Source of the DNA: Phycisphaerae bacterium
Lineage (GTDB): Bacteria > Planctomycetota > Phycisphaerae > UBA1845 > UTPLA1
Assembly (NCBI GenBank): GCA_030432035.1
Contig: JAUIHO010000001.1
Location: forward strand, 74-64,073
Reading direction: 5' to 3'
DNA: 64,000 nt
Part shown: one piece after another, positions 1 through 64,000 of the stretch
Layout of the letters: every line of letters starts with the position of its first letter
How positions within the stretch are numbered: position 1 is the stretch's first letter
The notes under the pieces: generated by a model
The model's input: only the letters and a program-made list of their open reading frames with translations
Told to the model about the DNA's origin: nothing
The model's database searches: none
Made by a program: the position numbers and the translations under genes

Positions 1-103
1 AGCCTAACGCGCCGCCCGACGATTGACACGCGGGAATCCTCGCGACGCCCAACGCCGGTATGAGGTCTGTTTATTGGTGATTTGGGTACCGTACGGTTTG
101 CGC

Positions 104-1015
104 TTACCACGCGCTGGTCGGCGGCAACAGGACCGGCAAACACTGCGGACGGACCGCGATCTCAAACGGGGCCGATTCGATCGAGTCACCATCGCCGTGA
201 GCGGGCACCTTGTGATTGGTTTCGATCCGAATTTGTCGGCATTGAAATCGCTGGAAGGGAAGATCCGTCAAACCGACCGATACGTCACCCATTTCGGGCT
301 CCGCACCAAACGCACTCGCCGTGACGGCCCCCACCGCGCTCAATCGTGAATCGCGAATGATGAGCACATCGAGCAAACCATCATCGGCTTTGATGGATTC
401 AGAGAAACGCAAGCCGCCGCGACCAATGCGGCCGATATTGGCGACCATACATGCGACGGCCTCACCGCCGAACTCGGCGTCGTCCATGCGCCAACGAAAT
501 GCAATCGGCTGCGCGTCGCGTATCGCATCGAGCGTGCCGAGTACATAACCGAACCAGCCAAGTTCGTCCTTGCGATCGCGCGTCGCGCCGACGATGGCCG
601 CCGCTTCAGCGCCGACACCGATTCGAAGAAAGTATGCCCGGTCGCGCAACATCATCGCGTCGATCGACACGCGCCGTGCATTTGACGAACACGCTAACGC
701 CGCCGCCTCGGACAATTCGAGCGGCACGCCCAACTCTTGCGCGATGACGTTACCCGTTCCACCTGGCAACAGTGCTAAAGGTTTATCACCGCCGAGCAAT
801 GCGTTCGCGACTTCGGAAACGGTACCGTCGCCACCGTATACGGCGACGACGTCGGATGTTTCAGCCGCGCGTTGCGCGGCGCTGCGCGCGTCTTCCGCAG
901 ATTTGGTGACGTGCACATCCCATTCGGCATTTGCGGCCGCAAAGGCGCGGTTCAACACGGCAAGCACCGGCTGATCCTGACCGGACGCGGGATTGATGAT
1001 GCAAAATATCTTCAC
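104..1015 (-). CDS. diacylglycerol/lipid kinase family protein (YegS/BmrU-like)
   Basis: 303-aa ORF. It carries the DAG-kinase catalytic-domain motifs 'IINPASG', 'YGGDGTVSEV' and 'LLPGGTGN'. Confidence 0.8.
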   Translation of the reverse strand: MKIFCIINPASGQDQPVLAVLNRAFAAANAEWDVHVTKSAEDARSAAQRAAETSDVVAVYGGDGTVSEVANALLGGDKPLALLPGGTGNVIAQELGVPLELSEAAALACSSNARRVSIDAMMLRDRAYFLRIGVGAEAAAIVGATRDRKDELGWFGYVLGTLDAIRDAQPIAFRWRMDDAEFGGEAVACMVANIGRIGRGGLRFSESIKADDGLLDVLIIRDSRLSAVGAVTASAFGAEPEMGDVSVGLTDLPFQRFQCRQIRIETNHKVPAHGDGDSIESAPFEIAVRPQCLPVLLPPTSAW

Positions 1016-1204
1016 GCCGCGCTTTGTACGGCGAAGCGCGATATTAAGTCAATCGCTAGAGCGGCGAATGACGTTTAATTCTGGTTAAAGCGGAGAAACG
1101 ATGTAGTCAACCGGTATCCATCAGAGACGCCGCCGTGTAATTGGTATCAAGACGTCAGTCGATAAGACGATCCTATCCATCAACGTAAGACGACACGAAC
1201 GCCC

Positions 1205-2491
1205 CTACGCCACCGTCACGATGTTCTGAAAGTCCATCGTGTGCCCGGGAAACACGGTCGACAGATTGGTGTTGCCGGCACGCTTTTGTAAAATCTCACC
1301 GAGCACATCGCGTGAATCGATCGTGATCGGTAGATCGATCCCGTCCTCCAACTCAGAAGGGTCGAGCCCAACCCAATCGGCATACACCTGTCCGCCGTTG
1401 ACGCCGCCGCCGAGCACGAACATCGTGCCCGCAGTACCATGATCGGTGCCCTTGCTGCCGTTCTGTTGCACACGGCGGCCAAATTCGGATAACACGACCA
1501 CAGTGGTGTTGTCGAAGCGAGATCCCATGTCATCGCGGAACGCGATTAGCCCATCAGCAAGCGTTTGCATCTTGAATGCCATATCGCCGTCGATTGGGCC
1601 TTGGTTACCGTGATGATCCCAATTGCCTAAATCGATGCAGGCTGCTTCCAACCCGACATCCGCCTTAGCGACGCGCGCGATCGTTTCCATACCCCGACCG
1701 AAATCGTGGTTGGGATACGCGGCACCATTCGCAGGTCCACTGTAACCAGCTTGCAGACTGCCGATGAGATCCAGTGTGCCGACAGTTGCTTCAACGCTCT
1801 TCTTAAGAACATCTACGCTGTTGCTATACACCGATTCCAGAAACGGCATGCGCGTGGCAGGGAAATCCCAGTTGCCTTCCAAACCAAACGCATCGATGTC
1901 ATCCATCACCACGGCCTGCGGCGCACCAAACAAGGTCGTCGGCATGTTACCCTGCGGTGCCAACGCCAAGATGCGGTCAGCCGGCGACAGATTCCGCGAC
2001 AGCAAATGCCGCCCCAACCAACCAGTGCTGGTTCCGGGGTTAACCGTGCCGCGTTCGATCAAGCTCATTGCGTTAAAGTGAGAGCGATCAATAAAGGAGA
2101 ACCCTGTGTTGTGAACAATAGCGAATTCACCTGCGTCCCACATCGGTTTGAGACCGGCCAGAGCCGGCGGTAAACCGAAAAAACCGTCCAAGTCCGTTGC
2201 CTTGTTGGTTGACATCGACGACGGATCGGCAATCGCCAGCGACTGTCGCACCGTGTAATAGTCGGCGTCACCAAACGGAACGCACATCGTCATGCCGTCG
2301 GCACCGCCGCGTAGGAAGATTTGAATGATCAAGTCTGACGACGAATCGTGGCTGTCTGCAAACGACATCTTCGGCAACCAAGTAGGACCGCTTAACGCCC
2401 CTAACGCACAAATACGACCCGCCGTGCGCATGAAGTGGCGCCGCTCCGCCCTTCGATAGTCGTCACATGCTTGGTGGCTTGATTCGCTCAT
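1205..2491 (-). CDS. DUF1501 family protein (sulfatase-fold, Tat-signal)
   Basis: The N-terminus 'CDDYRRAERRHFMRTAG' is a twin-arginine leader typical of DUF1501. The C-terminal motifs 'WDHHGNQG' and 'GTDHGTAG' are present. I prefer the ATG at 2491 over the ORF-track start at 2536. It sits directly downstream of a DUF1800 gene, which is the usual pairing. Confidence 0.8.
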   Translation of the reverse strand: MSESSHQACDDYRRAERRHFMRTAGRICALGALSGPTWLPKMSFADSHDSSSDLIIQIFLRGGADGMTMCVPFGDADYYTVRQSLAIADPSSMSTNKATDLDGFFGLPPALAGLKPMWDAGEFAIVHNTGFSFIDRSHFNAMSLIERGTVNPGTSTGWLGRHLLSRNLSPADRILALAPQGNMPTTLFGAPQAVVMDDIDAFGLEGNWDFPATRMPFLESVYSNSVDVLKKSVEATVGTLDLIGSLQAGYSGPANGAAYPNHDFGRGMETIARVAKADVGLEAACIDLGNWDHHGNQGPIDGDMAFKMQTLADGLIAFRDDMGSRFDNTTVVVLSEFGRRVQQNGSKGTDHGTAGTMFVLGGGVNGGQVYADWVGLDPSELEDGIDLPITIDSRDVLGEILQKRAGNTNLSTVFPGHTMDFQNIVTVA

Positions 2492-2548
2492 GTTACTTTT
2501 CCATCTCGAATAGTAATGGCAACGAGATAATTTCACTGGCCGCCGACC

Positions 2549-4162
2549 TTAAACGGTCTGATACGACGGGACCGTAAGCAGCATCCCGAATAGCTCTGCG
2601 TCACCCGACGCAGAGCCATTGCGCACGTTATTGGAATAGTTGATCAATGCGGAGCGTTCGCTCGACGACATGCGCCCCATCAAGTACCGCTCGTTCCAAT
2701 AATCCACAACCTGCGCCGGATCGGTGTTCACGCCGGGTGCCAGTGTGGCTGACAACGGTAAGTTAAGACCCGCCAGTTCGCCCTTCACCAGCTTGTAGGC
2801 AAAGTTCCAGCGATCCAGCATGCCACCTGCCCAAAATGTATTATCGAGCGGATAGCCGTCGGGCGTGATCCATGCGTACGGGTAATGCCCCATATCATCG
2901 AGAACTCGATCGATCGCGGCGTTGGAATCCATTGTGGCCGAGGTTTGCCGCAAAATGCCCGCTACGTAGTGAAGCGGACGTTTGAGCTGTGGCGTCGCCT
3001 GTTGCAGATTCTCGACCGATAGCACAGCCCGCATCGTCTCTTGAATGTCGCCGTCCGATTCGTAGAAGACTTCGGCGACGGCGGAGACCATGCTGGTCGA
3101 CGGATTATCCGTCACGAAGTAGGTCAACAAGCGGCGTGCGATATGAATCGCCGTATTCGGATGGCCCGCCAAGTGATCGAGGACGGCTTCGCCATCTTCG
3201 ATCCCACCGCCCGACGGAATCGGCATTCCCATGACCAGCTTGGAATTGGGATCGTGCAACGACGACACAAAGCCGAGTTGAAACATGCCATCCGGCGGTT
3301 CGTTGGTCGCGTTGCTGACCGGTCGCCACCCCGTAAAGGCGCGGGCGACATTGACAATATCTTGCAAACTGTAACCCTGATTCAAACCGACCGTGTGCAG
3401 TTCCAGCAGTTCGCGAGCATAGTTTTCGTTAAGGGCGTTCCACGAACTGCTCAAGTTATCGAGATACACCGTCATGGCCGGGCTTTTCGCGACGGCGTGT
3501 AATAGGTCTCGAAACTTGCCGAACGCGAACGGTCGAATCACGTCGCGTTCGTACTGAATCGCCTGATATCGAACAAAGGGCGTTTTGGCGGCTTGGATAT
3601 TAAAATGGTCGAGCCAGAAATCGACCATGCGCTCTTGCAGCTGCCGTCGGCTTTTGACTGCTCGAATCAAGCGCGCCTTGGCGAGATGCGTGAGAACGTT
3701 GTTCCAAGCCTGCGCGAAGTTGGTCTGCAGCAATTCGGTCGGCGTGGCCGTCAACGTCCAAAGCGGCGATAGTAGCGAGTTGATCTCGACATCATTCTCA
3801 GCAATCAAGCCGGGATTGAGCTGCTCTTCGAGATATGCTTCGTAACCGATCTCGTCGTAGCGCGCTTGTTCGGCTTCCGTCGCACCAAAGCTCGTACGAT
3901 TTAGAAACAATGCCTTGAAGCCTGCCGGTAACCCTGGCTCGGTCGGTTCAATCGGTTGCGTGGGTTCGGTTGGTTCGACGGGTGCAACCGGCTCAACGCC
4001 ACCGCCGCCCCCCGGATTGGTCGGGCCCATCGGCTGACCGCCATCCGGCGGAATCACCGGCGGCAAGACGTCCGTTGCACAACCGGCAGCCACTGCACCG
4101 GCACCCATTGCGCCCATGAAATTGCGACGCGACATTCGTTTGAAAATCGATTGAGTCTTCAT
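2549..4162 (-). CDS. DUF1800 family protein (Tat/lipoprotein signal)
   Basis: 537-aa ORF. The leader is 'SRRNFMGAMGAGAVAAGC', followed by a Pro/Glu-rich linker. The 'ELHTVG' motif characteristic of DUF1800 is present, and it is paired with DUF1501. Confidence 0.8.
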   Translation of the reverse strand: MKTQSIFKRMSRRNFMGAMGAGAVAAGCATDVLPPVIPPDGGQPMGPTNPGGGGGVEPVAPVEPTEPTQPIEPTEPGLPAGFKALFLNRTSFGATEAEQARYDEIGYEAYLEEQLNPGLIAENDVEINSLLSPLWTLTATPTELLQTNFAQAWNNVLTHLAKARLIRAVKSRRQLQERMVDFWLDHFNIQAAKTPFVRYQAIQYERDVIRPFAFGKFRDLLHAVAKSPAMTVYLDNLSSSWNALNENYARELLELHTVGLNQGYSLQDIVNVARAFTGWRPVSNATNEPPDGMFQLGFVSSLHDPNSKLVMGMPIPSGGGIEDGEAVLDHLAGHPNTAIHIARRLLTYFVTDNPSTSMVSAVAEVFYESDGDIQETMRAVLSVENLQQATPQLKRPLHYVAGILRQTSATMDSNAAIDRVLDDMGHYPYAWITPDGYPLDNTFWAGGMLDRWNFAYKLVKGELAGLNLPLSATLAPGVNTDPAQVVDYWNERYLMGRMSSSERSALINYSNNVRNGSASGDAELFGMLLTVPSYQTV

Positions 4163-4299
4163 ACCACCCGTTCCCTACAGATAGACTGGCTTCCCCAGAT
4201 TTAAGCTACGATTCATGTGACCGGTTGGGCAAACCGATTGCGCGGATGGAGGACGTCAGCAGCATTCAGCATACGTCCGATACGGCATTTGGTTTGAAA

Positions 4300-5298
4300 T
4301 TATTGGATGGGATGGTCGTGCAGCCACCCGGCGAGTCTTTTCAGACCTGCCTCCACCGAAATCTGCGGCTCATAACCAAGATCGCGCCGCGCGGCGGAGA
4401 TATCGAACCAGTGGGCGGTCGAAAGTTCGTGCACGACAAACCGCGTTAGCCGCGGTTCGCGTTTGATTCGCAATCCGCCGTAGATCAATTCGAGCATCGT
4501 TGCGACGCTCAGCGCCACGCGCTTGGGCACCGACTTGGTAACCGGCGGCTTGCCACCCGCAGCGAGAATCGCGTTAACCAAATCCCAAAGCAGCCAGGGT
4601 TCGCCGTTGGTGATGAAATAGGCCTTTCCCGCGCAATCTGCGTCGGGAGCGAGACGGTCGGCCGCGCACAAGTGGGCGTCAGCCGCGTTATCGATATACA
4701 CCGAGTCGATCTTTTTATTGGTGCCGCCGATGCGCCGAAGGGCGCTTGCTCGCTGCAAGATGCGCGGCACGAGATGGTTGTCGCGCGGCCCCCATATCAA
4801 ATGCGGGCGCAATGCGACGGTCGCGAGTCCGCTGCTGTTGGCGGCGAGGACGGCGCGTTCGGCCTTGGCTTTGGTCGCGGGATACGCCGTGAGATACGAT
4901 TTGGGATACGGCAACGATTCATCTTCGCCTTCGCAATCCCCCGGATGAAACACGACGCTGGGCGAACTGGTATAGACGAGTTTAGGCACATCGCATTGGC
5001 GTGCCGCTTGGAGGACGACCTCGGTGCCAATCACATTGGCATTATGGTAATCCTGATACGGCCCCCACACGCCAGCCTTGGCGGCCACATGGAAGATGAC
5101 ATCAACACCTTCGCATGCCTTCGTTACAGCCGTCGCGTCGGTTAAGTCCGCTCGGATCGTTTCAATGCCAAGCGCTCGAAGCTCGGGATAATCACCACGC
5201 GCGATCGACCGCACCGAAGCGCCGCGTTTCAATAGACGTTCGACAATGGCGCGCCCGAGAAAGCCGCCGCCGCCCGTGACGAGTGCCCGTTCACTCAT
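4300..5298 (-). CDS. NAD-dependent epimerase/dehydratase, 3-beta-hydroxysteroid dehydrogenase/isomerase-like SDR
   Basis: It has the 'VTGGGGFLGRAIV' Rossmann motif and the 'YPATKAKAE' (YxxxK) catalytic motif. It overlaps the stop of the upstream psd gene by 4 bp. Confidence 0.8.
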   Translation of the reverse strand: MSERALVTGGGGFLGRAIVERLLKRGASVRSIARGDYPELRALGIETIRADLTDATAVTKACEGVDVIFHVAAKAGVWGPYQDYHNANVIGTEVVLQAARQCDVPKLVYTSSPSVVFHPGDCEGEDESLPYPKSYLTAYPATKAKAERAVLAANSSGLATVALRPHLIWGPRDNHLVPRILQRASALRRIGGTNKKIDSVYIDNAADAHLCAADRLAPDADCAGKAYFITNGEPWLLWDLVNAILAAGGKPPVTKSVPKRVALSVATMLELIYGGLRIKREPRLTRFVVHELSTAHWFDISAARRDLGYEPQISVEAGLKRLAGWLHDHPIQ

Positions 5299-5984
5299 GA
5301 CGCGCTTTCGTCGGCCTTTACCTCGCGCATCATGACCGTCGCGCCGCCTTGCACCTTTTGACCAACTTCTACCGTAGGTTCGTAGCCGGCCGCGACCGGC
5401 ACCACGAGATCGGTGCGCGAGCCAAATTTAATCATACCGAAGCGTTGGCCGCGTTGTAGCGTGGTACCCTCGCCTGCATGACAGATGATGCGCCGAGCGA
5501 TGAGGCCGGCGATTTGTCGCACGAGAATCGTCGCGCCTTCCGCTTCGGTCTGCATCACCAGCGCGTTTTGCTCGTTGTCGCGCGCGCTGTTCGGGTCGCG
5601 CGCGTCGAGGTATTGCCCCGGCGCGTAATGAATAGCCTTTACCGTCGCGGCGCACGGCGCGCGATTGATGTGCACATTAAAGACCGACAAAAAGATGCTG
5701 ACGCGCCAAACGGGTTCGTCGATCTCGGACGTCGCGGGAAGTCGTTCGACATGCGTGATCGTGCCGTCGGCGGGCGAGACCATGATGCCGTCTTCCTGCG
5801 GGATGATGCGGTGCGGGTCGCGGAAGAACGCCAACGTAAAGCCGAGGAAGAACGCCGGCACAGTTGCCGCCAACCACCACCAAGGCGAATGCGTTACTGC
5901 CGCCCACACAGCCAGCGCCAACAACGGTCCCAACAACAACACCGCCAAGCCTATTTCTCGAAATCCATCGCGTGCAATTTTCAT
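5295..5984 (-). CDS. psd: phosphatidylserine decarboxylase proenzyme (short, membrane-anchored type)
   Basis: It has two N-terminal TM helices. The C-terminal 'GMIKFGSRTDL' contains the G-S self-cleavage site of pyruvoyl PSDs. The start is taken at the internal ATG (MKIARDG) rather than 6041. Confidence 0.75.
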   Translation of the reverse strand: MKIARDGFREIGLAVLLLGPLLALAVWAAVTHSPWWWLAATVPAFFLGFTLAFFRDPHRIIPQEDGIMVSPADGTITHVERLPATSEIDEPVWRVSIFLSVFNVHINRAPCAATVKAIHYAPGQYLDARDPNSARDNEQNALVMQTEAEGATILVRQIAGLIARRIICHAGEGTTLQRGQRFGMIKFGSRTDLVVPVAAGYEPTVEVGQKVQGGATVMMREVKADESAS

Positions 5985-6249
5985 TAACGATCCAAGCGTT
6001 ATCGTCGCAAACCCCTTCGGGCCGCATCGAGGTTGGTGCAAAATTCGGCACGCTCGTGCCGGGGGCCTTCATAATCAGGGGCAACCCGGTTTCGGTCAAA
6101 AAACTTCAAAATTGGCGGTCCGACATTAGCGTTCATGCGTGTTACCTGCTGCACCGACCGATTTCGCAGTTGGGTCGGTATAATGGGAGCCCGTGTGTTT
6201 TCACAAACGAACCTTGTTGCATCGCCTCGCCTTAGGAAGAGATTACCTT

Positions 6250-7362
6250 ATGAAATCCGTTACCCATGCCCTACTCATTCACACGTTGCTCATTGCCGGT
6301 CTCGTATGCCTGACTGGCGGCCAATGCGTTTCGGACACCGGCATGATGGGGCCGCCGGGGATGGATGGAATGGACGGCACCGATGGTATGGATGGGACCG
6401 ACGGCAGCTTGCGCGTCTATGGCGATGGCTCCGCCGGGGATAAGGTCGTGAGCAGTGATGAAAACTGGAACGACGACGCGACGGCACCGACCAATCTGCA
6501 ATTCTCCAGCCTAACGATCGAAGAGGGCGCGACGCTGACCGTGCCGAGCGGCATGACGATTCGCGTAACCGGCGATGTCACCAACAACGGAACGCTGTTG
6601 GTGCGCACCTCGGCCGACGGCGGCTTTGCCGGGCTCGACGGGCCGGGCACGAGCGGCGATTTGTCGACGCAGATCACGGCACCCGATTCGGGAATTGGCA
6701 CGCGCGCCGCCCAAGCTGGGGAGCTGAGCGACAACACCGTCTTCGCATTGGCAGGGCAAGGCGGCGAAGGTATTAGTGAATTCGAGTCACGACAGCTTTT
6801 GACGGTCGGCGTGGTCGCCGGCGGTGGCGGTGCGGTGGGCGGTGACGACACCGACGGCAGTACAACCAGTAACGTCGGCAGCGCCGGCGGCGGCGGTGTA
6901 CGCATCTTGGCGATGGGAACGATCACCAACGCCGAAGGTGCCGTCATGATGGCCGACGGCGGCGCAGGCGCGGGCGGTGGCGGCGGCGGCGGTCAGATCA
7001 TTCTCGCGTCGATGACGGCCGTGGTGAATGACGGCGACATCATGGCGCGCGGCGGCGATGGCGAAAGCAGCGATAGCAACGAAGGCCCCAGCGGCGGCGG
7101 TGGCGGCGGTATCGTGCACATGCTCGCGCCGATGGTGATGAACGATGGCACGGTCGACGTTAGCGGCGGTAGCGCGGGCGGCACCAGTACCGATGTAACG
7201 AGCGGCACACGCCAAGCGGGTGGCGGCGGCGGCGCATCCGGCGGCGACGGCGGACGCGGTGGCAACGTGCCCAACGGCGGCAGCGTTACGCCCGAAGCCG
7301 CAGACGACGGGCAGGATGGATTCAGCTTAGTAACAGAATTGGACCCGACGAGCTTGCTGTAA
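6250..7362 (+). CDS. secreted glycine-rich protein with a short collagen-like GXY run
   Basis: The signal/lipobox-like N-terminus is 'MKSVTHALLIHTLLIAGLVCLTGGQC'. Eight consecutive G-X-Y triplets lie at 6340-6411. The rest consists of repeated poly-Gly/beta-helix-like segments (GGGGG..I..A.G.I.N.G). Confidence 0.6.
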   Translation: MKSVTHALLIHTLLIAGLVCLTGGQCVSDTGMMGPPGMDGMDGTDGMDGTDGSLRVYGDGSAGDKVVSSDENWNDDATAPTNLQFSSLTIEEGATLTVPSGMTIRVTGDVTNNGTLLVRTSADGGFAGLDGPGTSGDLSTQITAPDSGIGTRAAQAGELSDNTVFALAGQGGEGISEFESRQLLTVGVVAGGGGAVGGDDTDGSTTSNVGSAGGGGVRILAMGTITNAEGAVMMADGGAGAGGGGGGGQIILASMTAVVNDGDIMARGGDGESSDSNEGPSGGGGGGIVHMLAPMVMNDGTVDVSGGSAGGTSTDVTSGTRQAGGGGGASGGDGGRGGNVPNGGSVTPEAADDGQDGFSLVTELDPTSLL

Positions 7363-7427
7363 AGCGATCTTCAACAACGAAAATCAGGTCAGCAACAATC
7401 ACCGCAGCGTTTCGCTTCGTAGCCCAT

Positions 7428-7456
7428 TTAGCCCACGGCCAATGGCCGTGGGCTAA
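7428..7456. terminator. bidirectional hairpin between convergent genes
   Basis: Near-perfect palindrome TTAGCCCACGGCCA-A-TGGCCGTGGGCTAA (13-14 bp stem), located between the 6250-7362(+) and 7518-9425(-) stops. Confidence 0.6.
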
Positions 7457-7517
7457 TGTGTTGAACCACACGTAACGATTCAATTTGAATTTCGACGTTT
7501 TGATTTTTTGACGTCTA

Positions 7518-9425
7518 TCACGCCATCTGTTTGCGAATCGTCATATCGAATGAGCGCACCATGCTGTTGCGCAAATAGATGCCGATCAGAAAATATATCA
7601 GCGCCGCAACAAATGCCGAGATAAACGCGACGAAACGACAGGTCGTGTAGTTAACCGTGGGCTGGCCGAAGGTCGTCACCATCGTATCTTCCAGCGCCAT
7701 CTTGGGGGCCAACGAAATCATGCAGGATGTCACCGGGCCGAGCGGCATGAAGGCTGCCGTTAGCGCCGCGCCATCGCTCGAACCTTTCACCGAATACGCG
7801 CAGGTCGATAGACCGGCGATAACAGCGATGACGATGCCCATGCTGGTGAACACGGCCCCCATCGTGCGTTTGTTCTTGATCGAATAGTTCAGGCCGATCA
7901 TCGCGCAGAAGGCGGTGAACGCGAGGAACGTCGTCGGCAGCATCAACAGCGCTTCCGGGTTGACCACGTTCTCACGACCCGAGCCGCCGAGCTTTCCGAT
8001 CAGATCGACGATCACGAATAACATCACCGTGAGATATGGCACGAGCAGCATGGGACCGGCACCGCGCACCAAGCCCCAGGTTTTGCCGGTGATGATGTCG
8101 CGACTCGTCAATGGCGTCGCGAGCAGCAACTCAATCGTGTTCGATTCTTTCTCGCGCGTCATCGATGTCGCGGCGGCTGTCGTCGCGACGAAGAGCGTAA
8201 TACCAAACTCGACGGCCACAACACCGAACAACGCCACGCGCGTATCGGCGATGGATAACCACTTTTGCAAGTACGCGATCAGCAGCACGATGCCGACCAA
8301 CACGCCGGATGACATCAGAAAAATGCGTGACGCCTTACCGCCAGTGGATGAGGCACTGGTAACCGACTCGCGCCAGGCGATGGGGTTCTTGCTAACCGTG
8401 CGCGGCGGATGGCTGCGTGCATCGACGGCGGGTTGGTTCGGGTCGTCGTCATCCTGCGCTTCATTAATGGAACTACCCGCACCCATCGCCTTACCCCGGA
8501 AGATGCGCGATAGGAACGTCGGTTCACCTTCGAGAGCGCTGCGCCGGACGAAGCCGAAACTCGTCGCCAACAGCACGCCCGAAATCACAACGCTGAGACC
8601 AATGTAGCAATACTGCGGAAAGGCGAGCAGATACTTCGCGATGAAGCCGTAGTGCGCGACCGTTTCAATATCGGGCGCGGGGGTTTCGCCGAGCACGACG
8701 TTTAGTGCGAGGAACGGATGAAACGCTGCGAGCCAGCTCATGCGCTCGATGCGACCCGGAGCGCTAAGCGCTTCGGGCGGAATTAACAACGACCACGAGC
8801 CGAGCGCGTAAACCGTAATCAGGTAAATCGCGATCGCGAGGTAGAACGTAAAGATCGTACGACCGGTACCGATTTTGATAACGCTGATCGAAATCGCAAT
8901 CGAGCCGGTCAACATCGCCGTTGCCGCGGCGAGGCCCATCGACAGACCGATCTTGTCACCCGTTACACCGCCATACACCATGATGATGCAAAAGAGCGGA
9001 ATTGACGCGAGCAGCAACGCGAAAACGAAAAACAGTCGGCTAAGCAGCGACCCCAACACGATTTGGCCGTTGGTGAGCGGTGTGGATAGCAGAATGTTAT
9101 ACGTCTGGGAATCTTTTTCTTGTGTAATGGCCGAAGCGGCGAAGACCGGCGCGAGGATGCTGACCATGGCGAGTTGAATCAGCGAGAGATACTTGAACAT
9201 GTCGGCGGCTTTTTTGGCAAACTCGGCCAGCGAGCCTTGCGAACCCGCACCTTGCATGCCCAAGACGCCGAAGATGGCCACGACTGCCAAGACTGCAAGA
9301 TAAATCACGCGAATCCAAAGGTGGCGCGTGCGGCGTCCGCCCGATTGCACCACGCGCACCAAGATCGGATTGTTGGGGATCAACCGCCAGAACCAAATCC
9401 CCAGATCGCGCAGTACCGCATTCAT
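7518..9425 (-). CDS. ABC-2 type transporter permease (duplicated, about 12 TM)
   Basis: 635-aa ORF that is very hydrophobic. It has two blocks of about 6 TM each, separated by a charged loop. It is the last gene of an operon that contains an ABC ATPase. Confidence 0.65.
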   Translation of the reverse strand: MNAVLRDLGIWFWRLIPNNPILVRVVQSGGRRTRHLWIRVIYLAVLAVVAIFGVLGMQGAGSQGSLAEFAKKAADMFKYLSLIQLAMVSILAPVFAASAITQEKDSQTYNILLSTPLTNGQIVLGSLLSRLFFVFALLLASIPLFCIIMVYGGVTGDKIGLSMGLAAATAMLTGSIAISISVIKIGTGRTIFTFYLAIAIYLITVYALGSWSLLIPPEALSAPGRIERMSWLAAFHPFLALNVVLGETPAPDIETVAHYGFIAKYLLAFPQYCYIGLSVVISGVLLATSFGFVRRSALEGEPTFLSRIFRGKAMGAGSSINEAQDDDDPNQPAVDARSHPPRTVSKNPIAWRESVTSASSTGGKASRIFLMSSGVLVGIVLLIAYLQKWLSIADTRVALFGVVAVEFGITLFVATTAAATSMTREKESNTIELLLATPLTSRDIITGKTWGLVRGAGPMLLVPYLTVMLFVIVDLIGKLGGSGRENVVNPEALLMLPTTFLAFTAFCAMIGLNYSIKNKRTMGAVFTSMGIVIAVIAGLSTCAYSVKGSSDGAALTAAFMPLGPVTSCMISLAPKMALEDTMVTTFGQPTVNYTTCRFVAFISAFVAALIYFLIGIYLRNSMVRSFDMTIRKQMA

Positions 9426-9455
9426 TCAACCCACTCCTTGCTCGGCGCTCCGCGA

Positions 9456-10580
9456 TTACAGCGGCAACGCGTCGAGGCCCTTTTCCTGCATGAGTTCTTC
9501 GACGCGGCGGCGCGCTTGCAGGCGCTGACGCGTAGTCGGCAAGCGCTCGATGCGTTTCTTGAGGTCGATCGTGATGTCTTCCAAGGGTTGCTTCATTCTC
9601 TCGAATGCCTGATCGAGCTGGAAATCCACCGGCCCTTGCGAGTACTTGGCATCGAGCGAGCGATTGAGCCGCGCGGCGATGCGATTTTGCTTGAGCCGCG
9701 CCCACCATTCGTCTGTTTGTACGCGCTCGGCCTTCTTTTTGCAGGCGTCGAGGATGCCATTGGCGGCCGTTTGTTGTTCTTCATCGAAGTCGTAATACAC
9801 GGCGGCGTTGGTGACGTAACGCTCCCAATCCTGCGTATAATTGATCTGCCAGCGGATGCTGCGCTCCACGCCTTGTCGGGCGCGGCGCATCTCTTTGGTC
9901 TCGTTCGGGTCTGCGTTTTCGTCGGCTTCGTCATCCTCGCCGCCGCCGGGCGCATCGAAGAACGGGTTCGCACCGTCCTTCACTTTGCCGTCGCGCCAAT
10001 CGTTCATGCGCTTTTCGAAGACAGTAAGCCCCGCCGTTAGCGCCGTCATATCGGCGGTATAACGCAGCCGCTGTTTGAGAGTCATCACCTTGCCGATGTC
10101 TTTGGCCGATTCCGTGAAGAAGCCGCGCAACTTGGGGATAAACGGCGACATCTTCTTTCCGAATTCGACGGCGTCTTCTTTTTTGAAAGAGCCTTCGTTC
10201 GAGATCATCGAAGCCATCATCGATTCGATGAGGTCTTGGCCCATCTCTTCATTCTCGTGGGCCAACTCCATCAGGTTTTGCGTAACCGCCGTGCGAATCT
10301 TTTCGACCTGCTCGTCCTCCAATTCGTAGCGCTGCTTCATCTGCTCGGTCATGCGATACGTCATCGCCCGCGCAATCGCCGGCGTAAAGCGCACGCCCAT
10401 CGAGGTCGGCTGTTCATATAGCTCGGGGTCGATCTTCTCGCTTTTTTCCGCAGACTCGGCGGCATCGGCCCGCAAGACTTCTTCAGCCGCTTTCACGTCT
10501 TCGTCTTGCGCCCGCACCGTAACAGACAATAGACCGATGGTTGCAAGAAGTACGACCGCAATGCGTTGTGGTTTCGTCAT
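9456..10580 (-). CDS. secreted alpha-helical acidic protein, function unknown
   Basis: The signal peptide is 'RIAVVLLATIGLLSVTVRAQ'. The protein is charged and helical, with two LTxxQ-like motifs ('MTLKQRL', 'PTTRQRL') reminiscent of Spy/CpxP-type periplasmic proteins, though this resemblance is weak. Confidence 0.5.
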   Translation of the reverse strand: MTKPQRIAVVLLATIGLLSVTVRAQDEDVKAAEEVLRADAAESAEKSEKIDPELYEQPTSMGVRFTPAIARAMTYRMTEQMKQRYELEDEQVEKIRTAVTQNLMELAHENEEMGQDLIESMMASMISNEGSFKKEDAVEFGKKMSPFIPKLRGFFTESAKDIGKVMTLKQRLRYTADMTALTAGLTVFEKRMNDWRDGKVKDGANPFFDAPGGGEDDEADENADPNETKEMRRARQGVERSIRWQINYTQDWERYVTNAAVYYDFDEEQQTAANGILDACKKKAERVQTDEWWARLKQNRIAARLNRSLDAKYSQGPVDFQLDQAFERMKQPLEDITIDLKKRIERLPTTRQRLQARRRVEELMQEKGLDALPL

Positions 10581-10649
10581 TCACATTCGACGCAGATAGA
10601 ACAGGCGCCGCCTCCTGATAGTCTTTACAACGCAATCTCGATGTGCGTC

Positions 10650-11579
10650 TTACTGAACGATTCCTTTGGTGAACCGCATAAACGCGGTTTCGAGGTTAAC
10701 TTGCTCCTCATTGAGGGCCTTGAGCGGCAGACCGTTTTCCAATAGCGCCTTGGCCAAAAAGCCGAAATCGTGGATATCGTCGGTGAGTTCAACCAGCAAT
10801 CGGCCGTCATCTTGCTTGACCTGTTCGACCTTGGGTAGCGCCTTGAGCACGCGTTCGGCGGCGTCTTGCTGCGGACCAACGCGCACTTCGACGATGGTGC
10901 CCATGCGCGTTTGGGCCACGATCTCGTCAATCGTGCCTTTAAACAACAAGTCGCCGCGTTCGATGATGCCGACTGTCGTACAGAGTTCGGCCAACTCGTG
11001 CAGAATGTGTGAGCTAATGATGATCGTCTTACCCATGCGGCGCAGTTCTTTGAGCAGCTCGCGCATTTCAATGCGTGCGCGCGGATCGAGACCGGACGCG
11101 GGCTCGTCGAGGAACAACACCTTCGGGTCGTGGAGCAACACACGCGCGACGCTTAAGCGTTGCTTCATACCGCGCGATAAGCCGTCAACCAACGCATCGC
11201 GTTTATAGCTAAGATCCGTCAACTCCAACACATCGCCGACGACGCGTTTGCGCTGGTCGCCTTGAATGTTGTAAGACGCCGCGAAAAACTCCAGATATTC
11301 CTGCACGACCATGTCTTCGTATGCACCGAAGAAGTCCGGCACGTAGCCGATCAACGGTCGAATCAGTCGCGACTCATACCCGACGGTATGACCGCAGACT
11401 CGCGCTTCACCCCAGGTGGGTTGCAAAAGCGTGGCGAGAATGCGAATCGTCGTCGTCTTACCGGCACCGTTGGGGCCGATGTAACCGAAGCACTCACCCT
11501 CTTCGATAGTGAGGTGCAGGTTCTTCAGCGCGGCGAGTTTGCCGTAGCGTTTGGTCAGGTTGATCGTTTGGATGATCAC
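10650..11579 (-). CDS. ABC transporter ATP-binding protein (ABC-2/CcmA-like)
   Basis: It has Walker A 'GPNGAGKTT', signature 'LSRGMKQRL', Walker B 'VLFLDEP' and an H-loop 'SSHIL'. Confidence 0.9.
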   Translation of the reverse strand: MIIQTINLTKRYGKLAALKNLHLTIEEGECFGYIGPNGAGKTTTIRILATLLQPTWGEARVCGHTVGYESRLIRPLIGYVPDFFGAYEDMVVQEYLEFFAASYNIQGDQRKRVVGDVLELTDLSYKRDALVDGLSRGMKQRLSVARVLLHDPKVLFLDEPASGLDPRARIEMRELLKELRRMGKTIIISSHILHELAELCTTVGIIERGDLLFKGTIDEIVAQTRMGTIVEVRVGPQQDAAERVLKALPKVEQVKQDDGRLLVELTDDIHDFGFLAKALLENGLPLKALNEEQVNLETAFMRFTKGIVQ

Positions 11580-11609
11580 GCGGAATACGTCCTTTAATGG
11601 CTGGGCCGA

Positions 11610-13961
11610 CTAACGGCGCTCCACCGGTATCATAAAGCGATATAACGTCAGCGAACTGCCGGGCGTTTCGGCGATGCGGTCGATTTCCAACCGGGCCTTG
11701 GGTGGTGTACTGGTGAAGCCGACGAGTATAGCCAAGTTTTCCGTTAGGCGATGGCTGCAATCCCAACCGCGCGCCAGCGACTGTTTGTAAAACGCCGCTT
11801 TTTCAAAATTTTTCTGAAGATTGAAAAATGAGAGCAACAAGTACGGTGCGTGGATTTGATCGACTTTGATGTCCTCGCGTCGATCTTGCAAGGCCGGACC
11901 TGTCAGGCCCCAGTTCGAGTCGTTGCGACACTTCTTGAGCACCTCGGTCACCGACAGGTCGATGGTATTACGCAATTTGGGGTTGCCGTCGGAATCGAGC
12001 TTGTCCGAAAGGTACAACTTATCGAAGAACGCCTGCCCCTGCAGAATCGCCTTATCCCCGGTTTCGGCAAAGTTGCCGATGGGCACGCCGATGGTATCGA
12101 TGTTACCGCTGCCAGCGACGAGTTGATCGACGTAAAGCAGGTAGCAGTCGCGCAGCTCAAAGCCGAGGTTGTTACGAAGAAAGCTATCTTCGGTGAATTC
12201 TCGTTTGCCCGTATCGTAAATCAGCCGGGCATCGAACGAGCCGCCCAACTCACCGTGCCATTCGCCGATGAACTCTTTCAGCGTAGCGCGGACGGGCACG
12301 GCTTGCAGGGCTGTGGCCGCTTGGGCGTGACGGTACTTGTCGGTGGCACTGAAAGTTGACTCGGCGAAGTTGCCCGTCGGCAATGTCGGCAAAACGGCGA
12401 TCGGACCGTGGTCGCGGTTTGCAGTTTCATATCCGACCGGCAAGCGCACATCGAGTTGCGTATATTCGTGGGCCTTTACCCCGAACAGGAATGTGCCGTA
12501 ACCATAATTGTTGTTGGCATACGCATCGACGACGCCGGTTTGGGCCACTTGCGTGCTGAAACCGCGCAACACCCACACCATGCCGGTGCCGATGAACGTG
12601 CCGACAAACCCGGCGACGGTAAAGACGAGCCAGCTATGACGCGTAAGGTCTTTCTTACGCAGATATAGGTACGTGCCGAAGGTCGCGACAAATGTATACA
12701 ACGCGGCAAAGGCAATTGCGAAGAACAGATACGCCGCCGTGACACCGCTGAACCCGATTTGCCGCAAGACCTGAGCGAACAAGTTATTGTTATCGCCTAG
12801 CAACATGTTCCCTTGCACATCCGTCGGGCGGGCGCGCGGCAAGCCGAGCAACGTACGAGCGACGAATCGATCGATCACATCGCCGTAGCTCTCACGGTCG
12901 CGCTCGGCGGATTCCGACGAGCCCTTGAGCGTTTTCTGCGAAGGTTCCGGAATCAGGTCGGTCAGTAGCGCCGTGCTGACGATAATCCAACCGCGGCCCA
13001 TCTCGCGACGAAAGAAGAACGCTTCATCTTCCGGATGGTCGGCGGGAAAGGGTTTGCAATCGTTGCCCAAATCGACGAGGCAACGCGTTAGCGGATTGCG
13101 ATCGTAATGCTTCTGGTAATCTTCGCGCAGGTACTCGCGCGAGAGCACGTCGAAAAACCGATCGGCGTTAGAGGTTTCCTCCACGCCGGTGAATTCCAAG
13201 CCGATCAGATCACCCGCCGGATTACCCTGAAACTTCTGCCAGTTGCTCGCCACCGTGATCAGTAGACGACCGCCGCGCTCGACCCAGTCGCGCATGGCTT
13301 CGACTTGGCTCGGTCGCAACGCGGACGGATCGGCATCGCGCCAGATGAGCACATCTAGCGCATCCAGACCGCTGCCACGCGTCGGCAACTCGCGCGGCGA
13401 GAAGGCGCGCACGTGCCGCTCGTTGAAGAACGTTTTTTGAGATTCGTAACGACTGTTTGCAATAAACGTGACCTGTGGCGGCAAGCCTTCATCCGTTAAC
13501 ACGCCGATCAACAAATGCTCGGGGGCCGGTTCATCCAAAATACTGCCGACATCCAACTGACGGAGCGGCACACCGGCGTCGGAATAGAAATCGACCAATG
13601 CGCCGTCATCATCGTAAAGGCGGATGGTCAGGCCCGGGGCGCGGGAAAATCGCGTGTTGGGCATGAAGTAGATTTCAAAGGACTTCCATGTGTTGTCGGG
13701 CTCGACCACGACGCTTTCGAGCACCGACACGACCACGTCGCCATCGCGATCGATCTCGCTCAGGCGCAGGTCGCCGTTAAACGGCTCGGCACCGCGGTTG
13801 CGCAGTTCGACTTCAGCGAAGCTCATGCAGCCGCGTCGGGCGGCGTTTTGCCCACCGGCAAAGAGGCCGACGCGCACCAACCGCGCTTCGACTGCCGCTT
13901 GGGCAGGCAACGCCGTCGCGATCGTGAGGAGCCCAACGATAATCAGCGTTCGTCGCGTCAT
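11610..13961 (-). CDS. large signal-peptide/membrane-anchored protein, function unknown (first gene of the ABC operon)
   Basis: 783-aa ORF. The signal peptide is 'LIIVGLLTIATALPAQA'. Two central TM helices are present ('VTAAYLFFAIAFAALYTFVATFG', 'WLVFTVAGFVGTFIGTGMVWVL'). It lies 30 nt upstream of the ATPase gene. Confidence 0.55.
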   Translation of the reverse strand: MTRRTLIIVGLLTIATALPAQAAVEARLVRVGLFAGGQNAARRGCMSFAEVELRNRGAEPFNGDLRLSEIDRDGDVVVSVLESVVVEPDNTWKSFEIYFMPNTRFSRAPGLTIRLYDDDGALVDFYSDAGVPLRQLDVGSILDEPAPEHLLIGVLTDEGLPPQVTFIANSRYESQKTFFNERHVRAFSPRELPTRGSGLDALDVLIWRDADPSALRPSQVEAMRDWVERGGRLLITVASNWQKFQGNPAGDLIGLEFTGVEETSNADRFFDVLSREYLREDYQKHYDRNPLTRCLVDLGNDCKPFPADHPEDEAFFFRREMGRGWIIVSTALLTDLIPEPSQKTLKGSSESAERDRESYGDVIDRFVARTLLGLPRARPTDVQGNMLLGDNNNLFAQVLRQIGFSGVTAAYLFFAIAFAALYTFVATFGTYLYLRKKDLTRHSWLVFTVAGFVGTFIGTGMVWVLRGFSTQVAQTGVVDAYANNNYGYGTFLFGVKAHEYTQLDVRLPVGYETANRDHGPIAVLPTLPTGNFAESTFSATDKYRHAQAATALQAVPVRATLKEFIGEWHGELGGSFDARLIYDTGKREFTEDSFLRNNLGFELRDCYLLYVDQLVAGSGNIDTIGVPIGNFAETGDKAILQGQAFFDKLYLSDKLDSDGNPKLRNTIDLSVTEVLKKCRNDSNWGLTGPALQDRREDIKVDQIHAPYLLLSFFNLQKNFEKAAFYKQSLARGWDCSHRLTENLAILVGFTSTPPKARLEIDRIAETPGSSLTLYRFMIPVERR

Positions 13962-14015
13962 GAGATTTCCGTCGGCACCTTGCGAGCGCCGAAGTGTGAT
14001 TACGCGTAAGACGGC

Positions 14016-14312
14016 TTACGGCTTTTCGGCATCACCGCAGGCGCACACCAATTCGCCACAACCGGGGCAGCCCTCGGTGAATTTGCGCAGTGCGTCCTGC
14101 AAGTCGATGCCTTCGACGTTGGCCAGCGTGACCAACCAGGCAAACACGTCGGCGAATTCGCCTTCTTTTTCGGCGCGATCGCCATTGGCCAGCGCCGCGG
14201 CCAATTCGCCAACTTCTTCCATGAACCAGAGAAACGTACCCGACGCCCCGCGCTTGCGATCTTTGGCGGAGTACATCTTCTCTATTAATTCCTGAAACTC
14301 ACGAACGTGCAT
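14016..14312 (-). CDS. MazG-like nucleotide pyrophosphohydrolase domain protein
   Basis: The motif 'FLWFMEEVGELAAAL...EFADVFAWL' is the EExxE...D MazG metal-binding helix pair. The C-terminal tail 'CPGCGELVCAC' is Cys-rich. The start is at the internal ATG (MHVREF). Confidence 0.75.
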   Translation of the reverse strand: MHVREFQELIEKMYSAKDRKRGASGTFLWFMEEVGELAAALANGDRAEKEGEFADVFAWLVTLANVEGIDLQDALRKFTEGCPGCGELVCACGDAEKP

Positions 14313-14474
14313 GGTGTTCCAGCCCTTTCGGCAAATCGCGAATTCTAACCGGGCGGCAACCTGTCGACTAGGCAATCGCTACCACGCGTCGCGCGGCGAT
14401 GACATTGGCGTAATCTGGTATTCCGACCATCCGTGGACTTATTTTACGACGATTTGCCGCCGCGTGTTCGCCCA

Positions 14475-17390
14475 TTATTGAAACGCGGGCACGCGATTTT
14501 TGTCGTCTATCGGATCGGCCTGCTGTTTGCCGCCCAATGCCGCGGCCCGTTCGCGATAGCGCCGCGCCGATTCGGCATCACCCTTGCGGCTGTACATTTC
14601 GGCCATGCCTTCGAAGCCGAGCGCTTCGGTCGGGGCGAGCTTGGTCACCGTTTCGTACTCGCGCAAAGCCGCGTCGAGCCGGTTGACCGCCGCATATGCA
14701 TCGGCCAGCGCGCCGTGGATTTCGGCGTTGAACGGATCGATCTGTAGCGCCAATTCCAGCGTGACTATCGCGTCTTCCCACTGAGCGGCTTCGAGTTGCA
14801 ACTTGGCAAGGCGACCGCAAAGCTGCAGATCCTCGCGCGTGATCGAGAGCAGCTTTTTCAAATTGTCGCGGAGGGCTTCTTTATCGTCGCGCCGTGTATA
14901 GATAGCCGCCAGGCGACGATAGCTATCCGGGTCGAGCGGGTGGCGCGCCTGATACTTCTTTAACAGCGCGATCGCCTCGGGCAGTTGGTTATTACCTTGT
15001 TCGACGTACGCCATGTACTTTAGGGCCAGCGCATTGTCGGGGGCCTGTCGTTTCCATCTGCGGATGAATGGCGTGGCGGATTGCAAGAGCGTGGTGCGCT
15101 CAACCTCTTCGGTTGCTGCGAGCATGCGCATGATGAACAAGCGCGACGTGACTTCCAGCGCCAGCACGTTGTCCGTGTCTTTCGCCAAGCAGGTTTGGGC
15201 CGCGAGCAGCGCGCGTTCGGATTCACCGATGACGAACTCGGCCCGCGCCAATCGCCCGAGCAACTCGGCCGAAGGTGCTTCGCTCTCGCATTGCTTCCGC
15301 AGCGGCTCAACGTCTTCTTCCTGCATCCAGGGCAAGCCCCAGCTATCCACTTGCCTCAGCGCCCATGCGGCAAAGTCTTTATCAAACGTGGCGGTTTCTA
15401 TATCCAAGACGTCGCGAAACGCCGCATCTTGCGTTTGCCCCTTATCGAACGCCTTGAGCAGCGCGCCGACTTTATCGCTGCCGAAGCGTTCGATGATGTA
15501 TTCCATCATCCATTCGCTTTGGGCATAGGCCTGCGCCCGCGCGCCGGGAAACGGCGGTCGCCAGAATCCCCAAACGATGTTTTCCAATGTAAACAGCTTC
15601 TCGCGCCGCGTGGCCGTCGTGAGCATATCCATGCGCCCCCACGAGCGCGGTCCGGGTTCTTCAAGCACGGCCAATCCTTCGGTCATCCAATGCGGGATGC
15701 GATTTTGCGTAGCTGCGAGCGTGACCGTGTGCACGAATTCGTGGCGCAAAACGTCGGCCCAGTTGTAATGACCGAACGGTGGCTGACCTCGCGGCGTGAG
15801 CATGGCGATCACCGGTCCGGTACACGCGCCAATGGTTGCGATGAAGCCACGATGGGCGATGCGCAGGCTGAATCCATCGTGCGATGGGAAGATTTCGATG
15901 ATGGTCTTTTGCTTGAGATCGATATCGTACTTCGTGACGAGTTCGCCATAACACGACTCGAGCATGTCGGCCATGTACTCCACGGCGATGCGGTCATCGC
16001 CTTTCTTAAATTTGAACACGAAATGGTCGGTCTCGTGCGTATCGAACTTTTCGAGTCGGTCGAGCAAATCGAGCACACGGTAGGTGCGCTCGTTAAAGCT
16101 ATCCAAGGCAAAGGCTTTTTCGAGGACGGGTCGGGCTTCGGCCTCGCGACCCGATTCGAGATAGAGCAGGCCCAGCTCGACCTGCGGAATCGGATGCCAA
16201 TGCCAAGCCTCGGCGGCGCGCTTCAACCATTGCGCAGCTGGCTCGTACTGACGAGCAGCGGAAAGCGCCTTGCCGACTTCCAAATAAAACGCGCCGGGGC
16301 GTTGGTTGAACGTTTTGCACCGTTGCAACAATTCTTCGATGCGCGCTTCGTTACCGAGGCGATCTTCGGCGGCGGCCAAGAGGCCGAGTGCTTCGGTCGA
16401 TTCCGGATTGCGCTGAAGCGCTTTTTCGGCGAGTTCTCTTGCTTCAGCGAAGCGGCGCTCGACCATCCGCGACTGTGCGAGGAGCAATCGTGCACCGACA
16501 TGCTCGGCGTCTATTGCCAATGCCGCGTTGGCTTTCTCTTCGAGTGCTTCGAAACGCCAATCGGCCAGAAACGTGCGACCAATGCCGACCAAGGCGTCGG
16601 GAACGTTTGGATTGATGGCGAGGACGGCTTCGAACTCGGCCCGCGCGTCGTCTTGGTTGTCGCGATCGGCAAGCAGGTGGGCCGCCGCCAAGCGAGCGGG
16701 CCAGTATTCCTTATCCAGATAGTCGAACGCTTCCTGATAGACCTCGCGCAGGAGATGGCGAATGCGCGCGACGAGATTGGTTTGCGTGAGAATCGTGTAA
16801 CGATAAAAGCCGCGGCCGAGAAGCGTGAGCGCTTCGGGCGTATCGGGCAGCGCTTCGTCGGTCATCTTGAAATCGAAGATCGAATAGGCGCGGATGGCAG
16901 ATTGGATATCGCCGCGCGCTTCGTAGACCTGCCCCAGCGCCCATTGGGCCGTCAGGCTTTCGCCATCGGCGCGGACGGCGGCTTGCGCGTGGACGAGTGC
17001 ATCTTTCGATCGACCCAGATCGAGCAAGACCAGTGCCATCTCGGCTTGCCATTGCGGGTCTTTCTTACCCTTGTCGGCAAGCGTTTCGAGTCGTTTAATG
17101 GCCGACGTCGGTTTACCGCGCATGCGTTCGATGTATGCGGCGTAGCAAACGGCACCCAAATTCTTGGCGCGGTCCGCATGGTCTAAAAACGCCAATGCTT
17201 CGTCGTAACGACCGTGCAGGAAGTGGTCGCGTGCGGGTTTGAGTGAGGCGGGAGGCGTGCCGTCGTACGCGACGGTGGGTGCGGCGATGCAGAGTGTGAC
17301 GATCCAAGACAACAAGCTGGAAACGGCGCGGCGATTCCAAGGTGTGTCGCCAAATCGTGCAGATAGATTCGCGGTCTGTAGACGGCTCAT
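14475..17390 (-). CDS. TPR-repeat protein with an embedded HExxH (peptidase MA-like) domain
   Basis: 971-aa ORF with an N-terminal signal/anchor. TPR-like repeats flank a central region containing 'HEFVH' (nt 15729-15743) followed by 'HWMTEGLAVLEE'. Confidence 0.7.
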   Translation of the reverse strand: MSRLQTANLSARFGDTPWNRRAVSSLLSWIVTLCIAAPTVAYDGTPPASLKPARDHFLHGRYDEALAFLDHADRAKNLGAVCYAAYIERMRGKPTSAIKRLETLADKGKKDPQWQAEMALVLLDLGRSKDALVHAQAAVRADGESLTAQWALGQVYEARGDIQSAIRAYSIFDFKMTDEALPDTPEALTLLGRGFYRYTILTQTNLVARIRHLLREVYQEAFDYLDKEYWPARLAAAHLLADRDNQDDARAEFEAVLAINPNVPDALVGIGRTFLADWRFEALEEKANAALAIDAEHVGARLLLAQSRMVERRFAEARELAEKALQRNPESTEALGLLAAAEDRLGNEARIEELLQRCKTFNQRPGAFYLEVGKALSAARQYEPAAQWLKRAAEAWHWHPIPQVELGLLYLESGREAEARPVLEKAFALDSFNERTYRVLDLLDRLEKFDTHETDHFVFKFKKGDDRIAVEYMADMLESCYGELVTKYDIDLKQKTIIEIFPSHDGFSLRIAHRGFIATIGACTGPVIAMLTPRGQPPFGHYNWADVLRHEFVHTVTLAATQNRIPHWMTEGLAVLEEPGPRSWGRMDMLTTATRREKLFTLENIVWGFWRPPFPGARAQAYAQSEWMMEYIIERFGSDKVGALLKAFDKGQTQDAAFRDVLDIETATFDKDFAAWALRQVDSWGLPWMQEEDVEPLRKQCESEAPSAELLGRLARAEFVIGESERALLAAQTCLAKDTDNVLALEVTSRLFIMRMLAATEEVERTTLLQSATPFIRRWKRQAPDNALALKYMAYVEQGNNQLPEAIALLKKYQARHPLDPDSYRRLAAIYTRRDDKEALRDNLKKLLSITREDLQLCGRLAKLQLEAAQWEDAIVTLELALQIDPFNAEIHGALADAYAAVNRLDAALREYETVTKLAPTEALGFEGMAEMYSRKGDAESARRYRERAAALGGKQQADPIDDKNRVPAFQ

Positions 17391-17472
17391 TCGAATATTG
17401 TATCCGGCCCTGCTCGGTAATTCATCTAAAGCCTATCCATAATACCAAAGCGTATGTCATCGGTTGCAACGT

Positions 17473-17952
17473 TTATTCGCCGAATGCCTCGGTAAAGAAG
17501 CCGCTATAGTTATCCAACAGGTCGAATTGGAAATAAAAAATGAACGCGTTGGCAAAGATGGCCAAGAACGCCATCAGCAGATGCACTTCGGCCGGTACTC
17601 CGATTTCGATCGTCGCGCCCAACGAACTCGTCATAATAATCGCGACGATGCCCAACATGCTTAGCTTGATCGCGCGGGACTTATACTTCTGCAGCCGTTC
17701 GCCAAAGCTGATATCCAAATCACCCGCCTGAATCGCCTGCGCCACGATCTTCTGCTGCACGGTGAAATACATAAACAGCACGATATGAATCACGCAGGTG
17801 AAGAACGCCGCCAAAAGACCGAGCAGAAAGTGGCGCGGATAGCCATCGGGCCCCACCACCAACAGGCCGGTCGTGGCCGTGGTCGCAAGCAGGAATATGT
17901 CGGTAATAATGAAGATTAGGAAGCTGGCTTTCATCGTATTGCCAAAAAACAA
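17473..17952 (-). CDS. small integral membrane protein (4 TM), function unknown
   Basis: 159-aa ORF with four hydrophobic helices. It lies 30 nt downstream of the MacB-like permease gene. Confidence 0.5.
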   Translation of the reverse strand: MFFGNTMKASFLIFIITDIFLLATTATTGLLVVGPDGYPRHFLLGLLAAFFTCVIHIVLFMYFTVQQKIVAQAIQAGDLDISFGERLQKYKSRAIKLSMLGIVAIIMTSSLGATIEIGVPAEVHLLMAFLAIFANAFIFYFQFDLLDNYSGFFTEAFGE

Positions 17953-17982
17953 ACTCGGGGAAGGTTGATTGCTGACGCCGCG

Positions 17983-19200
17983 CTATTCGTACCGCAACGC
18001 TTCGATAGGTTCGAGGCGGCTGGCGCGAAACGCGGGATAAAAACCGAAGAAGATACCGGTGGCCGACGCAAAGCCCAACGCGACGGCGGCGATCCAGATC
18101 GACACTTGCGTTTCGTAGCCGCGATAGCTCGTAAGCAAGTGGCTCGCACCCCAGCCGACGAAGATACCGATGATACCGCCCAGCGTGCACAACATGACGG
18201 CCTCGATCAAAAACTGCATCAGAATATCGAAGCCGTGCGCACCGATGGCCATGCGTAAGCCAATCTCGCGCGTGCGCTCGGTCACACTGACCAACATAAT
18301 GTTCATGATGCCGACGCCACCGACGACCAGCGCCACGCCCGCAATCATGCCGAGCAGCCATTCCAACGATTCGCTTGATTCCTCTTTGAGTTGCGCCGAT
18401 TCGCTGGTAGCCCAAACGCGAAAGTCGTCCGGATCGTCCGGACGCAGGTTGTGTCGTTCGCGCAAGAACGATCGCACCTGCCGCTCGGCGGCCTTAGGGT
18501 CGATGCCGTAATGCGCGGCGGCCAGCATCGTTGACGAAATCTCGGAGCCGGCGATCTTTTGCTGAAACACCTTATAAGGAAAGATGATTTCGTCGTCATA
18601 GTCGCGCGCGCCGCTGCGGCCTTTGAATTCGAGTACGCCGATGACTTCGAACCGCGCGCCTTTGACGGTGATCTCTTCGCCGACGGGATTGATCGAGCCG
18701 AACAATTCCTTCACCACGGTCTGGCCCATGACGCAAACGGGGCTAGCCGTTTCCTGATCGGCCTGATTGAGTTCCCGCCCCCAAGCGACTGGCCAGCGAC
18801 GAATGTCGTGATAGTTCGGAAACACGCCGCGCACGCTGGATTGATAGTTGCTGTACGAACTTTTCACCTGCATGCGCATCGTGTTGCTGGGCGTGGCGGC
18901 GCGAATCAGCGAGCAATTTTCCATGATCGCGTATGCGTCGTCGCGCGTTTGGTTGGGTTTGCGCTCGACGTTGCCCTTTCGCGCGCCGCTCTTGGCGATG
19001 CCCCACGTGCCGATCCACATCCAGTCGTCGCCCATGCGGGCGATTTCCTGTTCGACGCGCGTCTTGGTGGCCTGTGCCATGGCGACCAACACGATGACGG
19101 CACCGACGCCGATGACGATACCGAGCATGCTCAGGCCCGTGCGGACCTTGTTTTTGCCCAGTGAGATCATGGCTTCGGCGATAAGGGAGAAGATGTTCAT
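17983..19200 (-). CDS. MacB/FtsX-family ABC transporter permease
   Basis: It starts with an N-terminal TM ('LSMLGIVIGVGAVIVLV'), followed by a large periplasmic domain. The C-terminal FtsX-type 3-TM bundle includes 'ERTREIGLRMAIGA'. Confidence 0.8.
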   Translation of the reverse strand: MNIFSLIAEAMISLGKNKVRTGLSMLGIVIGVGAVIVLVAMAQATKTRVEQEIARMGDDWMWIGTWGIAKSGARKGNVERKPNQTRDDAYAIMENCSLIRAATPSNTMRMQVKSSYSNYQSSVRGVFPNYHDIRRWPVAWGRELNQADQETASPVCVMGQTVVKELFGSINPVGEEITVKGARFEVIGVLEFKGRSGARDYDDEIIFPYKVFQQKIAGSEISSTMLAAAHYGIDPKAAERQVRSFLRERHNLRPDDPDDFRVWATSESAQLKEESSESLEWLLGMIAGVALVVGGVGIMNIMLVSVTERTREIGLRMAIGAHGFDILMQFLIEAVMLCTLGGIIGIFVGWGASHLLTSYRGYETQVSIWIAAVALGFASATGIFFGFYPAFRASRLEPIEALRYE

Positions 19201-19314
19201 CGGTTTTGGTCAGCCGTTACGCTTTGGGGCTTTGTCCCCCAGCCCCAGAGGGGCAGGGGCACCTGAGTCAGTGACACTCGATATTGTGTTACCCAATCAC
19301 ATCGTGTCCGGGCA

Positions 19315-19794
19315 TCAGTATGATGCGCCCGCTTTGCGAACATGCACGTAGGGTTCTAGCAGTCGCTCGGGTACTTCGGCATCTTGCACGACGCCAAAAT
19401 AAATATGGTGATCGCCGGCGGTATAGCGACCGTCGAGGCGGCAATCCATCCAGCCGACCTGATCGGGAATCACCACGCCGTGCGGTACATCCTGCGTAGC
19501 CAAACCGGAAAACGCTTCTTCGTCCGGTTCAAAGCCGCGACCGAAGTGCTTAAACATTTGCCCCGGTTGTTCACCCAACACGTTAATCACGAAGCCGTCG
19601 GCCTCTTCGATCAGCTTTTCGATCGGTCGCCCCTTCTTCACGCCGACGCTGATCATCGGCGGTTCAAACGAACTTTGTTGCACCCACGATGCCAACATGC
19701 CCGTTCGGTTCATGTCGGTACGCACCGTGAGGATGGCACAACCACTGGGAATTCGACTGAGCGCTTGGGAAATTTCCGGCAGCATGTCGGCCAT
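19315..19794 (-). CDS. flavin reductase-like FMN-binding domain protein
   Basis: 159-aa ORF. The segment 'GMLASWVQQSSFEPPMISVGV' and the overall size match the flavin reductase-like domain. Confidence 0.7.
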   Translation of the reverse strand: MADMLPEISQALSRIPSGCAILTVRTDMNRTGMLASWVQQSSFEPPMISVGVKKGRPIEKLIEEADGFVINVLGEQPGQMFKHFGRGFEPDEEAFSGLATQDVPHGVVIPDQVGWMDCRLDGRYTAGDHHIYFGVVQDAEVPERLLEPYVHVRKAGASY

Positions 19795-19837
19795 CTGAGC
19801 CCCTCCGAGCGGACGGCATGCCGTCCGATATCTTTCG

Positions 19838-20149
19838 TTACTTGTTCACTTCGCGACCGAGCAGGGTCTCGATCTTGTCCACTTTGCCGGTCAGGCGACC
19901 GCCCTCTCCCGCACGCGCGTCGATCTTGACCGAGCATGTGATGCGTTCGCAATCTTCGGACATGCGCTGGTAGCACTGTCGAATGACGGCCATGACGTCG
20001 TCCCATTCGCCTTCGATGCACGTGCCCATCGGCCCCAAACGATACGGCAAACCCGAGTCGGCAACGATATCGATGCTACGGGCAACGTATTTCGAAACGG
20101 ATACACCCTTATCGAGAGGCGACATCGAAAATTCGACCAGGACGGACAT
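19838..20149 (-). CDS. MTH1187/YkoF-family (DUF77) protein
   Basis: The segments 'VLVEFSMSPLDKG.SVSKYVA' and 'LGPMGTCIEGEWDDVM' are typical of the family. The start is at the internal ATG (MSVLVEF). Confidence 0.75.
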   Translation of the reverse strand: MSVLVEFSMSPLDKGVSVSKYVARSIDIVADSGLPYRLGPMGTCIEGEWDDVMAVIRQCYQRMSEDCERITCSVKIDARAGEGGRLTGKVDKIETLLGREVNK

Positions 20150-20314
20150 GAGCGCACCTACTGAATCGCGAACGAGACATGCAATTCTAACAGCGCAATC
20201 AAAAATCTGCGAAGCCGCCGCCATTGCCTAAAAAAACGAGTAAAGCGCGTCGGTCGATACCCGTACGCCGCCGGCGCTGCTTCCAACGGCGCGGGTTGGC
20301 TTCATAATGCGGCA

Positions 20315-21826
20315 ATGCAGGAAGCAAAGCCACGACACTCTCCCATCGCCGCGCTCGCGGGCGTGCTTTTTTTGGCGCTGGCCGTGCGTCTGCTAGTCGC
20401 AATGCCGACCGCCTGCATCAGCAAGGACGGCACTTGGTTTATCGAAATGGCGCACAAGCTCGCCGACGAGCCGGTGCGACATATGCAAATCGAAACGAAA
20501 CAGCCCGGGTTGTCGTGGGTGTATCTCGCCGTCGGTCGCGTGACGGGGCATATGTCGGCCGCGACGACGCCGGTCGAATGGCAAAGCCTCGGCGTATGGA
20601 TCGCGGTGCTCTGCGGTGCGGGTGTTTGTGGATTGATTTTCGAATTCGCGCGGCGGTTGTTCGACGCGCAGACGGCGCTGATTGCCGGGCTGTTCGCCGC
20701 CGTGTGGCCGCAAGGCGTTGAGCTGTCTGCCGACGCGCTCTCCGATATGCCGCACCTGTTGTTGTATCTCGGCGTGTTGTTGCTCGCTGCTTCCAACGGC
20801 GCGACGGCAAGCAAGCGTGCACTGCCTTACGTCGGTTTGATTGCGGCAGGATTGATCGGTGGGCTTGCGTACTGGATTCGGTTGGAAGCGATCGGATTGA
20901 TGCCGGCTGTGGTTTGTTGGCTGCTTCTCGTGTCGAAGCAAACGTGGAAAACACGGATCGGGCGATGTGCATGTTTCGCGCTCGGGTTTCTGATTCCGTT
21001 TTTCGCGTTTGCCGCACTCACCGGGCGATTGCTGTTTGTTAAAACACCGACAATTACGATGATCGAACCCGACGCATTGCCGCATGCTTGGCAATGGGCG
21101 CATATGTTTCCATTCTGGCAGACGCCGGGGCGCACTGTTGAAGCGTGGGCCAAGAGCGGGCGCTACATCTTCGCCATCTTCTTTTTCGTAGCCGTGCTTT
21201 GGAAAGCCGTGCCGCGCGGTGAGAATCATCTGAAAAGACTGTGCGCGTGGCTGATCGGATGGCATCTGTTACTAGTCATAGCGCGAGTGTCGATGCACGG
21301 CGAGTTGAGTACGCGGTACCTCGTGATACCGGCAGCACTGACGATACCGTGGGCGGCGGCGGGATTTGTGGGATTGATACGTGTGTTAGCGGCGCGGCAA
21401 AATCCCGCGAACCCAAACTGCGTCCGACTATATTTGATCGCAGGCTTTGTATTGGTCGCGGCGCCGATGGTTCCCTACTTGTTGCGACCGATCAACAGCA
21501 CGCGCATGCCTTATCGTGAAGCGGGACTGTGGCTGGCCGAACGCGCTGCGGCAGATGACGTCATTATTGCGAGCGATGTGGATCTAAAGCAGGCCCAATT
21601 CTATGCGGGGCGGATGTATCCCAATGATGAGAAGTGGCGAGTTGGAAGCATCGACACGCTTGCGAACAACGACATTCCTCATTTGTGGATTACATTTATC
21701 GAAGCGAAGGAAACAAGCGACGGGCCAACGGCGACACCGACCGACGCAGGCGCGTTCGACAAAACCTTCACCGACGAGAATCGACCAAATGGAAAGCAGA
21801 TCGGCGTGCGGCGAATCCGTCGTTAA
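20315..21826 (+). CDS. GT-C fold glycosyltransferase (ArnT/PMT, GT39-like) membrane protein
   Basis: 503-aa ORF with about 11 TM helices and an N-terminal loop 'KDGTWFIEMAHKLAD'. The C-terminal domain is soluble. The call rests on topology and motif only. Confidence 0.55.
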   Translation: MQEAKPRHSPIAALAGVLFLALAVRLLVAMPTACISKDGTWFIEMAHKLADEPVRHMQIETKQPGLSWVYLAVGRVTGHMSAATTPVEWQSLGVWIAVLCGAGVCGLIFEFARRLFDAQTALIAGLFAAVWPQGVELSADALSDMPHLLLYLGVLLLAASNGATASKRALPYVGLIAAGLIGGLAYWIRLEAIGLMPAVVCWLLLVSKQTWKTRIGRCACFALGFLIPFFAFAALTGRLLFVKTPTITMIEPDALPHAWQWAHMFPFWQTPGRTVEAWAKSGRYIFAIFFFVAVLWKAVPRGENHLKRLCAWLIGWHLLLVIARVSMHGELSTRYLVIPAALTIPWAAAGFVGLIRVLAARQNPANPNCVRLYLIAGFVLVAAPMVPYLLRPINSTRMPYREAGLWLAERAAADDVIIASDVDLKQAQFYAGRMYPNDEKWRVGSIDTLANNDIPHLWITFIEAKETSDGPTATPTDAGAFDKTFTDENRPNGKQIGVRRIRR

Positions 21827-22329
21827 TTCAGGGGCTGCAGATACTTCGTTAGCATGATTTGCTTGATGGCGCTTTCGATTGCTTCCAAGACGGCGGGTGA
21901 ACCGTCGGCCGTATCGCCCGGTTGAAAATCCGCCGCAGCCAGCCAGCTTCCGACAGCAGTTTGACATGCCGTGGGAAAAATCAACAGCACGAGATGTTGT
22001 GGTTGTAACGTGGGCGCGTGTGCGAGTTGCATCTCAATCTTGCATGGCGGAGGTGTATCATCGGCGTAGCCTGAAAGCGCTTGATAGTCTGCTTCTGCCG
22101 CGTCGCGCTGCTGCCGCATGAATACCATACAGTCGCGTTTTTTCAACGCTTCAACGGAAATACCCACGAGTTCCAGCCGCCCATCTTCGGCGACGCGATG
22201 AATGCGATAGAGTTCGAGCGATTCACTTTCTGCGTTTTCGATGAGCGCAAGGGCTTCGTCGACGGCGAGGCCTTCGTGGCGTTCGCCGCCGCAATGAATC
22301 ACAAATTGGCCCGATTTTACCTTACGCAT
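21823..22329 (-). CDS. hypothetical protein
   Basis: 168-aa ORF located 18 nt downstream of tyrS. It makes a 4-bp tail-to-tail overlap with the GT-C gene. No motif was recognised. Confidence 0.4.
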   Translation of the reverse strand: MRKVKSGQFVIHCGGERHEGLAVDEALALIENAESESLELYRIHRVAEDGRLELVGISVEALKKRDCMVFMRQQRDAAEADYQALSGYADDTPPPCKIEMQLAHAPTLQPQHLVLLIFPTACQTAVGSWLAAADFQPGDTADGSPAVLEAIESAIKQIMLTKYLQPLN

Positions 22330-22347
22330 TCAGCATCCGCTCTTCGC

Positions 22348-23592
22348 TCAATTCCCCTTCGGCATTAGCTTTACGGCTTGGCGCTTGCCGCGGCGTAGCA
22401 CGTCGCCTTCTTTGATCGCAATCGGCTCTTGCTCGGCAGCCAAAGCGTCGTCGTTTAACTTAATCCCGCCTTGCGACATCAGGCGGCGCGCTTCGCTTTT
22501 GCTCTTGGCGAAGCCACATGTCACGACGAGCCCCGCGCGATCGAACATCAGTTCATCCCCATCGACGCTATCTGCTGTGACGGCCATCTCATCAATATCG
22601 TCACGCAACTCGCCCTCGCGCATCACTTTTTGCCAAAGCTGTTCTTCCTCGTCGGCCTTGGCTGCGTCGTAGTACGTCGACACGATTTGCTTGGCTAGGC
22701 GAACTTTGGCATCGCGAGGGTGCGTCTTGCTGCTATCGACAATCTGCTTAATCTCTTCCGCCGGAATCTCCGTCAGCAGCGTGTACCATTCCTGCATTTG
22801 CTCGTCGGCGATGCGCATCGTCTTGCCGAACATATCCTGCGAGTTTTCCGTCACGCCGATGTAGTTGCCGAGCGACTTGCTCATCTTGTCGTGACCGTCG
22901 AGCCCACGAAGAATCGGCATCACGATCACGATCTGCCGCGGCTTGTTGTACTTCGCCATCAGGTCACGTCCGAGCAGGTTATTAAACGTCTGGTCGGTGC
23001 CGCCCAATTCCACATCCGCGTCGATCGCGACCGAGTCGTAGCCTTGCATTAGCGGATACATCAGCTCGGTCATAATGATATCCACTTCACTCTTCATGCG
23101 CTCCTTGAAGTTTTCGCGCTGCAGCATCTGTGCGACCGTGATATGACTGGTTAGTCGCAGGATATCGGCCAAGCCCAACTTCGATAAAAACGTGCTGTTG
23201 TAAACGACTTCCAACTTGGCCGGGTCGGTATCGAGCACGTGGCCGGCCTGCTGAAAGTACGTCTCCGCGTTGGCCTTGATCGTCTCCTCATCGAGCGCCG
23301 GCCGCGCCTTGGTCTTACCACTCGGGTCGCCGATGCGCGCGGTGAAGTCGCCAATAATCAACACGGCTTTGTGCCCGCAGTCTTGAAACTGTCGCAGCTT
23401 GCGCAGCACTACCGTATGCCCTAGGTGAATGTCCGGTGCCGTCGGGTCGAGGCCCAACTTCACGCGCAACGGTCGCCCCGCCGCCGCCGCTTTTTGCAGC
23501 CGCTTGTGCAGGTCGTCTTTTGTGTACACCTCCGCAGCACCGCGGAGCAGTAAATCCATCTGATCGTCAATACTTAGCGTCGTCGTACTCAT
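22348..23592 (-). CDS. tyrS: tyrosine--tRNA ligase
   Basis: It has the HIGH motif 'HLGH', 'GDFTARIGDPSGK', 'KMSKS', and a C-terminal S4-like domain. Confidence 0.9.
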   Translation of the reverse strand: MSTTTLSIDDQMDLLLRGAAEVYTKDDLHKRLQKAAAAGRPLRVKLGLDPTAPDIHLGHTVVLRKLRQFQDCGHKAVLIIGDFTARIGDPSGKTKARPALDEETIKANAETYFQQAGHVLDTDPAKLEVVYNSTFLSKLGLADILRLTSHITVAQMLQRENFKERMKSEVDIIMTELMYPLMQGYDSVAIDADVELGGTDQTFNNLLGRDLMAKYNKPRQIVIVMPILRGLDGHDKMSKSLGNYIGVTENSQDMFGKTMRIADEQMQEWYTLLTEIPAEEIKQIVDSSKTHPRDAKVRLAKQIVSTYYDAAKADEEEQLWQKVMREGELRDDIDEMAVTADSVDGDELMFDRAGLVVTCGFAKSKSEARRLMSQGGIKLNDDALAAEQEPIAIKEGDVLRRGKRQAVKLMPKGN

Positions 23593-23711
23593 CGAAATCG
23601 TGTTCCCGAAAAAAGTTTGCCGCAGTATAAGCGCTCGCCATGAATCCGGTGAGTAGCAGCGGCTGGTATGTTGGTGGGGACGGCTTGGCGTTGCCGAGAT
23701 GTTCGCGGTGC

Positions 23712-24851
23712 TTACGCCTGCTTCAACAAATCGCGGATCATACGGTCATAGATCGACACGCCCGTCGGAATGACGTCGTCGGCGAAGTAATAATCGGGTT
23801 GGTGAAGGCCGGGTGCGTGTTCGCCGATGCCGAGGCCGAAAAAGTTGATCGGGCAGACCGACGCGAAGTGCCCGAAATCTTCCGACCAACGGAACGGCCT
23901 CTCATGTGCCTGGGCAGCGACGCCCAGCGACTCGCATGCCGTGGCGAGATGTTCCACCAGATTCGGGTCGTTGACGGTCTCGGGGAAGTGGTCGCGCCAG
24001 CAAAGTTCCACATTTAGCCCGCACTGTTGGGCGCATTCGTAAACGATCTTCTCCGAATCGGCGCGCAGTTGATTCAAATCCGTCGCCGAGGCGGTTCGCA
24101 ACGTAGCGTAAATGACGGCCTGCCCCGGCGTGCTGCCGAAGGAAGGTTGGCCGAGCGCCGCATGGGTGATCGTTACCAAGCGCGGGCCGCGCTCGCCACG
24201 CTTATCCGTGAGCTTCGGTAGCATGGAAAGGATGTCGCGCAAGCAGCCCATCGGCGACAGCGCGTTTTCCGGATGGGCGGCGTGCGACGCTTGGCCGCGC
24301 AGGAAGATCTCCATACCGATCGACGTGCACGCAAACGTGCCCGCTCGATACACGACCTGCCCCAGCGGAAAGCCGGGTAAGTTGTGTATTCCAATCGCCA
24401 TGTCGGGGCGGATTTCGCTGAAGCGCGGATCGGCAATCACGCGCAGTGCCCCTTCACCCGTTTCCTCTGCGGGTTGAAATAGCAACACCAATCTTCCGCT
24501 TGCCGGTCGATCGTGACTAAAGAGTGGCGCAAGGCCGGCGACCATCGCCATGTGACCGTCGTGACCGCACAGATGCGCACAGTCGGCCATCATGTCGCCA
24601 AGCGGCGCGTTGTCTTTGGCTTCGAGTTGCAGCGCGTCGAGTTCGCAACGAACGAGCACGGTCGGGCCGACAGCGTGACCGTTGAAGATGGCCGCGACGC
24701 CCCAACCGCCGATGTTTTGCAGAAGGTGATCGGGTTTGTAGGCACGAAGGAATGTCGCGATGACGTTGGCGGTGCGTATCTCATTGCCCGCCGCTTCGGG
24801 ACATTGATGCAGTGTGCGCCGCAACGTCTCGAGCATAGCGTTTAACATCAT
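23712..24851 (-). CDS. M20 family amidohydrolase (aminoacylase/hippurate hydrolase-like)
   Basis: The motifs 'LHQCPE', 'AHLCGHDGH' and 'FQPAEE' are present. Size (379 aa) fits the family. Confidence 0.8.
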   Translation of the reverse strand: MMLNAMLETLRRTLHQCPEAAGNEIRTANVIATFLRAYKPDHLLQNIGGWGVAAIFNGHAVGPTVLVRCELDALQLEAKDNAPLGDMMADCAHLCGHDGHMAMVAGLAPLFSHDRPASGRLVLLFQPAEETGEGALRVIADPRFSEIRPDMAIGIHNLPGFPLGQVVYRAGTFACTSIGMEIFLRGQASHAAHPENALSPMGCLRDILSMLPKLTDKRGERGPRLVTITHAALGQPSFGSTPGQAVIYATLRTASATDLNQLRADSEKIVYECAQQCGLNVELCWRDHFPETVNDPNLVEHLATACESLGVAAQAHERPFRWSEDFGHFASVCPINFFGLGIGEHAPGLHQPDYYFADDVIPTGVSIYDRMIRDLLKQA

Positions 24852-24984
24852 GGCTGCATCCCCCCTTGAGCGTCTCGCGGTCGCTCACCCATTTAAACGT
24901 ACCTTATATTACGCCGCGCAACGGCGTGTCAGGTTAACAGGCAGTTGTGAACGTCTGTTTATATGACCTAGACTTGATCGGTGC

Positions 24985-26319
24985 TTACGACGCCGGGCTT
25001 TCGTCCGATTTTCGGCGACTGGCAATGGCTACTTGGCCGGATAACAACACGATGGCCAATAAGTTTGGAATCGTCATGATGCCGTTGAGCAAATCGCCCC
25101 ACGCCCAAATAGCCTTGGTGCCAGCCGCCGCACCACCCAAGATCGCCAAGCAATACAACGCGCGATACGGCTTGCGCACCGACGGGCCGAACAAATACGT
25201 CGCGCATTGTTCGCCGTAGAACGACCACGATATGAGCGTGGTTAGACCGAATAACAGCGATGATACGGTAACCACCGGCGTGCCGTAATCACCCAGCGCC
25301 TGTCCAAACGCCCCCGCCACGGCGGCGGTGGAATCGTCGCCACCTTGCCAAGCCCCGGTGACCAGCAGAACCAAACCGGTCGCGCTGGCAACGACTAATG
25401 TATCGAGAAACACGCCCAACATGGCGATGCGCGCTTGTAGGGCGGGGTCTTTGGTTTTGGCGGAAGCATGCGCAATCGGCACTGAGCCGGTGCCGGCCTC
25501 GTTGGAATACACACCGCGCGCGAGGCCGTATCGAAAGGCTTGTTGCACACCAAAGCCCGCCGCACCACCGACGCCTGCCATCGGCGTAAACGCATACTTG
25601 AAAACCTGTTCCAAGGCGGCGGGAATTTCTTTCGCAAAGACCACCAACACGATGCCTGAGGCGACGAGATAGATCACGCCCATAAACGGCGTTACGAATT
25701 CCGACACGCGACCGATGGTTTTGATACCGCCGAGAATCACGGCACCCGTTAGCAGCGCGACGAGAATGCACGAGTACAACGGTTTCATATTGAACTGGGC
25801 TTCTAATGCCGAGGCGATCGAATTGCTTTGAATCGTCGTCGTGGCGAGCATGGTCTTGGCCGCTAAGCCGAAGGCAAAGAACGCCGCGACCCATTTCCAG
25901 TGCGGCCCGAGACCGTCGCGCATGTAATACATCGGTCCGCCGACGAAGAGTTGGTCCGTGCCCTTCTTGCGATACTTCACGCCCAAATACGATTCGGCGT
26001 ACATCGTCCCCATGCCCAATACGCCGGAGACCCACATCCAAAACAATGCGCCCGGTCCGCCCGACACAATTGCCGTGGCTACGCCTGCAATGTTGCCGTT
26101 GCCGACGATGCCGCCGACGGCGGTTGTTAACGCCGCGATGGGCGAGACGTCGCCGTCGGCGTCGTCGCGTTGACGGTTAAATAGCGAACCAAACGCGCGG
26201 AAGAAATCGCGAATCTGCACGGCACCCAGCCGCACGAAAAACAACACGCCAGCCCCCACCAGCATATATAACACGTAGGGCACCAATTTATCGCTTGCTT
26301 CCTTGATGTATTCCGTCAC
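24985..26319 (-). CDS. alanine/glycine:cation symporter (AGCS family)
   Basis: 444-aa ORF with about 11 TM helices. The motifs 'GGPGALFWMW' and 'SNEAGTGS' are present. Confidence 0.85.
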   Translation of the reverse strand: MTEYIKEASDKLVPYVLYMLVGAGVLFFVRLGAVQIRDFFRAFGSLFNRQRDDADGDVSPIAALTTAVGGIVGNGNIAGVATAIVSGGPGALFWMWVSGVLGMGTMYAESYLGVKYRKKGTDQLFVGGPMYYMRDGLGPHWKWVAAFFAFGLAAKTMLATTTIQSNSIASALEAQFNMKPLYSCILVALLTGAVILGGIKTIGRVSEFVTPFMGVIYLVASGIVLVVFAKEIPAALEQVFKYAFTPMAGVGGAAGFGVQQAFRYGLARGVYSNEAGTGSVPIAHASAKTKDPALQARIAMLGVFLDTLVVASATGLVLLVTGAWQGGDDSTAAVAGAFGQALGDYGTPVVTVSSLLFGLTTLISWSFYGEQCATYLFGPSVRKPYRALYCLAILGGAAAGTKAIWAWGDLLNGIMTIPNLLAIVLLSGQVAIASRRKSDESPAS

Positions 26320-26340
26320 GACGTCGGCTCTCCTTCCGCT

Positions 26341-27855
26341 TTATTTGCTATCGCGTTTTCGAAACACAGCCTTGTCGATGCCGTATTGCTTGAGCTTGCG
26401 CAGCAACGTGCGCCGGCTGATGTCGGCCAACTCGGCGGCTTGGTTCATTCGACCGCGACATTGACGTAAGCATGCCTCTAGATAGTCGCGCTCAATGCGC
26501 TCGACGCTGGGGCGCAGATTTTCTTCGAGCGTTTTGCTTAAATCGATCTCGCCGCGCGGTGAGGCTGTTGCATCTGCTGAGGAATCTTCTGTTGTCGTTT
26601 CGCTAGGCTGAGCAGCCCTGCGAGTTTCCGCTCGCTTACCACGTTGAAACGGCAGCAGCTTTTCGAAGTGATCGGCCGTGACCTGCTCGTCGTGCATGTG
26701 GGTCAACACCATGCGTTCGGTGAAGTTTTCGAGCTGGCGCACGTTGCCGGGCCAGTCGTAGGCCAACAGTCGATCGAGAAACAAATCGCTGACTTCCGGG
26801 CGTGGCACGTCGTACTGACGCGAGAAGTCGCGCGAGAAATGGCTGAACAAAAAGATGATGTCTTCCGGACGCTCGCGCAACGGCGGAATCTCCAACCGAA
26901 TCACATCGAGCCTGAAGAATAAGTCCTGGCGAAACTTATTCGCTTCGACTTGCGCTTCCAAACGATTGCTCGTCGCCGCGATGATGCGGACATCGACCGA
27001 CACCTCCGTATGCGCGCCGACGGGGCGCACCGTTCCTTCTTGTAATGTGCGAAGCAATCGATGTTGCGCTGCCGGTGCGATGTGACCGATCTCATCGAGC
27101 ATGAGCGTGCCACCGTCGGCGTGCCGAAACAGACCCTCTTTATCGCGAAGGGCGCCGGTGAATGCACCTTCGACGTGGCCGAATAGTTCCGAGTCGATCA
27201 GTTGCTCGGAAACAGCGGCGCAGTTCATCGCGACGAAACGACCTTTGCGTTTGGACAATCGATGAATCGCGCGGGCGAGCAGTTCCTTACCCGTGCCGGT
27301 CTCGCCAAGGATGAGCACAGCGGCCGACGTGCCGGCGATGCGAGAGACGACATCGAACATGTCCCACATGCGGCGGCTGCGCGACAGCATGCCTTCGAAG
27401 ACGGCGGCGCGATCGCGCTCGTAGCCGATCTTGGCTGCACGCGGCATCAATTGTTGCGACTCGATCACATTGAGAATGCCGCGGGCGCAGATATCCGGGG
27501 AGCCGGTGAGGAAGACGTCTTTCGCCCCGGCTTGCAGCGCCGTGCGTACAAAGTTGGTGTCGGCGCCGTGGCCCCAAACGATGATGTCGACCAGCGGCCA
27601 CGTCTCGCGGAGACGGCGAATGGCAACGCCGACATCGTGCTCGGCGAAGGCTTTTTCGCTCAGAACGATGGCGCGGGCGTCGCGCGTCAGCTTCGGTGAC
27701 AACAGCGTGGCCAGGGAAAGCTCGGTTTCGACCTGCAATTCGAGTTCGGCCAGCGGATCGGCCAGCCGAGGACAATCGACGAGGATTACTAACGATTGGG
27801 TTGCGGATGGTTCCGCCATACGGGACACCGTAGTCACTTTCATATTTTGAGTCAA
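26341..27855 (-). CDS. sigma-54-dependent transcriptional activator (NtrC-family EBP) with an atypical receiver-like N-domain
   Basis: The AAA+ core has 'GETGTGKE', the sigma-54 contact loop 'GAFTGA', and 'ATS/R-finger' regions. A C-terminal Fis-type HTH is present ('AAELADISRRTLLRKLKQYGI'). The N-domain lacks an obvious phospho-acceptor Asp context. Confidence 0.9.
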   Translation of the reverse strand: MTQNMKVTTVSRMAEPSATQSLVILVDCPRLADPLAELELQVETELSLATLLSPKLTRDARAIVLSEKAFAEHDVGVAIRRLRETWPLVDIIVWGHGADTNFVRTALQAGAKDVFLTGSPDICARGILNVIESQQLMPRAAKIGYERDRAAVFEGMLSRSRRMWDMFDVVSRIAGTSAAVLILGETGTGKELLARAIHRLSKRKGRFVAMNCAAVSEQLIDSELFGHVEGAFTGALRDKEGLFRHADGGTLMLDEIGHIAPAAQHRLLRTLQEGTVRPVGAHTEVSVDVRIIAATSNRLEAQVEANKFRQDLFFRLDVIRLEIPPLRERPEDIIFLFSHFSRDFSRQYDVPRPEVSDLFLDRLLAYDWPGNVRQLENFTERMVLTHMHDEQVTADHFEKLLPFQRGKRAETRRAAQPSETTTEDSSADATASPRGEIDLSKTLEENLRPSVERIERDYLEACLRQCRGRMNQAAELADISRRTLLRKLKQYGIDKAVFRKRDSK

Positions 27856-27927
27856 ATTGTTTACATTTTTTGAGTCCCATCTGTCTCATTTATGGGTACC
27901 AGAGCTCGATTTCCTAGGGTTTCCGGA

Positions 27928-27942
27928 TGGCACGTCGCTTGC
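27928..27942 (+). promoter_or_regulatory. sigma-54 (-24/-12) promoter upstream of argC
   Basis: Exact TGGCAC-N5-TTGC (TGGCACgtcgcTTGC). It lies 13 nt upstream of GGAGG (27955-27959), which is 6 nt before the in-frame GTG at 27966. The EBP gene is divergent, 72 nt away. Confidence 0.6.
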
Positions 27943-27965
27943 GTTATGCCCCTCGGAGGTTAATT

Positions 27966-29063
27966 GTGATCGATTTTTATCGTACTCAAGGATTCGACAT
28001 CCCCGATCAGCCGCTCAAGGCCGGGATTTTTGGTGCCAGCGGCACGACAGGCGTCGAAACGGCCCGTTTGCTGGCCGGTCACCCGTGTTTCGAGCTGGTT
28101 TTTGCCACTTCTCGCGAGTTTGCCGGTCAGAGCCTACGCGTGGTTGATCCGGCGGCCCCCGACTTTGAATTGATCGCCCCCGAGGCGGTCATGCTGGATG
28201 GCGTCGATGTCATCTTCACCTGCCTGCCGCATGGTCACTCGGCACAATGCGTCGAGATGTGTCACGAGGCCGGGCCGGTCGTCGTCGATCTATCCGGCGA
28301 CTTGCGACTGCGCGACGCGGCATTGCATGACAAAACCTATGGGTCGGAACGCAATCAGGACTTAATTGACCGCTGCGTTTACGGCCTGACGGAAACCTTG
28401 CGCGAGCAGTTGGCTGGCGCGAAGATCGTTTCCAACCCCGGTTGCTATCCGACTTGCGTCGGGCTCGGCATCTTTCCGTTGGCACAAGCCGGCAAACTCA
28501 ACGGCACGATCGTGGCCAACGCCGTCTCGGGCGTGTCGGGTGCCGGTCGCAAGGCCAACGCGACGACGCACTTCTGCTCGGCATATGGCGATGTGCGCCC
28601 ATACAACGTGGGCCGCAAACATCGACACGTTGCGGAGATGGAACAAAGCCTTGCCGACTGGATGGCTGCAGACGCCGGCAATATCAATCTGATTTTCAAC
28701 CCACACCTCGTGCCGCTCGAGCGAGGCATGTTGGCGACGATGGTCGTGGAACTTCCGGGCATGTCGCTCGACGAGGTTTACGAGCTATACGCGGAGCGCT
28801 ACGACGCCGAACCCTTTATCGACTTGTTGCCAGCGGGCGAGACCGCTCGCATTCGCACAGTCGCGAACACCAACTTGGTTTCGATCGGTTTGGCCGAAGC
28901 GGGCGAGGGGCACTTCGTTATTACTTCCGCGATTGACAACGTATTGAAAGGTGCTGCGGGTCAGGCGCTGCAGAACGCCAATTTGGTTTTCGGCTTGCCG
29001 GAAACGCTGGGTTTGGGCGCGACGGTCGCGGCACCTATGAAAGAAATGGCAGGGGCACAGTGA
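27966..29063 (+). CDS. argC: N-acetyl-gamma-glutamyl-phosphate reductase
   Basis: The motifs 'GIFGASGTTG' and the catalytic 'SNPGCYPT' are present. I moved the start from the ORF-track ATG 27927 to GTG 27966. The reasons are the GGAGG Shine-Dalgarno sequence, and that the sigma-54 promoter lies inside the longer ORF. Confidence 0.85.
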   Translation: MIDFYRTQGFDIPDQPLKAGIFGASGTTGVETARLLAGHPCFELVFATSREFAGQSLRVVDPAAPDFELIAPEAVMLDGVDVIFTCLPHGHSAQCVEMCHEAGPVVVDLSGDLRLRDAALHDKTYGSERNQDLIDRCVYGLTETLREQLAGAKIVSNPGCYPTCVGLGIFPLAQAGKLNGTIVANAVSGVSGAGRKANATTHFCSAYGDVRPYNVGRKHRHVAEMEQSLADWMAADAGNINLIFNPHLVPLERGMLATMVVELPGMSLDEVYELYAERYDAEPFIDLLPAGETARIRTVANTNLVSIGLAEAGEGHFVITSAIDNVLKGAAGQALQNANLVFGLPETLGLGATVAAPMKEMAGAQ

Positions 29064-29821
29064 TGCGCGCAACACCACGAATTGTGATCAAGGTCGGCGG
29101 CGCACAAATTTCGACCGACGAAGGCCTGGCTCAACTGTTGAGCTTCGTGCGCAAGACGACGCAAGCGAACCAACAAGTTGTATTGGTGCACGGCGGTGGC
29201 AAAGACATCGGACGCATCCATCAACAACTAGGCGTACCGTTTGCCACCGAATCGGGCCTGCGTGTGACGTCGGACGAATCGATGGAAATCGTCACGATGG
29301 TGTTGGCAGGCCTCGTGAATAAGCGTTTGGTATCGATGTTCGTGAATGCGGGCATCAACGCCATCGGTGTTTGCGGTTCAGACCTTGGCATTATGCGATC
29401 CGAACCGATCAACGCGGAACGTCTCGGTCGTGTCGGCGGTCCGCCCAAGGTCGATGTGCAAGCGCTCGAAACGATGATGCAGCACAGCGATATCGCGGTC
29501 GTGTCGCCGGTTTGCTTGGGCGACGACGGCGGCTTGCTCAACGTGAATGCAGATATGGTCGCACAGTCGGTGGCCATTGCACTACGAGCCGACCAACTCG
29601 ACTTCGTAACCGACGTAGAAGGCATTCGCGCTGAAAACGGCGTGTTGCGCAAACTCGATATCGACGGCCTGCGAGCGCTACTCGGTGAAAGCGTTGTGAC
29701 CGGCGGCATGATTCCGAAGGTGCAAGCGGCACTGGGCGCGGTTACCGGCGGCGTAGGTCGCGTTCGCATGGGGCATTACGAAAGCCTCGGCGGCAACACG
29801 GCCACGGAGGTGTGCGGATGA
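29060..29821 (+). CDS. argB: acetylglutamate kinase
   Basis: The motifs 'IKVGG', 'LVHGGG' and 'NVNAD' are present. Its start overlaps the argC stop. Confidence 0.9.
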   Translation: MMRATPRIVIKVGGAQISTDEGLAQLLSFVRKTTQANQQVVLVHGGGKDIGRIHQQLGVPFATESGLRVTSDESMEIVTMVLAGLVNKRLVSMFVNAGINAIGVCGSDLGIMRSEPINAERLGRVGGPPKVDVQALETMMQHSDIAVVSPVCLGDDGGLLNVNADMVAQSVAIALRADQLDFVTDVEGIRAENGVLRKLDIDGLRALLGESVVTGGMIPKVQAALGAVTGGVGRVRMGHYESLGGNTATEVCG

Positions 29822-31029
29822 GTGCAACCGCACCCGCTAAACAAAACGTAACAACGCACCCTATGGTCAACGCCGCGCATGACAACCTCGCGTTGGTTTA
29901 TGGCGAATGGCCAAACACCGTCTTTGTCGATGGTTGCGGTTGCGAGTTAATCAGCGATCGTGGCGAGCGTTTTCTGGACATGACCAGCGGCATCGCTGTG
30001 ACAGCACTCGGCCATCGATCGGCGATCGTTGAAAACGCATTAAAGCGCGCCGCCGAAGGATTAACGCACACGTCGAACTTGTACCTGACGTCGCCCGCCG
30101 TCGAATTGGCGACGGCGTTGTTGAATCGCTCTTTTGCCGATCGCGCTTTCTTTTGCAACTCCGGTGCGGAGGCGAACGAAGCGATGATCAAGTTCGCGCG
30201 ATTGGCTGCCGGTGAAAGCCGAACCAAGGTGATTTACTTCGATCATTCATTCCACGGTCGCACGTTTGGTGCGCTGTCGGCAACGGATAAGGACGCGATC
30301 AAGACGCCCTTTGCTCCGTTGGTGCCCGACTACGAACGCTGCCGCTTTGGTGAGACGACGGATTTTGCCAAGATCGATGAAACAACGGCATGCGTATTGG
30401 TCGAGCCTGTGCAAGGTGAAGGCGGCGTGCGACCTGCAACGAAAGAATGGATGCAAGCGTTGCGTCGTCGTTGCGACGAAGTCGGCGCGCTGTTGGGCGT
30501 TGACGAAGTGCAATGCGGATTGGGCCGCACGGGTAAATTGTTTGCCCACGAGCACTTTGACATCACGCCCGATTTGATGGCGTTGGCGAAGCCGATGGCC
30601 GGCGGATTGCCCATCGGCGCTGTGTTGATGACGGAACAAATCGCAGATTCGCTACATCCGGGTTGTCACGGCACGACCTTTGGCGGTGGGCCAGTGGTTA
30701 CCGCAGTTGCGTTGGCTGTGTTGAATGAAGTTGCTCAACCGGCGTTTCTCGAAAACGTGACCCACAAGGGCGCTTTCTTAAGGTCGCGTTTAGAAAAAAT
30801 TCATTCCAATCTGATAGAAGAGGTCAGAGGAATGGGGCTGATGCTGGGAGTACGCGTCAACATCGATCCAAAACGCGTTATGAAATCAGCGTGGAATCAT
30901 CGGCTGCTGGTAACGACGGCCGGCGCGGATGTCGTGCGTTTCTTACCCCCATTGAATGCGACCGAAGACGATTTGAACGACGCCGTTGAGCGTTTTGCCA
31001 CCACTCTCGCCGAGTTGGAACAAGCATGA
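29818..31029 (+). CDS. argD: acetylornithine aminotransferase
   Basis: It is a class-III aminotransferase, with 'FFCNSGAEANE' and 'DEVQCGLGRTGK' (PLP Lys region). It makes an ATGA overlap with argB. Confidence 0.9.
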   Translation: MSATAPAKQNVTTHPMVNAAHDNLALVYGEWPNTVFVDGCGCELISDRGERFLDMTSGIAVTALGHRSAIVENALKRAAEGLTHTSNLYLTSPAVELATALLNRSFADRAFFCNSGAEANEAMIKFARLAAGESRTKVIYFDHSFHGRTFGALSATDKDAIKTPFAPLVPDYERCRFGETTDFAKIDETTACVLVEPVQGEGGVRPATKEWMQALRRRCDEVGALLGVDEVQCGLGRTGKLFAHEHFDITPDLMALAKPMAGGLPIGAVLMTEQIADSLHPGCHGTTFGGGPVVTAVALAVLNEVAQPAFLENVTHKGAFLRSRLEKIHSNLIEEVRGMGLMLGVRVNIDPKRVMKSAWNHRLLVTTAGADVVRFLPPLNATEDDLNDAVERFATTLAELEQA

Positions 31030-31520
31030 CACGAGAACAGATTCATCCATCACCGAACGGCCCTTTCACCATCGAAACGGCCGTGGCCGACGATCACTTG
31101 CCGCTCATCGAGTTGCTAGCAAAGACAGTGCCCGACTGCTCGCCCGAGACGGTTTGGGAACTGCCGTGGTCGTGGACGAAGTACCGCGTCGCGAAGGATT
31201 CCGGCGGTCAGGTCATCGGCGCCGCCATGTTGCGCTGCATCGACGACCACTGTACGGAGATTCGCGGGTTGGCCGTCGCGTCGAACTGGCGCGGTTGTGG
31301 CATTGCCGGCGCGTTGGTGGAAGACGCGTTGGAACTTGCGGCGGAGATGGAGAAGGAAGTTGTTTGCGTCACACGCAAGCCGACGTTTTTCGAGCAATAC
31401 GGCTTTCGCAGCACGTTTCCGACGTGGCTCGACCAGAAGCGACGCAGCTTTCGCGAATCGGACGATGACGGCGACGCACCTCGCATTGCGATGCGCGTGT
31501 GCGACCCGTTAGAAGCATAA
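31026..31520 (+). CDS. GNAT family N-acetyltransferase (short ArgA-like?)
   Basis: The acetyl-CoA loop 'VASNWRGCGIAGALVE' (R/Q-x-x-G-x-G/A) is present. It is embedded between argD and argJ, with an ATGA overlap to argD. Confidence 0.7.
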   Translation: MTREQIHPSPNGPFTIETAVADDHLPLIELLAKTVPDCSPETVWELPWSWTKYRVAKDSGGQVIGAAMLRCIDDHCTEIRGLAVASNWRGCGIAGALVEDALELAAEMEKEVVCVTRKPTFFEQYGFRSTFPTWLDQKRRSFRESDDDGDAPRIAMRVCDPLEA

Positions 31521-31533
31521 GGCGACGACCCAG

Positions 31534-32751
31534 ATGCCCACAGCAATTGCAAACGATGCAATCAGACCGATTGCCAACGGCGACCTATTTAGCGTGCCGG
31601 GCCTTAATGGCGCGGCCGTCAAGACGGGCGTGAAGGAATCGGGCGATCTCGATTTGGCGTTGATTGTTGCCGACGAGCCGATGAACGTGGCCGCGATGTT
31701 CACGAAGAACGCGATGGCCGCCGCGCCGGTGCAGTTGTGTCGCGAGATTCTGAAAGATACTCGACAGATCAAAGGCATCGTCGTGAATTCGGGCAATGCG
31801 AACGCATTGACCGGCAAGCGCGGCGCGCAAGACGCGCAACGCATGTTGGGCGAAACCGAAGCAGCGATTAACGGCAAAACGTTGGTGCTTTCGACGGGCA
31901 TCATCGGCGTACCGCTGCCCATCGAAAAAGTGACCGCAGGCATCAAGCAGGCGGCGCAGCAGTTGCAATCCAATTGCGAAGACGTTGCCGAAGCAATGCT
32001 GACGACCGACACGATCAGGAAAACCGTCGCATTTGAAGTTGAGGCCGATGGCCAAACGTACCGCGTGGGCGGCGTTGCCAAGGGTTCGGGCATGATTCAT
32101 CCGAACATGGCGACGATGCTGGCCGTCGTGGCGACGGATGCACCGTTGGCGCAAGACGCCATGCAGCCGCTGTTAAAACGCGCCGTCGATGATTCGTTTC
32201 ATCGCATTAGCGTTGACGGCGATACCAGCACGAACGATGCCGTGGTGTTGATGGCCAAACCGGCACAAGCAGGTGACGAACTAAGCGCCGAGGGTACTGC
32301 GTTAATCGAATCGGCTATCGGTCGCGCTTGTCGGGAATTGGCGCAATCGATCGTGTGTGATGCCGAAGGCTCCACGCGCGTGATGGATATCGAAGTCATC
32401 GGCGCGGCAACCATCGAAGATGCCGAGCGCATTACAGAAAGCGTTGCGACATCCAGCTTGGTGAAAACGGCGTTGGCCGGTGCCAACCCCAATTGGGGAC
32501 GTATCATCTCGGCGGCGGGCAATGCGGGCGTCGCACTGTCGCCCGATGACATCACGCTGGAACTCGAAGGACAAACCGTATTTGAAAAAGGCGAAGTGAT
32601 CGCGGCCGACCAAGGCCGCCTTGATGAAGCGTTTGGACAAGACCGGGTACGAGTTCGCCTGACGGTCGGAACGGGACCGGTGACGCGGCACATGCTGGCA
32701 TCGGATCTGAGCAAACGCTACGTCGAAATCAATTCGGAATACACCACCTAA
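31534..32751 (+). CDS. argJ: bifunctional glutamate N-acetyltransferase / amino-acid acetyltransferase
   Basis: The autoprocessing site 'HPNMATMLAVVATDA' and the 'GANPNWGRI' motif are present. Confidence 0.9.
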   Translation: MPTAIANDAIRPIANGDLFSVPGLNGAAVKTGVKESGDLDLALIVADEPMNVAAMFTKNAMAAAPVQLCREILKDTRQIKGIVVNSGNANALTGKRGAQDAQRMLGETEAAINGKTLVLSTGIIGVPLPIEKVTAGIKQAAQQLQSNCEDVAEAMLTTDTIRKTVAFEVEADGQTYRVGGVAKGSGMIHPNMATMLAVVATDAPLAQDAMQPLLKRAVDDSFHRISVDGDTSTNDAVVLMAKPAQAGDELSAEGTALIESAIGRACRELAQSIVCDAEGSTRVMDIEVIGAATIEDAERITESVATSSLVKTALAGANPNWGRIISAAGNAGVALSPDDITLELEGQTVFEKGEVIAADQGRLDEAFGQDRVRVRLTVGTGPVTRHMLASDLSKRYVEINSEYTT

Positions 32752-32766
32752 ACCCCTGAACGAAAG

Positions 32767-33348
32767 GTGCATAATAGAATGGCTACACAGACGATGACGA
32801 AAACGAAGACGCTTGTCGATCGACCCACGCTCAAGATTCGCGCCGCGCGGCGCGATGATATGGGATTGATCGCGGACTTTGTTCGGTCTTCGGCCGAATG
32901 GTATCGCCCGATCGTCGATGAAAAGGACATGGCCGAACACGAAGTCGGCGAAGCCTGGGCCGAAGAAAACTTTCAAAAGCGTGACTTCTACGTCGGCATC
33001 ACCGAAGACGGTGAGTCAGTCGGTACGATTTCGCTGCAATACTTCGGCGACTGGGCTTATCTCGGTTACATCTATCTCGATGTAAAGCACGTCGGCAAGG
33101 GCTTTGGCCAAACGCTGATGAACTATGCCGAACAGAAAGCCCGCGCAGCCGGCATGCGCGGCATGTCGCTCATCGCGCATCCGGAAGCCGAGTGGGCCGG
33201 AAAGGCTTACCTGAAGTACGGCTTTGAGATTGTTGAGACCGACAAGGAAGCCGTAACGTCTTGGAACGACGGCGTTTTGAAGGGCTACTACGAAGAAGAT
33301 TTCGAGCTTTATTTGTACGAGTTCGATTCCGACGACGACAATGACTAG
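32767..33348 (+). CDS. GNAT family N-acetyltransferase
   Basis: The CoA-binding loop 'LDVKHVGKGFGQTLMNYAEQKA' is present. The tail is acidic. Confidence 0.7.
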   Translation: MHNRMATQTMTKTKTLVDRPTLKIRAARRDDMGLIADFVRSSAEWYRPIVDEKDMAEHEVGEAWAEENFQKRDFYVGITEDGESVGTISLQYFGDWAYLGYIYLDVKHVGKGFGQTLMNYAEQKARAAGMRGMSLIAHPEAEWAGKAYLKYGFEIVETDKEAVTSWNDGVLKGYYEEDFELYLYEFDSDDDND

Positions 33349-33416
33349 GCTATCACTGACCGTCGGACGAAACGCTAAGTAAGGCAAACATTTAATCTGG
33401 ATAGGAGTAAGCACTT

Positions 33417-34667
33417 ATGAATCATGCTAACAAGCCACCGGTAGGCCTGTTGGGCTTTTGTATTCCCGCGATGGAAGCGATGGATTCGATCGGGCGACCG
33501 TTCGTGTCGGTCGTTCCGCCCGAGTTTGAGCCGTACATGCAGGAAAACGGCCTCGAATACGTTACGTGGGATTTCGAACGGGTTAATGAGAAATCGATTC
33601 AATTGGCCGACGACTTGCGCGCCAAGGGCGTCGAGTTGGCCATTCCGTTGTACGAACAAACCGTCGAGTGGGCCGGAGCGCTCAACGGTGAGTTTCGCAA
33701 CGATCGCAAGCTATTTACGCGGTATCTGTTGTTCCGCGATAAGGCGATGATGAAGCGCCGGGCCCAAATGTATGGCATTCGCGTGGGTGTTTTTGAAGAA
33801 GCCGACGACCGCGATGCGGTGCGCAAGTTCTTCAAACGTGTAAACACGGCGGCAGTCAAGGTGGACGGCGATATCGAAGACCCGATTCACCTGAAGCCGC
33901 TCGATGCGGCGGGCTGTAAGGGTCACCGCATGATTCGCGCGTTGGCGGATATCGACGAGATTCGCGACGATGAGTTTCCCTGCCTCTTGGAAACCCACCT
34001 TCAGGGGCAGGAGTTTTCATGCGAGGTGTTCGTTCACAACGGTAAGGTGCGTTTCCTCAACATTACTGAGTACGTGCATCTTGGTCACAGCAACTTTGTA
34101 CCGGCGTCGCCGGCGTTGGAAGAGCGTCGCCCGCTAATCCAAAAGGCTGTGGAAGAACTGATTAGCGCGTTCGAAATTCAATACGGCATGATCCATCCCG
34201 AGTTTTTCATCACGCCGGACAATGTGATCAGCTTTGGTGAAGTCGCGGCACGTGTGCCCGGCGGGCACATCTTTGAATTGATCGAAAAGGCTTACGGCTT
34301 CAATCCGTTCGTGGCCTTCGCCCTTGCAGCCGACCCGTCAACGACCGACGCGGAATTCGAAGAATTCTTCCCCAAAATCGGTGAGCACAAAGAGTTCGCG
34401 GGCTGCCTGATGGTGTACCCGCGCAAACGAGTCGTCACTCGCGTCGACGTGCCCGAGCGTTTGTTGGAAGACGATTATTACGAGAAGCACAACCTCTTCG
34501 TGCCGGCCAACCCTAAGGTGGCGGAGCGCGAAGCGTTTGGCGATCACTACGGCACTGTCTATTTCCGCGGCGACGACTGCGAACGCATGCGCGATTTGTT
34601 GCGCGATTACGAGGAAGTGGACTTCTACGATAGTGACACCCCTCAACAAGAGCAGGTAACTGCATGA
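33417..34667 (+). CDS. ATP-grasp domain protein (L-amino-acid-ligase-like size and architecture)
   Basis: 416-aa ORF. ATP-grasp hallmarks are present: 'LKPLDAAGCKG', 'LLETHLQGQEFSCEVFVHNGKV', and 'HPEFFIT...FGEVAARVPGGHI'. Confidence 0.7.
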   Translation: MNHANKPPVGLLGFCIPAMEAMDSIGRPFVSVVPPEFEPYMQENGLEYVTWDFERVNEKSIQLADDLRAKGVELAIPLYEQTVEWAGALNGEFRNDRKLFTRYLLFRDKAMMKRRAQMYGIRVGVFEEADDRDAVRKFFKRVNTAAVKVDGDIEDPIHLKPLDAAGCKGHRMIRALADIDEIRDDEFPCLLETHLQGQEFSCEVFVHNGKVRFLNITEYVHLGHSNFVPASPALEERRPLIQKAVEELISAFEIQYGMIHPEFFITPDNVISFGEVAARVPGGHIFELIEKAYGFNPFVAFALAADPSTTDAEFEEFFPKIGEHKEFAGCLMVYPRKRVVTRVDVPERLLEDDYYEKHNLFVPANPKVAEREAFGDHYGTVYFRGDDCERMRDLLRDYEEVDFYDSDTPQQEQVTA

Positions 34668-36682
34668 CAGACGTAGGTACCGAGGCAGGCCAACTGCCCA
34701 AGACCGACGCGCATGCGTCCGGCGATCTGGTCGATCGATTGGGCGCTAAACTCGACACGATGTTGGACAAGCTCGGCGAAGCGAAGCCCTTCGCGAAGAG
34801 CACCTATCAGACCGATGTGTTTCAAACGTCGGAGTTGATGCTTTCGTCGGATAACGGCATCCGAGCGCTGTACGAGCGCGCCCACCGCTTTGACGATGTC
34901 GGACTATTCGCCAGTGGTGCCTGGGCCGACGCGGCCAAGCTGCAACCGCCACTGGTAGAGGGCAGCCTCAAAGCACACGGCGTTTATCCGATCGTCGAGA
35001 TATTGAGCGACTTGCGCATGTTGGCGATTGCAAGCGGCAAACAGAACCATCCGGAAGTGTCGGCAGCCGATGCGACCAACTTCCTTCAGGAAGTGATGGC
35101 GCTAAATCTGCAATTCGTCTTCCCCGGCGATACCGAGCAGGAACGCATTGAAGGCGGCCCGCATTACGAATCATCGTTGCGGTTGTTTAGATTGCTCTCT
35201 GATGAATTGGGACTCTCGTTTATTCGCGAGTACGTCGTCGCCGAAATCCGTCAGATCATTGCGCAACGACCGATCATGACGGGACGCGTGCGCACGATGA
35301 TTCGCATGGCGGCACGTACGCCCGACTCGAACGGCGACGATACGATTTCCGGTCGATTGAGTGAACTCACGGAAGCGATCGACGGGCCCAGCACGCTCTG
35401 CAAGCAAGCGACGACGTTGGCCGAATACCGCAAATTGTTGCAGCAGTGTGAAAAATCAACGCTGCGCGACGAAGCCGAACAGTTCGCTACGACGGTAAGC
35501 AAGACGGGTTTGGTCGCGCCGCAGCATGCGATTCTTTTGCGTTATTTGGCGACGAAAGAACCCGACATCATTCCCGAGGCGTTGTCGCTGGATGATTACG
35601 GCGCGGCGGAATTTGAGGGACAAATCGAATTCGCCCGACAGCTGGTGAAGGCTGCTATCTTTCCGACGACGGCGCAGTGCATACTCGGATTCGCACGCGT
35701 TTTAGAGCGCGGCCTGTTATCACGCCAAGAAGTCAGCGTCGGTCTCGAACGACTGGTCGATCTCGACTTGCAACCCGATATACGCCGATCGCTACTAGCG
35801 CAGCGGTCAAGGCACGACGGCGTCACAGCCAATTCGATTTTGCTAGCGGGCGCTTTGTCGGTGCTGGGTCAACCGCTCGGCGTCGGGCAAGGTCGCAACC
35901 CGACCTGCCAAGCCGCGCGCGGTATTAGCCTGTGGTCACAATATGCGCCGGCGTATTTGATAGAGTTGGTCGTATCGGCGGCCCGCGATGGTGTGGTGGA
36001 GATTCCGTTCGAAGGGCAAACCGTTCGCTCGGATAAGGCGGTCGTTGAAATGGGTCGCTCGCTCGATCTCAATCTCGACCCGGTATCCGTCGTCCTGGTA
36101 CCGCACCTCGACCGAATTTACGAACAGATGATGAAGCTTGTCGCGTTGCGCAACGAAGACGGTCATAAGTGGGTCAACCCCGCGCTGTATGGTCGCTGGG
36201 TCGCACGCGGCTTTTCGTCGGTCTTTGCCGACGTTGCGCTGACGACGATCTCCGGTTATGAAGATTTCGTGCGACGGTTCTTCGCCACGCATCATCCGTC
36301 GTTTAACGAAGGCCATTCGCTGATGTATCCCAACCCGGTTGGGTTATGCATCACCAACGGCCACGGCGATTACCTCGGCCCGCATGCGGTGTCGTTACAA
36401 CGCGTCTCCGAAGGGCCGGACGGCAAACTGCGGATTTACTTTTTCAATCCGAACAACGAAGGCCGACAGGATTGGGGTCACGATGTGAAGCCATCCATCG
36501 CAGACAATGGCGAGTTGGAAGGTGAGTCGTCGTTACCGTTCAATCAATTCGTCTCGCGGCTGTACGCATTTCATTACAACCCGTACGAAGTCGGCGATGC
36601 GTACGCCGTGCCCGATGCGGTCGTGAATGAAATTCAAAAAGAAGCCAGCGACACGTGGGGCCGCGCGTTTCAGTGGATGTAG
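34664..36682 (+). CDS. hypothetical protein; C-terminal half has a papain-like Q-x5-C...H...N signature
   Basis: 672-aa ORF with an ATGA overlap to the ATP-grasp gene. The signature residues are Gln409-x5-Cys415 ('GQGRNPTCQAARG', Cys codon 35906-35908), 'GPHAVSL' (His574) and 'FFNPNNEG'. The N-terminal half is helical. Confidence 0.5.
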   Translation: MTDVGTEAGQLPKTDAHASGDLVDRLGAKLDTMLDKLGEAKPFAKSTYQTDVFQTSELMLSSDNGIRALYERAHRFDDVGLFASGAWADAAKLQPPLVEGSLKAHGVYPIVEILSDLRMLAIASGKQNHPEVSAADATNFLQEVMALNLQFVFPGDTEQERIEGGPHYESSLRLFRLLSDELGLSFIREYVVAEIRQIIAQRPIMTGRVRTMIRMAARTPDSNGDDTISGRLSELTEAIDGPSTLCKQATTLAEYRKLLQQCEKSTLRDEAEQFATTVSKTGLVAPQHAILLRYLATKEPDIIPEALSLDDYGAAEFEGQIEFARQLVKAAIFPTTAQCILGFARVLERGLLSRQEVSVGLERLVDLDLQPDIRRSLLAQRSRHDGVTANSILLAGALSVLGQPLGVGQGRNPTCQAARGISLWSQYAPAYLIELVVSAARDGVVEIPFEGQTVRSDKAVVEMGRSLDLNLDPVSVVLVPHLDRIYEQMMKLVALRNEDGHKWVNPALYGRWVARGFSSVFADVALTTISGYEDFVRRFFATHHPSFNEGHSLMYPNPVGLCITNGHGDYLGPHAVSLQRVSEGPDGKLRIYFFNPNNEGRQDWGHDVKPSIADNGELEGESSLPFNQFVSRLYAFHYNPYEVGDAYAVPDAVVNEIQKEASDTWGRAFQWM

Positions 36683-36730
36683 GCTCTTAACCAGACCAAA
36701 ATTGCCTTACTCCGATGGCGTTAGATCAAC

Positions 36731-36768
36731 AAGCCCAGGGGTGCCGAGTACGCGGCAACCCTGGGCTT
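36731..36768 (+). terminator. intrinsic terminator-like hairpin
   Basis: The arm AAGCCCAGGG (36731-36740) pairs with CCCTGGGCTT (36759-36768), with an inner 5-bp extension, followed by TTGCTTTTAC. It lies 49 nt after the stop of the 672-aa gene. Confidence 0.6.
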
Positions 36769-36867
36769 TGCTTTTACTATTGAACCGCAGCGTCGCGCTT
36801 GGTATTCTCAGCAATTCATCGGTTGCGATCGCCAGCGTCAACATCTATCTCGCCAACGGGCTGCGGC

Positions 36868-38640
36868 ATGAGTGCGACGGACAAACCATCCAAGATTTAC
36901 CTCGACGAGCTAATCGCCGGTCGCGCTGCCGAGTTCTATCGTTACGTGCGCCGTGTCGATTCGCCGTCGCTGTTGCAATATGTCGTCGAACGCTGGAAGC
37001 AGGCACCAGCCGATTGGGCGCGGACGCAAGCGATAGCCTATTTTGACGAGCCGCTGGATTGCCCCGGTCATGAGTTGGTCGTCAAACGCCTGTTCAAAGA
37101 CGCGGAAGAGCGCGGCGATGACGAGGTGTTGGCCGCCTGCACGGTCGCCTTCGATCGGTTGGTGCGGCGCAAGCGACGGCGCGGATATCGATACGATCCG
37201 ACTTCGCAACAATTTGCGCAACAAGAATATCTCGCCAGCCCGCGCGATCAAATCCCTCACCTGCCGAAGGATAAAGGCAGTCGCTGGGCCGGTGTCGATA
37301 CGGCATCTTACGTTGCCTATTTCAATACGAAGGCCAGCCGCCTGTTTAGCTATCGCACGCGTTATTACCTGCGGCGGCGCGCGTGGCGGTATTACCGACG
37401 CATGGGGTATCAACATCCCGACCGATACGTGCGGTCTGTCGCGACGTTTCTACAGCGGTACAGGGACAGCGATTTTGCGAAAGGCGAGAATATTCTCGAC
37501 AATTGGTCGATGCTGCATGCGTGTTACTTCCACCACGACGCGCTGGAGTTCAGTGATACAAAGGCCAAATTGGTTGAAGGCCACTCGCTAGCCGAGTTAA
37601 CGCCCGCCCCCTATCACGATGCGCTGTGGCGACAGACCGAAGCGTTCGATGTGCTCATCGAATTGTTGGGCACCGCCGAGAGCAGCCTTGTTCGCCTGTG
37701 GGCATTGGAATATCTCAATCAACACCATCGCGCATTGGTTTCATCGCTGACGCCGCAACGTCTAATGCCGCTATTGAACCATGCGGACGAGCGCGTGCAG
37801 AACTTCGCGGCGGAAGCGTTCTCGCAATTAGAGAATCTTGGCAGCCTTGGTATCGACGATTGGCTCGCACTTTTGAAGCTGTCGAGCATTAGCACGCTAA
37901 CGTTAATTTGCGATGCCATGCGTAAGCACGTCGCATCGGATCGGCTCGATCAGCAGCAATTGATCGAACTGGCCTGCGCCCGGCCCGACCCTGTCGCGCG
38001 AATGGGACTAGAGATGGTGCAGGCGCGCCATGCCGAACGCCCCTTCGCGCCGACCGAATTGTGTCGTTTGGCCCATGTCGAGTGTTTATCAATCGCGCGG
38101 CAAGCGGCCGAGTGGGTGCTGTCATTGCTCGGCACCGCATCAACATACGACGTCGAATGGGTATCGCCCTTCTTCGACAGCTTAAATCTGCCGACGCGTT
38201 TAGTAGCGATGGAGTGGCTTATGCCCAAAGCGCCCGGGTGGAACGACCCCGCATTGTGGGCGCGGCTCATCGAAACGCCTTTCGACGACGTGCGGCTCGG
38301 CGTTGTGCAGCGGATCGAACAACGCCTGCGATTGCCCGGCGGTGAAGTCGACCGCCTCGCGCCGGTCTGGACGGCTGTTATTCTTGGCGTACATCGTGGC
38401 GGTCGGCGCAAGCCCGATGCGTTGCGTCAAATCATCAAGGCGATGATCGCGGACCCTGCGCATGTCGAACGATTGTTACCGATCGTGGCCGTTGCCGTTC
38501 GATCCATTCGCGCACCCGAGCGCCGCGCGGCCCTTGCGGCCCTTGCACAGTTGATCGATGCCGCCCCGAACATGCAGGCGACGCTTCAACAAGCGATTCC
38601 GGAATTAACGTTGCCACCGATAGCCGCGGAGATGGCTTGA
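36868..38640 (+). CDS. HEAT/ARM-like helical-repeat protein, function unknown
   Basis: The start is taken at ATG 36868 (MSATDKP). The C-terminal two-thirds show recurring HEAT-like segments ('ERVQNFAAEAF', 'DPVARMGLEMV', 'PTRLVAMEWL', 'DDVRLGVVQRI', 'PERRAALAALAQL'). An Arg/Tyr-rich N-domain is present. Confidence 0.5.
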   Translation: MSATDKPSKIYLDELIAGRAAEFYRYVRRVDSPSLLQYVVERWKQAPADWARTQAIAYFDEPLDCPGHELVVKRLFKDAEERGDDEVLAACTVAFDRLVRRKRRRGYRYDPTSQQFAQQEYLASPRDQIPHLPKDKGSRWAGVDTASYVAYFNTKASRLFSYRTRYYLRRRAWRYYRRMGYQHPDRYVRSVATFLQRYRDSDFAKGENILDNWSMLHACYFHHDALEFSDTKAKLVEGHSLAELTPAPYHDALWRQTEAFDVLIELLGTAESSLVRLWALEYLNQHHRALVSSLTPQRLMPLLNHADERVQNFAAEAFSQLENLGSLGIDDWLALLKLSSISTLTLICDAMRKHVASDRLDQQQLIELACARPDPVARMGLEMVQARHAERPFAPTELCRLAHVECLSIARQAAEWVLSLLGTASTYDVEWVSPFFDSLNLPTRLVAMEWLMPKAPGWNDPALWARLIETPFDDVRLGVVQRIEQRLRLPGGEVDRLAPVWTAVILGVHRGGRRKPDALRQIIKAMIADPAHVERLLPIVAVAVRSIRAPERRAALAALAQLIDAAPNMQATLQQAIPELTLPPIAAEMA

Positions 38641-40346
38641 TGCAGGTGCAGACCGCCTATTTTGGAAGCAGTGCCATTCGCCAAGCCGCCGGCGGTCGCG
38701 TTCTGCAATTCGCACCCGATCTGTCGCGCGAGCGCGTCGGTTTTGATGCCCCGCTGAAAGACCCCGTCCGTTTTCGCGAAGCCATCAGCGCCTTGCACGA
38801 TGTGGTGATCAACGACCTGCGCTTTAAACCGCGCGATAAGTCGGCTTATGAAGCATGGAAAGTTCAACAACGCGAGCGCGAATCTCAAATTCGTAGCGCC
38901 GCCTATATGGATGTGAAGAAAACCCTCGATGCGCGCGTCGGTCAGCCGATACCGGCGGACCTCAAGCGCGAGTACGGTCGAGCACGCAAGCGCTATTGGT
39001 CGGCACGCCGCAGCTTAAACAACTGGCTGCGCGAAAATGATAAGGAACTGTGGCGGCAACTGATGCCGTACGACCCGGTGATTACCGTTGCCGATGACGT
39101 CGTGTTCTTCGAATGCTTCTCCGCCGACGAATCGAGCTACGGATGTTTGACGGTCGAGCGTGACGCGTGTTTCGGCGCATCGGATACCACCGAGTTCGGC
39201 ACGACCAACGTCGACTATTCGTGGGACTTGTATCATAACTTTCAGTCGCTGCGAACCTATCGCGAAACGCGCTTTGCCATCGACCCCGAAGGCTTTGCCT
39301 TGGCGACGCAGGATCACCCCGATTATCGCGAAGAAAAAATCGACCTGCCCGATGGTTGGTTGCGCGGTTTTATGCAACTGCAAGCGGCGATGTGTTTGCC
39401 GACGCGAAAGGTATCGCTCTCGGTTGGTGCGGTGTATTCGCTGCTGGCATTTCTGAAGCGACGCAAAGCACGCACGAGCCCGCGTGCGATTCGATTTGAA
39501 CTCACGCCGGGGCGGCCACCGCGACTGGTGTTGGAACCGTGGGAACAGCCGATCGATAGTTTCGGCACGATATACAACGGTCCGGCGGGCGACCCGCTGC
39601 GCATTTGGGGCCGCCGACGGCTGCTGGTGCTGTCGCGCGTGTTGCCTTTGGCCGACGGCGTGGATGTGTATTTATTGGGAACGGGTTTACCGAGCTTTTG
39701 GGTCGTGCGCATGGGCCCAATGCGATTGACGCTGGGGCTATCGGGCTGGACGACGAACGATTGGACGCGCGGTTCGGCGGTCGACATGTTGATGCCGCCG
39801 TCTCATCCGCAAGATTCGGATGTATCCCGCCTTGCCGACGTATTGCAAACCGAGCGTAGCGCGCCGTTGAGTGACTTGGCGTCGCGTGCCAGTCTCGCGC
39901 CCGATTTGGCTGCCGCCGGGCTCAACCAACTCGCATTGCGCGGTCAGGCGATATACGACCTCGATGCCGATCGATTTCGATGGCGTCAGGTACTACCGAT
40001 GGCGCTGAGCGAAAAAGAGTTGGGTCCGCCACATCCAGAACGTGTAGGCGCGCTTCAGATACTCGTGCGTCAGCAAGTGCAGGTTTCATCGGCACAGCGC
40101 GGACCGCGCGGTGGATTGATTCTCGTTGGCAAATCCGAAGGCAAACCGGTCGAAGCATTGATCGACGATGACGGTATCATTCGAAAAGGCAAATGTCTCT
40201 GCAGCTACTTCTATAAGTACGGCATTCGCAACGGTCCGTGTCGACATTTGCAAGCGTTACGCGATCAGCATACACGCACCGGCGACGGAGCCGGTACATC
40301 GACATTGAGTTGGTACGAACGAACGCGACAATGGGCCGGGCGCTGA
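38637..40346 (+). CDS. SWIM zinc-finger domain protein
   Basis: C-terminal CxCx12CxH ('CLCSYFYKYGIRNGPCRH', nt 40194-40247) matches the SWIM signature. It makes a 4-bp overlap with the upstream gene. Confidence 0.75.
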   Translation: MMQVQTAYFGSSAIRQAAGGRVLQFAPDLSRERVGFDAPLKDPVRFREAISALHDVVINDLRFKPRDKSAYEAWKVQQRERESQIRSAAYMDVKKTLDARVGQPIPADLKREYGRARKRYWSARRSLNNWLRENDKELWRQLMPYDPVITVADDVVFFECFSADESSYGCLTVERDACFGASDTTEFGTTNVDYSWDLYHNFQSLRTYRETRFAIDPEGFALATQDHPDYREEKIDLPDGWLRGFMQLQAAMCLPTRKVSLSVGAVYSLLAFLKRRKARTSPRAIRFELTPGRPPRLVLEPWEQPIDSFGTIYNGPAGDPLRIWGRRRLLVLSRVLPLADGVDVYLLGTGLPSFWVVRMGPMRLTLGLSGWTTNDWTRGSAVDMLMPPSHPQDSDVSRLADVLQTERSAPLSDLASRASLAPDLAAAGLNQLALRGQAIYDLDADRFRWRQVLPMALSEKELGPPHPERVGALQILVRQQVQVSSAQRGPRGGLILVGKSEGKPVEALIDDDGIIRKGKCLCSYFYKYGIRNGPCRHLQALRDQHTRTGDGAGTSTLSWYERTRQWAGR

Positions 40347-40385
40347 TGCGTGCCGCAGCCGCTTGCCGCATAACGACGAGCATAA

Positions 40386-40600
40386 GGGGGTAACCGATCA
40401 CCTGAGACCATCTTGCTGCGGCGTACCGCCGTGGTTGAACATGACTATCCATGCTTCCCCAAGGCCGTTGTTCGTATGGCCCGACGCGTATGTAGGTGCG
40501 TCGGCCATGACAAGCCGAGGCTTACGACGCACCTACATACGCGTCGGGCCTTGGTTAACGACCTCGGTCCGGAGATCTGAAGTCAGGTGATCGGCCCCCC
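40386..40600 (+). ncRNA. candidate retron msr-msd RNA
   Basis: There is a perfect 12-bp inverted repeat: a1 at 40394-40405 (CCGATCACCTGA) and a2 at 40583-40594 (TCAGGTGATCGG). It is extendable by GGGGG 40386-40390 / CCCCC 40595-40599 across a 3-nt bulge. The first unpaired base after a1 is G40406. A small hairpin lies at 40419-40431. A 26-bp perfect stem joins 40478-40503 and 40525-40550, with a 21-nt loop. The region ends 24 nt before the RT start. Confidence 0.55.
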
Positions 40601-40624
40601 ACTTTTTTGTTTAGGTAACGCGTC

Positions 40625-42241
40625 GTGGGATTGTTTGACTTTGTCAAAAAGCTGTTCGGCGGATCGGACGCCGGCACCGTCTGCCCGAGTTGCGGCACGC
40701 CTTATCGCGATGGCGCTCGCTACTGCGGACAGTGCAATCATCCGCGCGGAGTGCCCACATCGCGCCCCACGATTCCGCCGCCGGTCGCACGCCAACCCAA
40801 GGTGCAAAACCTGACCGGCCTCGATGCGCAGAAGTTTGAACCGATGACGACGGCCGATGCGAAGGCCACCATCAAAGAAGCCAGCACGCTGCGGTCGGCG
40901 TTTCTCGATCCGTTAACCGTCATTCCCGATCCAACGTTGCCGCGCATTCAAATTATCGATCGCACGATGGTCGGCCTTGGACTCATTTCGCCCGAAGAAC
41001 TCACGCACATCCACGAAGTCGGCCTGCAATACGCCGAGATGAAGGGCGATCTGTCGGTCGCGCGGGCGGCGGGCGAACGGGCGGTGCGACTGTCACGCGA
41101 AGAGCGCGCGGCGCGCAAACAGCAGAAGATCGAAGAGGCGCAGCGCCGACGGCAAGCGCGGGCCGAAGCCATCGCGCGACGCCGAGCGACGGATATCGTG
41201 TTTCTCGGCCGCGGTGTGTCGCGCGGGTTGGCCGATCGGCGCGCGAATGTTGAACGGCTGAAGGCAAACGACTTGCCGATTATCTCGTCGCCTGCCGAAT
41301 TGTCAGTGGCGATGAACATTCCGATCCCACGGCTGCGGTTCCTAGCATTTCATAGCGATGCGCCGCAACGCGTGCACTACGTCACGTTTACAGTACCAAA
41401 GAAGAGCGGCGGCACGCGGTTGTTGTCAGCACCGCATCAATCGCTGGCGACTGCTCAACAGTGGATATTGGAGAACATCCTGAGCAAGGTTTCGCCGCAC
41501 GATGCAGTGCATGGATTCGTGCCGGGGCGTTCGACGCTAACCAATGCCGAGCCGCACGTTGGCGCGGATACGGTCGTGAATATAGATTTGAAGAATTTCT
41601 TTCCGACGATCACGTTCGCGCGCGTGCTGGGCGTGTTTCGTGCGCTGGGTTACTCGCCCGCCGTCGCGACGATACTGGCATTGTTGTGCTCCGAAGCGCC
41701 GCGGCGCCCCATGAAGTACGACGGGCAAACGTATTACGCCGCCACCGGGCCGCGCGCTCTACCGCAAGGCGCTTGCACCAGCCCGGCGCTGTCGAACCTC
41801 GTTGCGCGTCGACTGGATCGGCGCATGCTTGGCATCGCGCAAAAACTCGGCTGGACGTACACGCGTTACGCCGACGATCTGTCTTTTTCGCAGCACGGTG
41901 AGTTGACTGCCAGCATTGGATACTTGCTAGCACGGATTCGACACATTGCGGACGACGAAGGCTTTTCGGTCAACGAAAAGAAGACGCGGGTGCAGCGCCG
42001 CAATCAGCAACAGTCGGTCACCGGCCTAGTCGTCAACGATCGTATAAACGTGCCGCGCAAAACGATTCGCCGCTTGCGCGCTATCCTGCATCGCGCGCAA
42101 CGCGAAGGATTGGCCGCGCAGAATCGCGACAACCATCCGCACTTTGAAGCATGGGTACGTGGCATGATCGCTTACATTTCGATGTCAAACCCCGAAGCAG
42201 CGCAACGACTGCGAACGGAATTTGATAAAATTGGAAGGTAG
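40625..42241 (+). CDS. retron-type reverse transcriptase with N-terminal zinc-ribbon/coiled-coil extension
   Basis: It has a GTG start. RT motifs are present: 'NIDLKNFFPTIT', 'LPQGACTSPALSNL', 'YADD' (41867-41878) and the retron-typical 'SVTGLVVN' (VTG at 42017-42025). The pre-RT helix 'RLRFLAFH...YVTFTVPKKSGGTR' is also present. Residues 1-215 contain 'CPSCG...CGQC' and an Arg/Glu-rich helix. Confidence 0.85.
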   Translation: MGLFDFVKKLFGGSDAGTVCPSCGTPYRDGARYCGQCNHPRGVPTSRPTIPPPVARQPKVQNLTGLDAQKFEPMTTADAKATIKEASTLRSAFLDPLTVIPDPTLPRIQIIDRTMVGLGLISPEELTHIHEVGLQYAEMKGDLSVARAAGERAVRLSREERAARKQQKIEEAQRRRQARAEAIARRRATDIVFLGRGVSRGLADRRANVERLKANDLPIISSPAELSVAMNIPIPRLRFLAFHSDAPQRVHYVTFTVPKKSGGTRLLSAPHQSLATAQQWILENILSKVSPHDAVHGFVPGRSTLTNAEPHVGADTVVNIDLKNFFPTITFARVLGVFRALGYSPAVATILALLCSEAPRRPMKYDGQTYYAATGPRALPQGACTSPALSNLVARRLDRRMLGIAQKLGWTYTRYADDLSFSQHGELTASIGYLLARIRHIADDEGFSVNEKKTRVQRRNQQQSVTGLVVNDRINVPRKTIRRLRAILHRAQREGLAAQNRDNHPHFEAWVRGMIAYISMSNPEAAQRLRTEFDKIGR

Positions 42242-42355
42242 AATGCTGGCTGATTCCTGTGCAAGTATTTGAGCCGCAACCAAGGAAGCCTGCGGACTTT
42301 CACAGTCTATTAGCCGGTGCCACAGCGCGACTGTTGCTCTCAATCCTGAAGCGGT

Positions 42356-45300
42356 CTAGTCGTCCGATTCCCACAATCGCAATACGCAAGGTCTTTTTCC
42401 ATAGGCCCCGCTGCCCGTGGCAATCACGCTACCATCGGGGCTTATGCCGACGGCCCAGATGTTCGATTCGTCACCGCGCAGTTTGAGAACGATTTGGCCA
42501 GAGGCAACGTCGGTTAACACGATCGCGCGGTCGTGTGAGCTTGAGACCAACCGTGTGCCATCGGGGGTAAATGCCAGATCGAGAACGTCCGTCGCGTGCG
42601 CGGGTATGGTTCGCAACGTCGCCAACGAAACCGCATTTAGCAAATGTATCTCACCCGATGCAAGGCCGACGGCAATTGCAGCACCGCGCGGCGAGATTGC
42701 CATCGCTTGAATGGACTTGCCGAAGTCATGGCGGCGAACGATCGAGCCCGCTGCCATGTCCCATTCGATTAGCGACTGATCCTGCGATGCTGAATACAGT
42801 CGCGTGCCATCCGGTGTGAACGACAGCTTCCAAATCCAACCTTGGTGGCCGCTTAGTTCGCGAATGAGCTTGCCCGACTGCGTATCCCACAGCAACACCC
42901 GTTGATCGATGCCGCCGGAAGCAACGCGTCTACCATCGGGGCTAAATACGGCGGTGTGTACGGCGTGTTCGTGTGACGCGAGCGCGTGTTTCAATTTTAA
43001 CGTTTCGGCATCCCACAATCCGACGACACCGGATCGGCCTGCCGTCGCAATCAGCTTGCCATCGGGAGAGAAGCAAACATCCTGAAAGCCGCGCGGCAGC
43101 TCTTCCAATTCGCCCAACTGCAAACGTTGAGCGACATCCCAGATACGCACGGCGCCATCGAATGACGCCGTTGCGATGTGCTTACCATTCGGGCTGACGT
43201 CGATCCCTCGGATCAACCGTTGATGGGCGACGATGGATTCTTTTCGCGTGAGTGCGTTTACATCCCATGTCCTAATCGTGGCATCCCAAGATGCCGTAAC
43301 GAGATGCGAACCGTTGGGTGTGAAGTTTACACGGCCCACTGCCGCATCGTGGCCATGGGCGATGCTGATGTTGCGATGCGAATCGACGTCGTAAATTCGG
43401 AGCGTTTTATCGACACCTGTCGTGGCGATCAATGTTCCATCTGGCGACCATGCGACGGCGAGTGCACCGCCTTCATGGTCTGCGATCTCCCATAACAGCG
43501 TTCCCGCGTCGACGTCAAAGATCTTAACGTTGCCGTTGTTGGAACTGATCGCCAACTGCTTTCCGTTATGGGAAAACGAAACACCCGTAATGCCACCGTT
43601 CTTTTCTTTATGAAGTGCCTCCACAGTCCCGGTAGCTGTATCGAGAAGTAGCGTCGCGCCATCTTCGGTACCGATGGCCATACGTGATTCGTTTGGGCTA
43701 AGCGCCAATCGACACGCGTTACCCTCTGTCACACGATGGGCAAACTGCACAGTGCCTGTTTCAACATCCCACGCGCGCACGAATCCATCATCCGCCGACG
43801 CCCACACGCGCTCGCCCTGTCGATCTAGCAAAACGGCTTGCATCCACGCCCCTTCCACCCGCGCTTCGAAGATAGGAAGATCAAGTTCGGGCGTTCGATA
43901 AGCTCGCACTAAATCGTCGCCGCAAGCTGCAATCAGATCACCATCCGCGCTGACATGCACATCGTTAACCACGTATTCAAAATTGGGGCTGCGCGCGACA
44001 ACCTGACCGCTCGCAATGTCCCAAAGCTGGATGCATCGATCGTCGGCAGGGTATGCACCTGCCGCCGTCGCTAACCATCGGCCATCAGCGCTAAGCGACG
44101 CCGCGCGGATGGGGCCTGTCGCTCCACGCAAGGTGCGTTCGCTGCGATCGAGTTGACGCTTTAGATAGTGGTACTCCCAATTGCGCAAGTGCTCAGGCAC
44201 ACCCGCGAGCCGCAAGCGCGCGGCGGGCACGCCATGGGCGCGCAGCTCGGCATCGGCGGCCACGATATTGGCGACGTAAGATTGAAACTCCGCTTCGGCA
44301 CGCTGTTGGTCGGCCACCTTCCGCGCGGCGGCTTCCGACGCTTGCGCGCGTTCGGCGTCGCGTGCGCGACGTTCGGCGCGCTGCTCCGCTTTGCCGGTCT
44401 TCCAGGCAAAGCGCAAACTAATCCCGGTCGCGGCGATCAACGTCAGCACCACCAGCACCAACGACGCCAACACACTCGGATGTCGCCGCGCGAACAGTTT
44501 GAGTTGATAACCGGTCGAAGGCCTCCGCGCTTCAATCGGCAACTTCTCAAGGTAATGTTGCAGGTCGCGGCTCAGGTCGGCGGCGGATTGGTAGCGACGC
44601 TCGGACGTTTTCTCCAACGCCTTGCCCGCAATCGTTTCGATATCGCCTCGCAACTTTGGATTATTTCGGCCCAAACGCTGCGGCGGTTGCCGCTTGATGG
44701 CTTCCGCAATTGACAAGATCGCCGAGCTTTTGAAATCGTATGGCAAATGCCCCGTCAACAGCTCGAACAACACAACACCCAACGCATACACGTCGGTGCG
44801 AATGTCGATGCGATGCGGGTCGGCATCGAGTTGCTCCGGGCTCATGTATTGCGGCGTGCCGATCAACTGCCCCGCTTGCGTGTTGAAATCGAGCGTTAGC
44901 AAATCGCGATCGACGGCACGCGCGACGCCGAAATCAATCACCTTTAATTGACCATCGCGGCCAACGAGAATGTTGCTCGGCTTCAGATCGCGATGAATGA
45001 TGCCATGTTGATGACCGTGATGGACGGCTGCACACGCATCGATGATGAGACGCACGCGTTCGTCAATCCCCAGTTGATGCTGGTCGGCATACTGCGTCAC
45101 CGGAATCGCATCAGGCACCAATTCCATCGCAAAGAAATGCATCGACGCCGCACCATGCTGATGCGTGCCCGCTTCATAAATCTGTGCGATATTCGGGTGC
45201 TGCAGGTGCGCTAAGATATCCGCCTCGTAGCGAAACCGGCGCGCGGCCGATGCCGTTTCGTCGGTCGAGCGCAACAGCTTTAGCGCGACGCGACGGCGTG

Positions 45301-45625
45301 GGCTATCTTGCTCGGCTTCGTAAACCGTGCCCATGCCGCCAGCGGCAATCTTCCGCACGACGGTATAGCGGCCGACGCGTTGTGGCTGTTCGACGGTGCC
45401 CGCCTGATCTTGCGCCGCGAGCGTGTCGTGCGGCACCTTAGTTAAGACCGACACCGCCAGAAAATCACCCGCCTCATCGTGATACGACAGCAGCGACAAT
45501 ACCTCGTCTTGCAACGCGGCATCGCCCTTGCACATTTCGATGATGCGCGGCGTGCGCACGCCCGGTGCCAATTCGCGTACTTGAAGGAACACGTCGCGGA
45601 CTCGCTGGTGACGATCAGCGGACAT
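42356..45625 (-). CDS. Ser/Thr protein kinase with TM helix and C-terminal WD40 beta-propeller(s)
   Basis: The kinase motifs 'HRDLKPSNILV', 'DFGVA' and 'YMSPEQ' are present. The TM helix is 'VLASLVLVVLTLIAATGI'. More than 12 WD40-like repeats follow ('...WD..'). Confidence 0.9.
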   Translation of the reverse strand: MSADRHQRVRDVFLQVRELAPGVRTPRIIEMCKGDAALQDEVLSLLSYHDEAGDFLAVSVLTKVPHDTLAAQDQAGTVEQPQRVGRYTVVRKIAAGGMGTVYEAEQDSPRRRVALKLLRSTDETASAARRFRYEADILAHLQHPNIAQIYEAGTHQHGAASMHFFAMELVPDAIPVTQYADQHQLGIDERVRLIIDACAAVHHGHQHGIIHRDLKPSNILVGRDGQLKVIDFGVARAVDRDLLTLDFNTQAGQLIGTPQYMSPEQLDADPHRIDIRTDVYALGVVLFELLTGHLPYDFKSSAILSIAEAIKRQPPQRLGRNNPKLRGDIETIAGKALEKTSERRYQSAADLSRDLQHYLEKLPIEARRPSTGYQLKLFARRHPSVLASLVLVVLTLIAATGISLRFAWKTGKAEQRAERRARDAERAQASEAAARKVADQQRAEAEFQSYVANIVAADAELRAHGVPAARLRLAGVPEHLRNWEYHYLKRQLDRSERTLRGATGPIRAASLSADGRWLATAAGAYPADDRCIQLWDIASGQVVARSPNFEYVVNDVHVSADGDLIAACGDDLVRAYRTPELDLPIFEARVEGAWMQAVLLDRQGERVWASADDGFVRAWDVETGTVQFAHRVTEGNACRLALSPNESRMAIGTEDGATLLLDTATGTVEALHKEKNGGITGVSFSHNGKQLAISSNNGNVKIFDVDAGTLLWEIADHEGGALAVAWSPDGTLIATTGVDKTLRIYDVDSHRNISIAHGHDAAVGRVNFTPNGSHLVTASWDATIRTWDVNALTRKESIVAHQRLIRGIDVSPNGKHIATASFDGAVRIWDVAQRLQLGELEELPRGFQDVCFSPDGKLIATAGRSGVVGLWDAETLKLKHALASHEHAVHTAVFSPDGRRVASGGIDQRVLLWDTQSGKLIRELSGHQGWIWKLSFTPDGTRLYSASQDQSLIEWDMAAGSIVRRHDFGKSIQAMAISPRGAAIAVGLASGEIHLLNAVSLATLRTIPAHATDVLDLAFTPDGTRLVSSSHDRAIVLTDVASGQIVLKLRGDESNIWAVGISPDGSVIATGSGAYGKRPCVLRLWESDD

Positions 45626-46217
45626 GCGCGCCGCTCTCGCTGAGATGGCGCAATAGCCAAGCGCGGGCCATCGCCCAATCGCCTTCGACAGTGCGCAGCG
45701 ATACGCCCATCACATCCGCCACTTCGCGATTGGTAAGGCCGCCGAAGAAACGCAGTTCGACGATTTCGGCCTGCCGCGCATCGAGATTGGCCAGCCGCGA
45801 CAACGCCGCATCCAAATCGAGTAGGTCGACATCTAACTGCGCCGCAGTATCGGTAACCACCGACAACGGCGAACGCTCCCGCATGCCGCCGCGCTTGGCC
45901 GCCTTCTTTGCCAACGCGTGATTGATAAGAATACGCCGCATGGCCCGCGCCGCGACGGCGAAGAAGTGGGCGCGATCGTTCCAAGCGGGCTGTTGACCGC
46001 CGACGAGTTTGATAAAGGCCTCATGCACCAATGCGGTCGGTTGCAGCGTGTGGTCGGCGCGTTCCTGGTCGAGATATTGCGCGGCAAGCGTACGCAGCGT
46101 TTGATAGACAGCCTCGAAAAGCCCGACCGTCGCTTGAGCATCGCCTGCGGCGGCGGCGCGGAGGTAGCGCGTGACCTGCGGGTTCGGGATCGGTTGGTGC
46201 GTGTCTCGGACCATCAT
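45615..46217 (-). CDS. ECF-type sigma factor (planctomycete kinase-associated type)
   Basis: The segments 'QPTALVHEAFIKL' and 'RFFGGLTNREVADVMGVSLRTVEGDWAMARAWL' are present. It overlaps the downstream kinase gene by 11 nt. Confidence 0.85.
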   Translation of the reverse strand: MMVRDTHQPIPNPQVTRYLRAAAAGDAQATVGLFEAVYQTLRTLAAQYLDQERADHTLQPTALVHEAFIKLVGGQQPAWNDRAHFFAVAARAMRRILINHALAKKAAKRGGMRERSPLSVVTDTAAQLDVDLLDLDAALSRLANLDARQAEIVELRFFGGLTNREVADVMGVSLRTVEGDWAMARAWLLRHLSESGAHVR

Positions 46218-46529
46218 CTATCTAAAGCACGAACGGGATTCTATTTCGGATCGCCAACCCGTCATTCTACCCTGCTCGCATGGGCGACGAGGGCCGTTGA
46301 AGGCGAAAATCTTGGCGTTACACCGCTTCGTGCAGGCCGGTGATCGAAAAAATCGCCCGGCATCATCAATTTCTTCACATTTCTCTGCGGTCGATGCCCA
46401 TCGTTCCTGCTTTTCCTCATAGATGACGCACGACCACGCCTACCGGCCACTGCCCCGCCCGCACGTCGCGGCGCGGGCGGTGCGTCGGCTCTTATTCGTT
46501 GCCTCGCGGTTTGCCCCAGGAGATTTTTC

Positions 46530-49500
46530 GTGACCCAACATCGACAGCACGCATTCGGCATTCAAACGTTACTCGCAACGGCGCTGATAATTGCGCTTCC
46601 GACCATCGCATCCGCGCAAGTGGGCATGTTCGTAAACCACCAGAACTTCACATCCATCGGCCCGAATAACGGCAACCTGCTAGTGAATACCGACGCCGAC
46701 CCGGCGTTGGAAACCTATCCGATTACCAACCAAACGTGGTTAAACAACATCGGAAATGTTGATTTCGACCTTAGCCCGGACGGCACCATCGTCTTTATTC
46801 GCGCGTTTGGTTCCGCGTTGTCGCAGTCCTGCTCGAGCTTCACCAGCCCCAGTCAAATCTACTTCTATCGCCTCGTGCAGGACAACGACGCGGGCGGCCA
46901 TCTCGAAGAAGTGTATAACGAAGATCGCTGCATCAATGGGCCGATTCCCGATCATGTCGGGATTTACGATTTCCCGGGTCAATCGCAACGCGTTGCGTAT
47001 GTTGTTGAATCCAACGCGGGCATCGGCACGACGCAGCGCATGCATCTGTTCGATCTCAACGGGTTGGATGCGCGACAAGTGCTGATGATAAACGACGATA
47101 TCGACCAGCCGTTTCTCTTTGCGCCGGAAGGTACGTATGCGCTATTCAAGCACGGTGTCGGCATGCAAGCCGGGCAGCAGGATTTCACGCTCGTCGATCT
47201 CTGTAGCGGCAGCCGATTCGGCAACGAGTTGCAACTGTTTAACAACCTCAATCCCAACATGAACATCACGGCCGAAGTCGTGGAGAACCCGCCAAGTTCG
47301 GGGCAGTTGGAAGTGTTGATTAGCCATCCCGATATCGGCGCGACGGGGCAATACCGCGAGCCATACGTTCCATGCGGCGCGGTCTCCGGCGCGTGTTGCA
47401 ACGGCACGACATGCACCGAAACGCTGAGCGTAAACTGCGGTGGCAACTTCTTCGCCGGTCAGACGTGTGCATCCAACCCGTGTTTGCCGCCGATGGGTGC
47501 CTGCTGTATCGGCACGACGCAGAGCTGCGTGCAGACCTTTAGCACATCGTGCGGCGGCGCTTTCTTTGCCAATCAACCCTGCACGCCCAATCCCTGCATC
47601 CCGCCGCAATGGACGCTTACCATCACCAAAATTGGTGCCGGTGATGGGCTGGTGCGCTCAACGCAACTGGCGGGAATCTTCTGCGGCAATTCGTGCATGG
47701 CCGATTTCGACGAGAACCTGGCCGTGTCACTGAGCGCTGCCCCCGACCCCGACGCGGTATTTGTCGGCTGGGGTGGTGACTGTGCCGGCACCAACCCACA
47801 AACGCAAGTTACCATGGTCGGCGATCAACACTGCATTGCCGAGTTTGCTCTGCGCGAAGCCGACCTCACGCTTAGCGCGACGGACAGCATCGACCCGGTG
47901 ATTGCCGGGAATCCGCTTAACTACACCATCACCGCTCAGAACAACGGGCCGGATGATACCAGTAGTGTCGTCGTGACCGTCAATTTGCCCGCCGACTATC
48001 AATACAACAGTTGCGTGCCTTCAACCGGTTCGTGCAACTTCGCCAACGGTACGATTACATGGAACATCTTCAATCTCGCCGTCGGAGCGACACCAACGTT
48101 ATCGATTAACGGCGTTGCCGACGGAATCGCGCGCGGTCAACTGCAACTGACCTCAGATATCACCAGCAGCGACATCGACCCGAATCAGGCGAATAACAGC
48201 ATCACCGAAACGACCAATGTCGATGTGCAGTTTGACCTGACGCTCACCAAGGTCGCTTCTTTCGCCGACATCCCGCAAGGCGGCAACATTGTTTACACCA
48301 TGTACATCGCCAACAGCGGACCATCGGCGGCGACCGGCGTCATGCTCGACGACACGTTACCCGCCGGCGTAACGACGCTCGATGGTCACGGCAGCACCAC
48401 CATGCCTACGCCGGTGATGTGCAACATCGGCACGGTGCCCGGTGGGCGGACGGTGCCCGCTGCGATTTACGTGATGGTCGATCCGTCGGTGCCCATAGGT
48501 ACAGTATTAACCAACACCGCGACGGTTACTGCCGATAGCGCCGATACCAACCCGCTCGATAACACCGCCAGCGTTGATGTGACGATTGTCGATCCGCTCG
48601 GCAACATCGGTGTCACTTCGTTTATACGTTTAGTAGACAACACGACGGTCATTCCGCAAAACGGTCAGACGTTTAGCTCCGTCGGCACACCAACAATTGG
48701 GCGGAATGGCGAGATTGCCTTTACGGGTCGCGGTACCAGCATCGACGGCGCTTATCGATTCGACAACGGCGTCGTCAGTCGCGTAATGGATACAACGCAG
48801 GGCGTACCCGGCAGCCCGGGAGCGCGATTCCAAACCTTTAACGGCTTCCCATCGATCGATGGCAACGATGTCGCCTTCATCGGCTTCGTACCGGTGTACG
48901 CCGGCATCTATGCCTCGCTCAACGGTGCTTTGACCACGGTCGGTCGAATTGGGTTCACACCGTTGCCGGGTAGCCCCGGTTCATTTGGCAATTGGTCGTC
49001 TGCCGAGATCGATAACGACGAAGTCGTGTTCTATTCGACGCAGGTCTGCGGATTCGAAGGCGTGTACAAGTGGCGCAACGGTTCGTTGGAGATGATTGCG
49101 GATAGCAACACACCGATTCCGAACGGCACGGGAAACTTCACCCTGTTCAACGGCTGTATCGGTTATGGAATCGGGCCGAGTTTCAAGGACGACATGATCG
49201 CGTTTGTGGCGCGCGGCGATAACAGTCAACGTGGCATTTACACCGATGCGGGCGGCTTACAATCGGTCGCCGATTTGAACAGTACCGATGCGAATGGAAA
49301 TCCCTTTGAATCGCTGGGGAACCCAAGTACCGATCGCGGTCTGATCGCATTCGCCGCCCGCGCGGGCGGTGTGGCGCGCGTGTACGTGCGCGATTGTTTG
49401 GGCATGCACGCCATCGTGGATGAAAACACGCCGATGCCCGGGCAAAACCAGAACTTTGGCGCGGCTGGCGGATTGTTTGGACCAAACATCGTTCAACTCG

Positions 49501-49931
49501 ATAGCGGCCATATCGTGTTTCAAGGTGCCAGCGCCGATCTGTCGGTCTCGGGTTGGTACTGCTATTACCACGGTCAAGTCTTCCCGATACAGGAAGCGGG
49601 CGACACGTTGGAAGGCGGCCAATTTTTCCCGTTGTTCAGTAATCGCGCCCTCAACCGGGATCGGCTCGTATTCAATAACTTGGGAACAGGCAACCAAACC
49701 GCCATCTACGCCGCCGACTTTGGGGAAATTGTAGTGACACTCGGCGATATGAACTGCGATGGCGTCGTGAACATAAGCGACCTGCCGTTGTTCGCGTTGG
49801 CTTTGGTCGATGCGAGTGCGTATGCCACAGCGCAGCCTGCGTGCAACATCAACAACGGCGACGTGAATCAAGATGGACTTGTAGACGGCGGAGATCTAGC
49901 TGGGTTTATTAGTAGCCTGGTTGGGCCATAA
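46530..49931 (+). CDS. large secreted multidomain protein (Cys-rich modules, InlB-B-like repeat, DUF11-like repeats, dockerin-like C-terminus)
   Basis: It has a GTG start and the signal peptide 'LLATALIIALPTIASAQ'. A tandem 'GACC...C...CGG.FF..Q.C..NPC' motif lies at 47388-47597. The 'GWGGDCAG' module, 'NNGPD'-type repeat domains, and the C-terminal 'DMNCDGVVNISD...GDVNQDGLVDGGD' are present. Confidence 0.75.
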   Translation: MTQHRQHAFGIQTLLATALIIALPTIASAQVGMFVNHQNFTSIGPNNGNLLVNTDADPALETYPITNQTWLNNIGNVDFDLSPDGTIVFIRAFGSALSQSCSSFTSPSQIYFYRLVQDNDAGGHLEEVYNEDRCINGPIPDHVGIYDFPGQSQRVAYVVESNAGIGTTQRMHLFDLNGLDARQVLMINDDIDQPFLFAPEGTYALFKHGVGMQAGQQDFTLVDLCSGSRFGNELQLFNNLNPNMNITAEVVENPPSSGQLEVLISHPDIGATGQYREPYVPCGAVSGACCNGTTCTETLSVNCGGNFFAGQTCASNPCLPPMGACCIGTTQSCVQTFSTSCGGAFFANQPCTPNPCIPPQWTLTITKIGAGDGLVRSTQLAGIFCGNSCMADFDENLAVSLSAAPDPDAVFVGWGGDCAGTNPQTQVTMVGDQHCIAEFALREADLTLSATDSIDPVIAGNPLNYTITAQNNGPDDTSSVVVTVNLPADYQYNSCVPSTGSCNFANGTITWNIFNLAVGATPTLSINGVADGIARGQLQLTSDITSSDIDPNQANNSITETTNVDVQFDLTLTKVASFADIPQGGNIVYTMYIANSGPSAATGVMLDDTLPAGVTTLDGHGSTTMPTPVMCNIGTVPGGRTVPAAIYVMVDPSVPIGTVLTNTATVTADSADTNPLDNTASVDVTIVDPLGNIGVTSFIRLVDNTTVIPQNGQTFSSVGTPTIGRNGEIAFTGRGTSIDGAYRFDNGVVSRVMDTTQGVPGSPGARFQTFNGFPSIDGNDVAFIGFVPVYAGIYASLNGALTTVGRIGFTPLPGSPGSFGNWSSAEIDNDEVVFYSTQVCGFEGVYKWRNGSLEMIADSNTPIPNGTGNFTLFNGCIGYGIGPSFKDDMIAFVARGDNSQRGIYTDAGGLQSVADLNSTDANGNPFESLGNPSTDRGLIAFAARAGGVARVYVRDCLGMHAIVDENTPMPGQNQNFGAAGGLFGPNIVQLDSGHIVFQGASADLSVSGWYCYYHGQVFPIQEAGDTLEGGQFFPLFSNRALNRDRLVFNNLGTGNQTAIYAADFGEIVVTLGDMNCDGVVNISDLPLFALALVDASAYATAQPACNINNGDVNQDGLVDGGDLAGFISSLVGP

Positions 49932-49970
49932 TGCCGTAGGAAGTTGTCAACAGCTTCGTCAACTGAAATC

Positions 49971-49997
49971 AACGCCGAGAGGTCGCCTCTCGGCGTT
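49971..49997. terminator. bidirectional intrinsic terminator
   Basis: The arm AACGCCGAGAG pairs with CTCTCGGCGTT (11-bp stem), followed by TTCTTATT. It lies between convergent stops at 49931 and 50037. Confidence 0.65.
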
Positions 49998-50036
49998 TCT
50001 TATTCGTGACTCGTTTCTATTTGATAGATGATTCAG

Positions 50037-51698
50037 CTAAACATCCGCCGCAACATCAGCGGCGGCGGCGTTTGCTTCGTCTGCCGAGATACCGTCCGCA
50101 ACTGATATCGTGGGGTTACTATCGGCGCGCTCGATCAAGCGATCCAAAACGGCCAGCGGATCGGACAAATTGTTGTCGCTCGTTGCTGCAAGTAGCGCAC
50201 TGGATGCATCACCGACTGCCTCCAAATTCGGGTCATCTAGTATCGTTGCCACTTTCTCTACTACGCGTGCCACGGACAGCAGCGAAAAATCAAACGAATC
50301 ATCTTCGTTGCGATATACTGCCGCTTGTTCGACCGTGATGCGCCAAACGGCTTCGGCGGTTTCCTGATTGCCTATGGATGCCAACGTGCGCGCCGTGGCG
50401 GGTATCGCCGGGCCGACTTGGGCGACGTCGAACGCGTTGATCTCTGCCGTCTCGACAAACGCAACCGCCATCGCCCCGTCCTCGCGGATGGCCGTCTCCG
50501 CAAACGACGCATTCACGGTCTCCGTCACATCGATCAAATCCAACAGGCTCGCATTCAATTGACGAACGGCTGCGGCGAAACGGTTGGTCAAATCATCGGC
50601 CTCGGCCAACGGAATGCCCGGAAGCACAGTGAGCTGCTCCAACGCCATTCGACGATCGCGCCACGCAATCAAATCTGACTCCGAAAGGCTGTCGCTCAGA
50701 CTGTCGTTGGTGTTGTCCCGTTCGGGATCGATGGCCGCGTCAAGTTGGCCGACGACCGAATCGGCACGCTCGCTGCGCGTGGCGTCGGGCTCAATCTCTT
50801 CCAAATCAGAAAGCCACGTATCGCTGTCGCTCAATATCGAACGCAAGTCAAAATCCAATAAATCAAACTCGCTGTCGGTGATCTCATCGAGCATCGGGTC
50901 GTCGGTGTCGACGCGCTCGGCATCGATGATGTCGATCATCGATGCATTGCGTCCCAAACTGCCGGGGCGAGCGCGACGGTTACTACCCGCATCGGCACAA
51001 TCATCCTCTTCGGCATCCGTGCCGCCTACTTCCGTTGCACGAGCACCCGCCGCGCCTGTACCACTACCTGCGCCGTCCATTTCATCATCGTCGTCGCAAT
51101 CATCGGGCGCGCCGCATGCCGCCGGATCGTTGAATAGCTCGACCGGTCCACACGATGAGTTCACCAATGGTGCGGGCTTGAGTTTGCCATCACCATCCGC
51201 ATCGCGATCGCGCGGGTTAAACAGCAAGTCGCCATCCATGTCGATATCCCAGCGATTGCGGAGAAAATCCCCGTCGATATCGACGTCGACTTCGTTCGGC
51301 ACACCATCGTCGTCGATGTCATCGTCAACGCTGTTCGGAACGCCGTCACCATCGGTATCGAGGTCGTACCCGTTCGGAATCCCATCGCCATCGATGTCTT
51401 CGTCACTGATATTCGGAATGCCATCGCCATCGTTGTCGCGTGGGTTCTCGGCGAACAGGATTGCCAAAAACGCCTCGAGACAAATCGTATTGCCGTCGAC
51501 CGTTTCGATGTATCGCGTGCACCGATCATCGATGGTTACTTCGGTCTGCCGATCGTCAAAAGTGACTTCCAAATCCACATTCGGTGCGACGAGGCCGTCG
51601 GGAGTTGTTCTCGACAGCTCACCAAGGTTCGGCACCGCAGTGCAACCACTAATCAAGGCGATCAAGATCACGAAATAATTGTAAGACAGTTGCCGCAT
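50037..51698 (-). CDS. acidic lipoprotein with thrombospondin-type-3-like Ca-binding repeats
   Basis: The start is at the internal ATG (lipobox 'LIALISGC'). The repeats read 'DNDGDGIPNISDEDIDGDGIPNGYDLDTDGDGVPN...'. These are followed by a poly-acidic tract and a helical C-terminal half. It lies 13 nt downstream of the giant PA-like gene. Confidence 0.65.
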   Translation of the reverse strand: MRQLSYNYFVILIALISGCTAVPNLGELSRTTPDGLVAPNVDLEVTFDDRQTEVTIDDRCTRYIETVDGNTICLEAFLAILFAENPRDNDGDGIPNISDEDIDGDGIPNGYDLDTDGDGVPNSVDDDIDDDGVPNEVDVDIDGDFLRNRWDIDMDGDLLFNPRDRDADGDGKLKPAPLVNSSCGPVELFNDPAACGAPDDCDDDDEMDGAGSGTGAAGARATEVGGTDAEEDDCADAGSNRRARPGSLGRNASMIDIIDAERVDTDDPMLDEITDSEFDLLDFDLRSILSDSDTWLSDLEEIEPDATRSERADSVVGQLDAAIDPERDNTNDSLSDSLSESDLIAWRDRRMALEQLTVLPGIPLAEADDLTNRFAAAVRQLNASLLDLIDVTETVNASFAETAIREDGAMAVAFVETAEINAFDVAQVGPAIPATARTLASIGNQETAEAVWRITVEQAAVYRNEDDSFDFSLLSVARVVEKVATILDDPNLEAVGDASSALLAATSDNNLSDPLAVLDRLIERADSNPTISVADGISADEANAAAADVAADV

Positions 51699-51711
51699 GA
51701 TGCACCTCGCC

Positions 51712-54700
51712 CTACGGGACGACCGTAACGGAGTAGTCAATCTCGAAGTTGCAGCCGGCAGAGTTCATCTGCATAAACATACCTGAGCTAGTGGACAGCG
51801 TGCCGTCCAGCAACTCGACGTCGTTGAAGAAAGTCGTGCCAAAATCGGTGTTGACCATCACATCGTTCTCACAGGTGTTGTCGATTTCCGCGACCCATAC
51901 GACGAGTGAAGCCTGTCGGTTGTGCGGCTTAACAAAATACCCGCTTCCCGTGAGCGCGATGGGTTCGTTGGTTCCGATGTCGAGATGCCTGCCGATGCGC
52001 GTGGCGGAATCGTTTCCTGAGCAACTACCGGCTGCATTACAGGGTCCAAGCAGGTCGAGGCAGGAGCTGCCCCCGCAAGTAACAAAACTTGAGAAGCCAA
52101 CGGGAAAGCCAATCAGATTATTTGTTTCGACGAGTGGCTGACAAATGCTACTTGGTGCGCCACCGGCGGTAAGGTGCGGCACTTCGACTTCCAGCCAAAA
52201 GACATAGTCCTCGTTGCTGCTGTTGTCGCAGTCGCCCGATGCGTTGAACCGCGTGTATCGGGCGCGGATCAACTGGTCGGGAACCACGCCGCTACGCCGA
52301 AGGTTGGTGAGTAGCGAGAAACTGCTGTTTTGTTCGATTTCACGGCTGTCCGTGACGCCGTCGCTGTCCGTGTCCATGGCGTTGGGATCGGTCGCATCAA
52401 CGTTGTCGGACGAACTCGACGGATCTATCCCGTCCGCGCCGAGAAATTCCTGCCGGTCATTCAGCCCGTCGCCGTCGGTATCGGGTTCGAACGGATCGGA
52501 CACAATATCGCGCAGCCCGACACCGACCACGACCACGCGCCAGCCATCGATTTCGCGACCGTCGTTAAGACCATCACCATCGGTATCCGCCGTCCAAGGT
52601 TGCGTGCCGACGGCCATATCGTAAGCAGTGAACGAACACATGAAGCTATCGCCGCAGCGTTCCAAGGCCGCGTCGATGCGATCATCGTCAAAATCGCCGC
52701 GCATGTTCTCGACGTCTGCTTCCACGATGTCGTTCAAACCGTCGGCATCGGTATCGCGCAAGCGCGGGTTGGTAAACAACGCCCACTCAATCACATCGGG
52801 CAGACCATCGTTGTCGCTATCCGGATCGTCCGGATTCGACGTCACCAATATACCGTTTCCCCCGACGAGCCAGCCGTCGATCTCTTGCTTGTTGGTTAAT
52901 CCGTCGAAGTCGTTATCAAGTACCGTATCGGCATCGACGACATTGGGGCGGCTACCAAGAAACTCCTCGCGGCCATCAACCAAGCCGTCGAAATCGGTAT
53001 CGGCTTGTACCGGGTCGGTCGCGAACAATGCCCGGTGCGCGCGGCGAATATCACCGCTAGCCCCCGGATCGGTTTGCAGTTCCCCATCGGGACCGGCGGT
53101 GATAACCACATCTCCCGGAAGGTAGTCGGTCTGCCCCATCGGGAGCGGTGCAACTTCATCATCCCCTGCAGGCGTCAACGGGACGCTCAACGCCACGCGT
53201 GCCACAATTGTGGGGCCAGTATTGGACCTTAAATCGTCGCCCTCGGGCTCGGTATCGATGATGCCATCCGGCCCCGGGAGAATGATTACGGTGCCCGGCG
53301 CGACAGCATCACCGAGCATCAGGCCCGCCGCCATTTCGTCATCCGAATCAGGATTGGGCACCGTTGATACGATGCCGTCACCATTTAGGCGCGGTTCGAT
53401 GACTGCAGCATCGGAATAAGGCGCGACGACCTGCTCGGGGTTGTTGTTGGGGTCGTTATCATTGTCAAGCAAGACGACTTGGTAGCCTTCGATTTCGGTG
53501 CGATCACTGAGGCCATCGGCATCGGTATCAGTGCTGCGCGGATCGGTCCCTAGGCGCATCTCAAGTTTGTCGTTGATACCGTCCAAGTCCGTATCCGCCG
53601 AGCCGGGGCTCGAATATACACGTTGGTTGTTACCTTCAGTGGCTGTTAGCCAACCGATTCGCACTTCATCGAAGTCGCTTATCGTATCACCGTCGGTGTC
53701 GACCATCGTGTCGGACGAACCAGCGAGAAACTCCTCGCGCGCGAACAATCCGTCGTCGTCGGCGTCCTGCACATACCAGATTCGATAGAAATCCCCTGGT
53801 CGAAGCACAAGGTCACCAAAGTCCGCAGTGAGCGGTATCTCCGCCGACGAGAGAATTACCCAAAAGCGGGCCGCCGGATTGGTCGTATCGAAGTCGTTTT
53901 GGACGTCGCGAACGCGCGTTAGAACCTGTTCACCTGAAACTGCAGCAGTCGTGCCGAATGACTCACGAATGGCGGCATCATTTAGGTCGGTATTGGTCGG
54001 CAACGCGCCCTCATCGTTGATCTCGTTGAATCCGAGAATCTCCGTTAACGCTTCTCGCATCGTAATGCCTTCGGCGATCGCATTGGCGTCGAATCCGCTC
54101 GCCGTTGCTACACGATACGATTCGACGCGACCGTCACCAAAGTCGATGCTGATGCCCGCGGTAACATCGTTGATTTCCTCGGATGTGAAGGCGAAGTTGC
54201 GACCAAACTCATCCTCAATATCGAAGTTGGCAATATCGAAGATGATAGACCTCGGTTCGCGTAGTAAATCCTGTGCGAGGTTTGGGAATATCTCGGTGTT
54301 TTCGAAGATGAATGGACCGCGCTGGGAACCGCTCGGCCCGAGGTTGTACGTCGTGTTATCCGAGGAGGGCTCCAGCGATGCCATCGGTAAAAAGCGATCG
54401 CGTGCATTGGGGTCTTTCACCCGCGCGGAGATTTCGAGATTGCTAATGGTAAACGCTAGGTTTCCGGCATTGACGATGCTGACTTCGGCCGTGATCCGCG
54501 CCGCCTCGACGCTGCGCGTAACCGATTGATTCTGACTAATCGACAGTGCTTCCGACAAGGCTTCCGTGAATTCCTCCTGTGCGGTCGAGCTTGATTCCTC
54601 CGACACGGTACTTGTATATCCGCGACCTCGCTGTTGTCCGGAGCCGAGCGTACCTTGCCCGCCAACCTTGACGCCAACCCCGCCTGGGCCTCCGATGACT

Positions 54701-64000: not shown

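What the first reader, a model, noticed from the sequence alone, without database searches (positions are those of the whole stretch)
36868..42241. Co-directional unit of helical-repeat protein + SWIM protein + structured RNA + retron-type RT, with no recognisable retron effector
Seen in sequence:
- A terminator-like hairpin (36731-36768) closes the upstream operon.
- Four elements then follow on the + strand with minimal spacing. Gene 36868-38640 overlaps gene 38637-40346 by 4 bp.
- A 39-nt gap leads to the structured region 40386-40600.
- A 24-nt gap leads to the RT gene 40625-42241. The next gene is convergent.
- The last ~320 aa of the RT align block-by-block with E. coli Ec86 retron RT as I remember it. 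The matching blocks are RLRFLAF..Y.TFTVPKK.GG.R, GF.PGRS.L.NA.PH.GA..V.NIDL..FFP, LPQGA.TSP.LSNL, YTRYADDL.FS, and VTGLVV followed by R..LRA.LH.

Established knowledge: retrons are anti-phage systems made of an RT, an msr/msd RNA and an effector that is encoded next to or fused to the RT.

Inference:
- I recognise none of the effector classes I know here (OLD/TOPRIM ATPases, NDT, 2TM, TIR, proteases, HNH, cold-shock, DUF3800, PRTase).
- One explanation is that the SWIM/HEAT-like pair or the RT's own N-terminal extension is a new effector module.
- The other explanation is that this is an effector-less myxobacterial-style retron.
Basis: partly seen in the sequence, partly recalled or inferred. 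Interest (0 to 1): 0.9.

Follow-up and report, generated by a model that had tools for sequence, protein, structure and literature searches.

The report
Type XIII retron in a planctomycete

Summary
Four co-directional elements lie at 36868-42241: a helical-repeat gene, a SWIM gene, a structured RNA and a reverse transcriptase (RT) gene. The "no recognisable effector / new module" reading is not supported.

PADLOC profiles match all three proteins nearly full length:
- HEAT-ARM_XIII, E 2e-194.
- SWIM_XIII, E 7e-181.
- RT_XIII, E 4e-162.

This HEAT/ARM + SWIM + RT + dedicated ncRNA layout is retron type XIII of Mestre et al. 2020. That class includes the myxobacterial retrons Mx162 and Mx65.

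The RNA at 40378-40606 is a genuine msr-msd:
- It has a1/a2 repeats and an invariant G after a1.
- 96.9% of cells pair, and 35 of 50 pairs show compensatory changes across 78 copies.
- The inner stems have about 0.1% G-U pairs against 26% in the msr hairpin. This fits stems that must also pair as DNA.

Of 64 related loci with enough upstream DNA, 49 keep the same gene order; flanking genes differ.

Additions from this work:
- The SWIM protein models as a PCNA-like double domain, with an acidic D-E-D-E tetrad that is invariant even in RT-less SWIM relatives.
- Fifteen loci have RT and ncRNA but no adjacent partner genes.
- Some loci carry tandem ncRNAs.

The mechanism of type XIII is untested. 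Verdict: new member of a known kind.

The parts
36731..36768 (+). Terminator-like hairpin followed by a U-rich tail. It closes the upstream GNAT / ATP-grasp / 672-aa operon and marks the 5' boundary of the unit; it is not part of the retron.
   Evidence: Folds at -29.8 kcal/mol, z = -5.2, 0 of 200 shuffles as stable. Sequence read.
36868..38640 (+). HEAT/ARM-like helical-repeat protein (590 aa), the accessory protein of retron type XIII. It lacks the WGR domain.
   Evidence: PADLOC HEAT-ARM_XIII PDLC02922: E 2.4e-194, aa 3-585 against profile positions 3-560 of 564. Pfam gives only weak HEAT hits at aa 254-321. A homologue sits upstream of the SWIM gene in 49 of 64 related loci.
38640..40346 (+). 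SWIM protein (568 aa from ATG 38640; the ORF opens at TTG 38637). Modelled layout:
- a PCNA-like double domain (about aa 35-370) interrupted by a helical-hairpin insertion (aa 69-141);
- a winged helix (about aa 393-449);
- a C-terminal SWIM zinc knuckle, C520-x-C522-x12-C535-x-H537.
An acidic tetrad D146/E159/D193/E232 is invariant.
   Evidence: PADLOC SWIM_XIII PDLC02972: E 7.1e-181. Invariant columns in alignments A5, A6 and A7. AlphaFold2 models with pLDDT 71.8 and 79.1. Foldseek top 50 hits are all PCNA or related clamp chains (including 9-1-1), E 2e-7, target-normalised TM up to 0.59. No Pfam or PDB sequence match.
40378..40606 (+). Retron ncRNA (msr-msd); limits are those of the covariance-model match.
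   Evidence: Model R1 scores 230.5 bits, E 1.5e-59, and this is the only hit in the window. Across 78 copies, 96.9% of cells pair, 35 of 50 pairs have compensatory changes, and 0 of 500 shuffles reach the observed values.
40386..40405 (+). a1 inverted repeat: GGGGG, a TAA bulge, then CCGATCACCTGA. It pairs with a2.
   Evidence: Sequence, minimum-free-energy fold, and covarying helix 1.
40406..40406 (+). Candidate branching (priming) guanosine. It is unpaired, lies immediately 3' of a1, and is invariant. Its role as the branch point is inferred.
   Evidence: G in 75 of 75 aligned copies. The position matches the conserved branching G described for retrons (PMC7736814).
40415..40435 (+). msr stem-loop (helix 2), constrained as RNA only.
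   Evidence: 9 pairs, 98.5% paired, 26% G-U pairs.
40459..40582 (+). Predicted msd, the template for msDNA. It contains helix 3 (40459-69 with 40557-67), the long hairpin (40479-97 with 40531-49) and the apical stem (40512-15 with 40520-23). The extent is inferred.
   Evidence: G-U fraction is 0.1% or less in helices 3, 4 and 7 (2 of 2,369 cells). All 18 pairs of helix 4 show Watson-Crick double changes.
40583..40600 (+). a2 inverted repeat (TCAGGTGATCGGCCCCCC).
40603..40615 (+). U-rich tract (TTTTTTGTTT) just after a2. It may mark the ncRNA 3' end or act as an attenuator ahead of the RT gene.
   Evidence: A U-rich tract follows a2 in 53 of 78 copies, against 12% of background windows.
40625..42241 (+). 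Retron type XIII reverse transcriptase (538 aa). Features:
- zinc ribbon at aa 20-40 (present only in part of the lineage);
- conserved N-terminal extension at aa ~60-215;
- RT domain at aa 257-468;
- NAEPH (aa 307-311), YADD (aa 415-418) and VTG (aa 465-467).
   Evidence: PADLOC RT_XIII: 538.6 bits against 363.5 for the next profile. Pfam RVT_1 and Zn_Ribbon_1. Invariant columns in alignment A1. Best solved-structure match is Ec86 RT. The GTG start gives MGLFD, as in homologues.

Best explanation
The unit is a chromosomal type XIII retron in the Mestre et al. 2020 classification, found here in a planctomycete. It has four parts: a HEAT/ARM protein, a SWIM protein, an msr-msd ncRNA and an RT.

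Shown here:
- All three proteins belong to the type XIII families.
- The RNA is a conserved, strongly covarying msr-msd with a1/a2 repeats and an invariant G next to a1.
- The cassette, but not its flanking genes, is conserved across Planctomycetota, Verrucomicrobiota and other phyla.

Inferred mechanism:
1. The RT binds the msr.
2. It primes on the 2'-OH of G40406.
3. It copies roughly 40582 back to about 40459 into an msDNA of about 125 nt. This msDNA folds into a long, perfectly Watson-Crick DNA hairpin.
4. By analogy with characterised retrons, the RT-msDNA complex holds the HEAT and SWIM proteins in an inactive assembly.
5. Disturbance of the msDNA, for example by a phage, releases or activates them.
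6. The likely active component is the SWIM protein. It would bind DNA through its PCNA-like core, winged helix and zinc knuckle, and act through its invariant D-E-D-E acidic cluster.

Confidence by step:
- Identification as a type XIII retron: about 0.95.
- msDNA production: about 0.8.
- Anti-phage, toxin-antitoxin-like role with the SWIM protein as effector: about 0.4-0.5.
For: Family assignment:
- PADLOC profiles match at E 2.4e-194 (HEAT-ARM_XIII), 7.1e-181 (SWIM_XIII) and 3.5e-162 (RT_XIII).
- Type XIII is defined in PMC7736814 as a clade 10 RT, a cluster 114 protein carrying a DEDE motif, a winged helix and a CxCx12CxH SWIM motif, a preceding HEAT/ARM protein, and its own ncRNA type.
- The window protein has D146-x7-D154-x4-E159-x33-D193-x38-E232 and C-x-C-x12-C-x-H, all invariant or nearly so.
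- The retron RT hallmarks NAxxH and VTG are invariant (hallmarks described).
- Ec86 RT is the top match among solved structures.

The ncRNA:
- The fold has z = -8.4.
- 32 of 50 pairs are compensatory among 26 sequences.
- Across 78 copies, 96.9% of cells pair, against 30-45% when the partners are slid by 1-3 columns.
- G-U pairs make up 26% of the msr hairpin but 0.1% or less of helices 3, 4 and 7. This is expected if those stems must also pair in the complementary DNA.
- The G after a1 is invariant.

Gene neighbourhood:
- 49 of 64 RT loci keep the order HEAT-SWIM-RT.
- Two SWIM homologues looked up from the other direction both sit between a ~575-aa gene and an RVT_1 gene.
- Flanking genes are shared only with the 94%-identical locus L001.
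- Clostridium butyricum carries WGR_XIII-SWIM_XIII-RT_XIII.
Against: - No experiment on any type XIII retron was found in the searchable literature. The defence role and the toxin-antitoxin logic are extrapolated from other retron types.
- The genomic context is housekeeping (arginine biosynthesis genes, kinases, an ECF sigma factor), not a defence island.
- No close relative was found in 2.9 million viral contigs or in the phage records.
- The SWIM protein is unusually conserved for an immune effector, 56-77% identity across phyla.
- Mestre et al. report a partial correlation with 16S rRNA, which suggests vertical inheritance.
- 15 of 64 loci have the RT and ncRNA without adjacent HEAT or SWIM genes.
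- No enzymatic domain is recognised in either partner. The PCNA-like fold rests on AlphaFold models in which residues 219-234, which include E232, have low confidence.
Confidence: 0.9

Rival explanations
1. A domesticated, vertically inherited retron with a cellular function other than phage defence. The msDNA-RT-HEAT-SWIM complex would act in some DNA transaction of the host, for example repair, replication or chromosome handling.
For: - Housekeeping neighbours.
- Thousands of homologues.
- Strong purifying selection: RT amino-acid identity of 92-96% at 4-fold-site divergence of about 0.3, and SWIM identity of 56-77% across phyla.
- No close relatives on viral contigs or in phage records.
- Mestre et al. 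note the 16S correlation and suggest possible domestication.
- The PCNA-like fold fits a role in DNA metabolism.
Against: - Every retron type characterised so far acts in defence (abstracts).
- RT-less SWIM + DUF6493 pairs lie beside an integrase and a toxin-antitoxin pair, or beside SLATT and ribosome-inactivating-protein genes, which is conflict-type context.
- The distribution includes scattered phyla (Desulfomonilaceae, Riflebacteria, Clostridium megaplasmid), which implies some horizontal transfer.
Confidence: 0.3
2. One reading: the SWIM/HEAT pair or the RT N-terminal extension is a previously unknown retron effector module.
For: - Pfam and NCBIfam do not recognise either partner protein.
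- Neither partner has a sequence relative among solved structures.
Against: - The pair was described in 2020 as the type XIII signature.
- It has PADLOC profiles that match at E below 1e-180.
- The N-terminal extension is a family-wide trait of type XIII RTs.
Confidence: 0.03
3. An effector-less retron (RT plus ncRNA only) that happens to lie next to unrelated SWIM and HEAT genes.
For: 15 of 64 related loci carry the RT and ncRNA with no HEAT or SWIM gene within 7 kb, and their RTs are under purifying selection.
Against: - 49 of 64 loci keep the same order and strand while their flanking genes differ.
- The stop and start codons of the HEAT and SWIM genes overlap.
- Look-ups starting from the SWIM protein again find the RT.
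- The same trio occurs in Clostridium.
- Mestre et al. report co-evolution of the RT with the HEAT protein.
Confidence: 0.04

Closest known systems
Retron type XIII (RT clade 10; Retron-Mxa1/Mx162, Mxa2/Mx65, Sau1/Sa163, Nex2/Ne144), Mestre et al. 2020
   Same: - Same three protein families by profile.
- Same DEDE and CxCx12CxH motifs.
- The HEAT/ARM gene precedes the SWIM gene.
- A dedicated msr-msd with a long msd hairpin.
- An RT with an N-terminal extension and the NAxxH and VTG motifs.
   Different: - The host is a planctomycete.
- A zinc ribbon is added at the RT N-terminus (present in 7 of 19 aligned relatives).
- The HEAT protein lacks the WGR domain seen in some members.
- The motif spacing is x33/x38 rather than the published x30-32/x37.
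Clostridium butyricum megaplasmid type XIII locus (NZ_CP132345.1)
   Same: WGR_XIII, SWIM_XIII and RT_XIII genes in the same order and on the same strand. The SWIM proteins are 30% identical over 95% of their length.
   Different: - The helical-repeat partner is 978 aa and matches the WGR_XIII profile.
- The SWIM and RT genes overlap, so the ncRNA cannot lie between them.
Retron Ec86 / Eco1 (type II-A), the best-studied retron
   Same: - The RT domain is homologous (E 1.9e-43).
- msr-msd architecture with a1/a2 repeats and a priming G.
- Presumably the same three-part logic of RT, msDNA and effector.
   Different: - Its effector is a nucleoside deoxyribosyltransferase-like protein, not a HEAT + SWIM pair.
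- Its RT has no ~215-aa N-terminal extension.
- Its ncRNA has a different shape.
RT-less 'SWIM zinc finger family protein' + DUF6493 gene pairs (Streptomyces, Diaphorobacter)
   Same: - The SWIM proteins match the SWIM_XIII profile at 166-176 bits.
- They keep D146, E159, D193, E232, the GTTNVD motif and the zinc ligands.
- Each is followed by a large partner gene of unknown function.
   Different: - There is no RT or ncRNA nearby.
- The helical insertion (aa ~58-135) is absent.
- The DUF6493 partner shows no detectable sequence similarity to the window HEAT protein and no hit to any PADLOC profile, the type XIII HEAT/WGR ones included.
PCNA / 9-1-1 sliding clamps
   Same: The predicted fold has four beta-alpha-beta-beta-beta motifs in two domains. 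Foldseek gives E 2e-7, probability 1.0 and target-normalised TM of 0.5-0.59 against whole PCNA monomers, in two independent models.
   Different: - Sequence identity is only 7-14%, and no Pfam PCNA model matches.
- The protein carries a helical insertion, a winged helix and a SWIM extension.
- Ring formation is unknown.
- RMSD is 7-10 A.

Membership tests
Retron type XIII | RT carries the retron-specific NAxxH (region X) and VTG (region Y) motifs plus the catalytic YADD. | tested here: met
   NAEPH at aa 307-311, YADD at aa 415-418 and VTG at aa 465-467. A308, H311, Y415-D418 and V465-G467 are invariant in 19 relatives. The motifs are defined in PMC7736814.
Retron type XIII | RT belongs to clade 10, the type XIII lineage. 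| tested here: met
   PADLOC RT_XIII scores 538.6 bits, against 363.5 for RT_other and 344.3 for RT_outgroup. This is a profile-based assignment; no tree with the reference set was built.
Retron type XIII | An adjacent msr-msd ncRNA with terminal inverted repeats, one or more msr hairpins and a long msd stem-loop. | tested here: met
   a1/a2 form 12 + 5 bp; there is one msr hairpin, a long msd hairpin whose main stem (helix 4) has 18 covarying pairs, and strong covariation.
Retron type XIII | A conserved branching G at the end of a1. | tested here: met
   G40406 is invariant in 75 of 75 copies. Actual 2'-5' branching cannot be tested here.
Retron type XIII | Production of msDNA. | not testable with these tools
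   Indirect support only: G-U pairs are virtually absent (0.1% or less) from helices 3, 4 and 7, against 26% in the msr hairpin.
Retron type XIII | An associated cluster 114-type protein with a DEDE motif, a winged helix and a C-terminal SWIM motif CxCx12CxH. | tested here: met
   - SWIM_XIII profile: E 7.1e-181.
- D146, D154, E159, D193, E232 and C520, C522, C535, H537 are conserved.
- The model shows a helix-helix-helix-strand-strand winged helix at aa 393-449.
- A relative gives a weak DprA_WH hit.
Retron type XIII | A HEAT/ARM-repeat gene preceding the SWIM gene. | tested here: met
   HEAT-ARM_XIII profile: E 2.4e-194, full length. The stop and start codons of the two genes overlap.
Retron type XIII | Anti-phage function, or toxicity of the effector. 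| not testable with these tools
   No experimental report for this type was found.
Group II intron, DRT or Abi reverse transcriptases | The RT scores above the family threshold, and (for introns) intron RNA domains are present. | tested here: not met
   - group_II_RT_mat: 66.7 bits against a cut-off of 300.
- Drt2: 32.2 bits against 390; Drt3a: 29.9 bits against 200.
- No Rfam match at 40300-40680, even at E up to 10.
IS256/Mutator-type DDE transposase origin of the SWIM protein (suggested by Mestre et al.) | An RNase H-like catalytic fold around the acidic motif. | tested here: inconclusive
   - The Foldseek top 50 of both models are all PCNA-type or related clamp chains.
- No transposase Pfam family matches in any of 40 members.
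- However, residues 219-234 are modelled with low confidence, and only the top 50 hits are visible.
DNA sliding clamp (PCNA) fold | Two topologically identical domains, each made of two beta-alpha-beta-beta-beta motifs. | tested here: met
   Seen in the secondary-structure order of the models and in the Foldseek matches (E 2e-7, target-normalised TM up to 0.59). This rests on models only.
DNA sliding clamp (PCNA) fold | Assembly into a closed ring around duplex DNA. | not testable with these tools
   No multimer or DNA-complex modelling was available.

The most novel reading that the evidence does not exclude
The type XIII partner proteins are not a conventional toxin. On this reading, the SWIM protein is a PCNA-like DNA clamp or platform with an invariant D-E-D-E metal site, inherited from an RT-less SWIM + DUF6493 module. 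It engages the perfectly Watson-Crick msDNA hairpin. The whole assembly would be a vertically inherited, chromosome-resident DNA-handling machine in Planctomycetota and Verrucomicrobiota rather than, or in addition to, a phage abortive-infection system.
Probability: 0.15. Interest if true: 0.7.

Novelty: new member of a known kind. Interest (0 to 1): 0.3.

Why it matters
For the scan, the main result is that an apparently effector-less or novel retron is explained by an existing class. Pfam and NCBIfam miss both partner proteins, so the class is easy to overlook.

For the field, type XIII is one of the most widespread retron types, yet I found no functional or structural study of it. Four leads from this work are concrete enough to test:
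- the strand-specific lack of G-U pairs, which marks out the msd;
- the PCNA-like model of the SWIM protein, with its acidic tetrad conserved even in RT-less relatives;
- the RT-plus-ncRNA-only loci;
- the tandem ncRNAs with unrelated stems.

Tried and rejected
1. Diversifying selection on the msd stem.
- Between the window and L001, 16 of 38 stem positions differ, against 23% of 4-fold sites (p = 0.01; 8 of 19 pairs are doubly changed).
- In 40 close locus pairs, only 3 exceed the synonymous proxy.
- Conclusion: the stem drifts under a pairing constraint. General positive selection is not supported.

2. Homology between the window HEAT protein and DUF6493. BLASTP finds nothing, and PADLOC HEAT/WGR profiles do not match DUF6493 proteins.

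3. Rfam. No family matches the ncRNA, even at E up to 10.

4. Pfam and NCBIfam annotation of the HEAT and SWIM proteins. The result is nothing or sub-threshold.

5. Sequence search of the PDB for the HEAT and SWIM proteins. No matches.

6. Mobile-element carriage. No close relatives in viral contigs or phage records.

7. Supplementary tables of Mestre et al., to check whether planctomycete entries are listed. They are not held.

8. The RlaP-type nucleotidyltransferase downstream of some RT-only loci as an alternative effector. Those loci are 92-96% identical to one another, so shared synteny is uninformative, and one member (L019) lacks the gene.

Full report
**1. Observation**

The ORF table confirms three co-directional genes on the + strand: 36868-38640, 38637-40346 and 40625-42241. 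A convergent Ser/Thr kinase-WD40 gene lies at 42356-45625.

The upstream hairpin at 36731-36768 is real. It folds at -29.8 kcal/mol (z = -5.2) and has a U-rich tail.

The 278-nt intergenic region before the RT folds at -142.4 kcal/mol (z = -8.4). It has terminal inverted repeats and a long central hairpin.

One correction: the SWIM gene probably starts at ATG 38640, giving a TGATG junction, because homologues start M-x4-AY.

**2. Identity of the proteins**

Pfam recognises little:
- RVT_1 and a zinc ribbon in the third protein.
- Sub-threshold HEAT hits in the first.
- Nothing in the second.

NCBIfam names neither partner.

PADLOC-DB matches all three, essentially end to end:
- HEAT-ARM_XIII, E 2.4e-194.
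- SWIM_XIII, E 7.1e-181.
- RT_XIII, E 3.5e-162 at 538.6 bits; the next RT profile scores 363.5 bits.

Mestre et al. 2020 (PMC7736814) define retron type XIII by four features:
- A clade 10 RT. This clade includes Mx162, Mx65, Sa163 and Ne144.
- A protein with a Dx7[D]x4Ex30-32Dx37E motif, a winged helix and a CxCx12CxH SWIM finger.
- Usually a preceding HEAT/ARM protein.
- A distinct ncRNA.

The window protein fits. It has D146-x7-D154-x4-E159-x33-D193-x38-E232 and C520-x-C522-x12-C535-x-H537, all invariant or nearly so in 40 and 144 homologues.

The RT carries the retron hallmarks NAxxH, YADD and VTG, all invariant.

A 2026 survey already lists type XIII in Planctomycetota.

**3. The RNA**

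Intergenic regions from 26-28 related loci align well. The scaffold is highly conserved and the central stem is completely variable.

A covariance model built from this alignment gave these results:
- One copy in the window, at 40378-40606 (230 bits).
- Copies in 75 of 81 sources, nearly always just upstream of the RT.

Across 78 copies:
- 96.9% of cells form standard pairs, against 30-45% when the partners are slid by 1-3 columns.
- 35 of 50 pairs show changes on both sides.
- No shuffle of 500 reaches the observed values.

G-U pairs make up 26% of the msr hairpin (40415-40435). In helices 3, 4 and 7 (40459-40567) they account for 2 of 2,369 cells. A G-U pair in RNA becomes a C-A mismatch in the cDNA, so this asymmetry is what selection on a DNA hairpin predicts. 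It marks out the msd without any experiment.

An unpaired G directly after a1 (G40406) is invariant in 75 of 75 copies. It is the candidate branch point.

A U-rich tract follows a2 in 53 of 78 copies, against 12% of background windows.

**4. Gene neighbourhood**

A scan of one genome per species found at least 578 related loci, of which the best 80 were kept.

- L001 (CP030884.1, a planctomycete MAG chromosome) is 94% identical and shares the window's flanking genes. No other locus does.
- Of 64 loci with at least 4.3 kb upstream, 49 carry HEAT-SWIM-RT in the same order and on the same strand.
- Look-ups starting from two SWIM homologues return the same trio among unrelated neighbours.
- A Clostridium butyricum megaplasmid carries WGR_XIII-SWIM_XIII-RT_XIII.

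The four-part unit is real.

**5. What is new relative to the literature I could search**

(a) *PCNA-like fold.* Two AlphaFold2 models of the SWIM protein (pLDDT 71.8 with 40 sequences, 79.1 with 144) give Foldseek top-50 lists made up entirely of PCNA-type and related clamp chains, including 9-1-1 subunits. E reaches 2e-7, probability is 1.0, and target-normalised TM is 0.5-0.59.
- The strand and helix order shows four beta-alpha-beta-beta-beta motifs.
- The first motif is interrupted by a helical hairpin at aa 69-141.
- RT-less relatives lack that hairpin.
- This does not support the transposase origin suggested by Mestre et al. It cannot exclude it either, because residues 219-234 are poorly modelled.

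(b) *A wider SWIM family.* SWIM proteins in Streptomyces and Diaphorobacter match the SWIM_XIII profile at 166-176 bits and keep D146, E159, D193, E232 and the zinc ligands. They are paired with DUF6493 proteins and have no RT nearby. The retron therefore seems to have captured a pre-existing two-gene module. Homology between the HEAT protein and DUF6493 could not be shown.

(c) *RT-only loci.* Fifteen loci have the RT and ncRNA but no HEAT or SWIM gene within 7 kb. Their RTs are under purifying selection.

(d) *Tandem ncRNAs.* Three loci carry two ncRNA copies that share the scaffold but have unrelated stems.

**6. Mechanism**

No functional or structural study of type XIII was found, and no PDB entry contains its partner proteins.

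The most likely mechanism, by analogy with other retrons, is an RT-msDNA complex that restrains the HEAT-SWIM pair until a phage disturbs it. The SWIM protein would be the DNA-directed effector.

Evidence pointing the other way, towards a domesticated role:
- The housekeeping context.
- No close relatives on viral contigs or in phage records.
- High conservation of the proteins.
- The 16S correlation reported by Mestre et al..

I rate that rival at about 0.3.

**7. Verdict**

The claimed novelty is not there. This is a new planctomycete member of the known type XIII retron class.

Interest is modest at 0.3. It is raised slightly because the class is mechanistically unexplored and because the analysis produced testable leads.

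Noticed in passing
L013, L014, L016, L019, L020, L022, L024, L027, L028, L031, L037, L042, L075, L077, L079 (RT at about 7001 in most): Fifteen of 64 related loci have the type XIII-like RT with no HEAT or SWIM gene within 7 kb. Fourteen of them also have the ncRNA. Their RTs are under strong purifying selection. In L013, L016 and L020 an RlaP-family nucleotidyltransferase gene follows the RT; L014 has a similar-sized ORF in the same position that was not scanned. These loci are near-identical to one another, so the linkage is uninformative.
   Followed up: partly
L021 6464-6687 and 6732-6958; L059 6369-6605 and 6672-6908; L055 352-575 and 614-837: These loci carry tandem duplicated retron ncRNAs. 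The scaffold is conserved (76-95% identity), but the msd stems are unrelated in sequence while staying perfectly paired. In L055 both copies lie between the HEAT and SWIM genes rather than before the RT.
   Followed up: partly
L105 7764-11824 (Streptomyces plasmid); L106 7809-14142 (Diaphorobacter plasmid): RT-less pairs of a SWIM-family protein with one or two DUF6493 proteins. The SWIM proteins match the SWIM_XIII profile and keep the D-E-D-E tetrad. They lie next to an integrase and a VapC/Phd pair, or next to SLATT and ribosome-inactivating-protein genes. The function of the module is unknown.
   Followed up: partly
window 40479-40549 compared with L001: Between two strains with 23% divergence at 4-fold sites, the msd stem differs at 16 of 38 positions (8 compensated pairs), while the other 191 nt of the ncRNA differ at only 4. 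This excess is not general across other close locus pairs.
   Followed up: yes
window 40603-40615, and the equivalent position in 53 of 78 ncRNA copies: A U-rich tract directly follows the a2 repeat, so the a1/a2 stem plus this tract looks like an intrinsic terminator placed between the ncRNA and the RT start codon.
   Followed up: partly
window 59592-59905 (-): Rfam matches to group II intron D1-D4 domains (97.7 and 60.4 bits). No RT or maturase ORF lies next to them; the 241-aa ORF at 58989-59714 has no Pfam hit. GC content drops to 0.49-0.51 at 60-62 kb. This is probably an ORF-less or decayed intron.
   Followed up: partly
window 27927-36682 (+): An arginine biosynthesis cluster (argC-, argB-, argD- and argJ-like genes, 27927-32751) is followed by a GNAT acetyltransferase gene, an ATP-grasp gene and an unannotated 672-aa gene that has no Pfam, NCBIfam or PADLOC match. 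This operon ends at the 36731-36768 hairpin.
   Followed up: partly
window 42356-46217 (-) and 60791-63880 (-): Two large Ser/Thr kinases, one fused to WD40 repeats and one to TPR repeats. The first sits next to an ECF sigma factor gene. This is typical planctomycete signalling content and is unrelated to the retron.
   Followed up: no

What the first reader, a model, noticed from the sequence alone, without database searches (positions are those of the whole stretch)
40386..40600. Candidate msr/msd: a1/a2 inverted repeats, unpaired G, and a 26-bp perfect hairpin immediately upstream of the RT
Seen in sequence:
- CCGATCACCTGA (40394-40405) is the exact reverse complement of TCAGGTGATCGG (40583-40594).
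- GGGGG (40386-40390) can pair with CCCCC (40595-40599) across a 3-nt bulge.
- The first base after the a1 arm is G40406, which faces G40582 and so is unpaired.
- Between the arms lie a 5-bp hairpin (40419-40431) and a 26-bp perfect stem (40478-40503 / 40525-40550, 21-nt loop).
- The stem can be lengthened by alternative CCAAGG/CCTTGG pairing.

By my rough estimate, a perfect 12-bp inverted repeat in a spacer of about 280 nt is expected about 10^-3 times by chance.

Established knowledge:
- Retron ncRNAs are about 150-250 nt and lie just 5' of the RT.
- They are closed by a1/a2 repeats.
- The branching G sits at the end of that stem.
- They carry a long msd hairpin that templates the msDNA.

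The layout here matches on all four counts. The predicted msDNA would be the complement of roughly 40460-40580.
Basis: partly seen in the sequence, partly recalled or inferred. Interest (0 to 1): 0.8.

Follow-up and report, generated by a model that had tools for sequence, protein, structure and literature searches.

The report
Type XIII retron msr/msd non-coding RNA
The 215-base structured spacer just upstream of the reverse transcriptase is very probably the template RNA of a retron of the known Mx162-type family (type XIII). It sits in a Planctomycete-like genome, so this is a well-supported but ordinary new member of a known system.

Summary
The a1/a2 repeat (40394-40405 / 40583-40594, flanked by GGGGG/CCCCCC) and the 26-bp perfect hairpin are the two longest inverted repeats within 300 nt anywhere in the 64-kb window.

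The flanking genes score as type XIII retron parts in PADLOC:
- HEAT/ARM, 2.7e-194
- SWIM, 7e-181
- reverse transcriptase (RT), 3.5e-162; it has the NAxxH, VTG and YADD motifs

The same element lies on the RT strand in all but three related loci with enough upstream DNA, from Planctomycetota, Verrucomicrobiota and Myxococcota.

- **Covariation:** 93% of cells are paired, against 33-45% in slid controls, and 36 of 51 pairs show double changes.
- **Invariant bases:** G40406 and the facing G40582 are invariant in 74/74 elements.
- **Spacing:** the two Gs lie 170-178 nt apart in 70/74.
- **DNA-level selection:** the long stem has almost no G-U pairs (1 G-U against 12 A-C), whereas a1/a2 has 37 G-U against 8 A-C. 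This suggests the stem is selected on the complementary, reverse-transcribed strand.
- **Close relative:** its DNA is 93.5% identical across the region, yet the element lies in the longest difference-free run.

The predicted msDNA is about 123-130 nt. msDNA itself is untested. Verdict: new member of a known kind.

The parts
36799..38640 (+). HEAT/ARM-repeat accessory gene of the type XIII retron (start codon uncertain)
   Evidence: PADLOC HEAT-ARM_XIII E = 2.7e-194; weak Pfam HEAT hits; found upstream of the SWIM gene in most related loci.
38637..40346 (+). SWIM zinc-finger protein, the putative effector of the type XIII retron
   Evidence: PADLOC SWIM_XIII E = 7.1e-181. CxCx12CxH motif KCLCSYFYKYGIRNGPCRH. 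Acidic residues D145, D153, E158, D192, E231 are invariant in 19 homologs, matching approximately the DEDE motif described in PMC7736814. Pfam SWIM is hit in 5/19 family members. No PDB relative.
40386..40600 (+). Whole msr-msd non-coding RNA, from a1 to a2
   Evidence: Covariance-model hit 40378-40607, 229.4 bits, the only strong hit in the window. Fold z = -10.6. No Rfam family matches. One difference in 215 nt against L083, versus 4.6-9.4% in the flanking genes.
40386..40405 (+). a1 arm (outer GGGGG 40386-40390, perfect core 40394-40405)
   Evidence: The a1/a2 pairs covary, for example CTGA/TCAG, CTAA/TTAG, TCAA/TTGA and CCAA/TTGG. G-U pairs are tolerated: 37 G-U against 8 A-C.
40406..40406 (+). 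Predicted branching (priming) guanosine
   Evidence: First base after a1. G in 74/74 homologous elements, in the context A[G]A/C-C. This fits the AG(C/A) priming context reported for retrons (PMC6868368).
40415..40435 (+). Conserved msr stem-loop (9 bp, 3-nt loop)
   Evidence: Helix 3 is 98% paired, with an invariant U-G pair and frequent G-U pairs. G-U makes up 26% of cells, so it is an RNA-level structure.
40440..40453 (+). Weak second msr hairpin (CAUG/CAUG), not conserved
   Evidence: Folds in the window, but relatives show no consistent hairpin or covariation.
40452..40581 (+). msd: predicted template for the msDNA. The msDNA is its complement, made from 40581 leftwards. The 3' end is inferred to lie somewhere in 40450-40459.
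   Evidence: The complement folds as DNA at -45.7 kcal/mol, z = -8.4. Helices inside it lack G-U pairs. The start at the base 5' of the opposing G is by analogy with Ec86 (own knowledge, plus the Fig. 1 legend of PMC6868368). The G-to-G spacing is conserved at 170-178 nt.
40459..40469 (+). 5' arm of the msd basal helix; pairs with 40557-40567
   Evidence: Helix 4: 99% paired, with two pairs showing compensatory changes.
40478..40550 (+). Long msd hairpin. 26-bp perfect stem 40478-40503 / 40525-40550, with a small conserved apical helix 40512-40515 / 40520-40523.
   Evidence: In helix 5, 17 of 18 consensus pairs have double changes. Only 1 G-U against 12 A-C in 1311 cells.
40557..40567 (+). 3' arm of the msd basal helix
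40582..40582 (+). Invariant G opposite the branching G
   Evidence: G in 74/74, in the context A[G]T. Two opposing Gs are a described feature of retron ncRNAs (PMC7736814, Fig. 2 legend).
40583..40600 (+). a2 arm (perfect core 40583-40594, then CCCCCC)
40601..40612 (+). T-rich tail ACTTTTTTGTTT after a2; role uncertain
   Evidence: Not called a terminator and changed in L083/L084. However, a T-rich tail after a2 is common in the family: 51/74 loci have at least 5 T in 8 nt, against 7/74 upstream of a1.
40625..42241 (+). Retron reverse transcriptase, 538 aa, GTG start. It has a long N-terminal extension with a zinc ribbon (aa 18-40). YADD lies at 41867-41878.
   Evidence: PADLOC RT_XIII E = 3.5e-162. 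Pfam RVT_1 and Zn_Ribbon_1. NAEPH, VTG and YADD are present and invariant in 22 homologs. The closest solved structure is the Ec86 RT, 1.9e-43.

Best explanation
Bases 40386-40600 encode the msr-msd RNA of a type XIII retron, the family founded by Myxococcus Mx162. The steps below are marked as shown or inferred.

1. **Transcription (inferred).** The RNA is transcribed with the neighbouring genes.
2. **Folding (shown by covariation).** The RNA folds so that a1 pairs with a2. This places G40406 opposite G40582.
3. **Priming (inferred from the family's known chemistry).** The RT encoded immediately downstream recognises the conserved msr stem-loop and the conserved msd base. It uses the 2'-OH of G40406 as primer.
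4. **Copying (inferred).** The RT copies the RNA from about A40581 leftwards, through the long hairpin, and stops near 40450-40459.
5. **Product (inferred).** This yields a branched RNA-DNA molecule whose DNA part is about 123-130 nt and forms a long hairpin.
6. **Function (inferred only by analogy).** In other retron types the RT-msDNA complex controls an effector. The SWIM protein, which has a conserved acidic DEDE-like motif, and the HEAT/ARM protein are the presumed partners here. Their action is unknown.
For: **Gene set.** It scores as type XIII. The RT has the retron motifs.

**Position and distribution.** The element lies on the RT strand, directly upstream of the RT. It is found in all but three (L045, L074, L080) of the related loci with enough upstream DNA, from three to four phyla.

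**Covariation.** 51 pairs; 93.2% of cells paired against 33-45% when slid; covariation score 0.562 against 0.08-0.12; 0 of 500 shuffles reach it.

**Invariant Gs and spacing.** The branching G and the opposing G are invariant in 74/74. Their spacing is 170-178 nt in 70/74.

**Wobble asymmetry.** a1/a2 has 37 G-U against 8 A-C, and the msr loop has 26% G-U. The long stem has 1 G-U against 12 A-C (Fisher 4e-17 and 1.5e-6). This is what selection on the complementary DNA strand would produce.

**Folding of the predicted DNA.** z = -8.4.

**Purifying selection.** Window positions 40308-40593 form the longest difference-free run in a 6.7-kb comparison at 93.5% identity.
Against: - No msDNA, transcript ends or branch have been observed for this organism or its close relatives.
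- No Rfam family matches.
- The element could not be aligned directly with the experimentally mapped Mx162, Mx65, Sa163 or Ne144 RNAs, because those sequences could not be retrieved.
- The Fisher tests treat related sequences as independent and use a model-fitted alignment. The independent MAFFT alignment shows the same trend with smaller counts.
- No type XIII retron has a demonstrated biological function.
Confidence: 0.9

Rival explanations
1. The structure is an RNA-only element. It could be a terminator or attenuator that ends the HEAT-SWIM transcript, or a leader that regulates RT translation. In either case it is not reverse transcribed.
For: A GC-rich closing stem (GGGGG/CCCCC plus a1/a2) is followed by ACTTTTTTGTTT. 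T-rich tails after a2 are enriched across the family: 51/74 against 7/74 upstream. A partial terminator role could coexist with the retron role.
Against: - No terminator-like site is found by the scan.
- The 26-bp hairpin ends 52 nt before the T run.
- The T run is broken in the nearest relative, while the 247 nt before it are identical.
- The element accompanies the RT in loci with no SWIM or HEAT gene nearby, and in some loci it sits upstream of SWIM.
- The near absence of G-U in the long stem, with A-C tolerated, is not expected for an RNA-only helix.
- The two invariant opposed Gs have no role in a terminator.
Confidence: 0.05
2. It is a retron-derived relic. The RNA is conserved and binds the RT, but the system no longer makes msDNA, or it makes a product very different from the one predicted.
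For: Type XIII retrons are reported to be largely vertically inherited, and a non-defence role has been suggested (PMC7736814). The window locus sits among housekeeping genes (arg genes, ECF sigma factor and kinase), not in an obvious defence island.
Against: The catalytic YADD and the retron motifs are intact and invariant. Both priming Gs are invariant. The DNA-level pairing signature implies continuing selection on the cDNA.
Confidence: 0.04
3. It is a chance palindrome, or a repeat or mobile-element end unrelated to the RT.
For: None beyond the bare existence of inverted repeats.
Against: There is a single copy in the window. z = -10.6. It is conserved and covaries across 70+ loci, always beside the RT.
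Confidence: 0.01

Closest known systems
Type XIII retrons (Mestre et al. 2020, PMC7736814): Retron-Mxa1 (Mx162), Retron-Mxa2 (Mx65), Retron-Sau1 (Sa163), Retron-Nex2 (Ne144)
   Same: - The RT is of the same clade (PADLOC RT_XIII) and has a long N-terminal extension.
- The SWIM protein has CxCx12CxH and a DEDE-like motif.
- A HEAT/ARM gene lies upstream.
- The ncRNA lies directly 5' of the RT, with long a1/a2 arms, a priming G in an AG(A/C) context, and a long msd hairpin.
- A Myxococcus sp. locus (L082) and Polyangium loci carry a recognisably homologous element (120 and about 145 bits).
   Different: - The host is a Planctomycete-like genome (best RT hits are Phycisphaerae MAGs), not a myxobacterium.
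- The predicted msDNA is about 123-130 nt, not 162, 163, 144 or 65 nt.
- The a1/a2 core is shorter (12 bp perfect, about 20 bp with the G/C runs), against the 34 bp I recall for Mx162.
- The RT N-terminus carries a zinc ribbon.
- Searches seeded with myxobacterial RTs did not list the M. xanthus RTs among the 120 best. This lineage is therefore a different subclade, and no msDNA has been shown for it.
Retron-Eco1 (Ec86), type II-A
   Same: It is the closest solved RT structure (E = 1.9e-43). The overall ncRNA logic is the same: a1/a2 arms, two opposed Gs, msr hairpins and a long msd stem.
   Different: The ncRNA sequences are unrelated. The effector differs (a nucleoside deoxyribosyltransferase-like protein rather than SWIM plus HEAT/ARM). 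The Ec86 RT has no N-terminal extension.
Intrinsic (Rho-independent) terminator
   Same: A GC-rich stem is followed by a T run at 40603-40608.
   Different: The stem encloses 177 nt of conserved, covarying structure. It is not detected as a terminator, and the T run is not conserved in the nearest relative.

Membership tests
Retron (msr-msd RNA plus RT) | RT of the retron clade with the NAxxH motif, VTG triplet and YADD catalytic site | tested here: met
   NAEPH, VTG and YADD are present in the translation and invariant in 22 homologs. All the best PADLOC hits are retron RTs. The best PDB hits are retron RTs.
Retron (msr-msd RNA plus RT) | Structured ncRNA next to the RT on the same strand, closed by the terminal inverted repeats a1/a2 | tested here: met
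   The a1/a2 pairs covary (helices 1-2, 74-90% paired, 9 of 10 pairs with double changes).
Retron (msr-msd RNA plus RT) | Conserved priming G at the inner end of a1, facing a second G | tested here: met
   G40406 and G40582 are invariant in 74/74. The context is AGA/AGC, as in known retrons (PMC6868368).
Retron (msr-msd RNA plus RT) | One to three msr hairpins and one long msd stem-loop | tested here: met
   One strongly conserved msr hairpin (40415-40435) and a long msd hairpin with a basal helix. The second msr hairpin is weak.
Retron (msr-msd RNA plus RT) | Production of msDNA joined to the RNA by a 2'-5' bond | not testable with these tools
   There is only indirect support: the G-U/A-C asymmetry shows selection on the complementary strand.
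Retron (msr-msd RNA plus RT) | Match to a curated RNA family model | tested here: not met
   No Rfam 15 family matches 39800-41200, even at E up to 10. Rfam appears to hold no model for this ncRNA type, so this does not argue against membership.
Type XIII retron | Linked SWIM zinc-finger protein (cluster 114: DEDE motif, CxCx12CxH) | tested here: met
   PADLOC SWIM_XIII 7.1e-181; the motif is present; the acidic residues are invariant.
Type XIII retron | HEAT/ARM-repeat accessory gene upstream of the SWIM gene | tested here: met
   PADLOC HEAT-ARM_XIII 2.7e-194; synteny in most related loci.
Type XIII retron | ncRNA homologous to those of Mx162, Mx65, Sa163 and Ne144 | not tested
   These sequences could not be obtained. 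Homologous elements were found in Myxococcus sp. RHSTA-1-4 and Polyangium.
Intrinsic terminator | Short GC-rich hairpin followed at once by a U run | tested here: not met
   No site in 39900-40900. The hairpin ends at 40550 and the T run begins at 40603.

The most novel reading that the evidence does not exclude
The element may be more than a routine retron template.

**Observations behind this reading.**
- Across four phyla the msr core, the msd base and the G-to-G distance (170-178 nt) are almost fixed, while the msd stem sequence turns over completely.
- Some relatives carry two tandem ncRNAs with the same core but different stems (L033, L035).
- A T-rich tail follows a2 in most loci.

**The reading.**
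- The msDNA stem would be a length-measured, sequence-variable specificity module read by the HEAT/SWIM proteins, with some genomes making two different msDNAs from one RT.
- The a1/a2 stem plus the T tail would act as a built-in partial terminator that sets the ratio of ncRNA to RT.
Probability: 0.15. Interest if true: 0.55.

Novelty: new member of a known kind. Interest (0 to 1): 0.27.

Why it matters
**Annotation.** It pins down, to the base, the likely template RNA, priming G and msDNA of a retron in a Planctomycete-like genome. It shows that this ncRNA family is shared by Planctomycetota, Verrucomicrobiota and Myxococcota with an almost invariant core.

**Open biology.** Type XIII is the oldest known retron family, yet I found no solved structure and no report of an effector mechanism for it. 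A well-defined, compact example with clear boundaries is a usable starting point for expression and msDNA mapping.

**Method.** The G-U versus A-C asymmetry is a simple sequence-only way to tell the DNA-forming part of a retron RNA from the RNA-only part.

**Limit.** None of this overturns current understanding.

Tried and rejected
- **Rfam.** A permissive search of 39800-41200 gave only two chance hits.
- **Promoter and terminator scan.** Nothing was found, so neither the transcription start nor the end could be placed.
- **Obtaining the Mx162 ncRNA for a direct alignment.**
  - No supplements are held for PMC7736814.
  - The retron census preprint has nothing on type XIII.
  - Two further protein searches, seeded with Polyangium and Myxococcus sp. 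RTs, did not list M. xanthus.
  - A 485-aa RT (P0217) turned out to come from an unnamed MAG, with a G-to-G distance of 181 nt, not the 212 nt expected for Mx162.
Rejected in favour of 40459-69 / 40557-67 on covariation.
- **Second msr hairpin 40440-40453.** Relatives show no consistent structure there.
- **Upstream ATP-grasp and 672-aa genes.** They are not linked to the retron in any other locus, so they are not part of it.
- **SWIM protein.** No PDB relative was found, by single sequence or by profile. Pfam gives only weak SWIM hits.
- **Structure prediction of the effector.** Not attempted, because only a single sequence could have been submitted.
- **Minus-strand covariance-model hit at 40459-40567 (24.6 bits).** It merely reflects the palindromic stem.

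Full report
**1. The observation**

Reading 40200-40760 confirms every coordinate in the finding.
- GGGGG lies at 40386-40390.
- CCGATCACCTGA at 40394-40405 is the exact reverse complement of TCAGGTGATCGG at 40583-40594.
- CCCCCC follows at 40595-40600.
- G40406 sits opposite G40582.

The repeat finder reports the 26-nt perfect inverted repeat 40478-40503 / 40525-40550 with a 21-nt loop. It also reports a1/a2 as a 22-nt, 82% complementary pair 177 nt apart.

Scanned over the full 64 kb, these two are the longest inverted repeats within 300 nt. a1/a2 is the only repeat with a perfect 12-nt seed whose arms are widely separated.

As RNA, 40380-40615 folds at -127.2 kcal/mol (z = -10.6; none of 200 shuffles does as well). 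The fold closes with a1/a2.

**2. The surroundings**

Three genes on the + strand score as type XIII retron components in PADLOC.
- 36799-38640: HEAT-ARM_XIII, 2.7e-194.
- 38637-40346: SWIM_XIII, 7.1e-181.
- 40625-42241: RT_XIII, 3.5e-162.

The RT has Pfam RVT_1 and an N-terminal zinc ribbon. It shows NAEPH, VTG and YADD, all invariant among 22 homologs.

The SWIM protein carries CxCx12CxH and invariant acidic residues. These match, approximately, the DEDE motif described by Mestre et al. (PMC7736814).

That paper defines type XIII as RT clade 10. Its described members are Mx162, Mx65, Sa163 and Ne144, and the clade has its own ncRNA structure type.

Further out, the window holds arginine-biosynthesis genes, an ATP-grasp gene and an unknown 672-aa gene upstream. 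An ECF sigma factor and a kinase-WD40 gene lie downstream. The ATP-grasp and 672-aa genes are not linked to the retron elsewhere.

**3. Relatives**

The RT has thousands of homologs. The best named ones are Phycisphaerae and Planctomycetota MAGs, at 96%, 68% and 67% identity.

A genome scan returned 80 loci from Planctomycetota, Verrucomicrobiota, a Desulfomonilaceae MAG and Polyangium. Most have the order HEAT - SWIM - spacer of about 300 nt - RT.

Aligning the spacers shows three things.
- A nearly invariant 5' block: ...AGAC...CUGCGGCGUUCCGCCGYGG...CUUCCCCAAGGCCGUUGUUCGU.
- A nearly invariant 3' block: GGCCUUGGUGAACGACCUYGGUCC...GAAGU.
- A central stem and outer arms whose sequences differ between loci but stay complementary.

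A profile search and a covariance model find the element in all but three (L045, L074, L080) of the loci that have enough upstream DNA. It is always on the RT strand, and it occurs once in the window, at 229 bits.

**4. Structure and covariation**

The independent MAFFT alignment of 30 sequences was folded with RNAalifold. This gave 51 pairs, of which 36 have compensatory double changes. Counting pairs gave the following.

| Measure | Proposed structure | Controls |
|---|---|---|
| Cells paired | 93.2% | 33-45% (partners slid 1-3 columns) |
| Covariation score | 0.562 | 0.08-0.12 (slid) |
| Column shuffles reaching the observed value | n/a | 0 of 500 |

In window coordinates:

| Feature | Coordinates |
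|---|---|
| a1/a2 | 40395-40405 / 40583-40593, plus the G and C runs |
| msr stem-loop | 40415-40423 / 40427-40435 |
| msd basal helix | 40459-40469 / 40557-40567 |
| Long stem | 40478-40503 / 40525-40550 |
| Apical helix | 40512-40515 / 40520-40523 |

A second msr hairpin (40440-40453) folds in the window but is not conserved.

**5. The priming site**

In 74 full-length elements the base after a1 is always G, in the context A[G]A/C-C. The base before a2 is also always G, in the context A[G]T. The two Gs lie 170-178 nt apart in 70 of the 74, and 176 nt apart in the window.

Known retrons have a priming G in an AG(C/A) context at the inner end of a1 (PMC6868368). They also have two opposed Gs (PMC7736814, Fig. 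2 legend). Both features agree with what is seen here.

**6. Which part is DNA?**

A G-U pair in the RNA becomes a C-A mismatch in the cDNA. An A-C mismatch in the RNA becomes a tolerable T-G in the cDNA. The counts below come from 73 distinct sequences.

| Region | G-U cells | A-C cells |
|---|---|---|
| a1/a2 | 37 | 8 |
| msr stem-loop | 170 (26% of cells) | 6 |
| Long stem (1311 cells) | 1 | 12 |
| Basal helix | 0 | 4 |

- Fisher's test gives 4e-17 for G-U versus Watson-Crick, comparing a1/a2 with the long stem.
- It gives 1.5e-6 for G-U versus A-C between the same two regions.
- The MAFFT alignment shows the same trend.

The sequences are related, and the larger alignment is fitted to the model, so these p-values overstate the case. 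The direction is nevertheless clear. It is what selection on the reverse-transcribed strand predicts.

This puts the msDNA at least across 40459-40581 (123 nt). With the usual few-base RNA-DNA overlap at its 3' end, the estimate is about 123-130 nt. That complement folds as DNA with z = -8.4.

**7. Short-range conservation**

Two JGI metagenome contigs carry an RT 96% identical in protein. Their DNA is 93.5% identical to the window over 6.7 kb.

Window positions 40308-40593 are the longest stretch with no difference (286 nt). The a1-a2 interval has 1 difference in 215 nt, whereas the flanking genes differ by 4.6-9.4%.

The single difference removes the outermost pair of the 12-bp core. The T run becomes CACTTTCTG.

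**8. The terminator alternative**

- No terminator-like site is found.
- The hairpin and the T run are 52 nt apart.
- The T run is not kept in the nearest relative.
- The element stays with the RT where SWIM and HEAT are absent within 5 kb, and in some loci it lies upstream of SWIM.

Even so, T-rich tails after a2 are clearly enriched in the family: 51/74 loci against 7/74 upstream of a1. A secondary role in partial termination, or as an extension of the a1/a2 stem, cannot be excluded.

**9. Comparison with what is known**

This is a type XIII retron by gene content, RT clade and ncRNA layout.
- Type XIII retrons have already been counted in Planctomycetota (26 in the SPIRE survey, bioRxiv 10.64898/2026.05.14.725207).
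- No type XIII protein has a solved structure.
- I could not retrieve Mx162 itself for a direct alignment.
- A Myxococcus sp. locus has a homologous element with about 32-nt a1/a2 arms and the same 176-nt G-to-G distance.

**10. Verdict**

The finding is a new member of a known kind. Confidence is about 0.9 that this RNA is the msr-msd template. msDNA production and the function of the system remain inferred.

Noticed in passing
L033:352-578 and 614-840; L035:4369-4606 and 4671-4909; L076:2430-2659 and 4519-4745: Some related loci carry two copies of the ncRNA. In L033 and L035 the copies are in tandem, share the msr core and have completely different msd stem sequences. In L035 the a1/a2 arms differ too. 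In L076 the stems are the same but a1/a2 differ. One RT may therefore make two msDNAs.
   Followed up: partly
L059:2602-2828, L066:2902-3126, L067:2785-3011, L069:2789-3034, L078:2864-3087: In these loci the ncRNA lies between the HEAT and SWIM genes instead of between SWIM and the RT. This suggests the RNA is cut out of a longer operon transcript wherever it sits.
   Followed up: no
L005, L008, L009, L011-L013, L016, L017, L021, L043-L045, L053, L058, L065, L075: These close RT homologs (all except L045 have a detected ncRNA) have no SWIM or HEAT homolog within 5 kb on either side. PADLOC found nothing in the neighbours of L008 and L075. They may be stand-alone cassettes, or the partners may be encoded elsewhere.
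   Followed up: partly
window 40601-40612 and the equivalent position in 74 loci: A T-rich tail follows a2 in most family members (at least 5 T in 8 nt in 51/74). The region before a1 is A-rich (29/74). This could be an outer extension of a1/a2 or a terminator-like U tract.
   Followed up: partly
window 37567-37805 (inside the HEAT/ARM gene): This is the second-longest difference-free stretch (239 nt) against L083, in a region that is 93.5% identical overall. It is not notably conserved at DNA level in more distant relatives. It could be a recent recombination patch, or a nucleotide-level constraint of unknown cause.
   Followed up: partly
window 33711-35483 and 42207-42360 versus L083: The close relative L083 lacks about 1.8 kb spanning the end of the ATP-grasp gene and the start of the 672-aa gene. 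It also carries about 5.4 kb of other genes (including JAB and ThiF domain proteins) right after the RT, where the window has the kinase-WD40 gene. The downstream flank of the retron is therefore variable between strains.
   Followed up: no
window 40676-40744 (RT residues 18-40): The RT N-terminus has a CxxC...CxxC zinc ribbon. Pfam detects it only here and in the 96%-identical relative. The first 12 residues (MGLF..L..LFG) and residues of about 60-200 are conserved across the family. The role of this N-terminal extension is unknown.
   Followed up: no
window 42356-46217 (- strand): An ECF sigma factor gene (45615-46217) overlaps by 11 nt (45615-45625) the start of a 1089-aa Ser/Thr kinase with WD40 repeats (42356-45625). 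The pair converges on the RT gene.
   Followed up: no

What the first reader, a model, noticed from the sequence alone, without database searches (positions are those of the whole stretch)
40625..41269. Unusual 215-aa N-terminal extension on the retron RT: zinc ribbon, Pro-rich linker, Arg/Glu coiled coil
Seen in sequence:
- Residues 20-38 read CPSCGTPYRDGARYCGQC (nt 40682-40738), a four-Cys zinc-ribbon signature.
- A Pro-rich linker follows (PTSRPTIPPPVARQP).
- A small globular stretch comes next.
- A highly charged helix follows (REERAARKQQKIEEAQRRRQARAEAIARRR).
- The Ec86-like region then begins at about aa 215.

Established knowledge: E. coli retron RTs are about 320 aa. Myxobacterial retron RTs (for example Mx162, 485 aa) carry N-terminal extensions of unknown function.

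Inference: a zinc-ribbon-bearing extension could be a nucleic-acid or protein sensor or an effector-like module fused to the RT. The intact Cys ligand pattern also supports the GTG at 40625 as the true start.
Basis: partly seen in the sequence, partly recalled or inferred. Interest (0 to 1): 0.6.

Follow-up and report, generated by a model that had tools for sequence, protein, structure and literature searches.

The report
Membrane-anchor-like N-terminus on retron RT
The 215-residue N-terminal extension of this retron reverse transcriptase is real and translated; most of it is the known but unexplained extension of the Mx162-type (type XIII) family, the zinc ribbon is an optional insert, and the most telling part is a short N-terminal helix that looks like a membrane anchor.

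Summary
Observation confirmed. The extension is under strong purifying selection: 27 synonymous against 3 non-synonymous codon changes versus a 96% relative.

The gene is the RT of a type XIII retron (HEAT/ARM + SWIM + ncRNA + RT), the Mx162/Mx65 family. Its N-terminal extension is known in the literature as "function unknown".

- **aa ~107-215** (end of the helical domain, 47-residue basic helix, TDIVFLGRGVS segment) are homologous to the extension of all type XIII RTs sampled.
- **aa 1-63** are specific to one monophyletic subclade found in Planctomycetota, Verrucomicrobiota, Polyangia and a few others.
- **The zinc ribbon** occurs in only about 25% of that subclade and was gained or lost at least 13 times, so it is accessory.
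- **The constant element** is the first 12 residues, MGLFDFVKKLFGG. This is an amphipathic helix resembling the MinD and MinE membrane-targeting sequences. In at least 6 independent lineages it is replaced by 1-4 transmembrane helices followed by Arg clusters.

Best reading (about 0.6): a peripheral membrane tether for the retron complex. No experiment supports this, and a HEAT/ARM-docking peptide remains a rival. This is a new variant of a known kind.

The parts
40625..42241 (+). Type XIII retron reverse transcriptase, 538 aa, GTG start
   Evidence: ORF. PADLOC RT_XIII 3.5e-162. Pfam RVT_1 at aa 257-468. YADD at aa 415-418 is invariant. Ec86 RT aligns to aa 208-491.
40628..40663 (+). N-terminal amphipathic helix GLFDFVKKLFGG (aa 2-13), candidate membrane-targeting sequence
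   Evidence: AF2 helix aa 3-10. Hydrophobic moment 0.64 against a background mean of 0.32 and 95th percentile of 0.63. Family consensus [GM]-L-[FL]-[DR]-[LF]-[LI]-[RK]-x-L-F-G-G in 127 relatives. Resembles E. coli MinD MTS KGFLKRLFGG and MinE residues 2-12. Sub-threshold Pfam hit to the Aurein-like peptide family. Replaced by TM helices in at least 6 lineages.
40682..40744 (+). Zinc ribbon C20-x2-C23-x11-C35-x2-C38 (Pfam match aa 20-40), optional module
   Evidence: Pfam PF13240, E 8e-6 to 2.9e-6, just over the cut-off. AF2 strands with pLDDT about 88. Present in 34 of 133 subclade members, with at least 13 state changes.
40745..40822 (+). Pro-rich disordered linker (aa 41-66)
   Evidence: pLDDT below 50 for aa 47-66. 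Length and sequence vary between relatives. 6 Pro in aa 43-66.
40823..41050 (+). Small helical domain (aa 67-142) with motifs GLDxxKFxP and IP..LPRIxxIDRxMVGxGL....L..IH..G
   Evidence: AF2 helices with pLDDT 70-89. Invariant I100 P101 R107 I111 G119 L126 I129 H130 G133. Found only in this RT family among 1.8 billion representatives. No PDB or BFVD fold match. Its C-terminal part from R107 aligns with the group B motif ILEEMIRLGFW.
41051..41191 (+). 47-residue Arg-rich basic helix (aa 143-189)
   Evidence: AF2 single helix, pLDDT 89-95. 15 R+K against 6 D+E. Covered by the PADLOC RT_XIII profile from position 47. Aligned with group B RTs.
41192..41269 (+). Conserved pre-RT segment DIVFLGRGVSRGLADRR... 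(aa 190-215)
   Evidence: Invariant L194 G195 R196 G197 S199 L202. pLDDT 91-95. Shared with group B type XIII RTs.
40384..40604 (+). Retron ncRNA (msr/msd): a1/a2 inverted repeats 40384-40405 and 40583-40604, with a 26-bp perfect hairpin 40478-40550
   Evidence: Repeats. Fold energy -150 kcal/mol, z = -8.3. It ends 20 nt before the RT start. No Rfam family matches.
38637..40346 (+). SWIM-domain partner protein (569 aa)
   Evidence: PADLOC SWIM_XIII 7e-181. Homologues lie next to the RT in 61 of 80 genome loci. No TM segment.
36868..38640 (+). HEAT/ARM-repeat partner protein (590 aa from the ATG at 36868)
   Evidence: PADLOC HEAT-ARM_XIII 2.7e-194. 590-aa orthologues are called in L001 and L003. 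This family was detected only in loci whose RT belongs to the long-extension subclade (24 loci: 20 with the helix, 1 with a TM helix, 3 with cut or unclear N-termini). No TM segment.

Best explanation
The 215-aa extension is a translated, composite N-terminal region of a type XIII (Mx162-family) retron reverse transcriptase. It has two layers.

(1) aa ~107-215 (probably from about aa 64) is the ancestral family-wide extension. It comprises a small helical domain, a 47-residue Arg-rich helix and the conserved TDIVFLGRGVS segment. I infer that it is a structural platform that holds the long msr/msd nucleic acid and/or the SWIM and HEAT partners.

(2) aa 1-63 is an addition specific to one monophyletic subclade. 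It comprises an N-terminal amphipathic helix (GLFDFVKKLFGG) on a flexible Pro-rich tether. The helix most likely lies in the cytoplasmic face of the inner membrane, as the MinD and MinE targeting helices do, and so tethers the RT, and with it the retron complex, peripherally to the membrane.

The four-Cys zinc ribbon just behind the helix is an optional knuckle in the tether, not the core of the function.

Shown here: coding status, start codon, family membership, domain layout, distribution of each module, and replacement of the helix by transmembrane segments. Inferred: membrane binding itself, and what membrane location achieves.
For: Real and coding:
- 27 synonymous against 3 non-synonymous changes in aa 1-215.
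- A stop codon two codons upstream of the GTG.
- Relatives start MGLFD at residue 1.

Family:
- RT_XIII, SWIM_XIII and HEAT-ARM_XIII hits.
- ncRNA with a1/a2 repeats and a 26-bp hairpin.
- The same operon in relatives.

Two layers:
- hhalign of the subclade profile against 24 short-extension RTs gives probability 100, aligned from R107 to the C-terminus.
- tblastn matches in other phyla start at aa 56-186.
- The helix-bearing clade is monophyletic: 155 of 188 rows, support 99.

Anchor:
- The helix is the one element present in nearly all complete subclade members: 133 helix, 10 TM, 12 short or ambiguous (manual curation). One 'short' case proved to be a mis-called start with the helix in frame upstream.
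- Hydrophobic moment is 0.64, family mean 0.62, against a background of 0.32.
- FVKKLFGG resembles the MinD MTS FLKRLFGG.
- M-G-L-F-D-F-V resembles MinE M-A-L-L-D-F-F.
- A weak Pfam hit to the aurein-like membrane-active peptides covers aa 2-13.
- The helix is replaced by 1-4 hydrophobic TM helices followed by Arg/Lys clusters. That topology puts the RT in the cytoplasm.
- There are 6 replacements on both FastTree and IQ-TREE trees, and a single TM clade is rejected (AU p = 1e-5).
- Two TM lineages keep both HEAT and SWIM partners.
- HEAT and SWIM have no TM segment, so the RT would be the only anchor.

Zinc ribbon optional: 34 of 133 members, at least 13 state changes.
Against: - There is no experimental evidence of membrane binding for any member.
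- The moment of the helix lies only at about the 95th percentile of 10-mers from the same proteins.
- The L-F-G-G end is conserved more strictly (G in 122 of 127) than lipid binding alone requires. That would also fit a specific protein contact.
- In some Pirellulaceae the helix is internal, behind an extra domain of about 100 aa.
- The helix appears on the tree together with a switch of partner, from WGR-HEAT to the shorter HEAT/ARM protein. Because this is a single event, it cannot separate the two explanations.
- AF2 gives the helix pLDDT about 73, which might reflect packing on the protein.
- The N-terminal classes were curated by hand, and the TM group was named after seeing a tree.
Confidence: 0.6

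Rival explanations
1. The N-terminal helix on its flexible tether is a docking peptide for the HEAT/ARM partner (helical-repeat proteins bind such peptides in their grooves). It couples the RT to the accessory protein; it is not a membrane anchor.
For: This HEAT/ARM family (about 590 aa, no WGR domain) was detected only in loci of the long-extension (helix) subclade. Loci whose RTs lack the helix have a 900-1020-aa WGR-HEAT protein instead. Mestre et al. report that type XIII RTs co-evolve with the HEAT/ARM accessory protein rather than with the SWIM protein. The L-F-G-G end of the motif is very strictly conserved.
Against: Non-homologous transmembrane helices replace the helix in at least 6 lineages. 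At least two of these keep the HEAT/ARM gene (L023, L089). A TM segment cannot sit in a soluble repeat groove. The co-occurrence with the partner switch is one evolutionary event and carries no statistical weight. The sequence resembles known lipid-binding helices.
Confidence: 0.2
2. One reading: the zinc-ribbon-bearing extension is a nucleic-acid or protein sensor, or an effector-like module fused to the RT, with the ribbon as its key element.
For: The ribbon is a credible four-Cys knuckle, and its Cys are kept wherever it occurs. Zinc ribbons often bind nucleic acids or proteins (general knowledge). The adjacent Arg-rich helix is strongly basic.
Against: Three quarters of the close orthologues lack the ribbon yet keep the same operon, helix, linker and domains. 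It was gained or lost at least 13 times. Its position relative to the helix varies (before it in L026, doubled in P0044). No catalytic or effector domain is detectable in aa 1-215.
Confidence: 0.1
3. The upstream 215 codons are not translated. The real protein is an Ec86-sized RT starting near aa 200-215, and the open frame upstream is fortuitous.
For: GTG start with no obvious strong Shine-Dalgarno sequence. Gene callers sometimes start relatives further downstream (P0061, P0023 and others).
Against: The 27:3 synonymous to non-synonymous ratio, with 27 of 30 changes at third positions, is lower protein divergence than in the RT core (3 of 215 against 16 of 323 residues). Invariant residues are spread through aa 100-215. 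The model of aa 67-215 is confident. Thousands of full-length relatives exist. The 'short' call P0061 has the helix in frame upstream.
Confidence: 0.02

Closest known systems
Type XIII retrons (Mestre et al. 2020, PMC7736814): Retron-Mxa1 (Mx162), Mxa2 (Mx65), Sau1 (Sa163), Nex2 (Ne144)
   Same: RT clade (PADLOC RT_XIII), SWIM-domain partner, HEAT/ARM-repeat partner, and a structured ncRNA directly upstream of the RT. The RT has an extended N-terminus of unknown function. aa ~107-215 align with the extension of the short-form family members.
   Different: The window's RT belongs to a subclade with an extra 60-150 aa at the N-terminus (amphipathic helix, tether, sometimes a zinc ribbon). That subclade pairs with a 590-aa HEAT/ARM protein without the WGR domain, whereas the short-form RTs pair with WGR-HEAT. 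Whether Mx162 itself carries the helix was not tested here.
Membrane-targeting sequences of E. coli MinD (C-terminal KGFLKRLFGG) and MinE (N-terminal residues 2-12)
   Same: A short terminal amphipathic helix with an aromatic/aliphatic face, adjacent Lys/Arg and a Gly-Gly end. FVKKLFGG compares with FLKRLFGG, and MGLFDFV with MALLDFF.
   Different: Not homologous proteins; this is a resemblance of a 12-residue motif only. Membrane binding is untested. In MinD the helix is C-terminal and its binding depends on ATP-driven dimerisation.
Pfam PF13240 Zn_Ribbon_1 (single zinc ribbon)
   Same: A CxxC-x11-CxxC knuckle pair with a score just above the gathering threshold, modelled as short strands.
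   Different: A 21-residue generic module with no assigned function. Here it sits in a variable linker of an RT and is dispensable in most orthologues.
Retron-Eco6 (Ec48), type IV retron with a two-TM effector
   Same: A retron system with a membrane-located component (Table 1 of PMC7736814).
   Different: There the membrane protein is a separate effector. Here the RT itself carries the putative anchor, and in some orthologues true TM helices.
Retron-Eco1 (Ec86) RT, solved structures 7v9x, 7v9u and 8qbk
   Same: The RT core: sequence match to aa 208-491 with E 2e-43, and fold match with target TM-score 0.82.
   Different: Ec86 RT (about 320 aa) has nothing corresponding to aa 1-207.

Membership tests
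Type XIII retron (Mestre 2020) | RT belongs to RT clade 10 / RT_XIII | tested here: met
   PADLOC RT_XIII is the best hit (3.5e-162, 538.6 bits). The next hit is RT_other at 5e-109.
Type XIII retron (Mestre 2020) | Adjacent gene for a SWIM zinc-finger protein (cluster 114) | tested here: met
   Gene 38637-40346: SWIM_XIII 7e-181. The CxCx12CxH motif is visible in the translation.
Type XIII retron (Mestre 2020) | Accessory HEAT/ARM-repeat protein upstream of the SWIM gene | tested here: met
   Gene 36868-38640: HEAT-ARM_XIII 2.7e-194. It overlaps the SWIM gene by 4 nt.
Type XIII retron (Mestre 2020) | Contiguous structured ncRNA (msr/msd) with terminal inverted repeats | tested here: met
   a1/a2 repeats at 40384-40405 and 40583-40604, and a 26-bp hairpin. 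Fold z = -8.3. No Rfam model exists to score it.
Type XIII retron (Mestre 2020) | Production of msDNA with a 2'-5' branch | not testable with these tools
   Needs experiment.
Retron RT (general) | YADD catalytic motif and the retron-specific VTG region | tested here: met
   Y415 A416 D417 D418 and V465 T466 G467 are invariant in 74 sequences.
Zinc ribbon (Pfam PF13240) | Two CxxC knuckles with a score over the gathering threshold | tested here: met
   25.9 bits (whole protein) and 27.3 bits (aa 1-215) against a cut-off of 25. The margin is small.
Zinc ribbon (Pfam PF13240) | Binds zinc | not testable with these tools
   Only inferred, from four conserved Cys and the modelled knuckle.
MinD/MinE-type membrane-targeting amphipathic helix (functional class, not a homology family) | Terminal helix with a segregated hydrophobic face and flanking basic residues | tested here: met
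   AF2 helix aa 3-10. Moment 0.64 against background 0.32. K8 and K9 on the polar face.
MinD/MinE-type membrane-targeting amphipathic helix (functional class, not a homology family) | Binds lipid bilayers and localises the protein to the membrane | not testable with these tools
   Indirect support only: orthologues carry TM helices in its place.

The most novel reading that the evidence does not exclude
The helix-bearing type XIII retrons are membrane-resident immune complexes in which the RT's N-terminal helix is more than an anchor. It resembles both MinD/MinE targeting helices and aurein-type membrane-active peptides. It would be the site of sensing or killing. One version has the complex surveying the inner membrane where phage DNA enters. 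Another has many tethered helices clustering on activation and damaging the membrane. The second version would explain why this retron type has no recognisable toxic effector.
Probability: 0.12. Interest if true: 0.8.

Novelty: new variant of a known kind. Interest (0 to 1): 0.5.

Why it matters
Type XIII is the oldest known retron family (Mx162, 1980s) and one of the most widespread. It is still the one with no known function and no solved structure, and reviews list its RT's N-terminal extension as unexplained.

This analysis splits the extension into an ancestral platform and a later tether. The tether ends in either a MinD-like helix or real transmembrane helices. That gives a concrete, cheap hypothesis: part of this family works at the membrane. 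It can be tested by localisation of a 20-residue tag, liposome binding and point mutants.

The analysis also tells annotators where these genes truly start, and shows that the zinc ribbon should not be used as a family marker.

Tried and rejected
- Rfam scan of 39500-43000: no family.
- Pfam and NCBIfam on aa 1-215 and aa 60-215 at relaxed thresholds: nothing beyond the zinc ribbon and a sub-threshold aurein-like hit.
- Fold search of the whole model: only RT cores.
- Fold search of the aa 60-150 domain model against PDB and BFVD: no match, best E above 3.
- Search of aa 60-145 against 1.8 billion representatives for the domain outside RTs: 53 hits. All were members or fragments of this RT family except five repetitive proteins (P0123, P0127, P0137, P0159, P0167), whose matches are short repeated stretches and which I judged spurious.
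- Is the N-terminal motif a general sorting signal of this organism? No. A scan of all open frames of the 5.1-Mb genome found it at an N-terminus only in this RT.
- Comparison with the organism's own MinD tail: no MinD over the cut-off in this genome.
- Pfam on the extra ~100-aa domain of some relatives: no hit.
- Literature search for a membrane-anchored retron RT or a described helix: nothing relevant in the held library.
- Complex prediction of the helix with the HEAT/ARM protein: no tool offers it.
- My first hydrophobic-moment classifier was too crude, so I replaced it with motif-based and hand-curated classes.
Full report
**1. What is there.**

The + strand ORF 40625-42241 encodes 538 aa from a GTG.
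- CPSCGTPYRDGARYCGQC at aa 20-38 (nt 40682-40738);
- the Pro-rich stretch at aa 44-58;
- a stretch modelled as a small helical domain;
- the charged helix at aa 158-187.

The Ec86-like region starts at about aa 208. Ec86 RT residue 8 aligns to aa 208 with E 2e-43, and Pfam RVT_1 covers aa 257-468.

Pfam Zn_Ribbon_1 matches aa 20-40 just above its gathering score: 25.9 to 27.3 bits against 25.

An AlphaFold2 model built on 74 sequences has mean pLDDT 89. It gives:
- a short helix at aa 3-10;
- four short strands at aa 19-40 (pLDDT about 88);
- a disordered stretch at aa 47-66;
- a helical domain at aa 67-142;
- one uninterrupted 47-residue helix at aa 143-189;
- a confidently modelled extended segment leading into the RT.

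**2. It is coding and the start is right.**

- An in-frame TAA lies two codons upstream of the GTG (40616-40618), so no earlier start is possible.
- Relatives begin M-G-L-F-D at residue 1.
- Against a 96%-identical relative (L003), aa 1-215 show 27 synonymous and only 3 non-synonymous codon differences. Of 30 base changes, 27 are at the third position.
- The extension is more conserved at the protein level than the RT core (3 of 215 residues against 16 of 323).
- The 278-nt spacer upstream differs at only 6 positions. It folds into the retron ncRNA: a1/a2 repeats, a 26-bp perfect hairpin and a fold z-score of -8.3. It ends 20 nt before the GTG.

**3. What system it belongs to.**

PADLOC profiles identify the three genes:
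- RT_XIII (3.5e-162);
- SWIM_XIII (7e-181);
- HEAT-ARM_XIII (2.7e-194).

This is the type XIII retron of Mestre et al. 2020. That type contains the classical myxobacterial retrons Mx162, Mx65, Sa163 and Ne144. A 2019 review states that exactly these RTs have an extended N-terminal region of unknown function. The operon is syntenic in relatives. RT_XIII-like genes (E at most 1e-60) were found in 82 of 301 Planctomycetota genomes searched. An extension as such is therefore the family rule, not an oddity.

**4. The extension has two layers.**

A scan of one genome per species returned 80 loci from many phyla. I read the RT open frames.

- **Group B.** Cyanobacteria, Bacteroidota, Acidobacteriota, Archangium and others have RTs of 460-530 aa. 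They begin directly with M..QPRTRQELYDRIR..S.EE.ILEEMIRLGFWP, followed by a basic helix.
- **Group A.** Planctomycetota, Verrucomicrobiota, Polyangia/Sandaracinus, a Myxococcus sp., a Thermoanaerobaculia and a Sumerlaeia genome carry the longer form seen in the window.

Profile-profile alignment of group A (74 sequences) with group B (24 sequences) has probability 100. It runs from R107 of the window protein to the C-terminus, with IIDRTMVGLGLI aligned to ILEEMIRLGFW. tblastn matches to some distant members begin at aa 56-66.

So aa ~107-215, and probably from about aa 64, are the ancestral type XIII extension. aa 1-63 are a later addition.

On a tree of 188 RT bodies, with the N-terminal columns excluded, group A is one clade of 155 rows with support 99, nested among group B forms.

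The helical domain at aa 60-145 occurs nowhere outside this RT family among 1.8 billion representative proteins. The five hits in large or repetitive proteins are short repeated stretches that I judged spurious. It has no fold match in PDB or BFVD.

**5. The zinc ribbon is optional.**

- Only 30 of the 120 closest relatives have a CxxC...CxxC in the first 80 residues.
- Among 133 group A proteins with the N-terminal helix, 34 have it.
- It needs at least 13 changes of state on the tree. The mean for shuffled labels is 30, so it is clustered but repeatedly gained or lost.
- It can be doubled (P0044) or lie before the helix (L026).
- Where present, the four Cys are kept.

It is a credible zinc knuckle, but the family functions without it.

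**6. The constant element is the first dozen residues.**

Nearly every complete group A protein starts with [GM]-L-[FL]-[DR]-[LF]-[LI]-[RK]-x-L-F-G-G (127 examples aligned). In the window this is GLFDFVKKLFGG.

- Its helical hydrophobic moment is 0.64 and the family mean is 0.62. Ten-residue windows from the RT bodies of the same proteins average 0.32, with a 95th percentile of 0.63.
- The second half matches the E. coli MinD membrane-targeting sequence KGFLKRLFGG.
- The first half matches the MinE membrane-inserting helix A2 L3 L4 D5 F6 F7 L8.
- Pfam gives a sub-threshold hit (E 0.064) of aa 2-13 to 12 of the 13 positions of the aurein-like family of membrane-active peptides.
- In the window's own genome, this motif at an N-terminus is unique to the RT.

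**7. Comparative evidence for a membrane role.**

Ten group A proteins lack the helix and have hydrophobic transmembrane segments in its place.
- One TM followed by an Arg/Lys cluster: P0024, P0056, P0079, P0089, P0103, P0113, P0146 and L023.
- Three to four TMs: P0155 and P0172.

The positive cluster after the TM puts the RT in the cytoplasm.

These proteins sit at six separate places on both the FastTree and an IQ-TREE subset tree. A tree forcing them into one clade is rejected (lnL difference 208, AU p = 1e-5). The caveat is that I named the group after seeing a tree. The segments are not alike in sequence or number, which also argues for independent origins.

Two TM lineages (L023, L089) keep both partners. 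One (L090) has lost them.

Apparent 'short' proteins without helix or TM include at least one mis-called start: P0061 has MGFFDDVFGSFKRLFGG in frame upstream. Neither partner protein in the window has a TM-like segment.

**8. Mechanism proposed.**

Shown:
- the domain layout;
- the distribution of modules;
- the helix-to-TM exchanges.

Inferred:
- the helix lies in the cytoplasmic leaflet and, through the 25-150-residue Pro-rich tether, holds the RT-msDNA complex with its SWIM and HEAT partners at the inner membrane;
- the ancestral part (helical domain, Arg-rich helix with net charge about +9, TDIVFLGRGVS) is a platform for the unusually long msr/msd duplexes and/or the partners.

What membrane location achieves is open. 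Proximity to phage DNA entry and keeping a nuclease-like SWIM/DEDE protein away from the nucleoid are both speculation.

**9. Rival.**

The helix appears on the tree at the same point as a switch of partner. Group B loci have the 900-1020-aa WGR_XIII protein. Group A loci have the 590-aa HEAT-ARM protein without WGR. Mestre et al. found that the RT co-evolves with the HEAT/ARM protein. The helix could therefore be a docking peptide for the repeat protein.

Against this, TM replacements retain the HEAT gene. For it, the L-F-G-G end is conserved very strictly. I could not run a complex prediction.

**10. Novelty.**

The retron type and the existence of an N-terminal extension are known. I did not find any of the following in the held literature:
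- the dissection of the extension into an ancestral platform plus a clade-specific tether;
- the MinD/MinE-like helix;
- its repeated exchange for TM helices;
- the accessory status of the zinc ribbon.

This is a new variant of a known kind. An earlier follow-up in this scan had already called the adjacent ncRNA a type XIII retron RNA. My independent PADLOC and fold results agree.

**11. Limits.**

- N-terminal classes were hand-curated from regular-expression hits.
- Metagenomic gene calls have unreliable starts.
- The large tree is FastTree, with many weakly supported forks.
- The structure models could be inspected only through summary lines.

Noticed in passing
L016, L024, L028, L083 (Rhodopirellula baltica); L025, L029, L034-L036 (Polyangia): N-terminal 100-160 aa of the RT ORFs: An extra domain of about 100 aa (FTAxDIT..AR...H..VR..VH.LF..G.MG..Y.RS...PF.YH) is inserted in the N-terminal region. 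It lies before the amphipathic helix in Pirellulaceae and after it in Polyangia. It has no Pfam match.
   Followed up: partly
80 genome loci L008-L087; window 36868-38640: There is a partner switch inside type XIII. RTs of the long-extension (helix) subclade pair with a 590-aa HEAT-ARM protein (PDLC02922). RTs without the helix pair with a 900-1020-aa WGR-HEAT protein (PDLC02973). The SWIM partner is common to both.
   Followed up: partly
window 40550-40604; P0022, P0138, P0146, L014 N-termini: Gene callers often start these RTs inside the ncRNA. The spurious N-terminal peptide 'ALVNDLGPR.EV' recurs across distant relatives. This means the 3' part of the msd/a2 region is conserved at the nucleotide level across phyla.
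   Followed up: no
L088 1111-1500 (P0061): The called 485-aa 'short' RT is a mis-called start. An ATG with MGFFDDVFGSFKRLFGG and a Pro-rich linker lies in frame upstream. The 767-nt 'gap' after the SWIM gene is mostly coding.
   Followed up: yes
L090 (P0024 locus): A TM-anchored RT of this family has no SWIM or HEAT gene within 6 kb upstream. Uma2 and PDDEXK-like genes sit there instead. It is possibly a decayed or rearranged retron.
   Followed up: partly
window 36799-36868: The longest ORF of the HEAT/ARM gene starts at TTG 36799 (613 aa). Orthologues are called at 590 aa, which matches the ATG at 36868.
   Followed up: partly
whole genome G000: No canonical MinD (TIGR01968 over cut-off) was found in this 92%-complete genome. 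Only ParA/MinD-superfamily relatives below the cut-off were seen.
   Followed up: no
P0044; L026: There are zinc-ribbon variants in the tether. P0044 has two ribbons in tandem, and the Thermoanaerobaculia genome (L026) has a ribbon placed before the amphipathic helix.
   Followed up: no
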